This document shows, in pieces, positions 1 through 32,000 of a stretch of DNA of 32,000 nt. Under the pieces are notes generated by a model, which made no database searches, had not been told where the DNA came from, and worked only from the letters and a program-made list of their open reading frames with translations. The stretch comes from Nitrosomonas europaea (GTDB lineage Bacteria; Pseudomonadota; Gammaproteobacteria; Burkholderiales; Nitrosomonadaceae). The stretch is from assembly GCF_900167395.1 (NCBI RefSeq), contig NZ_FUWK01000010.1:1-32000 (forward strand), read 5' to 3'. Numbering within the stretch: position 1 is the first letter of the stretch; each line of letters starts with the position of its first letter. The position numbers were made by a program, and so were the translations under genes.

Positions 1-325
1 TGCTTTCTTGCATATCTTCGACCGTGTCTGCCTGGAAAATGGTACGGAACATCGCCTGACCCAGCCAAATCACCCCTGGACCAATGGTCAAGTCGAACGC
101 ATGAACCGCACCCTCAAGGAAGCAACCGTCAAACGCTATCATTATGAAAATCATCAACAGTTGCGAGAGCATCTTTACAGCTTCCTGAATGCCTACAACT
201 TCGCCAGGCGACTCAAAACCTTACGAGGACTCACACCTTACGAATACATCATCAAATGCTGGCAAAACGAACCTGAACGTTTTATCATCAATCCATACCA
301 TCACAAAGTGGGACTAAACAGGTAG
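1..325 (+). CDS. DDE transposase (rve/integrase core, IS481-family type), C-terminal fragment; 5' end lies outside the window
   Basis: The frame is open from nt 2. The translation ...HRLTQPNHPWTNGQVERMNRTLKEATVKRYHY...LKTLRGLTPYEYIIKCWQNEPERF... carries the TNGxxER signature and the tail typical of IS481-type transposases. The track 'start' at 8 is a TTG inside the frame. Confidence 0.75.
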   Translation, partial: AFLHIFDRVCLENGTEHRLTQPNHPWTNGQVERMNRTLKEATVKRYHYENHQQLREHLYSFLNAYNFARRLKTLRGLTPYEYIIKCWQNEPERFIINPYHHKVGLNR

Positions 326-520
326 TGGGTTAGCCTCTTCACGCAGCGGAAAATCGGCAAAACGTCCCGCCAGTTCCAGACAGTCCTGCGGCCATTCTTG
401 TGTGGCATATTTGGTAATGAATTCAGCCACCCAACGGCTTTTGGATAGCCCACTGGCTTTGGCGCGCTGCTCGATCAGCGCCTGGATTTCGTCATCAAGA
501 TAAAGCGTGATTTGCGACAT
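314..520 (-). CDS. Ribbon-helix-helix (CopG/VapB-like) antitoxin-type protein, apparently orphan
   Basis: 68 aa, MSQITLYLDDEIQALIEQRAKASGLSKSRWVAEFI.... The N-terminal beta-strand plus two helices match RHH antitoxins. ATG at 520 is preceded by GAGGTG; the track start at 532 is a TTG. The 3' end overlaps the transposase stop region. Confidence 0.6.
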   Translation of the reverse strand: MSQITLYLDDEIQALIEQRAKASGLSKSRWVAEFITKYATQEWPQDCLELAGRFADFPLREEANPLPV

Positions 521-552
521 GTCACACCTCAAACAAATAAAATATATTAGGA

Positions 553-581
553 AATATAAGTGTAGTGCAAGAAGCTGTCAA
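553..581 (-). promoter_or_regulatory. Candidate sigma70 promoter for the RHH gene (TTGACA-N17-TATATT)
   Basis: On the minus strand, TTGACA lies at 581-576, followed by a 17-nt spacer and TATATT at 558-553, about 30 nt upstream of the ATG at 520. Confidence 0.35.
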
Positions 582-670
582 TGAGGGTGATTGGATATGA
601 GCGCGCGGGCTTCGGTGCAGTTGGGTATGTTACAAAACATTGGTTGCTTTGTTCTCCGGCGTGCCTTTAA

Positions 671-821
671 GGAATCTCTGAAAAACTACCTGCGTTGCCA
701 TTTCTGCGTTAAAAATCGGCTTAAAATGCTCATTTATTATGTATATTTTACTCGGCGCCAGCGCCTCGCCCTACGGGCCAGCCTTGAACTGACTGCCTCG
801 TCGACGTTTTTCAGAGGTTCC
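671..821. repeat. MITE-like palindromic repeat element (full copy, about 151 bp) with terminal inverted repeats
   Basis: The left end GGAATCTCTGAAAAAC is the imperfect reverse complement of the right end GTTTTTCAGAGGTTCC. The left half recurs at 11471-11512 and the right half at 25483-25516. The interior carries a GCCTCGCC motif shared with the element at 20927-21068. Confidence 0.6.
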
Positions 822-992
822 TTAACAACGGGTTTTGCCGAATGATTCATAATCTGAAAACAGTGTGATCCGGGAATGTCTTGTTATAATTATCGGATCG
901 CTGCAGTTTTCAGTCCTGTCATAACGGAAAAGCGGGGTGGAGGTGTCTTGTAAAGGTAACATGCCCATCTCATCCTCTTCGGAAACAAACAG

Positions 993-1066
993 GCGGGTGT
1001 AGTTCAATGGCAGAACGGTAGCTTCCCAAGCTGCATACGAGGGTTCGATTCCCTTCACCCGCTCCA
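993..1066 (+). tRNA. tRNA-Gly (anticodon CCC)
   Basis: GCGGGTG/CACCCGC acceptor stem, GTAGC-TTCCCAA-GCTGC anticodon arm with CCC, GAGGG-TTCGATT-CCCTT T-arm and an encoded CCA end; 74 nt. Confidence 0.93.
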
Positions 1067-1269
1067 ATCTGACGATCTTTCTCTTCATGTTTTAGCCATT
1101 AGCACCAAGGCGTAGCGTTTCCGATTTTCGTGGAGCGACAACTTGTCCAAAGACCTTGGTGTGATCGTGATCGTCGATCGAAAACAATCTCTTCCAGCGC
1201 ATACCCGAGCTGTCGATGAGGTAACAAATGCTGCACAAGCAGTGGGTGTCTGGGTGCTTTTCACGCAGC

Positions 1270-1639
1270 TAGTTCTCCGTACTGTATCTGACTCTTCTGG
1301 AGCACTGCGCCGAGCTGATCCAGCAGTTTCCCGCTTCCGAGAGCTTTCACCACTCTACCCAATGCTATGCTGGACGGTGGGCTGGGCTTTACCTTGGTGT
1401 CTTGGCGGCGATCCAAAACGTTCGGGTAACACGCGGCTGAGATTGATCAGAAAGCGTACTTGTGCCGGGCGGCCCAGAATCGGCTGGTTGATGAAATTCG
1501 CCGGCAGTCACGCCATGAAGTACTGTCTCTGCATGAGCTGAGCGACGATGAACATCCCCTGCAGCATGATCCGGATGTGGCGCTTCGAACTGCGGATCTC
1601 TGGGCGCTGTTCCCCACATTCACCCAGCGGCTGGCTACG
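1270..1639 (+). pseudogene. ECF sigma factor (FecI-like) remnant, frameshifted and internally deleted
   Basis: Fragments ...FSVLYLTLLEHCAELIQQF... (preceded by a stop) and ...KAYLCRAAQNRLVDEIRRQSRHE... resemble ECF sigma regions 1-2. Region 4 is absent. The reading frame runs directly into FecR-like sequence. Confidence 0.4.
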
Positions 1640-2286
1640 TCGAAAGGTGAGCGCCGGCAAATCGGGCTGCCGGATGGTTCACACATCGATCTGAATACCG
1701 ACACAGATATCTCTATTGCCTTTTATGATACTCGCCGCACTGTCGAACTGCATCGTGGCGAGGCTTTGTTTTCCATTAGCCACGATATCCCGCCAGGCCG
1801 TTCCTGGTCGAAGCGGGCGATGCACGCGTGCTGGTTACCAGCACGCAATTCGACGTACGGCGCAACGAAGATCGTGTCATGGTCGCCGTACAGGCAGGGT
1901 CGGTCGAGTTTTCCGCCGGCCCCTGGTGGCGACGCAAGCATGCACTTCTGACGGCGGGCCAGGTTTCAGTGGCATCGCCGCAAGATGGTCTGGTATCTCC
2001 GTACCCTGATCATATCGAGACCATCACGGCCTGGCAGCGGGGGCGTCTGATCTTTCGCGATGTCCCTCTATCCGACGTGGCGGCCGAGCTGAGCCGCTAC
2101 CTGACCCGCCCGCTGCGTGTCGCTGATGCGCGACTGGGGCAACTGCGTATCTCCAGCACGCTGAGCATCGAGACACCGGAAGCAGCCCTGGACATCCTGC
2201 CTGAAATCGCGCCAGTGACCGTTATACGTCATGTCGATGGCGGTGCCGTGCTTGTGAGCTTGTTGAGCTTTCCTCTGAGAGAGTAA
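1640..2286 (+). pseudogene. FecR-family anti-sigma/transmembrane sensor remnant (N-terminally truncated, one frameshift near 1790-1800)
   Basis: One frame reads ...RRQIGLPDGSHIDLNTDTDISIAFYDTRRTVELHRGEALFSISHD. It continues in another frame as ARPFLVEAGDARVLVTSTQFDVRR...ITAWQRGRLIFRDVPLSDVAAELSRY.... These are classic FecR and FecR_C motifs split over two frames. Confidence 0.7.
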
Positions 2287-2289
2287 CCG

Positions 2290-2655
2290 CAAAGGGCTTC
2301 CACCTGGTACGCCACTCAAGCCTGTCATCGGACGCAGTTATGAGGTGTTGGTGTCAAGGGCAGTCTGTTCGATGAATGATTGAATACAGCGCTTTCTATT
2401 CCATCAAACGCAATGGCCAGGCAGTACGAGACCCGGCCTATCCACCGACTCCTGGTGATCTGGGCAGCAGTTGCTGCTATTTGGATGATGGCCGCATTAC
2501 CAGCCGAGGGGTGGACATCGAGGTCAGTGGTTAAATCGTGTCAGGTTGGCAGATTCTGGCCGGTTACACGTTCAACGATAATGAAAGTAAGGCAGGTGCA
2601 AATACCAATCCAAACGCTGGCAACTGGTACGGTGCACTACGTAATTTTTTGGTGA
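2290..2655 (+). pseudogene. TonB-dependent (siderophore-type) receptor, C-terminal remnant only, with stops and frameshifts
   Basis: Pieces ...LKPVIGRSYEVxVKGSLFDE*LNTALSI... and ...SRGVDIEVSG*IVSGWQILAGYTFNDNESKAG...NFW resemble the last beta-strands of a TonB-dependent receptor and end in an aromatic residue. The plug and most of the barrel are absent. Confidence 0.6.
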
Positions 2656-2829
2656 GTATGCGGTATAGTTATTGATGAGACATCGATTACGCTAAACACG
2701 CTGTCGGACTGGCAGGCTGCTACTGTTTTGTCCGACAACAATTGCCACGGCCGAAACTGTGGCCGAGGCGTGCTGCGGTGCTCATCGGGTTACCGTGTTC
2801 ATGGCCGTCTCTTGTTACATGAGGAATGC

Positions 2830-3288
2830 CTATTCCAGCTGGCTCCAATTCGGTTTGCTTGCCTGTATCAATGCGTTCCAGTCGTCTGGCGGGTTTCCGC
2901 GTCCGAGCATCTTTTCGAATATGGTATACGGGTCTGACTTGCTGCCCGATGACCGCAGGGTCTGCTCATCATTGACCCAGGTGTACACGATGACTTTTGC
3001 CTTCGAGTCGTACCGGAAGAACAGCCGGTACCGCCTTCCGAGTTTGGCCCGTCGCCAGTGGCGATAGGTTGGTCCCATGGTATTGCCCTGACGATATTCG
3101 TCGCGCACCGGATCGCCCGGCACCACGTCTTGCATTAGCTGGATCAAGGCCCGGAAGAACTTGACGTTGGTGTTGGATCCGAAGTCCTCCGGGTCGTTCT
3201 CTTGCGCACGCAGCACAGCCGCACGCAACCTCATCAACTGCTCGATCAGGTTGTCGTGGAACAACAGCGTCCAGCCATGCTGTTGCAT
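2830..3288 (-). CDS. yhaV: Type II toxin YhaV-family ribonuclease
   Basis: 152 aa. GRRYRLFFRYDSKAKVIVYTWVNDEQTLRSSGSKSDPYTIFEKMLGRGNPPDDW closely parallels E. coli YhaV (GRYRLFFRY...NDENTLR...KMLKRGHPPADW). The start overlaps the upstream stop (TGATG). Confidence 0.9.
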   Translation of the reverse strand: MQQHGWTLLFHDNLIEQLMRLRAAVLRAQENDPEDFGSNTNVKFFRALIQLMQDVVPGDPVRDEYRQGNTMGPTYRHWRRAKLGRRYRLFFRYDSKAKVIVYTWVNDEQTLRSSGSKSDPYTIFEKMLGRGNPPDDWNALIQASKPNWSQLE

Positions 3289-3605
3289 CAGATTTCTACG
3301 TCCTCATCGAAATCATCGCCCAGGACTACGTTGTGGCCCGTATGCTCCAGCATCGTGCGAATCAGATCTTCCGGCAAACCACGAATGTTCCGGCCAGCCT
3401 CGATATCGCGAGCCAGAAGGGCCAGGAATGCAGCAATGGCGGGATCCTCGTGCCCGGTATCGGCACGGGTAACGATCACTTCGCCGCCACGCAGCTCGAA
3501 CGCAAGCTTGCTGCCAGTATCGGCGCCAAGTGCCTGCCGGATGGATTTGGGCAACGTGATCTGGCCTTTGGAGGTCAGCGTGGCAACTTCATGAATGGTA
3601 GGCAT
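3288..3605 (-). CDS. prlF: Type II antitoxin PrlF/SohA (AbrB/SpoVT fold)
   Basis: 105 aa. The N-terminal LTSKGQITLPKSIRQALG is a SpoVT/AbrB swapped-hairpin motif, and the tail DDFDEDVEI is acidic. The gene sits directly upstream of yhaV and is coupled to it. AGGAG RBS. Confidence 0.85.
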   Translation of the reverse strand: MPTIHEVATLTSKGQITLPKSIRQALGADTGSKLAFELRGGEVIVTRADTGHEDPAIAAFLALLARDIEAGRNIRGLPEDLIRTMLEHTGHNVVLGDDFDEDVEI

Positions 3606-3632
3606 GGCAGTTCTCCTGAAAGTAATGTTTGT

Positions 3633-3660
3633 ATTGTAAGGAAATTTCCTTTCTTGTCAA
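3633..3660 (-). promoter_or_regulatory. prlF-yhaV promoter (TTGACA-N16-TACAAT) with a perfect 14-bp palindrome in the spacer (candidate autorepression operator)
   Basis: On the minus strand, TTGACA lies at 3660-3655 and TACAAT at 3638-3633. The palindrome AAGGAAATTTCCTT at 3638-3651 fills the spacer. The ATG is at 3605. Confidence 0.5.
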
Positions 3661-3886
3661 TGTGGAGCTTCATGTGGTCAGGGCAACCGGGTGAAAAAAT
3701 AAGTAATTCTATAAATCAATTGGTTGTTGCTTCATTCATCTTGGTATATGTAAAAGAATATTAAATATCAATAAGTTGTTTTTGTAGCACGATTGCTCTG
3801 TATGAGGTGCGCTGGCGAGCTTCACTTCCGGGTCGAGTAACTTATAATAATGGATTAATCAAATCCGGGCGCTCGGAGATAAAACG

Positions 3887-5830
3887 ATGAACAGGTCCAA
3901 ACCTTTTTTTCTGTCGAATCTGCTGGTTCAGTGGCTGGCAATGCTCATATTTATGGTCAGCTTGCATGGCACGGCCGCCGCTGCGCCCGCTGATGACGAG
4001 AGGGCGCAGACCATCGTGCATATGCTCGATTACGTAGGCGTGGATTATCCCGAGTTCGTGCAGGACGGCAAGGTACTCAATGCTGAGGAGTACGAGGAGC
4101 AGCGCGAGTTTGCCACGCAGGCCATTACGCTGTTGGAGCAGTTGCCCAAAGTGCCGGAGCAGCCGGCGCTGCAGCAGCAGGCTCACGCGCTGCTGGCACG
4201 TATCGAGGCCAAGGCGCCAGGCAGTGAAGTTTCTGCGTTGGCCAGCCAACTGCGTGCGGGTGTGATTCAGGCGTGGAAGCTCAGCGTGGCGCCGCGTCAG
4301 GCGCCGGATCTGATGTTGGGTGCTAAATTGTTCGCTCAGCACTGTGCTACTTGTCATGGTGCGGAAGGTCATGGCGATGGGCCGCTGGCCAAGGGCATGG
4401 AGCCGGCCCCCAGCAATTTCCATGATGAGGCGCGTATGCGCCAGCGCAGTCTCTATGGCTTCTACAACACCATCACGCTCGGTGTGGGCGGCACGCCGAT
4501 GCGTGCATTTACCGAATTCTCCGAAGCGGATCGCTGGGCGCTTGCTTTCTTTGCAGGCAGTCTGCGCGCCGACCCGGAGGCTGTTGCGCGTGGTGAGGTT
4601 GCATGGCGCGAGGGCCAGGGAAAGGCCGCGTTCGACAGCTTGAAATCGCTGGTTGATCAGGCACCCGGCGATCAGGCCGAGGCCGGCACGGTACTGGATG
4701 CGGTGCGTACCTACCTGACACAGCAGCCGCAGGCGCTACAGGCAGTTGCACCAGCGCCGCTGGCGTTCTCGCGCGCCAAACTCGATGAAGTGGTGCAGGC
4801 CTATACGCGTGGCGACCGTGAAGGCGCACGTCGGTTGGCGATTGCGGCCTATCTGGAAGGTTTCGAGCTGGTCGAATCCGCTCTGGATAATGTGGATGCG
4901 CTGTTACGTGCCGAGGTCGAGCGCGAAATGATGGCACTGCGTGCAGCCATTGGTGACGGCCAGTCTGCCGAAGCTGTGTCAGCTCAGGTTGTTAAAGTCA
5001 AGGCATTGCTCAATCGTGCCGACGACGTGCTGTCGGGCAGCAGTTTGTCGCCAATGACAGCTTTCGTGAGTTCATTGCTGATCTTGCTGCGTGAGGGGTT
5101 GGAGGCGATCCTGGTACTGTCGGCCATTATCGCCTTTGTCATCAAGACCGGACGGCGCGATGCTTTGCCCTACATCCATGCGGGCTGGATCGGTGCGGTG
5201 GTGCTGGGTGTCATCACCTGGGCGGTGGCAAGCTACGTGATCAATATCTCGGGTGCGAACCGTGAACTCACCGAGGGCATCACGGCGCTGCTGGCTGCGG
5301 CAATGCTGCTGTACGTGGGCTGGTGGCTGCACAGTCGCGCGAATGCACAGGCCTGGAGCCGCTTTATCCGCGAGCAGGTAAACGTAGCACTCGGCAAGCG
5401 TACGCTGTGGGCAATGGCTGGCATTTCGTTCCTTGCAGTGTATCGTGAGCTGTTCGAAGTGATCCTGTTTTACGAGGCACTGTGGGTGCAGGCTGGCGTG
5501 GAAGGTCATACTTCAGTACTGTGGGGTATCATGGCCGCAACAGCACTGCTGGTGCTGATCGGCGGCGCCATCCTGCGTTATAGCGTGCGGTTGCCGATCG
5601 GACCGTTCTTTGCGGTTATGTCGGTACTGCTGGCGTTCATGGCTGTAGTGTTCGTCGGTAACGGTGTCGCGGCCCTGCAGGAGGCAGGTATGCTCGATGC
5701 GACGGCGGTGCGCTTCATTTCGCTGCCGCTGCTGGGCATCCATCCGACCGAGCAAGGACTTACGCTGCAGGCGCTGACGCTGTTGCTGATCGCAGGTGGC
5801 TTCTGGTTCAATCGCAGGAAAACGGCGTAG
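3887..5830 (+). CDS. Cytochrome c / FTR1-family high-affinity iron permease fusion protein
   Basis: 647 aa with a signal peptide. The periplasmic region carries the heme c motif CATCHG plus a distal ...GGTPM.... The C-terminal polytopic domain carries two REXXE-type FTR1/EfeU motifs (LREGLEAIL, YRELFEVIL). GGAG RBS. Confidence 0.85.
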   Translation: MNRSKPFFLSNLLVQWLAMLIFMVSLHGTAAAAPADDERAQTIVHMLDYVGVDYPEFVQDGKVLNAEEYEEQREFATQAITLLEQLPKVPEQPALQQQAHALLARIEAKAPGSEVSALASQLRAGVIQAWKLSVAPRQAPDLMLGAKLFAQHCATCHGAEGHGDGPLAKGMEPAPSNFHDEARMRQRSLYGFYNTITLGVGGTPMRAFTEFSEADRWALAFFAGSLRADPEAVARGEVAWREGQGKAAFDSLKSLVDQAPGDQAEAGTVLDAVRTYLTQQPQALQAVAPAPLAFSRAKLDEVVQAYTRGDREGARRLAIAAYLEGFELVESALDNVDALLRAEVEREMMALRAAIGDGQSAEAVSAQVVKVKALLNRADDVLSGSSLSPMTAFVSSLLILLREGLEAILVLSAIIAFVIKTGRRDALPYIHAGWIGAVVLGVITWAVASYVINISGANRELTEGITALLAAAMLLYVGWWLHSRANAQAWSRFIREQVNVALGKRTLWAMAGISFLAVYRELFEVILFYEALWVQAGVEGHTSVLWGIMAATALLVLIGGAILRYSVRLPIGPFFAVMSVLLAFMAVVFVGNGVAALQEAGMLDATAVRFISLPLLGIHPTEQGLTLQALTLLLIAGGFWFNRRKTA

Positions 5831-6086
5831 TTACTGTACTTCGCACCGAAGGTCGATGACCGGCTGTAACCGTGATGCTCCATGTTCAGAAAAGCGCGGT
5901 TCTGCTGATATCCCCATGTATAATTGGGCCGTTTGCGGGTTATAAGTGGCTTTCTCATTTAGTCTGTGGCAGCTTCTTTTACCCGTTCATCATGTGGCTG
6001 TTAAACCAGTCCTGTCTTTGTCCGATGGAACTACTCGTACCGAGAGTGATTCTTTAACTACTACAAAAAACTTCAGAAAGAAACTG

Positions 6087-6680
6087 ATGGCTATTCGTTC
6101 AATCAGATCACTGTTGTGCAGCCTGTTCGCAGTTTTATCGTTGCTGATACCTTTTGGCGCAATTTCAGCGGAAAAGACCACGGTCATCCCGGAGTCTCTG
6201 AAAATCCTTGGCTGGGTAGAGTTTACCCGTCTGGAGCCCTGGGGAATCAAGACGCCTGCCCGGATCGATACCGGCGCCAATACTTCTTCCATGAGTGCTC
6301 GTGATATCAATGTATTCAAGAGAAATGGCAAGACATGGGTCAGGTTTACTTTTGACTTCAAGAAGGGTACGGCGGAGCGTTCCATCGAGATCGAGCGTCC
6401 GCTGGTGCGTATGGTTAAAATCAAGCAGCATGATGGTCCCTCGCAGGAGCGCCCGGTGATCTCCATGGAGATTTGTCTGGCTGATGAAATCCGGGAGGCC
6501 GAATTCGATCTGATCGACCGGCGTGCTTTGAATTACCCGGTACTGCTCGGGCGCAAGGCGCTGGCCGGATATGTGGTAGTCGATCCTGCACGTGCCTATC
6601 TCACCAAGGCAGTGTGTGGCCATACCAAAAAGAAAAAAAAGGGCAGTGAACCAGCTGATCCCGGGCAGCAGCACGAATGA
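6087..6680 (+). CDS. Secreted DUF785 / 'ATP-dependent zinc protease' (retropepsin-like, RimB-type) protein
   Basis: 197 aa counted from the internal ATG. It has a signal peptide (MAIRSIRSLLCSLFAVLSLLIPFGAISA) and the motifs GWVEFTRL...ARIDTGANTSSMSA and ...NYPVLLGRKAL typical of the family. The stop overlaps the next start (ATGA). Confidence 0.75.
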   Translation: MAIRSIRSLLCSLFAVLSLLIPFGAISAEKTTVIPESLKILGWVEFTRLEPWGIKTPARIDTGANTSSMSARDINVFKRNGKTWVRFTFDFKKGTAERSIEIERPLVRMVKIKQHDGPSQERPVISMEICLADEIREAEFDLIDRRALNYPVLLGRKALAGYVVVDPARAYLTKAVCGHTKKKKKGSEPADPGQQHE

Positions 6681-8209
6681 GAAAACTGCATCTGTATCTG
6701 CTGGCATTCATACTGTGTCTTGCGGGATTGGGGCTGGCTTATTACAAAGCTGCGGTAATCGGCCTGCCTTTGACTGCCTCTGAAGAGGCGCAGGTATGGA
6801 ATATCGAGGCCCGTATCAGTTTTCGTGCCAAACCGGACAGTGCAATCAAGGTAACCCTGCCGCTGCCTTTCAATCCTGCCGGTTATTCCATCCTCGATGA
6901 GGATTTCGTCAGTGCAGATTACGGACTGGCAATCGAACAGGATAACACTGGCCGTGTTGCGCGCTGGGCCAAGCGAAGGGCGCAGGGTAAACAGTTACTG
7001 TTTTACCGGGCCGTATTGTTCGAAAACGAGGAAGTTGCACCCAAATCGGATGCCGCACCGGTTTACCCGAAACCACCCGAGTACCCAGAGAATCTGGCAC
7101 CGGTGATTCAGGGAGTGCTGGACAAGGCGCGCCAGCAGTCAGCCGATACCATTTCCTTTACACAGCGGGTGATTGAACAATTGAATGCGGCAGCATCGAT
7201 ACCGGAGCTGAAATTGCTGGTGAAGCATGTCAGCCGTACGCGTAATCTGGCTAAAACCCTGAGCTGGGTGCTGGCCGGTGCCCGTATTCCATCCCGTGTC
7301 ATTCGGGGATTACGCTTGCAGGATGACAAGGACTACGCGGATCTGGAACATTTTCTGCAGGTTTATGATGGTGAGCAGTGGCGCACCCTGAATATCAAAG
7401 ATGGCCAGGAGGGCCTGCCGTCGAATTTCATCATCTGGCAGATCGATGATGACCGTTCCTTCTCGATTGAGGGGGCTTCCGAATCCGGAATCCAGTATTC
7501 AGTCGCCAGAACCTTACAGGAAACCGTCAACATTGCCGGGTTCCGTTCGGCGGAGAAAGGCTCCCATCTGATGGATTTTTCGCTGTATTCCTTACCGGTG
7601 CATACCCAGAACGTGTACAAGGTGTTGCTGATGGTGCCGCTGGGGGCGCTGGTCGTCGTGTTCATGCGTAACATCATCGGAATCCGTACGTTTGGTACAT
7701 TCATGCCCATTCTGATCGCACTGGCTTTCCGTGAAACAGAATTGTTCTGGGGATTGATTCTGTTCAGCCTGATCGTGGGGCTCGGGCTGCTGTTGCGCGC
7801 TTATGTCGAACAGCTGAAGCTGTTGCTGGTTCCCCGCCTGGCGGCGGTGCTGACCATGGTTGTCCTGCTGATGGCGGGGGTCAGCGTCATCATGCACAAG
7901 CTCGGGTTCGAAATGGGGTTGTCCGTGGCCCTGTTTCCGATGGTGATCATGACGATGACGATCGAGCGCATGTCGCTGACCTGGGAAGAGGCCGGACCGG
8001 CGGAGGCATTCAAGCAGGTGTCGGGCAGTTTGCTGGTGGCAGTGATCGGGTACCTGGCCATGAATATCAGCGAGTTCCAGTATATGTTTTTCGTATTTCC
8101 TGAACTGTTACTGGTGTTGCTGGCTGTGATTCTGCTGCTGGGCCGCTACTCCGGCTACCGGCTGATGGAGCTCTGGCGTTTCCGTGCGTTCGCACGGAAC
8201 AAGCCGTAA
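6677..8209 (+). CDS. Inactive transglutaminase-like domain fused to a 7TM domain (UUP1-type membrane protein)
   Basis: 510 aa. An N-terminal TM helix is followed by an extracytoplasmic domain of about 300 aa and a hydrophobic block of about 7 helices (LMVPLGALVVVFMRNIIGIRTFGTFMPILIALAF...). It sits between the DUF785 and ATP-grasp genes, as in the known conserved cassette. Confidence 0.7.
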   Translation: MRKLHLYLLAFILCLAGLGLAYYKAAVIGLPLTASEEAQVWNIEARISFRAKPDSAIKVTLPLPFNPAGYSILDEDFVSADYGLAIEQDNTGRVARWAKRRAQGKQLLFYRAVLFENEEVAPKSDAAPVYPKPPEYPENLAPVIQGVLDKARQQSADTISFTQRVIEQLNAAASIPELKLLVKHVSRTRNLAKTLSWVLAGARIPSRVIRGLRLQDDKDYADLEHFLQVYDGEQWRTLNIKDGQEGLPSNFIIWQIDDDRSFSIEGASESGIQYSVARTLQETVNIAGFRSAEKGSHLMDFSLYSLPVHTQNVYKVLLMVPLGALVVVFMRNIIGIRTFGTFMPILIALAFRETELFWGLILFSLIVGLGLLLRAYVEQLKLLLVPRLAAVLTMVVLLMAGVSVIMHKLGFEMGLSVALFPMVIMTMTIERMSLTWEEAGPAEAFKQVSGSLLVAVIGYLAMNISEFQYMFFVFPELLLVLLAVILLLGRYSGYRLMELWRFRAFARNKP

Positions 8210-8213
8210 TACC

Positions 8214-9164
8214 ATGTTCGGGTTTCTGGAGAAACTCAGGCAGAGCGGCGTCGTCGGTATGAATCAGCGCAATGCTGATTTCATTCTGCGTTACAACAAG
8301 CGCTCGCTTTATCCGCTGGTGGACGACAAACTGCGAACCAAATACCTGGCAACTGCATCCGGTATTGCGGTGCCCGAACTGTATGGTGTCATCGAAATCC
8401 AGCACGATGTCGCCAGTTTTCCAGATATCGTCAAGGATCACGAGGATTTCGTGATCAAACCGGCACATGGTTCAGGAGGAAACGGTATCTGTGTCATTAC
8501 CGGACGTCTCAACAACCGTTATCGACAGAGCAATGGCGATCTGCTGACCGAGGAAGACATCGAATATCACGTCTCGAACATACTCAGTGGCCTCTACAGC
8601 CTGGGTGGACAGCCTGATCAGGCACTGATCGAATATCGGGTCAAATTCGATCCGCTGTTCGAAACGGTTTCCTACCGCGGCGTACCGGATATTCGTACCA
8701 TCGTGTTCAGAGGGATTCCGGTGGCCTGCATGGTGCGCCTGCCAACTCGTATGTCGGATGGTAAAGCCAATCTTCATCAAGGTGCCGTGGGAGCGGGTAT
8801 CGATCTGATGACCGGTCGCACTACCCATGCCATCTGGCAGAATTATCCGATTGAACAGCATCCGGATACCGGTGCTACCATCAGCGGGCTCGCAATTCCT
8901 CACTGGTATAAATTGCTGACACTGGCAGCACAGTGCCACGATCTGGTCGGACTGGGGTATCTGGGCGTGGATGTCGTGCTCGACCGGGAACTGGGCCCGC
9001 TGGTACTGGAGCTCAATGCACGTCCGGGTCTTTCCATTCAGATAGCCAACCGCAGGGGCATGAGCCGTTTGCTGGAGAAAATCGCCAAACTGGAAGAAAT
9101 CCCTGCTGCGGCAGCAGATCGTGCCACATTGGGACAGGAATTATTTCTGGAAAATCAGACCTGA
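8214..9164 (+). CDS. Alpha-L-glutamate ligase-like (RimK-related) ATP-grasp protein
   Basis: 316 aa starting at MFGFLEKLRQSGVVGMNQRNADFILRYNKRSLYPLVDDKLRTK.... It contains ATP-grasp core motifs (FVIKPAHGSGGNGI, LGYLGVDVVLD...GPLVLELNARPGLSIQIAN). The start lies 5 nt after the upstream stop. Confidence 0.8.
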   Translation: MFGFLEKLRQSGVVGMNQRNADFILRYNKRSLYPLVDDKLRTKYLATASGIAVPELYGVIEIQHDVASFPDIVKDHEDFVIKPAHGSGGNGICVITGRLNNRYRQSNGDLLTEEDIEYHVSNILSGLYSLGGQPDQALIEYRVKFDPLFETVSYRGVPDIRTIVFRGIPVACMVRLPTRMSDGKANLHQGAVGAGIDLMTGRTTHAIWQNYPIEQHPDTGATISGLAIPHWYKLLTLAAQCHDLVGLGYLGVDVVLDRELGPLVLELNARPGLSIQIANRRGMSRLLEKIAKLEEIPAAAADRATLGQELFLENQT

Positions 9165-9237
9165 TTTTCTGTATTTACGGCTATGGTCGCAGGTAATGTT
9201 CTTATCCTTACCCTTCGCGCAAGATCAGAGGTTCTTA

Positions 9238-9338
9238 TTCCATTCCCAAATCAAAAATGACACGAAGGCGAGCCGCAGACAGTATAAATAATACGGCCAG
9301 GCGAAGCCGACAAAGTTAGTTTTGATTTAGAAATGGAA
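9238..9338. repeat. MITE-like/REP-like palindromic element (about 101 bp) between two convergent genes
   Basis: The left arm TTCCATTCCCAAATCAAAA (9238-9256) pairs with the right arm TTTTGATTTAGAAATGGAA (9320-9338), matching 17 of 19 positions. The interior holds two AGGCGA(G/A)GCCG units. The element abuts the pta stop codon (9339-9341). Its ends resemble the TCT(A/G)AA termini of the other repeats. Confidence 0.5.
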
Positions 9339-11426
9339 TTAGCGTTGACTGGCCGCCTGTACGGCAGTCAAGGCAATGGTATAAACAATATCTTCCACCG
9401 ATGCGCCGCGTGACAGATCATTCACCGGCTTACGCAGGCCTTGCAACATGGGGCCGACACTGACTACGTTGGCGCTGCGCTGTACGGCTTTGTAAGTGGT
9501 ATTGCCGGTGTTGAGATCCGGAAAGATAAACACGGTAGCGCGCCCTGCTACCGGGCTGCCAGGTGCTTTTTGCCGGCCCACGCTGGCAATCGCAGCGGCA
9601 TCGTATTGCAGAGGGCCGTCGATCAGCAGATCGGGACGTGCCAAACGGGCAAGTCGAGTGGCTTCGCGTACTTTTTCCACTTCTTGCCCGCTGCCGGAAT
9701 CACCGGTGGAATAACTCAACATGGCTACGCGTGGCTCGATACCCAGTGCCTGTGCCGACGCGGCACTTTGCAGTGCGATATCGGCCAGTTCTTCAGCCGT
9801 AGGATTAGGATTGACCGCACAATCTCCATACACGACGACTTGTTCTGGCAGCAGCATAAAGAAGACAGAGGAGACAAGTTTAAAACCCGGTGCTGTTTTG
9901 ATCAGTTGCAAAGCGGGGCGAATGGTATTGGCGGTGGTATTGATTGCGCCGGAGACGAGGCCATCGACTTCACCCGTCGCCAGCATCATGGTGCCCAGCA
10001 CGACATTGTCCTCCAGTTGCGCCAGCGCCATGGGTTCATTTAATCCTTTGTGCTTGCGTAACTCCACCATAGCCGCCACATAATTTCGGCGCACTTTTTC
10101 CGGATCAATCATTTCAAGCCCTTCGGGCAGGGTAATGCCACGTGCGCTGGCCACCGCTTTTACTGCATCAGGTTTTGCCAGCAACACGCAACGGGCAATG
10201 CCACGTTCCTGGCAAATGGTTGCCGCTTGTATGGTGCGGGGTTCGTACCCTTCCGGTAACACGATACGGCAATCAGCCTCTTGCGCCCGCTTGACCAGGC
10301 GATAGCGGAAGGCGGGGGGAGAAAGGCGTTGTTCCTGTGGCTCACCACAGCGCTTAACCAATAATTCCTGACGAATATGATTCGCCACAAAGTTGGTGAT
10401 GCGCTCAGCACGCTCGTGGTCATCCAGCGGAATCTCCCGATTCATGCGATGCAGGTTGGCGGCGGTATCGTATGAATTGGTCGTGACGGTACAAACTGGT
10501 AATCCTTTTGTCAGTGCACCTTTGCACAATTCCAGCACGCGCGGATCTGGCGGAAAATCACTGCACAGCAGTAACCCCGCCAGTGGTACACCATTCAGTA
10601 CGGCAAGGCTGGCGGCCATGACAATATCGTCCCGGTCACCAGGTGTTACCACCAGAACTCCGGGACGTAACAATGTCACTGAATTGGGGGCGGCACTGGC
10701 AAACAGCACGATATCCTGTACACGGCGTTTTTCACTATCCCCCGCGTTTACGATCTGAGCTTGCAGCTGTGTGACAACGTCTGCCATGCGAGGAGCATTC
10801 AAGGAATCCTCCCAGGGAATACAACCCAGAATCTGAAAGCTGGATTGATGGAACAGGGTGGAATGGTTTTTTAGCTGTTCAAAAAGATCATCAGAATGAT
10901 CGGTGCGAATTTTATTGAGGATTACGCCCAATAGACGAGGATTCTGAGCACCACCAAAAAATTGAGCCTGAATTTCAATACGATCTGTAATTGCCTGCAG
11001 TGCATCATCTTCGGCAGATGAAACGAGGATGATATCAGCATCAAGGCTGCTGGCCAGCCTGGTATTCACGCGTGAGGCATAGCTGACATGGCGTGTAGGT
11101 ACCATACCTTCTACCACCATCACATCATAACCTTCAGAGGCTTGCTTAAATCGCCGGACGATATCTTCCATCAAGTCGTCAATCTGACCTTCACCCAGCA
11201 GATGTTCAACTGTAGCTAACGGAAGCGGAGCGGGTGGTGCCAGGCCCAACGTTCGCGAGATCAGTTCAGTGGAATATTCAAGCTTGGAATTACCGGGATG
11301 TTGCTGAGCGACAGGTTTATAAAAACCCGCTTTAAGGCCGCCATATTCGAGCGCCCGCACCAATCCTAAACTGGTTGAAGTGAGTCCGACACCAAAGCCG
11401 GTAGAGGTAACAAAGAAAGTATGCAT
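9339..11426 (-). CDS. pta: Phosphate acetyltransferase (long form with N-terminal P-loop/DRTGG region)
   Basis: 695 aa. The N-terminus TSTGFGVGLTSTSLGLVRALEYGGLKAGFYKPVAQ parallels E. coli Pta. The C-terminal PTA_PTB domain shows ...VDGLVSGAINTTANTIRPALQLIKT...DCAVNPNPTAEELADIA.... Confidence 0.92.
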   Translation of the reverse strand: MHTFFVTSTGFGVGLTSTSLGLVRALEYGGLKAGFYKPVAQQHPGNSKLEYSTELISRTLGLAPPAPLPLATVEHLLGEGQIDDLMEDIVRRFKQASEGYDVMVVEGMVPTRHVSYASRVNTRLASSLDADIILVSSAEDDALQAITDRIEIQAQFFGGAQNPRLLGVILNKIRTDHSDDLFEQLKNHSTLFHQSSFQILGCIPWEDSLNAPRMADVVTQLQAQIVNAGDSEKRRVQDIVLFASAAPNSVTLLRPGVLVVTPGDRDDIVMAASLAVLNGVPLAGLLLCSDFPPDPRVLELCKGALTKGLPVCTVTTNSYDTAANLHRMNREIPLDDHERAERITNFVANHIRQELLVKRCGEPQEQRLSPPAFRYRLVKRAQEADCRIVLPEGYEPRTIQAATICQERGIARCVLLAKPDAVKAVASARGITLPEGLEMIDPEKVRRNYVAAMVELRKHKGLNEPMALAQLEDNVVLGTMMLATGEVDGLVSGAINTTANTIRPALQLIKTAPGFKLVSSVFFMLLPEQVVVYGDCAVNPNPTAEELADIALQSAASAQALGIEPRVAMLSYSTGDSGSGQEVEKVREATRLARLARPDLLIDGPLQYDAAAIASVGRQKAPGSPVAGRATVFIFPDLNTGNTTYKAVQRSANVVSVGPMLQGLRKPVNDLSRGASVEDIVYTIALTAVQAASQR

Positions 11427-11470
11427 GCCTTTTTATTCATCCCGCGTCAAGGTTGGTGAAAAAACGCTGA

Positions 11471-11512
11471 GGAACTTCTGAAAAACTATCTGCGTTGCCA
11501 TTTCTGCGTTAA
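11471..11512. repeat. Solo left half of the 671-821 repeat element
   Basis: GGAACTTCTGAAAAACTATCTGCGTTGCCATTTCTGCGTTAA versus GGAATCTCTGAAAAACTACCTGCGTTGCCATTTCTGCGTTAA at 671-712, with 3 mismatches. Confidence 0.55.
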
Positions 11513-11756
11513 TCCAGGTGATCGCTCACGACCAAACCAGTTCACCAGCAACTGTCCGGACAGTGGTGCGGCGTTCAGATATCCGGGTGAGTCACAAGCT
11601 GTCGCCAATCCCACCGGGCTACGTCCTCGTCCGGCAACGGTTGTTATCACGCGTGAAGATGGCGTCGTCGTCGGGCAAGTTTTTGTCTGGCCCTGCCACT
11701 TGCCGCGCTTCAGCCTGCCGCCATCGGATCCCAGAGTTCTGGCTGCAGCATCTGCT

Positions 11757-12812
11757 TCAATCGATCCAGAATGCACCGTGTTGACGCTGCAAATACCAGA
11801 GTGAGTTTTCCTCTTCACGACATACACCGTAGCGAAAGGAAGGCGGCAATCCGGGAAACTGGAAACGCAGATCGATGAACCAAACGCAGATGTTTTGTGC
11901 AGGATGGTCGATGCCATCCAGAACCGGGAATTGTGCGAACTGACGGAACGGTGCCAGAACCGGCTGCTGCCAGGCTTCGTGCGACAGGGCTGCATACTCG
12001 GGAGAGCGGCTGTCGTGCAGGCGGTATGATCGCCAGTTTGCCATTGCCAGCGGGCGATAGGCTGCAGTCATGTTACATAACAGATTACTTGTATCAGTAC
12101 ACTTAAGCAGAGTGCTCCGTCTCAGATTGATTCGTGCGACATGCAGCTCGGTGTCATCACGAATAATCACCATCTGATTGAAAGGCGACAAAGGTTGTGG
12201 CAATACACTGACTGTCTGCTGATCGAGCATTTTTTCAGCGGCATGCACTTTCCCCGCCTGCATGGCTTCCTCGTGCAGCATCCATAAAAATGATACATAC
12301 GCCACGATACCGATCAGTGAAGCCACTGCATAGACCCGTTTTGTCGGGAAAATGGCACTCAGGACAAGTCCGGCAAGGATGATCGCAGTGAACCACGGAT
12401 CGATGACGAACACGAGGGGCAGAGAAAATCGCCAGGTGGAAAACGGCGCCAGCAGCATCAGACCGTATGCTGTCACCAGATCGCCCAGAATATGGATCAT
12501 GATGCCCAGGCACGCCGGTACGAAGAATGATCGCCATGGGTAATGTCCCCCGGTAAACCGGGAAAACAGATGCGCCAGCAGGAATGCCCAGAAAGGCAGC
12601 ATCACGAGCGAATGCGTCGGCCCCTGATGCCAGTTGAGATAAGTCAGGGTATCGATCAGCCGCAAGACGACATCGCTATCCGGAAAAGCGGCCGCTACAC
12701 TTCCGGCAACGATACGTTCCCGCAACGGCAATCGCTGAGCATACTGAGTATGCGAAGAAGTAACGGCTCTCATCAGCAACGCACCGCTCAACGTATGTGT
12801 CACAGGGTCCAT
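11757..12812 (-). CDS. Membrane-bound metal-dependent hydrolase (YdjM/DUF457-like) with a C-terminal extension
   Basis: 351 aa counted from MDPVTHTLSGALL..., the typical family N-terminus. His-rich TM segments are present (LNWHQGPTHS, IMIHILGD). It lies 58 nt downstream of tetR on the same strand. Confidence 0.6.
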   Translation of the reverse strand: MDPVTHTLSGALLMRAVTSSHTQYAQRLPLRERIVAGSVAAAFPDSDVVLRLIDTLTYLNWHQGPTHSLVMLPFWAFLLAHLFSRFTGGHYPWRSFFVPACLGIMIHILGDLVTAYGLMLLAPFSTWRFSLPLVFVIDPWFTAIILAGLVLSAIFPTKRVYAVASLIGIVAYVSFLWMLHEEAMQAGKVHAAEKMLDQQTVSVLPQPLSPFNQMVIIRDDTELHVARINLRRSTLLKCTDTSNLLCNMTAAYRPLAMANWRSYRLHDSRSPEYAALSHEAWQQPVLAPFRQFAQFPVLDGIDHPAQNICVWFIDLRFQFPGLPPSFRYGVCREEENSLWYLQRQHGAFWID

Positions 12813-12869
12813 CTTTCTCTCCTGTGCCAGACGCACACTCGGGTGCGTCCGAGACTGCAGTTTCCAGGT

Positions 12870-13511
12870 TTAATCGAACTGCAGCGGAATTTGCTGTTTG
12901 TGTGGCACTGTACTTTTTTCGGGATCTTTACCATACACCTTCTGACCCAGCCAGGCAGCCATGGTCAAATGGCGCTTCAGAAACTGGCGGGTATGGCGCG
13001 AGTTTTCTGATTCATCCCGCATCCAGAAAAAGAAAGTCATCAGATAAATAGTCGTCAGCGTGCTTTCCTCCAATGCTCGCCGCATGAATGTGGCATCACG
13101 CTGTGCTGCCTCACGTACCCACTGCACGGTGCGGCTGACACGCATGACAGCAGGTATCTGAATATGGATATGCCCGAATTCCAGCTTGGACATGATCATC
13201 TGCCGGGTTACTTTGCGCTGTACCGCCAGTGCATCCAGCCAGATCATGATGAGATGATGGATACGTTCAGACGCAACCAGATCGAGAAAACCGGCAGATT
13301 CGGCTTCCTTCAGCATACGACTGTCAGCACGGTCGAACCAGGCATCGATCAGCTCATCTTTCTCACGAAAATACAATCGGATTTCATCCAGGGAAACAGC
13401 CAGCCTGGCTGCTATATCGTACAACCGCACCGCTTCCCAGGATGTATGAGCAGCCAGCTCCACTGCCGTATCGACGATTGCATCACGCATCGGATCATTA
13501 TTTATCGTCAT
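12870..13511 (-). CDS. TetR/AcrR-family transcriptional regulator
   Basis: 213 aa. The N-terminal HTH region AIVDTAVELAAHTSWEAVRLYDIAARLAVSLDEIRLYFREKDELI fits the TetR_N pattern. Confidence 0.8.
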   Translation of the reverse strand: MTINNDPMRDAIVDTAVELAAHTSWEAVRLYDIAARLAVSLDEIRLYFREKDELIDAWFDRADSRMLKEAESAGFLDLVASERIHHLIMIWLDALAVQRKVTRQMIMSKLEFGHIHIQIPAVMRVSRTVQWVREAAQRDATFMRRALEESTLTTIYLMTFFFWMRDESENSRHTRQFLKRHLTMAAWLGQKVYGKDPEKSTVPHKQQIPLQFD

Positions 13512-13652
13512 ATCGAGCCTCCTTATTTCTCAAAACAGGAAATGCAATACTTTTCATTGTACCTGTCTTGCCTGATGGATCGGTTATACCATTTATGATC
13601 GAGCTGACTGTTTTCCCTGGATATCTTTCGCACAAATAACGAAAAAGGACGA

Positions 13653-14345
13653 TTACTGCTTTATTTCTACTACTCCCCCTGCCCGTGCTATTCCCCTGAT
13701 GATACGTCCGGTGTGGTTGCGCACCTGGACGACTTCTCCTGCGGCCGCGGCAGCAAGCGCCTCGCCTTCCATGCTGACGGCAAATCCTGCTCCGGTTGCA
13801 GTGAGCCGTACTTTCTGCCCGCGCGAGATGACGTGCGGCGCACGTAACTGGTGCGTGCGGATGGGTTGTCCGGAAGCGAGGAATGTCGTTGCTACTTTGC
13901 CGATAACCTGATCGGGATCGGTGGCTACTTCTCCGGGAATACGCACGAGATCTGCTTCTTTACTAACGATGTCCTGAGCCTCCAGCTGTTTTCCCATACT
14001 GACCGGCTGTGCAGCATGCACGACACGGGTAATCACTTCGATTTCAACCGGAACATACAGTGTCCAGGTGGCTTCATCCTGACAGCGTACCCCCACTGAG
14101 AACTTTCCCCATACCCGTCCTCCCGTCGGCAGAAACGGCTGGGGCTGGCGGCATGAGCGCGGTGTCTGGCGTGTATCCGGTCTGTTCGATTTGATGATGA
14201 CTTTACCGGGCAGATGGCGGGTTTCATTGCGCACAAAGTCGTTTACGACCTCGAGTATCGTCGATGCGGATGAATCTTCGCTGGCGGTTGCCGCCATCGG
14301 GGTCAGGGCATACACGAGAACGATCAGTAAAAATTTTATTTTCAT
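13653..14345 (-). CDS. flgA: Flagellar basal-body P-ring formation chaperone FlgA
   Basis: 230 aa counted from the ATG (MKIKFLLIVLVYAL..., signal peptide). The C-terminal SAF-type motif reads GQKVRLTATGAGFAVSMEGEALAAAAAGEVVQVRN.... It is divergent from flgB. The track start at 14384 is a TTG. Confidence 0.85.
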   Translation of the reverse strand: MKIKFLLIVLVYALTPMAATASEDSSASTILEVVNDFVRNETRHLPGKVIIKSNRPDTRQTPRSCRQPQPFLPTGGRVWGKFSVGVRCQDEATWTLYVPVEIEVITRVVHAAQPVSMGKQLEAQDIVSKEADLVRIPGEVATDPDQVIGKVATTFLASGQPIRTHQLRAPHVISRGQKVRLTATGAGFAVSMEGEALAAAAAGEVVQVRNHTGRIIRGIARAGGVVEIKQ

Positions 14346-14379
14346 GATGGACAAGGTTGATACCAGAGGACTGGTTACG

Positions 14380-14413
14380 GGCAATTTTTGCCGCCAGCGG
14401 CAATTTTTGCCGC
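14380..14413. promoter_or_regulatory. Tandem 15-bp direct repeat (GGCAATTTTTGCCGC x2, 19-bp period), each copy internally palindromic; candidate regulator site in the flgA-flgB divergent region
   Basis: Copies at 14380-14394 and 14399-14413 are identical. Each holds the GGCAA-TTT-TTGCC dyad. They lie 35-70 bp upstream of the flgA ATG. Confidence 0.35.
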
Positions 14414-14518
14414 TACGTTCCGCATGGTATCGCTGCCCCGCCCCGGTTAACCTGGAAATTGAAGGGTGATCATGTGCCAGTTTGATTCATTGACCGTAAG
14501 GAAACGGTCGATTCAGCC

Positions 14519-14533
14519 TGGCACGATTCCTGC
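14519..14533 (+). promoter_or_regulatory. Sigma54 (RpoN) -24/-12 promoter for the flgB operon
   Basis: TGGCACGattcCTGCt versus the consensus TGGCACG-N4-TTGCW. The spacing is correct and there is one mismatch. It lies 35 nt upstream of the flgB ATG. Confidence 0.6.
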
Positions 14534-14567
14534 TTAATGATTAGTGACTACTTTGCAGGAGGAAAGC

Positions 14568-14981
14568 ATGATCAGCAAACTGGAAAATCTGGTTGGTTTT
14601 AACCAGAGAGCACTGGGATTACGGGCAACCAGACAGGAATTACTGTCCGGGAATATCGCCAATGCCGATACCCCGGGTTTCAAGGCAAGAGATTTCGATT
14701 TTGCCAAAGCGATGCAAAACGTTCAATCGCCGCAGCGGGTACAACATTCCTCTCTGGCGACTACAGCACCCGGACATATCGGTATGGCAGATTTCAGGTC
14801 GATCACCTCCGTACCAAAGCAGTACCGTGTGCCGCAGCAACCCAGTATCGATGGTAATACCGTCGATATGGACACCGAACGGATGCAGTTTATGGATAAC
14901 GCCATGCGCTATGACGCCGGGCTGACATTTATCAGCGGCCAGTTCCGTACCTTGTTATCAGCCATCAAAGAAGGAAATTAA
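14568..14981 (+). CDS. flgB: Flagellar basal-body rod protein FlgB
   Basis: 137 aa from the ATG preceded by AGGAGG. Contains the rod-family motif LLSGNIANADTPGFKARD. Confidence 0.9.
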   Translation: MISKLENLVGFNQRALGLRATRQELLSGNIANADTPGFKARDFDFAKAMQNVQSPQRVQHSSLATTAPGHIGMADFRSITSVPKQYRVPQQPSIDGNTVDMDTERMQFMDNAMRYDAGLTFISGQFRTLLSAIKEGN

Positions 14982-14986
14982 CAGCC

Positions 14987-15391
14987 ATGTCCCTATTCAG
15001 CGTATTCAATGTAGCCGGTTCATCCATGGCAGCCCAGTCGCAGCGACTGAATGTCGTGGCCAGCAATCTTGCCAATGCAGACAGTGCTACCAGTTCGACT
15101 GGAGAAGCCTATCGTTCCCGCCAAGTGGTGTTTCGCACGATCGATGTCACGGCAGATAAGGCGAAGGGAGTAAAAGTGGCAGGTGTGGTGAACGACCCTT
15201 CACCCATGCGGGTGGTGTACGACCCGAAGCATCCGATGGCGAATGAAAAGGGGTACGTCACTCTGCCCAATGTCAACGTGGTGGATGAAATGGTCAACAT
15301 GATGTCGGCTTCGCGCTCCTATCAGAACAGTGTCGACATGATGAACGTGACCAAAACACTGCTGCAGAAAGCGTTAACAATCGGTCAATAA
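14987..15391 (+). CDS. flgC: Flagellar basal-body rod protein FlgC
   Basis: 134 aa. VVASNLANADS... plus the C-terminal SASRSYQNSVDMMNVTKTLLQKAL are typical of FlgC. Confidence 0.92.
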   Translation: MSLFSVFNVAGSSMAAQSQRLNVVASNLANADSATSSTGEAYRSRQVVFRTIDVTADKAKGVKVAGVVNDPSPMRVVYDPKHPMANEKGYVTLPNVNVVDEMVNMMSASRSYQNSVDMMNVTKTLLQKALTIGQ

Positions 15392-15407
15392 AAGGAGAGA
15401 ACGCACC

Positions 15408-16079
15408 ATGAGTCAGGTACAGAACAATTCCAGCGTATCCGAGCTGCTGGCTTCGAATAGCGGCAGTATCAAGTCTTATCGCAAAGACGAGGAGGATCCT
15501 CAGGATCGGTTTCTCAAGCTGCTGGTGACACAAATGCAAAACCAGGATCCGCTCAGTCCGATGGACAATGCGGAAGTGACCAGTCAGATGGCGCAGATCA
15601 GCACCGTGAGCGGTATCGACAAACTCAATACCACGCTGGAGAAACTGGTGGCGGATTCCGATGCTCGGCGTTCGTTTGAAGCAGCCACTATGATCGGCCG
15701 TGGTGTGCTGGTTCCGGGAACCGACATGCAACTGGAAAATCAGGCGGCGATAGGCGGGTTTGAGCTGGCTGAGTCGGTGGACAAGCTTACCGTCACCGTC
15801 AAGGATAGTGCCGGCATTACCGTGCGTGAAATCGATCTTGGCGCACAGGCTGCAGGTGTAGGCACCTTCGTCTGGGATGGTATGGCCAATAACGGGAACG
15901 CAGCGGCGGATGGACAGTACAGCTTCGCACTGAAGGCGATACGCGCTGACAAGGAAGTATCTTCCTCGGCCCTGGCGTTCGGTTCAGTCAGCAGCGCTCA
16001 GGCAGGTAAGGATGGCGCTTTGCTGGAAGTGGGCCGGCTGGGATATGTCGGTATGGATGCAGTTAAGAAAATATTCTGA
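15408..16079 (+). CDS. flgD: Flagellar hook-capping/assembly protein FlgD
   Basis: 223 aa. Contains the FlgD signature FLKLLVTQMQNQDPLSPMDNAEVTSQMAQISTVSG. Confidence 0.92.
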   Translation: MSQVQNNSSVSELLASNSGSIKSYRKDEEDPQDRFLKLLVTQMQNQDPLSPMDNAEVTSQMAQISTVSGIDKLNTTLEKLVADSDARRSFEAATMIGRGVLVPGTDMQLENQAAIGGFELAESVDKLTVTVKDSAGITVREIDLGAQAAGVGTFVWDGMANNGNAAADGQYSFALKAIRADKEVSSSALAFGSVSSAQAGKDGALLEVGRLGYVGMDAVKKIF

Positions 16080-16093
16080 GTGGAGAGTAAATC

Positions 16094-17326
16094 ATGGGTT
16101 TTCAACACGGATTGAGTGGATTAAAGGCAGCTTCAGCCAAGCTGGATGTCACGGGTAACAATATCGCCAATGCCAACACGGTTGGATTCAAGCAATCACA
16201 AGCGCAGTTTGCTGATGTTTACGCCAATGCGCTGGGAGGCGGCAGGAATCAGATCGGGATTGGTACTCAACTGGCAGCTGTCGCGCAGGAATTTAATCAG
16301 GGGAATGTGACACCTACCAATAACCCGCTGGATGTCGCAATTACCGGCAATGGTTTTTTTCGGATGGATAACAACGGTTCGATCAGTTTTACCCGTAACG
16401 GCCAGTTTCATCTGGATAAGGACGGGTTTCTGGTCAATGCGAGCAATTACAACGTTACTGGTTTCGGAGCGGATGCATCCGGCCAGATTATCCCCAATAT
16501 CCCGGTCAATCTGCGGTTGCCTACAGCAGATATGACGCCTAATCCGACTACCAGTTTCATGACAGGGGTCAATCTGGATGCGCGTGCTGATGTAGTGACT
16601 GATCCTTTTAATGTAGCTAATCCAGATACCTATACCCATTCTACTTCGGGAGAAATTTTTGACAGTTTTGGTAATTCCCATATATTAAATTTATATTTCC
16701 AGAAAACAGCTGCATCCACTTGGGGCGTATATACAGCCGTGGATGGTACAGTAGTAGATCCCTCTACTGGATTATCTGGTACGGATAGCCCAATCACTTT
16801 GAGCTTTAATCCATCCGGGATCATGACATCAACCGGGTCAAGTACGATTAATGTGGCTGCTTCTGTACTGGGTGCGGGCGTTTCACCGCTTGCTTTTGAG
16901 CTTGATTTAACCCGTTCCACCCAGTTTGGCAGCAAATTCGGGGTGAATGTGATGAGCCAGGATGGATTTGCTTCGGGTCGCCTGGCCGGGTACAGCATTT
17001 CTGATGATGGCCAGATCAGAGCCAGTTACTCCAATAACGTCACGCGCACAGTCGGTCAACTTGTACTGGCAGGTTTTTCCAATCCTAACGGTCTCAAGCC
17101 GCTGGGAAGCAATCAGTGGGGTGAGACGGCTGAATCCGGATTGCCGTTGGTGGGGACTCCGGAGACGGGTGTGCTGGGCTCACTGCAATCTTCAGCAGTG
17201 GAAGAATCCAATGTTGATCTGACGACCGAGCTGGTCACCCTGATCATGACGCAGCGGGTCTATCAGGCCAATGCCAAGACCATCGAGACACAGGATGCAG
17301 TAATGCAGACCATCATGAATATCTGA
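16094..17326 (+). CDS. flgE: Flagellar hook protein FlgE
   Basis: 410 aa. GNNIANANTVGFKQS at the N-terminus, FTRNGQF, and the C-terminal ESNVDLTTELVTLIMTQRVYQANAK. Confidence 0.92.
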   Translation: MGFQHGLSGLKAASAKLDVTGNNIANANTVGFKQSQAQFADVYANALGGGRNQIGIGTQLAAVAQEFNQGNVTPTNNPLDVAITGNGFFRMDNNGSISFTRNGQFHLDKDGFLVNASNYNVTGFGADASGQIIPNIPVNLRLPTADMTPNPTTSFMTGVNLDARADVVTDPFNVANPDTYTHSTSGEIFDSFGNSHILNLYFQKTAASTWGVYTAVDGTVVDPSTGLSGTDSPITLSFNPSGIMTSTGSSTINVAASVLGAGVSPLAFELDLTRSTQFGSKFGVNVMSQDGFASGRLAGYSISDDGQIRASYSNNVTRTVGQLVLAGFSNPNGLKPLGSNQWGETAESGLPLVGTPETGVLGSLQSSAVEESNVDLTTELVTLIMTQRVYQANAKTIETQDAVMQTIMNI

Positions 17327-17365
17327 TGGCTTTCTGTTTAACCCTGATTAGGTGACGATTCAAAA

Positions 17366-18109
17366 ATGGACAGACTGATTTACACCGCGATGACCGGTGC
17401 ATTGCACACGATGACTCAGCAGGCAACGGTTTCTCATAATCTGGCCAATGCTTCGACTACGGGTTTCCGGGCTCAGACTGACGCTTTTCGGGCAGTGCCC
17501 GTTTATGGGGAATCACTGCCCACCCGGGCATTCGTGCTGGATTCGACGACGGGTGCGGATTTCACGCCGGGTGCGATCCAGCAGACCAACCGCCCGCTGG
17601 ATGTGGCGGTGCAGGGTTCCGGCTGGATTGCGGTACAGCTTGAAAATGGGGAAGAAGCCTATACCCGGCACGGCAATCTCAAAATGGACGCCAATGGCAT
17701 TCTCCAGACGCAACAGGGCTTCAACATCAAGGGAGAATCCGGTCCCATTACCATTCCACCCGATAGTCGCATCGCGATTGGCAAGGATGGCAGTGTTTCA
17801 GTGCTGCCGTCAGATTCGAGAATGACCGCCGTTTCGATCGTCGGACGGATCAAGCTGGTCGATCCGCCGGCAGAGCAGCTTGTTCGGGGAGAGGATGGCC
17901 TGTTCCGGCTGAAAGAGGGAGGTCAGGCGCCTGTCAGTGAAAAAGTGGCCCTGATCGATGGCGCGCTTGAAAGCAGCAATGTCAATGTAATCAGCGAGAT
18001 GGTGAAGATGATCACTCTTGCGCGGCAGTTCGATATGCAAATGAAGATGCTCGAAAATGCCCAGCAGAATGCCCAGCAGGCAGGTGAAATCATGACACTG
18101 AGAGGCTGA
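17366..18109 (+). CDS. flgF: Flagellar basal-body rod protein FlgF
   Basis: 247 aa. HNLANASTTGFRAQ, YTRHGNL and the C-terminal SNVNVISEMVKMITLARQFDMQ. Confidence 0.9.
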   Translation: MDRLIYTAMTGALHTMTQQATVSHNLANASTTGFRAQTDAFRAVPVYGESLPTRAFVLDSTTGADFTPGAIQQTNRPLDVAVQGSGWIAVQLENGEEAYTRHGNLKMDANGILQTQQGFNIKGESGPITIPPDSRIAIGKDGSVSVLPSDSRMTAVSIVGRIKLVDPPAEQLVRGEDGLFRLKEGGQAPVSEKVALIDGALESSNVNVISEMVKMITLARQFDMQMKMLENAQQNAQQAGEIMTLRG

Positions 18110-18176
18110 TACGGGTAGATGCCGGGATGTCGTGACATTGCTGGTAAATTTTTAATTACGCTGAAAGGATAACGAT

Positions 18177-18959
18177 ATGGTTCGCTCATTATGGATATCG
18201 AAAACGGGTCTGGATGCCCAGCAGACCAAAATGGATGTAATTGCAAACAATCTGGCCAATATCAGTACCAACGGCTTCAAACGGATGCGCCCGGTATTCG
18301 AGGATCTGCTGTACCAGACCATCCGTCAGCCGGGTGCCCAGTCATCCGAACGGACTCGCCTGCCTTCCGGCCTGCAGTTGGGAACCGGGGTGCGGCCGGT
18401 GGCAACCGAGAATATCTTCTTGCAGGGAAATTTGCAGCAGACCGGCAATACGCGTGATGTGGCGATTCAGGGAGAGGGATTCTTCCAGATATTGCTGCCT
18501 GATGGCACACTGGCTTATACCCGTGATGGTGCATTCCAGTCCGATCAGGATGGTCAAATGGTGACTGCGAGCGGTTTTCCGCTGCAACCGTCCATTACCA
18601 TTCCGCCGAACACACTGAATATCACGATCGGGCGGGATGGCACAGTATCCGTCCTGACGCCGGGTTCGGCTTTACCAGTGCCAGTGGGTAACATTCAACT
18701 GACCACCTTCATCAACCCGGCCGGGTTGCAGCGCTTCGGCGAGAATCTCTATCTTGAAACCATGAGCAGTGGCGTGCCCAATCCCGGTATTCCGGGTACC
18801 AATGGCATCGGGCTTTTGAATCAGGGCTTCGTGGAAACTTCCAACGTGAACGTGGTGGAAGAACTGGTCGAGATGATCCAGACGCAGCGTGCGTATGAAA
18901 TCAACTCCAGATCGATCTCGACTTCCGATCAGATGCTGGCCCGGTTGACTCAGCTTTGA
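18177..18959 (+). CDS. flgG: Flagellar distal rod protein FlgG
   Basis: 260 aa. [22 protein letters not shown] and [23 protein letters not shown]. Confidence 0.93.
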
Positions 18960-19086
18960 TCCATCTGATGTCAGATTTTATCGATCGGATATATCAATGG
19001 GAGACTCAGGCTTTTCGGTGTTTTCACCGGATCGTGCAGCGCCTGAGTTTGTGGATGGACAGTGTTCAGGTGTCATGGAATCGTTT

Positions 19087-19791
19087 ATGAGAAATCGTGG
19101 TCATCTGGTGTTACCCGTGCTTATCGTCATGATCTGTGTGGTTTCGGGTTGTGCGATAACGCCCACTCCGAAAGTACAGCAGCCAATGTCGGTGCGGCCG
19201 CCCGATCTGCCGGTCATTCCTCCGAGCCAGACCAGCGGAGGGATTTATCAGGCAGTGTTCGACTACCAGGGAAGAGGACGTTATATCCCTCTGTTCGAGG
19301 ATCGGCGCGCCCGCAGTATCGGCGATACCATCATCGTTGCGCTCAACGAGAAAACCAATGCAAGCAAGAAAACCGGCAGCAATGCTCAGCGTGCAGGTGA
19401 GATCGGGCTTTCGGTACCGTCATTTCTTGGCTTGCCGTTCAAGTCGATTTTTCAGGATCTCGATCTGGAAGCCACCTCGAGCAACAAGTTTGATGGCAAG
19501 GGGGAGAGCTCCAGTAATAACAACTTTACCGGCACGATCGCCGTTACGGTGTTGGACATTCTGCCTAACGGCAATCTGCTGGTCAGTGGAGAAAAGCAGA
19601 TCGGCATCAATCAGGGGCATGAATTCATCCGGCTTTCCGGCGTGATCAACCCGATCAACATCATCAATAACACCGTGTCATCGATACAGGTGGCCGATGC
19701 GCGTATCGAATACCGGGGCAACGGTTATCTGGATGAAGTGCAAACCATGGGCTGGCTGTCACGCTTCTTTTTGTCGATTTCACCCTTCTGA
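19087..19791 (+). CDS. flgH: Flagellar L-ring lipoprotein FlgH
   Basis: 234 aa from the internal ATG ([22 protein letters not shown], lipobox). [20 protein letters not shown] and [19 protein letters not shown] are typical FlgH motifs. Confidence 0.9.
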
Positions 19792-19812
19792 GCATAACGG
19801 GAACATATCATC

Positions 19813-20925
19813 ATGACATTATCCAAATGGATCCTGAGTTTCGGGTTATCGGTCTGCCTGATCGTTTCTCATCCGGTTTCTGCTGAACGTATCAAGGATC
19901 TGGCCAATATCCAGGGGGTACGTGCCAATCAGTTGATCGGTTACGGTCTGGTGGTGGGCCTGGATGGCACGGGTGACCAGACCCAGCAAACGCCGTTTAC
20001 CGTACAGAGTATTCTCAGCATGCTGGGGCAACTGGGCGTGAACTTGCCGCCTGGTACCAACCTGCAGTTGCGTAACGTGGCATCGGTGATGGTAACGGCA
20101 ACGCTGCCGGCTTTTGCCAAACCAGGACAGCAGATCGACGTGACCGTTTCATCCATGGGAAATGCCAAGAGTCTGCGTGGCGGAACCTTGCTGATGACGC
20201 CCCTGAAAGGGATCGATAATCAGGTTTATGCCGTGGCTCAGGGCAGCCTGGTGATTGGCGGAGCAGGCGCCAGTTCAGCGGGCAGCAGTGTGCAGATCAA
20301 TCATCTGGGAGCAGGGCGGATCAGTGCCGGTGCCATTGTGGAACGTGCCGTACCGACTGTGCTGGGCCAGGGGGAGTACATCAACCTGGAGCTGCGCGAC
20401 ACTGATTTCACGACCGCACGGCGTATCGTCGATACAATCAACAGCCGCTTTTCGTATGGTACCGCTACGGCGCTGGATGGGCGCGTCATTCAGCTGCGGG
20501 CACCCTTGAACAACAATCAGCGCGTTACGTTTATTTCACAGATCGAAGATCTTGATGTCATCCCGGCGCAGGGTATAGCCAAGGTCATCATTAATGCCCG
20601 CACGGGTTCGGTTGTCATGAATCAGATGGTGACCCTTGAATCCAGCGCAGTGGCACACGGCAATCTTTCAGTGATCATCAATACCCAGCCGATCGTCAGC
20701 CAGCCGGGGCCGTTTGCACAACGTGGAGAAACGGTTGTGGTGCCGCAGTCGCAGATAGAGGTGCGTTCGGAAGAAGGAAATCTGATGCTGCTGCCGGGAT
20801 CGGCCAGTCTGGCCGATGTGGTGAAAGCGCTCAATGCCATTGGCGCCACACCGCAGGATCTGCTGGCAATTCTGCAGGCACTCAAGGCATCCGGATCTTT
20901 ACGGGCGGAACTGGAAATCATCTGA
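19813..20925 (+). CDS. flgI: Flagellar P-ring protein FlgI
   Basis: 370 aa with a signal peptide. Contains [31 protein letters not shown] and [17 protein letters not shown]. Confidence 0.93.
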
Positions 20926-20926
20926 T

Positions 20927-21068
20927 GGACACTTCTAAGAATTGGTTTTTCAGGCGAATCGCGGCGTTGCGTGGTGCTCGCTGCCTCGCCTATCTATTTG
21001 ATATGCCTCGTTGTTGCGCTCCGTGCGCCTTGCGCTTCATCCTGCATAACCGGATTTTTAGAGGTGTC
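20927..21068. repeat. MITE-like palindromic repeat element inserted between flgI and flgJ
   Basis: The ends GACACTTCTAAGAA... and ...TTTTTAGAGGTGTC form an imperfect inverted repeat. The interior GC-rich units (GCTGCCTCGCC, TGCGCCTTGCGC) resemble the element at 671-821. It starts 1 nt after the flgI stop codon. Confidence 0.5.
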
Positions 21069-21097
21069 TTTGATAATCCTCTGATGGTGACAGTTAT

Positions 21098-22111
21098 ATG
21101 ATCAATTCAGCCGATCTTTCCGGTCAACTGGCCATCGATGCACAGGCAGTCGATCAATTACGTACCCGAGCCAGGCACGACCCGCAGGAAGCGTTGAAAC
21201 AAACAGCGAAACAGTTTGAGGCGCTGTTTCTCAACATGATGGTCAAGAGCATGCGCGAGGCAACTCCCAAAGGCGGATTGTTTGATAGTGATCAGTCGCG
21301 TTTCTATACGCAGATGCTCGACCAGCAACTGGTACAGAATCTTTCCGAGAAGGGCATCGGTCTGGCTGATGTGCTCGTGCAGCAACTGTCGAAAACGATG
21401 GGTGAGGAACAATCGCCGGGCAATGCTATCGATCAGGCGGAATCATTATTGACGACCATTACCGGAAAGAGCGGGGAGCCGCTGGTTTCACTGGCGCCGG
21501 GGCAAACAAAGGATTTGCCTTCTCAGCTCTGGTCGAATCTCAACCGGTCTTCCGTCAAACCCAGCTTTTCTACTGTTTCACCGACAATGCCGGCAGGCAG
21601 AGTGGGAATTGCTTCCAGCTCAGGAGGGATCGGTTCTGCTGAGTCAGTCGCCGCTCATCCCAGAGAATTTGTCCGGGATGTGTTGCCGCATGCACGCAAG
21701 GTGGCGCGTGAGACCGGGATTCCTGAGCATTTCATGATTGCGCAGGCCGCACTGGAAACCGGCTGGGGCAGACATCAGATTCGCCGCGCGGATAATCAGC
21801 CAAGTTTCAATCTGTTTGGTATCAAGGCAAGCGGAAATTGGCGTGGGGGAGTGGTAGAAACGGTAACTACTGAGTACGTGGATGGTAAACCACAAAAGCT
21901 CAGGGAAAAATTCAGGACTTACGATTCGTATGAAGATGCTTTTCGTGATTATGCAAAATTACTGCAGAACAATCCCCGTTACGCAGCCGTGCTGAAAAGC
22001 CGTAGTGCTACCGCGTTTGCCTGGGGATTGCAGCAGGCTGGTTATGCAACTGATCCATCCTACGCGGAGAAACTCTTGAAGATCATCAACAGTGATGCGT
22101 TGAGCATATAG
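21098..22111 (+). CDS. flgJ: Flagellar rod-assembly protein / peptidoglycan hydrolase FlgJ
   Basis: 337 aa. The N-terminal rod-binding motif is FEALFLNMMVKSMRE. The C-terminal glucosaminidase domain shows IAQAALETGWG...FNLFGIKA...YATDPSYAEKL. Confidence 0.9.
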   Translation: MINSADLSGQLAIDAQAVDQLRTRARHDPQEALKQTAKQFEALFLNMMVKSMREATPKGGLFDSDQSRFYTQMLDQQLVQNLSEKGIGLADVLVQQLSKTMGEEQSPGNAIDQAESLLTTITGKSGEPLVSLAPGQTKDLPSQLWSNLNRSSVKPSFSTVSPTMPAGRVGIASSSGGIGSAESVAAHPREFVRDVLPHARKVARETGIPEHFMIAQAALETGWGRHQIRRADNQPSFNLFGIKASGNWRGGVVETVTTEYVDGKPQKLREKFRTYDSYEDAFRDYAKLLQNNPRYAAVLKSRSATAFAWGLQQAGYATDPSYAEKLLKIINSDALSI

Positions 22112-22230
22112 CGGAACTGGAGTGGGGGAGGAAAAACATTTCCTGCAAGCTGTGTCGGTATGCGGTATTCCGCGGTGCTGTAATGACGATGGATTAAGGG
22201 GAAATGGCCTGGATAGTGATGACAATTATC

Positions 22231-22257
22231 TCAATTCCGTCGGAATTCTGCCGTAAA
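22231..22257 (+). promoter_or_regulatory. Candidate sigma28 (FliA) promoter upstream of flgK (TCAA-N15-GCCGTAAA)
   Basis: TCAA at 22231-22234, a 15-nt spacer and GCCGTAAA at 22250-22257, compared with the consensus TAAA-N15-GCCGATAA. The spacer contains the dyad AATTCCG-t-CGGAATT. It lies 36 nt upstream of the flgK ATG. Confidence 0.35.
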
Positions 22258-22292
22258 CAGATAGAAATGATTCACGAAAATCGAGGATAAAA

Positions 22293-23693
22293 ATGGCAAA
22301 CGGTATTATGAATGTAGGTGTTTCCGGATTGCGGGCGGCTCAAGTTGCGTTGCTGACGACCAGCCACAATATCAGCAATGCAACAACACCAGGCTATAAC
22401 CGCCAGCAGGCTATCCAGAGCGCCAGTACTCCGTTGGCTAACAGTGATGGATTCATTGGCCGGGGAGTGCAGATTACTACGGTGCAGCGTATTTACAACC
22501 AGCATCTGGTCAGTCAGTCGTTGCAGGCGCAGAGCCAGAGCAGCCAGCTTGACAGCCATTACAACGAGATCAAACAGATCGACAACCTGCTGGCCGATAC
22601 GACTTCCGGGCTGACGCCGGCGCTGCATAATTTTTTCAATGCGGTGCAGGACGTAGCTTCCAATCCTGCTTCCATTTCTTCCCGTCAGGCGATGTTGAGC
22701 AATGCTGAAGCACTGACAGCCCGGTTTCAGCAGATGGATCAGCGGCTATCGGAAATGCGTGAAGGGGTGAACAGCCAGATTACCGGCAGCGTGACTGAAA
22801 TCAATTCACTCGCACAACAGATTGCCGGGTTGAATATGAATATCCAGGCAGTGGAAAGCTCCGCCAACGGGCAACCGGCCAATGATCTGCTTGATCAGCG
22901 CGATGCACTGGTGCGCGATCTTAGCCGGATCATCAATGTCGATGTCGTGCGTCAGAATAATGGCCATTACAACGTATTCATCGGCAATGGTCAGTCACTG
23001 GTGGTGGGTTCAAGCGCCATGACACTCAAGGCGGTGCCTTCATCGAGTGATCCACAGCGTCTGGTGGTGGCGATGGATCAGCAGGGTGGAGAAATAGTAC
23101 TGCCAGAACACCAGTTGCAGGGAGGCAGCCTGGGTGGGCTGCTGGCGTTCCGCAGTGAAACACTGGATTCCGTGCAAAACAGTTTTGACCAGCTTGCATG
23201 GGGAATTGCCGATACGTTCAATACCCAGCATCAAGTAGGATTTGATCTGCAAAGTGTGGCGGGGTCAAATTTTTTTGAGGGAACGGATCCATCTGACCCG
23301 TCCCAAGCTGCCCGAAACATCAGGGTGGCAATCAGTGATCCTGCTAAGATTGCCGCGGCAGACAATAATGATGGTGGTGTGACGAATAACATCAACGCAT
23401 TGAAGCTGGCTGGGCTGCAGACGGAAAATACCCTGCAGGGTGGAACGGCATCCTATCAGTCTGCTTATGCCAGGCTGGTCAGTCAGGTAGGTAACAAAAC
23501 GCGTGAGCTGGAAGTGACCAGCAAGGCGCAGGAAAGTATGCTCAATCAGACAGATCAGGCATTACAGTCATTGTCCGGTGTCAATCTGGAGGAGGAGGCT
23601 GCCAATCTGTTGCGTTACCAGCAAATGTTCCAGGCATCCAGCAAAGTGATCGAAATTGGTAATTCACTGTTCGATTCACTGCTCAGAATCTGA
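22293..23693 (+). CDS. flgK: Flagellar hook-filament junction protein 1 FlgK
   Basis: 466 aa. TTSHNISNATTPGYNRQ at the N-terminus and the C-terminal GVNLEEEAANLLRYQQMFQASSKVI. Confidence 0.9.
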   Translation: MANGIMNVGVSGLRAAQVALLTTSHNISNATTPGYNRQQAIQSASTPLANSDGFIGRGVQITTVQRIYNQHLVSQSLQAQSQSSQLDSHYNEIKQIDNLLADTTSGLTPALHNFFNAVQDVASNPASISSRQAMLSNAEALTARFQQMDQRLSEMREGVNSQITGSVTEINSLAQQIAGLNMNIQAVESSANGQPANDLLDQRDALVRDLSRIINVDVVRQNNGHYNVFIGNGQSLVVGSSAMTLKAVPSSSDPQRLVVAMDQQGGEIVLPEHQLQGGSLGGLLAFRSETLDSVQNSFDQLAWGIADTFNTQHQVGFDLQSVAGSNFFEGTDPSDPSQAARNIRVAISDPAKIAAADNNDGGVTNNINALKLAGLQTENTLQGGTASYQSAYARLVSQVGNKTRELEVTSKAQESMLNQTDQALQSLSGVNLEEEAANLLRYQQMFQASSKVIEIGNSLFDSLLRI

Positions 23694-23721
23694 TCTTTTT
23701 TGACAGAAAAAGGAATTTATC

Positions 23722-24621
23722 ATGCGCGTAAGCACCAGCACATTGTACGACCAGGGCACCCGATCCATGCTGCAGCAACAGGATTCGCTATTCAGACTGC
23801 AGCAGCACCTTTCTACCGGAAAACGCATCATGACGCCTTCGGATGATCCGATCGGCGCGGCGCGTGCCCATGAACTGGCGCAGTCGCTTTCATTGAACAC
23901 GCAATATGCTGACAATCGCTACCGGGCGGCCGACAGTCTCCAGCAGGTTGACAGCACGCTCGGCAGCGTTTCCAATCTGATCCAGAGTGTACGCACCATG
24001 GCGGTGGCTGTCGGTAACTCGGCATTTTCCGACAGTGAACGGAAGATGATGGCTGTTGAGCTGCGTGGTCATTTCGATGAATTATTGGGACTGGCAAATA
24101 CCAAGGATGAGCAGGGGAATTATCTGTTCTCCGGTTTTAAGGGAAACACCAGACCGTTCGAACAAACGGCTAATGGCGTGGAATACAAGGGGGATCAGGA
24201 GCAGCGGCTGATACAGGTTTCCAGTTCACGACAGCTGCCGGTCAGTGAAACGGGTGATGCCATTTTTGAGCCAGGGGGCTTGAGTCTATTTCAGACTATC
24301 GAGGATTTTATTGATGAACTGGAAACCCCCGGTGGTGCTGCTCTGGGTGGTGCAGTGAGTACCGCTTTGCAGGATCTCGATATTGCGCTGGATAATGTGC
24401 TGGCTAAACGGGCAGCGGTCGGATCACGGCTGCAGGAAGTCGATGCGCTGCAGCAGATCGGTGAGGACACGGCGATTCAGTACCAGCAGTCGCTCTCACG
24501 TCTGCAGGATCTGGATTTTGCACAGGCCATATCCGACATGACACGCCAGCAGGCACTGCTCGAAGCGGCGCAGAAAACCTTTACCCGCGTATCAGGATTG
24601 TCGCTGTTCAATCTTATTTGA
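23722..24621 (+). CDS. flgL: Flagellar hook-filament junction protein 3 FlgL
   Basis: 299 aa. MRVSTSTLYDQG... with a flagellin-like N-terminus (TGKRIMTPSDDPIGAARA) and C-terminus (DLDFAQAISDMTRQQALLEAAQKTF). Confidence 0.88.
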   Translation: MRVSTSTLYDQGTRSMLQQQDSLFRLQQHLSTGKRIMTPSDDPIGAARAHELAQSLSLNTQYADNRYRAADSLQQVDSTLGSVSNLIQSVRTMAVAVGNSAFSDSERKMMAVELRGHFDELLGLANTKDEQGNYLFSGFKGNTRPFEQTANGVEYKGDQEQRLIQVSSSRQLPVSETGDAIFEPGGLSLFQTIEDFIDELETPGGAALGGAVSTALQDLDIALDNVLAKRAAVGSRLQEVDALQQIGEDTAIQYQQSLSRLQDLDFAQAISDMTRQQALLEAAQKTFTRVSGLSLFNLI

Positions 24622-24664
24622 TTTCTGTCAATCGCCCGGTTTCAGTAAATTCCCGGCATATCCG

Positions 24665-24689
24665 GTAAACTGGCGACAGTTTACTTTTT
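24665..24689 (+). terminator. Rho-independent terminator after flgL
   Basis: GTAAACTG-GCGA-CAGTTTAC forms a perfect 8-bp stem with a tetraloop, followed by TTTTT. It lies 44 nt after the flgL stop. Confidence 0.5.
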
Positions 24690-24698
24690 GAGCATGAT

Positions 24699-25343
24699 AT
24701 GGACCGGGAAGATTTTTTTCTGAAGATCGCGGAACTCCATCTCAAGCGTGTGGAAATTCTGCAAACGGTTGAGTGGAGAATTACGTTCAGCCTCTGGACA
24801 TTCGTTGCGGGTGTCGCAATGGTGAGCCTGGCCAATGCAGACAAAATGAAGCAGGCGGCTGTCGCCATGGGAGGCATCCTTGGCCCCGTTGTCATACTGT
24901 CCCTGATGGGGGGCATTTATGTGTGGCTTTGGTATTTATACCTCTATAAATTCTGCAAGAAGAATTACAACAGTCTCGTCACGGAGCGTAACCGCTACCA
25001 GCGTATGCAGAATGAAGCAATAAAGCTCGTTCTGAAAGGTAAATCTGCAGATTTTCTGATCGAAGCCGGGGCTGAAGATAAACGGGTGCCTGAATCAGAT
25101 TTCAGTGAGCCTTCTTTCAAACAACTGTCTGGTGATGATTTCAGGAAGTCAGGTGTATGGGAGTTCAAGCGAGGTATTACAGCAGCGCTGATGTTTTTTT
25201 CATGGCTGCTTGTCCTGATGATAGTGGTTCCTTCAGCCAGTAAACACCTGAATGATTCCGTAGTGGCCACTGGTAAGCCAGCCGGGGTGGAGGTGGAGAG
25301 TTCCGGCCGCAATCTCAGGCGGGAGGCCGACCAGCACTTCTGA
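24699..25343 (+). CDS. Hypothetical membrane protein (about 3 predicted TM helices), no recognisable family
   Basis: 214-aa ORF with hydrophobic segments WRITFSLWTFVAGVAMVSLA, ILGPVVILSLMGGIYVWLWYLYLY and ITAALMFFSWLLVLMIVV. There is no clear RBS, and the ORF starts 10 nt after the terminator T-tract. Confidence 0.4.
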   Translation: MDREDFFLKIAELHLKRVEILQTVEWRITFSLWTFVAGVAMVSLANADKMKQAAVAMGGILGPVVILSLMGGIYVWLWYLYLYKFCKKNYNSLVTERNRYQRMQNEAIKLVLKGKSADFLIEAGAEDKRVPESDFSEPSFKQLSGDDFRKSGVWEFKRGITAALMFFSWLLVLMIVVPSASKHLNDSVVATGKPAGVEVESSGRNLRREADQHF

Positions 25344-25482
25344 TTTCAGTGTTTGCAGGCACATGTAAACGCCTCATCTCGCACAACTGAACTGTGCCTG
25401 TTTTCCCAACAGCCTTCCTTGCAGTCTATCGACGTTTCCATATCACATTACCGTAATATCTTTTGATACGTATGCGCGCAGT

Positions 25483-25516
25483 ACTGACTGCCTCGCTGAC
25501 GTTTTTCAGAGGTTCC
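25483..25516. repeat. Solo right half of the 671-821 repeat element
   Basis: ACTGACTGCCTCGCTGACGTTTTTCAGAGGTTCC versus ACTGACTGCCTCGTCGACGTTTTTCAGAGGTTCC at 788-821. Confidence 0.55.
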
Positions 25517-25694
25517 CCAAGTTTTCCTGTAAGTGTTGAATATGGGAAATACACGACTTCTTCACTCTCCTTTTTATATTTGCAGGCTTGTGATTTTCAT
25601 CACATTTTATTTATAGATATTTACTAAAAAATAGTACATATGAATAAAATGTAATGGCAGATATCTTTTTTCAGTTATCGCAAAAGGAGGGCGT

Positions 25695-26351
25695 ATGGGC
25701 ATTCCTTCGGATTTTTCTAATACGGGTCTGACTGGATTCAATGTTTCGTCGACCAAGCTTGTCAAAATAGAGCAGCAGTATAAGGGGGTGAAGGGGAAAA
25801 AATTTATATCTCCCGGAGGTGGAAAGTTTGTTCGCATCGATGATCCCGGAGCTGTCGATTCAAATGGCCTTAGAACGGCTGACGCAAGCAACACTTCAAT
25901 AAGTCTGGAGACAGGAAATACCTGGTTGCCCCGACTTCATGCAGATGGCACTTTGACCTGCGGTGGCAAATGTGCATGGCTGGAATGTACAAATGTAACG
26001 ATCCCCAAGAATAAGCGGTTATGGTTTCGTTATGCATTTTTACGTTTTTCTTCATTGCCCGCCGATTCATTTTCCGTGCTTTTATGTTTCCCAAACGATG
26101 ATACAAGTGTCCCTCCACTGCCTCCTTACTGGATTTGCAGCGTTAAGGAGCTACAGGAGAACAGGGGTAATATCAATCAAACCGACTGGACTGAATGCTT
26201 TGTTGAAATTGATAAGAATGCCGATTTTCATGGGACGCTACGATGGGTTGTGGCAACAGGACATAACCTAGCCGATCAGAATTCGATACCTGACAATACT
26301 CGTTTTACCAGACCTGGCTGTCTGTTGATTGACGCCATTGATATTCGCTAA
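25695..26351 (+). CDS. Hypothetical protein, no recognisable family; likely co-transcribed with the giant multicopper oxidase gene
   Basis: 218-aa ORF with a strong RBS (AAGGAGGG, 5 nt before the ATG). An AT-rich promoter-like region lies upstream. The stop is 14 nt before the next start. No signal peptide is evident. The protein has several Cys and a beta-rich appearance. Confidence 0.55.
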   Translation: MGIPSDFSNTGLTGFNVSSTKLVKIEQQYKGVKGKKFISPGGGKFVRIDDPGAVDSNGLRTADASNTSISLETGNTWLPRLHADGTLTCGGKCAWLECTNVTIPKNKRLWFRYAFLRFSSLPADSFSVLLCFPNDDTSVPPLPPYWICSVKELQENRGNINQTDWTECFVEIDKNADFHGTLRWVVATGHNLADQNSIPDNTRFTRPGCLLIDAIDIR

Positions 26352-26365
26352 CCGAGTGGAGGGCA

Positions 26366-29300
26366 ATGATGAAAAATTTTAATTTCAGCACTGCACTGAT
26401 ATGCCTGGCGGGTATTTTTATATCTGCTTGTAAAGTGACAGATCACAACAGTGCGTTCGGTCCATCAGGAAAGCGGATCGTTCATGCTGATGTTGTGGCA
26501 ATCGACCAGCCGATTTATTACAACCGGTTTGGATCGGTGAATCCATACGGTATGGTTTATGCCCTGAAGCGCGATATAACGGTCGTTAAACAAGGTGAAG
26601 AGTGGCTGCCAGGGTTGTCATGTCCCTCAGAAGTACGTCTGCTTGAAGGTAAAAGACCTCGGCCTTTGGTGTTGCGCGGTAACGCCGGTGATGTACTGGA
26701 GATTACTTTTACCAACAAACTGATGAAAGTGCAGCCGGATATCAGCCGATGTACCTTGATCGATAAACACTCGCCTTATGCGCATCTTGTCGATGCAAAA
26801 GGAAGAATTGACCCGATTGATCCTCCGGAACATGAAGCAGAGCTGCGAACAGATATCGGAGAGACACAGCATCTGCCCCCTGCTGATTGGCCAAAAACAA
26901 GATCGGCCAATCTCGTTATTCCCGGGCTGGTCAGTTTGTCGGGTACTGACCCGAGGTGTAACGGACTGCAATCGATCGATCCCGGTGAATCGGTTACCTG
27001 CCGATGGAAACTTGAAAATGAAGGGACACATTTGTTTTCCAGTCATGGGGCCCCGGCGGGTGGTGAAGGGGATGGTGGCAGTTTGACGCACGGGCTTTTC
27101 GGTGTGGTCATCGTCGAACCCGAAAACAGCAAATGGTACCGGAGCCAGGTAACTGCTTCTGTTCTTGATAAGGTATGGCCGCGCCTTAAAGAGGATGACA
27201 TCGTGCGCAAAGGCAGTTTGCAATACGACGCGTCAGATTCAGAAGGCACACCGTATCTGAATATGCTCAAGCCTGCTGGCAGAGATCAATCCGGCAGTAT
27301 GCGTTATGAATTGATTTATGGTGACCTGAATGCGGTTGTTCGGGAAGATAAACCGGAAAATCCTGATGCACCCGCATTCCGTGAATTTACCGTTGTCTTT
27401 CATGATGAACTCAAAACGTTTTATGCCAATAATTTTCAGGAACTGGCTGTAAGCCGTCAGCTGAGTGGTGTAGGAGATGGTTTTGGTATCAATTATGGTG
27501 CCAGCGGAATGGGATCCATTTTATTGGCAAACCGGAAAGGGATCGGGCCCGCTGCCGGGTGTGCAGAATGTTTTTATGAGGAATTTTTCCTGCAATCGTG
27601 GGCGAATGGAGATCCGGCGCTACTGGAGCATTTTGAAGATGATCCTTCCAACGTAGCGCATTCCTATCTCAATGATCGTGTCAAATTCAGGAACTTGCAT
27701 GCAGGCCCGAAGGAAACCCATGTTTTTCATCTGCATGCGCATCAATGGTTGTCTTCGACTGATAAAAATTCCGGCACCTATCTCGATTCACAGACCATCG
27801 CACCGCATCAGGGGTTTTCCTATAGCATTTATGATGGTGGTTTGTCAGAGTGGGCCGGTAAGGGCGAGAACGTACATCAAACCTTGGGTAGCGGAAACCG
27901 TAACCGTACAGTCGGTGATTCCATCTTTCATTGCCATCTTTATCCACATTTTGCACAGGGTATGTGGGGACTGTGGCGCGTGCATGACGTAATCGAAGAC
28001 GGCACCCGTACATTACCCGACGGACAGCCTGAAGCCCATTTCTACGGCCAGCCCCGGGTGGCTCTATCCATAGAAAAGACAAAAATTGGCGGAAAGCGGC
28101 CAGGAACCGATCCGGTAACGGGTGCTGCAGGTGCTGGTACGCCGGTGCCAGCCATCTTGCCACTGCCTGATCAGGGGCTGCCGCCACTTCCTACTTATGC
28201 ACAGGATCCGCGTGTCGGTCAGTCGGAGCAGTACGCTATGCCGGGTTATCCCTTCTATATTCCAGGAGAGCCAGGGCATAGAGCACCGCAACCACCGCTG
28301 GATTTTGCCAGGGATGAGAATGGTTTGCTGATGCACGGTGGTTTGCCGCGGCACGTAATCAGAAATGGCGAACGCAAGCCTGTTTTTATGTCTGACGATT
28401 TATTGAATCAGTTACCAGCCGATGCTGATGAACGTGCAGCAATGGTATTGCGACAATCACTTGCACTGGGTGATTTTCGTCTGGAGCTGACCCGGGCGGA
28501 TATTGTTTTGCTCGATCATGATGGTGAATCGATCGAGCGTCAGGCGATGGATTTTCATGCCGGGAAGGCTGCCAGAATCCGATTGGCGGATGGTTCGTAT
28601 GTTAATCATGATCCAGATAAATCCGGGTACCCGTCTTTGACACCGGAAGGCCGGCGTGCACGTTTTTATGTGAATGGTGCACCATCTGCACCAGGTGCCC
28701 CGTATGCAGACCCTTGCCACGATCCTGCATTCAAGGGAAACCGGCAATACGAGGTATCTGCAATCGGTCTCGATCTGGTGGTAAACCGGGCAGGCTGGCA
28801 TGATCCTCAGGCGCGCATCAATATGTTGACAAAGGATGCAGAACAGATCGAAGGACAGCGCCGGCATGATATGGAACCTTTCTTTTTCCGCGCGTCATCC
28901 GGTGAGTGCATCGAATTCAAGCATCAAAACAGAACAGAAAAAGAGCTTGAGCTGGATGACTTTCAAGTGGCTACCCCAACCGATACCATCGGCCAGCATA
29001 TTCATCTGGTGAAATTTGATGTTACTTCTTCAGATGGTTCAGGGAATGGGTTTAATTATGAAGATGGCACCTTCTCTCATGGTGCAGTCGAAGAAAGGAT
29101 CCATGCAGCCAGCGGGCTGGCAGTAACCTCTGCCGGGGAACGTAAGCGACTGGCAATTGGTAAGGATTTGGACGGCAAACAGATTGATCGGTATCAGACA
29201 ACCGTTCAACGCTGGTTTGCTGATCCTTTGCTGGCAGTCAACAGCAAAAATGAGGGCCACACCTCCCATGCCATGCATGGTGCTGCTACGCCAGACAGAA

Positions 29301-32000
29301 CCTGTCCGGCTCATGCTGACAAGGAATGCATAGACCGTACTTTACGGACGGTGTTTACTCATGACCATTTTGCACCTTCTTCCATACAGCAGCATGGTTT
29401 TTATTCTGCTTTACTCGTAGAGCCGGCAGGTTCGACATGGTTGAAACCGAATGGAGAAGCTCTTGAAGAGGGTGTAGGTTCAAAAGCGACCATAATTGAA
29501 GCAGTCGACTGGTTGACGCATGAGAATCACCGGGAATATGCACTTGCCGTGGCCGATTTTGCTTTGCTATATGAGCCTGCCTTATATCAGCCCTGGCGGG
29601 ATCATTCCACAGATGGTATGGCCCGGTTACTCCGTGAAACCCAATCCAATGTGCGTAATTCCGCAACAGGAGCCTTATTCCGGGATCTGAAGCGACATGC
29701 TGAACACTGGTGGAAGCAACATGGTAAACCGGTTGATCCGCCCTTTAAACCGGAAGCAATCTCCAAGGATCACCATAATCCTTATCTGGTGAACTATAAG
29801 CATGAACCGATTCCATTGCGTATCGGAAAAATGGAGAAAAAACTGCAAACTCCAGAGGAAACCCACTGTGGTGAGCATGCACAGGAACGTGATTCCAAAG
29901 GGTATTTCAAAAAACGGATGAGTGTTTCTCAACAGCAGGAAGGAAATAACGGTGATATGGCCTATGTTTTTGCTTCGCGTGAACATGGTGACCCTTGTAC
30001 ACCGATTCTGGAAGCTTATGAAGGTGAGAACATACAAATCCGCATGGTTCAGGGAGCCCAGGAGGTACAGCATACCTTTGCAATTGAGGGGTTGTACTGG
30101 CCACGCATAATTGATTATTCAACCAGTCATCAGTTCTCAGAAGAAGTACAAAAAAAACAGGATAACCCGTCAGCACTGGTTTCTGCCCAGGAAATCGGTA
30201 TCTCAGAGCATTTTGAGATGCGGATGCCACCTTTCCAGAATGTTTCGAATGGCGCAAGCGTGAATGATTACCTCTACCATCTTGGTACGGCAGATGCGTT
30301 ATGGAATGGAGCCTGGGGTCTGTTGAGAATACATAACGGGGTATCTGCACCGGATCCAGCAGGATGCCAACCCGATGAGAATCTTGCTGCGGCAGTTGAT
30401 AAATGGTTTGCACGCAGGAATCTGTTTGGAAGGGATGTAGAAGGCGTACCGGTATCATGCAAGAAGCTGGTGGGAAACAGATTGAAGCCACTGCCAGGGC
30501 ATGGAGACGGCCAAATTGTCATAACCAATGAGAAGGAAATATTTGGTGAAGATTCGGCGCCTGATCCTGAAACGGGTAGAGAATTACCGCTTGGGTGCCC
30601 TGGTGGTTCAAGATTGAAGAACTTCAAAGTGGTTGCCACGAGAGTCGATCTGCTTGTTTCTTCTAAAGAGAACAAAATGTTTTACGACAAGGAGAATAAG
30701 CTTTTTGATCCAGATGCCTTGATTCTGCTGACTATGCCGCCGGGGGAGGCAAATATAAGACTGCAGGATGTTAAAAATATATATCAGCAAAAGGCGGATG
30801 CCGGAGTATTGGAACCCTTGGTTTTACGTGCCAACGCCAACGATTGTATAGCACTGGAATTATATAATCTGCTGTTGGCTGAAGGTGAAACGGAGCTGCC
30901 CGACACTGCTGGCGATGCCTTGATGCCGAGAATTGTTCCGCTGAATGTTGATCAGCCGACCGGTTCAGCTGCTGGAGATGTCAAACCATCGACAAAATTA
31001 TCGTTATCGATCCCGTTACTGGCAACCAGAGACCCCGTCTATTTTCGTAACCTGGGTATTGGTATGAACCGCAGTGCAGAGCCTCTGAACAACGGACAGA
31101 AGCGGATTTATACATTTTACGCGGGAAAACTGGAGCTGGAGTCAGAGGCTAAAACCAAAGATGGCCCGGCTTGTGCGGGAGGAGAGTGCAAATTCAAACT
31201 TAACAAGTTGCCCTACGTTTTCGGCACTCTTCCGATCAAGGCCTTTGGTGATGTAATCAACCATGGGGCACATGGCCTGATTGGCACGCTGGTGATAGAA
31301 CCTGAAGGTGCTGTTTATCTTGATCCGGTAACTGAAAAAGAGATTCCAGAGGAAGATCAATGGAAGCTGGGTTCGGAAGCACTGATTAAGTATGAAGATG
31401 AACAGCGCAAGAAAAAGATGTTTCGTGAATTTGTCCTGGCTTACCAGGATGGCCTTAATTGGCACTGGCCATCACCATGGAGCAGGAAAACCGAGCCAGT
31501 TGGGGATTGCCCGATTTGTGATGATTCATATGATCATGGCGAGAAGGGGATCAACTATCGTGCAGCACCTTTCTGGGCAAGGTTACGGCAAGGAATGGAC
31601 AGTAACGGTCGCCGTGTCTTCAACGATATTGGTGCAGGGGCGGATTTAAACCAGGTTCAATTCCCAAAAAACTTTTTACTAAGTTCCTGGGCGGATATTC
31701 CAACCCCGGTTTTTCAGGCAAAAGCGGGGGAAGAAGTACGTTTCCGTGTATCGCAGCCATATGGTCGTGCCCGTCAACGTGCGTTCGTAAGTTTTGGTGC
31801 TGATTATGCAGATATGATGCCCGGATTTGGTTCACCACATTCTGCTTTGATATCTGCTGGCAAGGCGATGACGGCTACTTTATCCGGATCTGCAAAAGAA
31901 GGATGTTATATCTACCGCGATGGCCCGATGCATATGTTTGCAAGTGGCGTATGGGGGCATTTCAGGGTGAGTCCGGCTGATGGTACCACTTTGAAATGCG
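26366..32000 (+). CDS. Giant multicopper-oxidase-like lipoprotein (at least 1878 aa; 3' end beyond the window), three tandem two-cupredoxin units (MnxG/ceruloplasmin-like architecture)
   Basis: Manual translation of frame 2 from the ATG at 26366 (GGAGGG RBS) to nt 31999 finds no stop. The ORF is absent from the supplied track. Lipoprotein signal MMKNFNFSTALICLAGIFISAC. MCO motifs present: HVFHLHAHQW (27719-27748), HCHLYPHFAQGMWGLWRV (27929-), IGQHIHLVKFD (28997-) and FTHDHF (29360-). GLFGVVIVEP, FYSALLVEP and LIGTLVIEP each recur once per unit. Confidence 0.85.
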   Translation, partial: MMKNFNFSTALICLAGIFISACKVTDHNSAFGPSGKRIVHADVVAIDQPIYYNRFGSVNPYGMVYALKRDITVVKQGEEWLPGLSCPSEVRLLEGKRPRPLVLRGNAGDVLEITFTNKLMKVQPDISRCTLIDKHSPYAHLVDAKGRIDPIDPPEHEAELRTDIGETQHLPPADWPKTRSANLVIPGLVSLSGTDPRCNGLQSIDPGESVTCRWKLENEGTHLFSSHGAPAGGEGDGGSLTHGLFGVVIVEPENSKWYRSQVTASVLDKVWPRLKEDDIVRKGSLQYDASDSEGTPYLNMLKPAGRDQSGSMRYELIYGDLNAVVREDKPENPDAPAFREFTVVFHDELKTFYANNFQELAVSRQLSGVGDGFGINYGASGMGSILLANRKGIGPAAGCAECFYEEFFLQSWANGDPALLEHFEDDPSNVAHSYLNDRVKFRNLHAGPKETHVFHLHAHQWLSSTDKNSGTYLDSQTIAPHQGFSYSIYDGGLSEWAGKGENVHQTLGSGNRNRTVGDSIFHCHLYPHFAQGMWGLWRVHDVIEDGTRTLPDGQPEAHFYGQPRVALSIEKTKIGGKRPGTDPVTGAAGAGTPVPAILPLPDQGLPPLPTYAQDPRVGQSEQYAMPGYPFYIPGEPGHRAPQPPLDFARDENGLLMHGGLPRHVIRNGERKPVFMSDDLLNQLPADADERAAMVLRQSLALGDFRLELTRADIVLLDHDGESIERQAMDFHAGKAARIRLADGSYVNHDPDKSGYPSLTPEGRRARFYVNGAPSAPGAPYADPCHDPAFKGNRQYEVSAIGLDLVVNRAGWHDPQARINMLTKDAEQIEGQRRHDMEPFFFRASSGECIEFKHQNRTEKELELDDFQVATPTDTIGQHIHLVKFDVTSSDGSGNGFNYEDGTFSHGAVEERIHAASGLAVTSAGERKRLAIGKDLDGKQIDRYQTTVQRWFADPLLAVNSKNEGHTSHAMHGAATPDRTCPAHADKECIDRTLRTVFTHDHFAPSSIQQHGFYSALLVEPAGSTWLKPNGEALEEGVGSKATIIEAVDWLTHENHREYALAVADFALLYEPALYQPWRDHSTDGMARLLRETQSNVRNSATGALFRDLKRHAEHWWKQHGKPVDPPFKPEAISKDHHNPYLVNYKHEPIPLRIGKMEKKLQTPEETHCGEHAQERDSKGYFKKRMSVSQQQEGNNGDMAYVFASREHGDPCTPILEAYEGENIQIRMVQGAQEVQHTFAIEGLYWPRIIDYSTSHQFSEEVQKKQDNPSALVSAQEIGISEHFEMRMPPFQNVSNGASVNDYLYHLGTADALWNGAWGLLRIHNGVSAPDPAGCQPDENLAAAVDKWFARRNLFGRDVEGVPVSCKKLVGNRLKPLPGHGDGQIVITNEKEIFGEDSAPDPETGRELPLGCPGGSRLKNFKVVATRVDLLVSSKENKMFYDKENKLFDPDALILLTMPPGEANIRLQDVKNIYQQKADAGVLEPLVLRANANDCIALELYNLLLAEGETELPDTAGDALMPRIVPLNVDQPTGSAAGDVKPSTKLSLSIPLLATRDPVYFRNLGIGMNRSAEPLNNGQKRIYTFYAGKLELESEAKTKDGPACAGGECKFKLNKLPYVFGTLPIKAFGDVINHGAHGLIGTLVIEPEGAVYLDPVTEKEIPEEDQWKLGSEALIKYEDEQRKKKMFREFVLAYQDGLNWHWPSPWSRKTEPVGDCPICDDSYDHGEKGINYRAAPFWARLRQGMDSNGRRVFNDIGAGADLNQVQFPKNFLLSSWADIPTPVFQAKAGEEVRFRVSQPYGRARQRAFVSFGADYADMMPGFGSPHSALISAGKAMTATLSGSAKEGCYIYRDGPMHMFASGVWGHFRVSPADGTTLKC

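Follow-up and report, generated by a model that had tools for sequence, protein, structure and literature searches.

An orthologue of the rloABC operon in Nitrosomonas europaea encodes a predicted periplasmic aspartic protease, a membrane protein with a transglutaminase-like domain and a predicted cytoplasmic ATP-grasp ligase

The three-gene cassette described here was found in a window of 32,000 nucleotides from Nitrosomonas europaea and is a Nitrosomonas copy of the known rloABC operon of Pseudomonas aeruginosa. In that organism hypo-osmotic tolerance, the formation of biofilms, β-lactam tolerance and cell shape all depend on the operon (PA14_41690/41710/41730, equivalent to PA1768-PA1767-PA1766; Lormand et al., 2025, mBio, PMC12239564). 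The same study showed that P. aeruginosa RloA cuts poly-Glu of at least 8 consecutive residues in vitro, and that a strain lacking all RloA paralogues dies in low-salt medium unless rloB or rloC is also deleted (PMC12239564). An earlier statement on the Nitrosomonas cassette, that no substrate or physiological role had been shown for these families, is therefore outdated. The cassette shares with rloABC the same three families in the same A-B-C order on one strand, although its host, a betaproteobacterial ammonia oxidiser, lies outside the discussion in PMC12239564. On balance we lean towards a reading in which the Nitrosomonas operon is a true rloABC orthologue, with RloC building an acidic chain, RloB passing or presenting it, and RloA cutting it.

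Table 1. Positions of the rlo genes and of the features described in the text, numbered from the first nucleotide of the window.
Feature	Position	Strand	Details	Basis
Upstream block	6038..6059	+	TACCGAGAGTGATTCTTTAACT	alignment with N. eutropha and strain HPC101
rloA	6087-6680	+	197 aa from ATG 6087	
RloA predicted Sec signal peptide	6087..6170	+	MAIRSIRSLLCSLFAVLSLLIPFGAISA, before EK	hydropathy, -3/-1 rule
RloA catalytic DTG motif	6267..6275	+	D61-T62-G63 (GAT ACC GGC)	read in sequence
RloA poly-lysine run	6627..6641	+	K181-K185, C-terminal tail, after disulfide cysteine C177	
rloB	6677-8209	+	510 aa	
RloB periplasmic transglutaminase-like domain	6758..7606	+	residues 28-310	AF2, Foldseek
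RloB 7TM module and basic cytoplasmic tail	7607..8206	+	residues 311-510	hydropathy, conservation
rloC	8214-9164	+	316 aa from ATG 8214	

The three genes are closely packed. As the first-pass annotation had observed, rloA and rloB share an ATGA overlap (6677-6680) and a gap of 4 nt (8210-8213) separates rloB from rloC; both junctions can be read directly in the window sequence. No Shine-Dalgarno match above the window background is present at the start codons of rloA, rloB or rloC, which is consistent with coupled translation. The cassette was compared with 80 other genomes (the matched species-level genomes numbered more than 599), and from these an alignment of 81 sequences was used for RloB and one of 61 sequences for RloA. 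The surveyed neighbourhoods show adjacency beyond chance: rloC lies directly 3′ of rloB on the same strand in 80/80 genomes (median gap, 1 nt; genes overlapping in 38), while rloA lies directly 5′ of rloB in 60/80, with 24 ATGA-type overlaps. The trio was previously described as a conserved unit, and this holds fully for the B-C pair but for the protease at only 60 of the 80 loci. Tight coupling is thus stronger for B-C than for A-B. In 18 genomes the rloB-rloC pair is found without an adjacent protease gene, so that B-C can do without a protease in cis; perhaps there are RloB-RloC systems that have no protease at all, in cis or elsewhere. The best explanation of this pattern, we propose, is that B-C forms a core machine that is translated as a unit, with the protease as an accessory whose gene may lie at another locus.

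Upstream of rloA, a short conserved block (Table 1) might serve the operon as a promoter or leader element, although a search of 5700-9450 gave no sigma-70 consensus. An insertion of about 4.9 kb, which carries a YhaV toxin-antitoxin pair, separates rloA from tRNA-Gly. This neighbour, together with the harm that B-C does when the protease is missing, gives the operon a superficial likeness to a toxin-antidote pair, and one could imagine a mobile defence or toxin module, or three genes that are merely adjacent. Such a reading is extremely improbable. It is contradicted by the synteny given above, which extends over many Proteobacteria families, and none of the anti-phage defence models in PADLOC-DB matched RloA, RloB or RloC. 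Furthermore, six other Nitrosomonas genomes have the operon at this tRNA-Gly locus but lack the insertion, and it follows that the operon is the resident and the insertion the newcomer.

RloA matches the Pfam family PF05618 (Zn_protease, 2.8e-39), and its nearest solved structures are 9g58 (RloA, 7.8e-26), 9g59 and 2pma. All of these solved homologues are dimers of the retropepsin-like aspartic type. The D and G of the DTG motif are invariant in 61/61 sequences, and no HEXXH motif was seen when the 197 residues were read directly. A zinc protease is therefore rejected, and Pfam has misnamed the family. The aspartate of this motif corresponds to D48 of P. aeruginosa RloA, which is required for function (PMC12239564). 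The start codon of rloA (ATG 6087) coincides with residue 1 of the N. eutropha homologue. The N-terminus that follows contains two arginines, a hydrophobic core of 16 residues (peak hydropathy 2.28) and the sequence AISA before a conserved EK; no lipobox is present at this N-terminus. Removal of the predicted signal peptide would leave about 169 residues. A similar N-terminus is found in 59/60 neighbouring RloA homologues, the exception being cut by a contig end. Here and for the other two proteins, localisation is predicted from conservation and hydropathy together with the -3/-1 and positive-inside rules. The earlier description of a periplasmic DUF785 protease with a signal peptide thus stands as regards family and N-terminus, but not as regards the zinc-protease class.

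Further features of RloA are shared with the P. aeruginosa protein. Residues R59, R108, K111, K113, R122 and R145 correspond to the poly-Glu-binding residues K46, R92, K95, K97, R114 and R137 of P. aeruginosa. These positions were mapped via the alignment to 9g58, which has the same D-to-R spacings as the P. aeruginosa protein, and R122 and R145 are invariant in 61/61 sequences. In P. aeruginosa the poly-Glu-binding residues are required in vivo (PMC12239564), and the corresponding channel is kept far outside Pseudomonas. Residues C130 and C177 are each conserved in at least 90% of sequences, C177 in 60/61, and equate to the disulfide pair reported for periplasmic members of the family and not for cytosolic ones, being absent from RimB (PMC12239564). 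Taken together, the sequence features predict a periplasmic, homodimeric, retropepsin-like aspartic protease with a basic substrate channel and a stabilizing disulfide. RloA also differs from the P. aeruginosa protein. The flap region of the Nitrosomonas protein is 5 residues shorter (61 residues from D61 to R122, against 66 in 9g58), and its C-terminal tail carries the poly-lysine run. Among the homologues compared, runs of K5 to K8 in the tail are found only in those from Nitrosomonas (L001-L010); the tails in other lineages are variable and some are acidic.

The NCBIfam models, which are of the ‘equivalog’ and ‘exception’ types, rank RloA as RloA3 (144 bits against a cutoff of 210), then RloA (115 against 280), RloA2 and RimB, all below their curated cutoffs. 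Likewise RloB scores 468 against a cutoff of 900 for the RloB model, although the alignment covers the model almost in full, running from position 5 to 507 of 508 and taking in residues 3-507 of the protein (4.4e-140). In our reading the RloA and RloB cutoffs are probably tuned to Pseudomonas.

RloB is 87-91% identical to other Nitrosomonas proteins and matches PF14400 (Transglut_i_TM, 3.7e-48) and PF14402 (7TM_transglut, 1e-106). It consists of a single N-terminal transmembrane helix, a loop of about 283 residues, seven transmembrane helices and a basic C-terminal tail (6 K/R), an arrangement that fits a topology with the N-terminus inside, the loop outside and the C-terminus inside. The membrane-spanning middle protein of the first-pass annotation, with a large external transglutaminase-like domain and a 7TM block, was accordingly recovered, and the same elements occur in P. 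aeruginosa RloB. The external domain is modelled by AF2 with a pLDDT of 80-90. Foldseek places 3isr, a transglutaminase-like putative cysteine protease, first (E 2.9e-8), followed by 3kd4, the transglutaminase 4xz7 and 9crn (TglA), with probabilities of 0.95-1.0. The Cys-His-Asp triad of active enzymes of this class is absent from the RloB domain. The sole cysteine of RloB is C14 in TM1; the loop itself has none, as in 77/81 homologues, and no conserved column of Cys or His is found there (the best Cys column reaches 1/81 and the best His column 50/81). The catalytic Cys and His, the absence of which the first-pass annotation had proposed to check, are thus not conserved across the 81 sequences, and an active transglutaminase-like cysteine enzyme is rejected. 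The domain is therefore read as a binding module and not as an enzyme of the transglutaminase class.

The 7TM module is the best-conserved and most constrained part of RloB, above the transglutaminase-like domain: in the alignment of 81 sequences, 36% of its positions are at least 95% conserved, compared with 8% in the external domain. Charged residues at this level of conservation include R331, R352, E353, R374, R387 and E430, and also R431, E438, E476, R490, R495 and E498. The seven hydrophobic segments are joined by loops the charges of which fit an out-to-in arrangement. Fold and structure searches gave no relative of the module in the PDB, and the AF2 model is poor over this region (pLDDT 44-72). 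Since no likeness to known transporters was found either, export by RloB is an assumption.

It has to be considered whether RloB exports anything. It could instead be a regulated channel or sensor, toxic when unchecked, with RloC modifying its cytoplasmic part or another target in the cytoplasm or membrane, and with RloA restraining it through a separate acidic substrate in the periplasm or a partner of the external domain. The most conserved parts of RloB face the cytoplasm (the loop at 430-446, TIERMSLxWEE, and the C-terminal tail, GRYxGYRLxELWRFR), which suits a docking or modification site, and the lack of detectable transporter similarity agrees with such a signalling or scaffold role. 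The occurrence of B-C pairs without an adjacent protease also favours it, and the published epistasis fits a regulatory chain as well as it fits a product pathway. However, RimK-type ligases extend C-terminal α-carboxylates, and the C-terminus of RloB is basic with a very end that is not conserved. When the P. aeruginosa proteome was searched, none of the periplasmic proteins had a poly-Glu run in its encoded sequence (PMC12239564), which points towards a substrate that is made as a product, and the basic channel present in all 61 RloB-adjacent RloA proteins speaks for a shared acidic substrate that is tied to B-C. We consider a signalling or scaffold role unlikely, though it deserves to be weighed.

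RloC matches PF14397 (ATPgrasp_ST, 2.4e-94) and scores 592 bits against TIGR02291 (‘alpha-L-glutamate ligase-like’), well above the cutoff of 314. No hydrophobic segment, transmembrane helix or signal sequence was found in the protein, and two motifs of the ATP-grasp fold, KPxxGSGGxG and DxxLE(L)NxRPG, do not vary among the homologues. RloC is thus predicted to be soluble and cytoplasmic, an ATP-grasp ligase similar in kind to RimK or cyanophycin synthetase, the same type as in P. aeruginosa. This agrees with the first-pass annotation, and together with PF05618, PF14400 and PF14402 all of the family assignments suggested there have been matched. The AF2 model (pLDDT 88) resembles RimK (5zct) most closely in Foldseek searches, and ArgX/LysX, cyanophycin synthetase and D-Ala-D-Ala ligases are also close. 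The margins between these matches are small, so that the chemistry of RloC cannot be read from its fold. Profile searches against solved sequences place RimK, cyanophycin synthetase and TTLL7 closest, and all three are polymer-forming amino-acid ligases.

Modification of peptidoglycan or of another envelope polymer offers a different account of the operon. RloC would add an amino acid to a peptidoglycan precursor or other envelope glycoconjugate, RloB would flip or bind the product and RloA would edit it. This is compatible with the name of the RloC Pfam family, ‘sugar-transfer associated ATP-grasp’, and with the D-Ala-D-Ala ligases among its close folds. It would also suit the P. aeruginosa phenotypes of cell shape, β-lactam sensitivity and osmotic lysis and the presence of Vibrio rlo orthologues in the VxrAB cell-wall-damage regulon (PMC12239564), as well as the membrane vesicles over-produced by a Shewanella rloB mutant. 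Against this, RloA needs at least 8 consecutive Glu and the binding residues required in vivo are conserved in the Nitrosomonas protein. Moreover, the profile searches place RloC nearest to the polymer-forming ligases and not to Ddl or Mur enzymes, and no glycosyltransferase or cell-wall gene is linked to the operon in the window or in the other loci inspected. A cell-wall role is accordingly judged quite improbable.

The preferred poly-glutamate pathway has a close parallel in the Rim system for polyglutamylation of ribosomal protein S6 (RimK/RimB, with RimA), in which an ATP-grasp ligase likewise works alongside an aspartic protease of the retropepsin-like type with poly-α-glutamate as its target. 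Among solved proteins RimK is the closest to RloC, and RloA has a homologue in RimB; RimK makes poly-α-glutamate and RimB stimulates that synthesis. However, every Rim protein is cytoplasmic, neither a signal peptide nor the disulfide pair is present in RimB, and the Rim system has no membrane component. The kinship of RloC to RimK is distant (E about 1e-3 with phmmer and about 2e-5 by profile) and membership of the RimK family is rejected (TIGR00768, 44.5 bits against a cutoff of 143.4; PRK10446, 20 against 331). Similarly, RloA is not a RimB (NF052261, 93.9 against 200), having both the signal peptide and the disulfide pair. In P. aeruginosa, deletion of rimB shows no genetic interaction with rloA mutations (PMC12239564).

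In the poly-glutamate pathway that we favour, RloC would act at the cytoplasmic face of RloB and use ATP to make an acidic α-linked amino-acid chain, most likely poly-α-glutamate, which might be free or carrier-bound. RloB would then use its 7TM module to pass this product to the periplasm or present it there; the dead transglutaminase domain may hold it, and RloA would trim it down. Without the protease the RloB/RloC product would build up and harm the envelope, above all in dilute medium. Support for such a scheme comes from the rescue of protease-less cells by deletion of rloB or rloC, from the cleavage of poly-Glu in vitro, from the activities of RimK and RimB, from the profile relatives and top fold match of RloC, and from the conservation of the 7TM module and its charges. 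The route first suggested, in which a peptide or polyamino acid is synthesized, exported and trimmed, is thus the account most compatible with the published genetics and the present findings, except that its export step remains assumed.

The overall logic also recalls the Bacillus PgsBCA/CapBCA systems with PgdS/CapD, in which glutamate is polymerized at the membrane in an ATP-dependent manner and a dedicated extracytoplasmic hydrolase acts on the extracytoplasmic product. This is an analogy only: the PgsB ligase is Mur-ligase-like and not ATP-grasp, the Bacillus product is γ-linked and not α-linked, the membrane proteins are unrelated to RloB, and no homology of the rlo proteins to the Bacillus system was detected in any search here.

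A broader reading, more doubtful and offered tentatively, is that RloB-RloC could be a trans-envelope machine, not recognised before, in which α-glutamate is polymerized on the cytoplasmic side and the polymer then delivered across the membrane to the periplasm. The 7TM module would represent a novel type of exporter for polypeptides, and the dead transglutaminase domain would be a holder for poly-Glu. The periplasmic polyanion might set the osmotic or Donnan balance and the mechanics of the envelope, in the manner of osmoregulated periplasmic glucans, with RloA proteases tuning polymer length. The poly-lysine tail of Nitrosomonas RloA could then serve as an electrostatic capture device for the polymer.

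The rloABC operon is widespread in Proteobacteria, and P. aeruginosa relies on it for survival in dilute media, β-lactam tolerance, biofilm formation and cell shape. The Nitrosomonas copy brings no new principle, but the comparison sharpens the question of how the product of RloC would meet a periplasmic protease. Ammonia oxidisers in wastewater and soil meet large osmotic swings, and the operon is a plausible determinant of envelope stress there.

The cassette consists of three genes on the forward strand, encoding a protease (RloA, 197 aa), a membrane protein (RloB, 510 aa) and an ATP-grasp ligase (RloC, 316 aa). The stop codon of rloA overlaps the start codon of rloB in an ATGA at 6677–6680, and the TAA of rloB, ending at 8209, is separated by 4 nt from the ATG of rloC at 8214. 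The first-pass annotation had described a secreted RimB-like protease, a 7TM inactive transglutaminase and a RimK-like ATP-grasp ligase, and the open reading frames, these junctions and the Pfam and NCBIfam matches bear out its coordinates, overlaps and families in full. The families were reportedly first described by Iyer et al. in 2009, by comparative genomics. RloC scores 592 bits against TIGR02291, ‘alpha-L-glutamate ligase-like protein’ (cutoff 314). RloA is matched by the NCBIfam models ‘retropepsin-like aspartic peptidase RloA3/RloA/RloA2’ and also by RimB, from the RimK/RimB system that polyglutamylates ribosomal protein S6, and RloB aligns end to end with ‘osmotic stress tolerance membrane protein RloB’. 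Neither RloA nor RloB reaches the curated cutoffs of these models, which are of the ‘equivalog’ and ‘exception’ types, and on this one criterion of membership both fall outside; we take the cutoffs to be tuned to Pseudomonas. RloB shares 85–91% identity with counterparts in Nitrosomonas eutropha and elsewhere in that genus. Because of the full-length alignment, the common hallmarks and the synteny, the cassette is almost certainly an orthologous, more distant member of rloABC, known from Pseudomonas aeruginosa as PA14_41690/41710/41730 or PA1768-PA1767-PA1766 (Lormand et al., 2025, mBio; PMC12239564).

Features of the rlo operon and its surroundings in the window
Feature	Position (nt)	Strand	Evidence or remark
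ORF just upstream of tRNA-Gly	8–325	+	read from sequence; end ...NHPWTNGQVERMNRTLKE...
Overlapping ORFs in apparent insert	1460–1951 and 1828–2286	+	first ORF: partial FecR match, PF04773, 2.8e-10
YhaV-family endonuclease toxin gene	2830–3288	-	PF11663, 3.9e-58; inside apparent insert
Putative AbrB/PrlF-like antitoxin, small ORF directly upstream of yhaV	3288–3605	-	read from translation
Cytochrome c–FTR1-type iron permease fusion, 647 aa	3887–5830	+	PF00034, PF03239; in apparent insert; unrelated to rlo operon
Terminator-like hairpin	5926–5952		3' of cytochrome c–FTR1 gene
rloA	6087–6680	+	ORF; PF05618, 2.8e-39
rloB	6677–8209	+	ORF; PF14400, 3.7e-48; PF14402, 1e-106
rloC	8214–9164	+	ORF; PF14397, 2.4e-94; TIGR02291
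pta, phosphate acetyltransferase	9339–11426	-	AAA_26, DRTGG and PTA_PTB domains; convergent with rloC
YdjM-family membrane protein gene	11757–12836	-	beyond pta
Flagellar genes	13653–24621	flgA -; flgD-E-F-G-H-I-J-K-L +	~4.5 kb downstream of rloC

At least 599 RloB-encoding loci were recovered when each species was represented by a single genome, and the best 80 were examined. In all 80 of these rloC lies directly 3' of rloB on the same strand, with a median gap of 1 nt (10 nt or less in 64, an overlap in 38). The protease gene lies directly 5' of rloB in 60 of the same 80 loci at a median gap of 18 nt, and 24 of the junctions carry an ATGA-type overlap as in the window. Two of the remaining 20 are too short upstream to be judged; the other 18 belong to Woeseiaceae, Lysobacterales/Xanthomonadales, Ectothiorhodospiraceae, Aquisalimonas, Steroidobacter and others, and upstream of rloB they hold unrelated housekeeping genes and no substitute protease. 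Since rloC is adjacent in 80/80 and rloA in 60/80, gene order argues that rloB and rloC form an invariant core, often accompanied by the protease as a separable partner, in agreement with P. aeruginosa, which keeps two further RloA genes elsewhere. The synteny excludes both a chance adjacency of the three genes and a defence module; the defence reading was also rejected on the lack of any PADLOC match and on the stable chromosomal position. Conservation climbs along the operon, the median identity to non-Nitrosomonas homologues being 40% for RloA, 47% for RloB and 59% for RloC. Shine–Dalgarno pairing at the three starts (-0.9, -2.8 and -3.5 kcal/mol) is in no case better than the window background (mean -3.0 kcal/mol), values compatible with the translational coupling that we infer for rloB and rloC. 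No sigma-70-like promoter was found in 5700–9450, and a sigma-E-like GGAACT...TCTTTA upstream of rloA was dropped, as N. eutropha and the window differ by 2 nt in its spacer.

The tRNA-Gly(CCC) gene ends ~95 nt upstream of rloA in six other Nitrosomonas genomes. Because the window has this tRNA at 993–1066 and its 3' end again, in degenerate form, at ~5970–5995, some 4.9 kb appears to have been inserted between the two, at the tRNA gene; the rlo operon was there first and the insert came later. No integrase was seen within the insert (1067–5995). It carries what looks like a toxin–antitoxin pair, formed by the YhaV gene and the small ORF upstream of it, and two overlapping ORFs that together resemble an FecR-like sensor gene broken by a frameshift and probably dead, the family match coming from the first. 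The cytochrome c–FTR1 fusion gene is absent from the same position in other Nitrosomonas genomes. Upstream of the tRNA, the ORF at 8–325 resembles a C-terminal piece of a DDE (rve-type) transposase. On the other side of the operon, nothing points to a functional connection of pta or the YdjM-family gene with it. In a P. aeruginosa flagellar-mutant exopolysaccharide screen, insertions in PA1766-PA1768 were recovered as suppressors (PMC7314104); the closeness of the flagellar cluster to rloC is probably coincidental.

RloA contains the catalytic DTG at residues 61–63, and its closest solved structures are 9g58 and 9g59, the RloA of Lormand et al., and Legionella 2pma. In 9g58 the Arg of RPV lies at +66 and the Arg of TDR at +89 from the catalytic Asp, which is exactly the D48-R114-R137 spacing of PMC12239564 and is the basis for mapping residues through the 9g58 alignment. 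By this alignment R59, R108, K111, K113, R122 and R145 of the window protein correspond to the poly-Glu-coordinating K46, R92, K95, K97, R114 and R137. R122, R145 and R156 are invariant in 61/61 RloA sequences (the window protein and its homologues), and R108 is kept in 60. C130 and C177, each at least 90% conserved, correspond to the disulfide pair that marks periplasmic members of the family and is missing from RimB (PMC12239564). The N-terminus, MAIRSIRS-LLCSLFAVLSLLIPFG-AISA|EK, has predicted n, h and c regions as in a Sec signal, a design found in 59 of 60 homologues.

Just past the C-terminal disulfide cysteine, residues 181–185 (nt 6627–6641) form a poly-Lys run. Runs of K5–K8 are common to the Nitrosomonas homologues and absent elsewhere, where the tails are variable and some are acidic. 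Such a basic tail is suggestive in a protease that cuts poly-Glu. Part of its codons form an A8 tract; an RloA–RloB fusion by -1 slippage on this run was rejected, because a TGA in the rloB frame at 6647–6649 precedes the rloB start. A C-terminal Glu serving as a RimK-style acceptor was likewise rejected as a general feature, since only in Nitrosomonas does the tail tend to finish with E.

RloB has a first transmembrane segment at residues 4–22, a loop of ~283 residues, seven hydrophobic segments within 312–488 and a C-terminal tail with six K/R; this hydropathy fits an N-in, loop-out, C-in topology. The loop is well modelled by AlphaFold2 (pLDDT 80–90) and the 7TM module poorly (44–72). With Foldseek the loop matches transglutaminase-like 3isr (E 2.9e-8), followed by 3kd4, 4xz7 and 9crn. 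There is no cysteine in the window loop and no conserved Cys or His column in the loops of 81 RloB sequences, so that the Cys-His-Asp triad is genuinely missing. Neither Foldseek nor a profile search gave a confident match for the 7TM module, and with so poor a model no transporter family was assigned to it. Positions conserved at 95% or more make up 36% of the 7TM module and tail, against 8% of the external domain; the conserved charged residues are R331, R352, E353, R374, R387, E430, R431, E438, E476, R490, R495 and E498.

RloC has no hydrophobic segment, and its ATP-grasp motifs, KPxxGSGGxG and DxxLE(L)NxRPG, are intact. Its model (pLDDT 88) is closest in fold to E. coli RimK (‘poly-alpha-L-glutamate peptides synthetase’), ArgX/LysX and cyanophycin synthetase, with D-Ala-D-Ala ligases close behind. 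Among solved proteins, a sequence-profile search relates it only to RimK, cyanophycin synthetase and TTLL7, a tubulin polyglutamylase, all of which build amino-acid polymers.

In P. aeruginosa, RloA is a retropepsin-like aspartic protease with a signal peptide and RloC a cytoplasmic ATP-grasp protein. Three redundant RloA paralogues are jointly needed for salt-free growth, biofilm formation, beta-lactam tolerance and normal cell shape, and RloA function needs the catalytic Asp. In vitro RloA cuts runs of at least eight glutamates. The phenotype of cells without the proteases is suppressed when either rloB or rloC is deleted, the harm from protease loss being caused by the rloB and rloC products; the authors name no physiological substrate for RloA and no activities for RloB or RloC (all PMC12239564). 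In Shewanella vesiculosa an rloB homologue was scored as a hyper-vesiculation gene. The observation, families and unit of the first-pass annotation hold, whereas its statement that no physiological role had been shown is overtaken by the P. aeruginosa results (Lormand et al., 2025; PMC12239564). A search for publications later than 2025, made with various gene names and locus tags, found no study identifying the RloC product. Searches on RloA, RloB and RloC also bring up unrelated literature, for example on the Campylobacter jejuni genome and the Menshen antiphage system. ‘Rlo’ also denotes restriction-linked ORFs, RloC of that naming being an anticodon nuclease, so that looking up the literature by these names can mislead.

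The sequences place RloA in the periplasm and RloC in the cytoplasm, with the membrane protein RloB bridging both compartments. The most likely mechanism, put forward tentatively, is one of synthesis, export and trimming. On the cytoplasmic side of RloB, RloC would polymerise glutamate or put a Glu chain on a carrier; RloB's constrained 7TM module would move or present the chain to the periplasm, where the dead transglutaminase domain would bind it and RloA would trim it. Excess periplasmic polyanion would increase osmotic and Donnan pressure in the periplasm, which would account for death in dilute medium. A rival, regulatory model dispenses with export; in it RloC would act either on RloB itself or on some target in the cytoplasm. 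Modification of a cell-wall precursor, to which the phenotypes and the VxrAB link point, is disfavoured by the strict poly-Glu requirement of the protease and by the profile neighbours of RloC. The rloABC system was already known and recently characterised, and what is new here is its Nitrosomonas member; what RloC makes, and how that product crosses the membrane, is a real question that belongs to the family as a whole and is not specific to this window.

Follow-up and report, generated by a model that had tools for sequence, protein, structure and literature searches.

NE0315 of Nitrosomonas europaea, a giant six-cupredoxin multicopper oxidase lipoprotein of the MnxG lineage with a conserved upstream partner gene

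MnxG-type multicopper oxidases produce reactive manganese oxides, which matter for trace-metal and carbon cycling and for manganese removal in drinking-water filters. Two described systems come closest to the protein treated here. One is MnxG of Bacillus sp. PL-12 (1227 aa; PDB 9bxa), the catalytic subunit of MnxEFG and a spore-coat (exosporium) enzyme. Its partners MnxE and MnxF (~12 kDa each) are encoded immediately upstream of mnxG, and the active Bacillus Mnx needs both of them (PMC5622069). The other is MnxG of Pseudomonas putida GB-1 (PputGB1_2447; NCBIfam model NF041487), a proteobacterial protein of about 1900-1950 aa. Ceruloplasmin, hephaestin, and Fox1, which couple the oxidation of metal cations to the reduction of O2, form a more distant group. 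In ceruloplasmin, T1 copper sites lie in domains 2, 4, and 6, and the trinuclear cluster lies between domains 1 and 6. MnxG-like genes have been reported in nearly all nitrifiers, among them Nitrospira, Nitrosomonas, and Nitrospinaceae metagenome-assembled genomes (MAGs), and these reports call their function unverified (PMC11995701; bioRxiv 10.1101/2024.12.25.630300). Nitrifiers dominate in such filters and nearly always carry the gene, and several recent studies ask whether they oxidise manganese themselves.

The window analysed here is a 32,000-nt stretch of DNA from N. europaea. A first-pass annotation of the window had described an open frame of 1878 codons at its right end (26366..32000, + strand), and had suspected that the host might be an ammonia oxidiser, which N. 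europaea is. The translation of this frame contains no stop codon in 1878 sense codons; the probability of this by chance is ~6e-44 at the base composition of the region, and the remaining five frames have 47-134 stops apiece. The GC fractions at codon positions 1, 2, and 3 (0.60, 0.43, and 0.45) are typical of a coding sequence. The frame is absent from the list of ORFs, as had been noted: all the ORFs listed over this region are at most 198 aa and lie on the opposite strand or in a different frame. It is not a missed gene, however. The ORF tool leaves out ORFs extending past either end of the source, and this frame was left out because its reading continues beyond the window end. The frame is NE0315, which was already annotated in the 2003 genome ("possible multicopper oxidase"). 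All 1877 of 1877 residues match CAD84226.1 ("multicopper oxidase [Nitrosomonas]"), the NE0315 product of N. europaea ATCC 19718, with 100% identity. The proposed extension downstream succeeded, since longer contigs supply the stop codon 9 codons beyond the window end (1878 of the 1887 codons are inside the window), followed by convergent genes. The final 9 residues missing from the window are EIPASYEGL, and full-length copies have 1886 or 1887 aa, with a mass of ~207 kDa. The two lengths reflect two in-frame start candidates side by side, ATG 26366 and ATG 26369, between which public records are split. A Shine-Dalgarno-like GGAGGG read from the sequence (26358..26363, +) lies 3 nt before the first ATG and 6 nt before the second, and its spacing favours the second.

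It is close to certain that the NE0315 product is a giant MnxG-lineage multicopper oxidase lipoprotein with six domains. The finding is correct, ordinary, and already known. A phylogeny published in 2013 for six-domain multicopper proteins placed the gene product in one proteobacterial cluster with P. putida MnxG (PMC3600357), and the transcriptome literature labels the gene mnxG (PMC11024918). Likewise, the physiological role was not as unexplored as had been supposed: the presence of such genes in nitrifiers and the question of their function have both been published, although the description holds in part (PMC3600357; PMC11995701; bioRxiv 10.1101/2024.12.25.630300; PMC11024918). The published reports on nitrifiers, in the text accessible, cover only the presence or absence of this same gene family, one of whose sampled loci here stems from the nitrifier MAG OFTM190. 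What the present work adds is the analysis of the domains and copper ligands and the conserved partner gene NE0314.

The assignment to the MnxG type, and not to CueO or ordinary laccases, was borne out by four lines of evidence, one of them the internal repeats described below. First, the sole real sequence match of NE0315 in the PDB is Bacillus MnxG (9bxa_A, E 5.4e-88); HMMER aligned ten colinear stretches with residues 7-1141 of Bacillus MnxG, spanning the six domains. Second, NF041487 matches NE0315 in five stretches (E 2.5e-194, 648.1 bits), the best of which aligns residues 793-1815 with positions 823-1809 of the 1894 in the model. NF041487 is an equivalog model with a curated whole-protein cut-off of 3100 bits, which NE0315 does not reach. 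Thus, NE0315 belongs to the lineage only distantly and is not an ortholog of Pseudomonas MnxG; it resembles the latter in length and colinearity but belongs to a different subfamily. Third, the proposed structure comparison gave the same answer. AlphaFold models were made of the N-terminal half (pLDDT 73, pTM 0.79) and of the C-terminal half (pLDDT 86.4, pTM 0.91). Both are rich in beta-strands, as expected of the Greek-key beta-barrel of cupredoxins, and the best Foldseek match of both is 9bxa_A (E 1.4e-40 over 1080 columns and E 1.8e-34 over 710 columns, respectively). Several hundred matches were obtained at E<=0.001, headed by MnxG, laccases, NirK, ceruloplasmin, and factors V/VIII. The runners-up (ceruloplasmin, two-domain laccases, NirK, and factors V/VIII) are weaker by more than 20 orders of magnitude. 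The N-terminal model includes several low-confidence stretches.

In contrast, the check with Pfam Cu-oxidase models that had also been proposed did not work. NE0315 scores just under the gathering threshold of Cu-oxidase_3 (19.7 bits, cut-off 21; residues 203-254) and below that of Cu-oxidase_2 (10.9 bits, cut-off 20.4), and most NE0315 homologues lack a precomputed Pfam domain too. The family has diverged too far for those models to recognise it, hence the shortfall. Given that ligand motifs, PDB match, and structure models concur, this was not taken to weaken the case for the fold.

Three repeated modules of two cupredoxins each had been described from the sequence, and profile-profile comparison detected these internal repeats. 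Module 2 matches module 3 at 99.0% (E 3.9e-18, 387 columns, both cupredoxins covered), module 1 matches module 3 at 98.8% (E 5.7e-17), and module 1 matches module 2 at 77.6%. Together with the HMMER stretches and the two models, the three homologous modules make NE0315 colinear with MnxG over six cupredoxins. The repeat motifs fared somewhat differently. The (I/V)NY linkers (residues 375, 1142, and 1729) and the WGxxR(V/I) ends (residues 534, 1317, and 1863) are found where they had been placed. Of the three G(L/F)xGxxxVEP ends, only one is a strict match (residue 243), while GFYSALLVEP and GLIGTLVIEP are looser.

The domains are all on the + strand; their number and boundaries derive from secondary structure and alignment and not from coordinates, so that the boundaries are approximate. 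Domain 1 (residues ~38-259, 26477..27142) ends in GLFGVVIVEP; it appears as a block of beta-strands in the model, includes the sub-threshold Cu-oxidase_3 match, and aligns to Bacillus MnxG 7-158. Domain 2 (residues ~301-540, 27266..27985) was delimited from the model and a 91-bit alignment to Bacillus MnxG 163-365. It is the catalytic domain, which has the T1 copper site and half of the trinuclear-cluster ligands. It is followed by an insert (residues ~541-790, 27986..28735), recognised from gaps against 9bxa and from the model. The insert consists of a Pro-rich linker and a small alpha/beta subdomain and is far longer than its counterpart in Bacillus MnxG; the model has lower-confidence stretches and then a folded block at residues 641-745. 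Domain 3 (residues ~791-1058, 28736..29539, end GFYSALLVEP) is also present in the model and aligns with Bacillus MnxG 428-641 at 78.7 and 13 bits. Domain 4 (residues ~1215-1323, 30008..30334, end GAWGLLRI) aligns with Bacillus MnxG 674-786 at 56 bits and has a model pLDDT of 86. Domain 5 (residues ~1416-1652, 30611..31321, end GLIGTLVIEP) is supported by the model, the Foldseek match to 9bxa_A, and profile homology to modules 1 and 2. Domain 6 (residues ~1671-1869, 31376..31972, end GVWGHFRV) is supported by the model, Foldseek, and the profile alignment of modules 2 and 3.

A motif scan of NE0315 found HxxHxH once, HCH once, two further HxH motifs, and nothing more. These are the ligand motifs of a multicopper oxidase, each present a single time. 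In domain 2, HVFHLH (H452, H455, and H457; 27719..27736, +) contributes a T1 His and two cluster His, and the HCHxxxHxxxxM motif HCHLYPHFAQGM (H522, C523, H524, H528, and M533; 27929..27964, +) contributes the T1 Cys, the T1 His, the axial Met, and two cluster His. Domain 3 provides the other four cluster His through HIH (H878 and H880; 28997..29005, +) and HDH (H999 and H1001; 29360..29368, +). Neither the four motifs nor any of the 12 copper ligands varies across 35 homologues, whose identity is 47-79%. Domains 4 and 6 have no Cys-His pair (YLYHLG...GAWG and YIYRDG...GVWG, respectively) and lack a T1 motif. Thus, as judged from the ligand motifs, there is a single catalytic copper set, a T1 copper and a trinuclear cluster, located where domains 2 and 3 meet.

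This arrangement is that of Bacillus MnxG, which has the same order of six cupredoxins, a single T1 copper and cluster, HxxHxH and HCHxxxHxxxxM in domain 2, and two HxH motifs in domain 3. The Bacillus motifs HVFHYHVH, HCHLYPxFGIGM, HIH, and HDH line up residue for residue with those of NE0315, and the counterpart of NE0315 H528 in Bacillus MnxG is residue 340, the position mutated in PDB 9bxa ("H340A"). The two proteins differ in length (1227 aa versus 1886 aa), NE0315 has large inserts between domains 2 and 3, 3 and 4, and 4 and 5, and the identity is only 21-22% in the structural alignments. The ceruloplasmin-like layout that had been claimed was therefore upheld for the six domains but not for the copper sites. 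NE0315 shares with ceruloplasmin, hephaestin, and Fox1 the six cupredoxins from a triplicated two-domain unit, and their structural matches are significant but weaker. Unlike ceruloplasmin, NE0315 has one HCH motif (residue 522, domain 2) and cluster ligands in domains 2 and 3. The assignment of NE0315 to the ceruloplasmin-type ferroxidases was rejected on account of this single HCH and the HxH motifs in domain 3.

The N-terminus of NE0315 has the lipoprotein signal that had been read from the sequence, with the lipobox ISAC and Cys22 (FISA-C22; 26366..26431, +). It conforms to the pattern [LVI][ASTVI][GAS]C, and most of the 35 homologues have a comparable lipobox-type Cys at residues 9-37. 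NE0315 has Lys at position +2 and no twin-arginine motif, and therefore Sec/LspA processing and Lol sorting to the outer membrane are predicted. The +2 sorting rule is established for E. coli, from which I infer that the lipoprotein probably sits at the outer membrane. In this respect, NE0315 as a predicted Gram-negative lipoprotein differs from the exosporium enzyme of Bacillus.

How might such a protein work? NE0315 would be exported by Sec and anchored by a lipid at Cys22, probably in the outer membrane. The putative T1 copper in domain 2 (H452, C523, H528, and axial M533) would accept single electrons from the substrate, and the triad H522-C523-H524 would wire it to a trinuclear cluster whose eight His ligands come from domains 2 and 3; the cluster would turn O2 into water. 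Electron flow from T1 to the cluster is the established mechanism of multicopper oxidases. By homology with the MnxG proteins of Bacillus and P. putida, the only characterised relatives, the likeliest substrate is a metal cation, with Mn(II)/Mn(III) first, so that Mn(III) or Mn oxide would result at the cell surface. The Mn oxides may serve metal handling or protection against reactive oxygen and not energy conservation. Taken as a whole, with NE0314 as the partner, this explanation seems to me somewhat better than an even bet. For Mn(II) by itself to be a genuine substrate, the chances appear to fall slightly short of even. PMC11995701 states that Mn oxidation has been demonstrated for no member of the Nitrosomonadaceae, and authors in the field caution that homology is a poor predictor of multicopper oxidase substrates (PMC11995701; bioRxiv 10.1101/2024.12.25.630300). 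MnxE and MnxF counterparts were not found, yet Bacillus Mnx requires both (PMC5622069).

The same architecture could also belong to a ferroxidase or a cuprous oxidase that acts physiologically on Fe(II), Cu(I), or both. Such an enzyme would keep envelope metals in balance and oxidative stress in check, as ceruloplasmin, Fet3p, and CueO do, with Mn(II) oxidation at most a side activity. In ceruloplasmin and Fet3p, His/Glu/Asp-type clusters bind the cation substrates. Domain 4 of NE0315, which lacks a Cys-containing T1 motif, has a His/Glu/Asp cluster invariant in the 35 homologues (H1207, D1209, E1233, H1236, E1276, E1281, H1282, E1284, and D1310) that appears to resemble these sites, and with Met533 as axial ligand the T1 potential would be expected to be modest, like that of metallo-oxidases. 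NE0315 was reported to be differentially expressed after exposure to ionising radiation and heavy metals, being down-regulated along with the fecARI iron-uptake genes, and N. europaea is unusually iron-demanding (PMC11024918). This co-regulation suits an Fe/Cu role equally well and thus speaks against the Mn reading. However, both of the nearest characterised relatives are Mn oxidases, and ceruloplasmin-type structures fit the NE0315 models far worse (TM-scores of 0.13-0.31) than MnxG does (0.43-0.58). A tie to the cytochrome c-FTR1 iron permease in the window (3887-5830) was also considered and is unsupported; it is no neighbour of NE0315, lying 20 kb off beyond the flagellar operon with unrelated genes between. 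I regard Fe(II) or Cu(I) as the real substrate as a serious but rather unlikely alternative, and continue with Mn first.

Directly upstream of NE0315 lies NE0314 (25695..26351, +), which encodes 218 aa with no signal peptide. It has its own strong ribosome-binding site, AGGAGG (25685-25690), and its stop codon is 14 nt before the oxidase ATG. An NE0314-family gene was found directly upstream of the oxidase here and in all 8 of the 8 other kinds of family-member loci sampled (Nitrosomonas, Nitrospirales, metagenomic loci, and a Sphingobium plasmid), while it is absent from 7 loci carrying more distant oxidase homologues. Very probably, NE0314 and NE0315 are co-transcribed as one operon. The AT-rich intergenic region of 351 nt upstream of NE0314 (25344..25694, +) is likely to be the promoter region of the unit, although a scan of 24500-26500 for the sigma-70 consensus gave zero sites against 3.1 expected by chance. 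NE0314 has no Pfam or NCBIfam family match. Its family profile, searched against all PDB chains at E<=10, gave nothing but a chance match to SUS1, and a broadened profile gained no named or taxonomically informative members in a protein search. Partners resembling MnxE/MnxF at this locus were therefore rejected: Bacillus Mnx has two, whereas the NE0315 locus has a single unrelated upstream gene with no relative in the PDB, Pfam, or NCBIfam.

A stronger version of the Mn reading is conceivable, in which NE0314 and NE0315 would form a two-component metal oxidase. NE0314 would then be indispensable, as a maturation factor or accessory protein that does the job of MnxE/MnxF without being related to them in sequence; the cassette would have moved horizontally between ammonia oxidisers and Nitrospirales, and canonical nitrifiers would be truly capable of oxidising Mn(II). 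As one joint proposition this is unlikely. If true, it would go some way to accounting for the association of nitrifiers with manganese removal in sand filters.

The unit is flanked on both sides by a 123-nt direct repeat. Since this repeat brackets the unit and the genomic contexts differ between genomes, the cassette was acquired by insertion. These two features would also be expected of a horizontally acquired relic, decaying or silent, that has no function now. Nevertheless, many strains and metagenomes carry the 5.6-kb frame uninterrupted (a cluster of 75 members at 90% identity), 12 of 12 copper ligands are invariant, and changes of the NE0315 transcript have been reported (PMC11024918), so a relic is hardly credible. 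The oxidases of Nitrosomonas and Nitrospira/Nitrospirales form one clade with 58-64% identity, while the next relatives have at most 48%, and the NE0314 partner accompanies them in unrelated contexts. A role specific to nitrifiers, such as oxidation of NH2OH, NO, or an organic or phenolic compound, would account for a cassette common to ammonia oxidisers and Nitrospirales. However, the family has more than 3000 members and reaches methanotrophs, purple sulfur bacteria, and many Alphaproteobacteria and their plasmids. The partner is present on the Sphingobium plasmid as well, nitrogen-cycle genes adjoin none of the sampled loci, and N. europaea already possesses dedicated hydroxylamine and NO enzymes. 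Such a role is thus improbable, and a metal-cation oxidase with Mn first is still preferred.

Although no new gene emerged, the analysis narrows the experiment to defined copper residues, a predicted surface (outer-membrane) lipoprotein, and a partner. The question of manganese oxidation by nitrifiers is open to experiment because the culturable N. europaea carries an exact, intact copy of the gene. Since NE0315 has one predicted catalytic copper centre, C523 and H528 are clear targets for mutation. Expression of NE0315 probably needs NE0314 alongside; leaving NE0314 out could explain failed expression, as for Bacillus MnxG without MnxE and MnxF.

Other neighbours were assessed as well. A functional tie to the flagellar flg operon, which lies immediately upstream, was rejected, since the cassette lies in unrelated contexts in other Nitrosomonas and in Nitrospirales. 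NE0313 (24699-25343) was rejected as a second partner, being confined to N. europaea loci and absent from other Nitrosomonas loci. The C-terminus of NE0313 duplicates a sequence found downstream of the NE0314-NE0315 cassette.

Translation of the forward strand from the ATG at 26366 gave 1878 sense codons and no stop up to the window end at 32000, as the first-pass annotation had claimed. The chance of such a stop-free run is about 6e-44 at the region's own base composition. The remaining five frames over 26366-32000 have 47-134 stops each, and the GC values at codon positions 1/2/3 of the open frame (0.60/0.43/0.45) are coding-like. It was also claimed that the frame is missing from the ORF track. 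Indeed, the mechanical ORF list has only short ORFs across this region, in other frames or on the opposite strand. However, by its own description, the list leaves out ORFs running off an end of the source. Thus, the absence is a window-edge artefact. Longer public contigs have the complete protein of 1886 or 1887 aa, of which only the last nine residues (EIPASYEGL) fall outside the window. Two adjacent in-frame ATGs lie at 26366 and 26369; public records start at either (1887 or 1886 aa), and the distance from GGAGGG fits the second better.

The frame is identical (1877/1877) to CAD84226.1/Q82XF9, which is NE0315 of strain ATCC 19718, named 'multicopper oxidase [Nitrosomonas]' by NCBI and 'Possible multicopper oxidase' by UniProt. 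The adjoining ORFs match NE0313, NE0314, and FlgH from the ATCC 19718 genome with full identity. The host, which had been only supposed to be an ammonia oxidiser, is Nitrosomonas europaea. In a transcriptome paper, the gene appears as 'mnxG; NE0315' and is reported to be down-regulated following exposure to ionising radiation and, with reference to Park and Ely 2008, to heavy metals (PMC11024918). Recent metagenomic papers report MnxG-like genes in almost all nitrifier MAGs and in cultured Nitrosomonadaceae, and state that Mn oxidation by these nitrifiers is yet to be demonstrated and that the function awaits testing (PMC11995701; bioRxiv 10.1101/2024.12.25.630300; PMC12070406). Thus, NE0315 is a long-annotated member of a recognised and discussed family, and neither the gene nor its family assignment is new.

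The interpretation as a giant MnxG-type oxidase was supported by sequence and fold. The Pfam Cu-oxidase models gave no above-threshold match, scoring just below the cut-off. The NCBIfam MnxG model matches NE0315 at E 2.5e-194, with 648 bits against a far higher equivalog cut-off of 3100. Among all PDB sequences, the only real match was Bacillus sp. PL-12 MnxG (9bxa_A, E 5.4e-88), and the alignment is colinear across all six Bacillus MnxG domains. Residues 23-1222 and 1180-1878 were modelled separately from 46-sequence alignments (pLDDT 73 and pTM 0.79; pLDDT 86.4 and pTM 0.91). In Foldseek, 9bxa_A was the top match of both the N-terminal model (E 1.4e-40 over 1080 columns) and the C-terminal model (E 1.8e-34 over 710 columns). 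The next matches, which were two-domain laccases, ceruloplasmin, copper nitrite reductases, and coagulation factors V/VIII, were more than 20 orders of magnitude weaker.

Weak colinear similarity between the three two-cupredoxin modules is already visible by single-sequence BLAST. Profile-profile comparison of residues 30-545, 775-1325, and 1400-1878 agrees with the idea of one module repeated three times: modules 2 and 3 matched with 99.0% probability (E 3.9e-18, 387 colinear columns over both cupredoxins), modules 1 and 3 with 98.8% (E 5.7e-17), and modules 1 and 2 with 77.6% (E 1.9e-5). In a motif scan, the INY/VNY linkers and the WGxxR(V/I) ends were exactly where they had been placed. The proposed G(L/F)xGxxxVEP end was found in module 1, but modules 2 and 3 miss the strict motif.

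The same scan found one HxxHxH motif (H452, H455, and H457), one HCHxxxHxxxxM motif (H522, C523, H524, H528, and M533), two HxH motifs (H878/H880 and H999/H1001), and no further copper motifs of these types. None of the twelve residues varies among 35 homologues (47-79% identity). This set predicts a single mononuclear T1 copper in domain 2 and one trinuclear cluster spanning domains 2 and 3. Bacillus MnxG has a like arrangement, and H528 aligns to the H340 position mutated in 9bxa. Ceruloplasmin differs in having three T1 sites, with its cluster placed between domains 1 and 6. Thus, of the six-domain likeness proposed in the first-pass annotation, the MnxG part stands and the ceruloplasmin part fails for the copper layout. 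The Cys-His signature is absent from domains 4 and 6. NE0315 has the features of a working multicopper oxidase. The substrate would be oxidised at the T1 copper one electron at a time, and the electrons would then travel via the Cys-His pathway to the trinuclear cluster for the four-electron reduction of O2 to water. A dead relic is essentially excluded by the intact frame in public records, the reported transcript change, and the invariant copper ligands.

Since both characterised relatives are Mn(II) oxidases, Mn(II)/Mn(III) is the best single guess at the substrate, at somewhat less than an even chance. The main rival, an Fe(II) or Cu(I) oxidase for metal and oxidative-stress homeostasis, is rather unlikely but draws on the reported co-regulation of NE0315 with iron-uptake genes. 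A nitrogen intermediate or organic compound is improbable; the nitrifier clade is the sole hint of it, and the wide distribution of the oxidase family argues against it. What is of remaining value is the conserved partner gene NE0314 and a testable design around NE0314, C523 and H528, and Mn/Fe/Cu.

Domain 4 has an invariant His/Glu/Asp cluster at residues 1207-1310 (nt 29984-30295; H1207, D1209, E1233, H1236, E1276, E1281, H1282, E1284, and D1310) without a T1 motif. It points to a cation site, which does not tell Fe/Cu from Mn. Conserved CxxC pairs lie in module 1 (CAEC 399-402, nt 27560-27571, about 20 residues past the (I/V)NY linker) and module 3 (CPIC 1715-1718, nt 31508-31519, about 10 residues ahead of the linker). 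The cluster and the pairs could be cation-binding or disulfide sites.

The N-terminus of NE0315, MMKNFNFSTALICLAGIFISA-C22, is a classic lipobox with Lys at +2 and no twin-arginine motif. Most homologues have an equivalent, which bears out the claimed lipoprotein signal with Cys22. By E. coli rules, the protein would be exported by Sec, lipidated, and sorted by Lol to the outer membrane. The upstream gene NE0314 (25695-26351, forward strand, 218 aa) has a strong RBS and a stop 14 nt ahead of the oxidase start. Since the gap is this short and the genes next downstream, beyond the window, are convergent, NE0314 and NE0315 probably form a two-gene operon. A scan of the AT-rich 351-nt spacer that precedes NE0314 gave no sigma-70-like promoter.

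NE0314 lacks a signal peptide, and no relative turned up in Pfam, NCBIfam, or the PDB. Among 5.8 billion proteins, a word-indexed search yielded only 16 clusters, from Nitrosomonas and Nitrospirales. When 1.84 billion representatives were searched exhaustively with a profile, 41 of them matched, mostly of 200-240 aa. Common motifs are FxRxDDP, DGAWLEC, NDFA, GTLRWVxxNG, and a C-terminal PSCLLIDxI. At every sampled locus encoding it (the window, L001-L004, L006, and L016-L026), the family gene lies 10-100 nt upstream of a giant-oxidase homologue on the same strand. The loci span Nitrosomonas, Nitrospirales, several metagenomic lineages, and a Sphingobium plasmid. They include five loci of other Nitrosomonas species, three Nitrospirales loci of unrelated context (tyrS upstream and a CBS-domain gene downstream), and 5/5 distant members drawn from the profile search, next to oxidases with 42-67% identity to NE0315. 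On the Sphingobium xenophagum plasmid pSH1, a 223-aa partner, detected by the family HMM only (E 1.5e-36), accompanies an oxidase 37.5% identical to NE0315. No NE0314-like ORF was found at HMM sensitivity at seven further loci, where the oxidases are about 31-44% identical. Thus, NE0314-type genes are patchily distributed yet closely linked to one part of the MnxG-like family, an addition to published knowledge whose description was not found in the accessible literature. Since NE0314 has no export signal and the oxidase would be Sec-exported, a role as a cytoplasmic maturation factor or export chaperone, or as a regulator, seems likelier than that of a stable periplasmic subunit.

On the Sphingobium plasmid and at metagenomic locus L024, three more genes continue the operon after the oxidase: one for a conserved hypothetical of about 600 aa, one for a copper chaperone of the SCO family, and one for a c-type cytochrome. 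Among distant relatives, this downstream trio was located at L024 7534-10426, L026 11405-14954, L028 11978-15293, and L029 12250-15994, the last with an unnamed hypothetical in place of the cytochrome. Paracoccus and Shinella plasmids have the trio without the partner, while N. europaea and Nitrospirales have the partner without the trio. Thus, the MnxG-like operon has at least three forms: partner only, trio only, and both.

A neighbour-joining tree of 35 oxidase homologues groups the Nitrosomonas sequences in one clade with P0007 and with P0010 and P0011 from Nitrospira/Nitrospirales. Nitrospira also has a second paralogue, P0044, annotated as 'copper oxidase', which falls in a separate clade. 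Nitrospira therefore has at least two distinct MnxG-like lineages, and the one grouped with Nitrosomonas has an NE0314 partner (P0010-type locus L017). Oxidase identity between the Nitrosomonas and Nitrospirales groups is 58-64%, against at most 48% for the next relatives. In N. europaea, a 123-nt direct repeat (87% identity, copies 6864 nt apart) flanks the two-gene cassette on both sides and looks like an insertion or recombination scar. One copy lies at window 25243-25365 (L010 9549-9671), and the other lies about 110 nt past the window end (L010 16413-16535), inside the 3′ end of a convergent ARMT1-like gene. In other Nitrosomonas species, the cassette is not beside flg genes. The nitrifier clade, the identities, the repeat, and the differing contexts indicate that the cassette was acquired by insertion and exchanged among nitrifiers. 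NE0313 (24699-25343), a 214-aa 'transmembrane protein' ORF, was found in N. europaea-type loci only. The upstream repeat copy, antisense to the 3′ end of the ARMT1-like gene, encodes the last 47 residues of NE0313. NE0313 may be a chimeric or spurious ORF produced by the insertion.

Elsewhere in the window, 3887-5830 encodes a 647-aa fusion of a cytochrome c domain and an FTR1-family iron permease, 20 kb from the oxidase past unrelated genes. Yeast FTR1 works with a multicopper ferroxidase. Three genes at 5946-9164 encode a putative ATP-dependent zinc protease (PF05618), an inactive transglutaminase with seven transmembrane helices (PF14400/PF14402), and a sugar-transfer-associated ATP-grasp enzyme (PF14397), which look like a conserved system.
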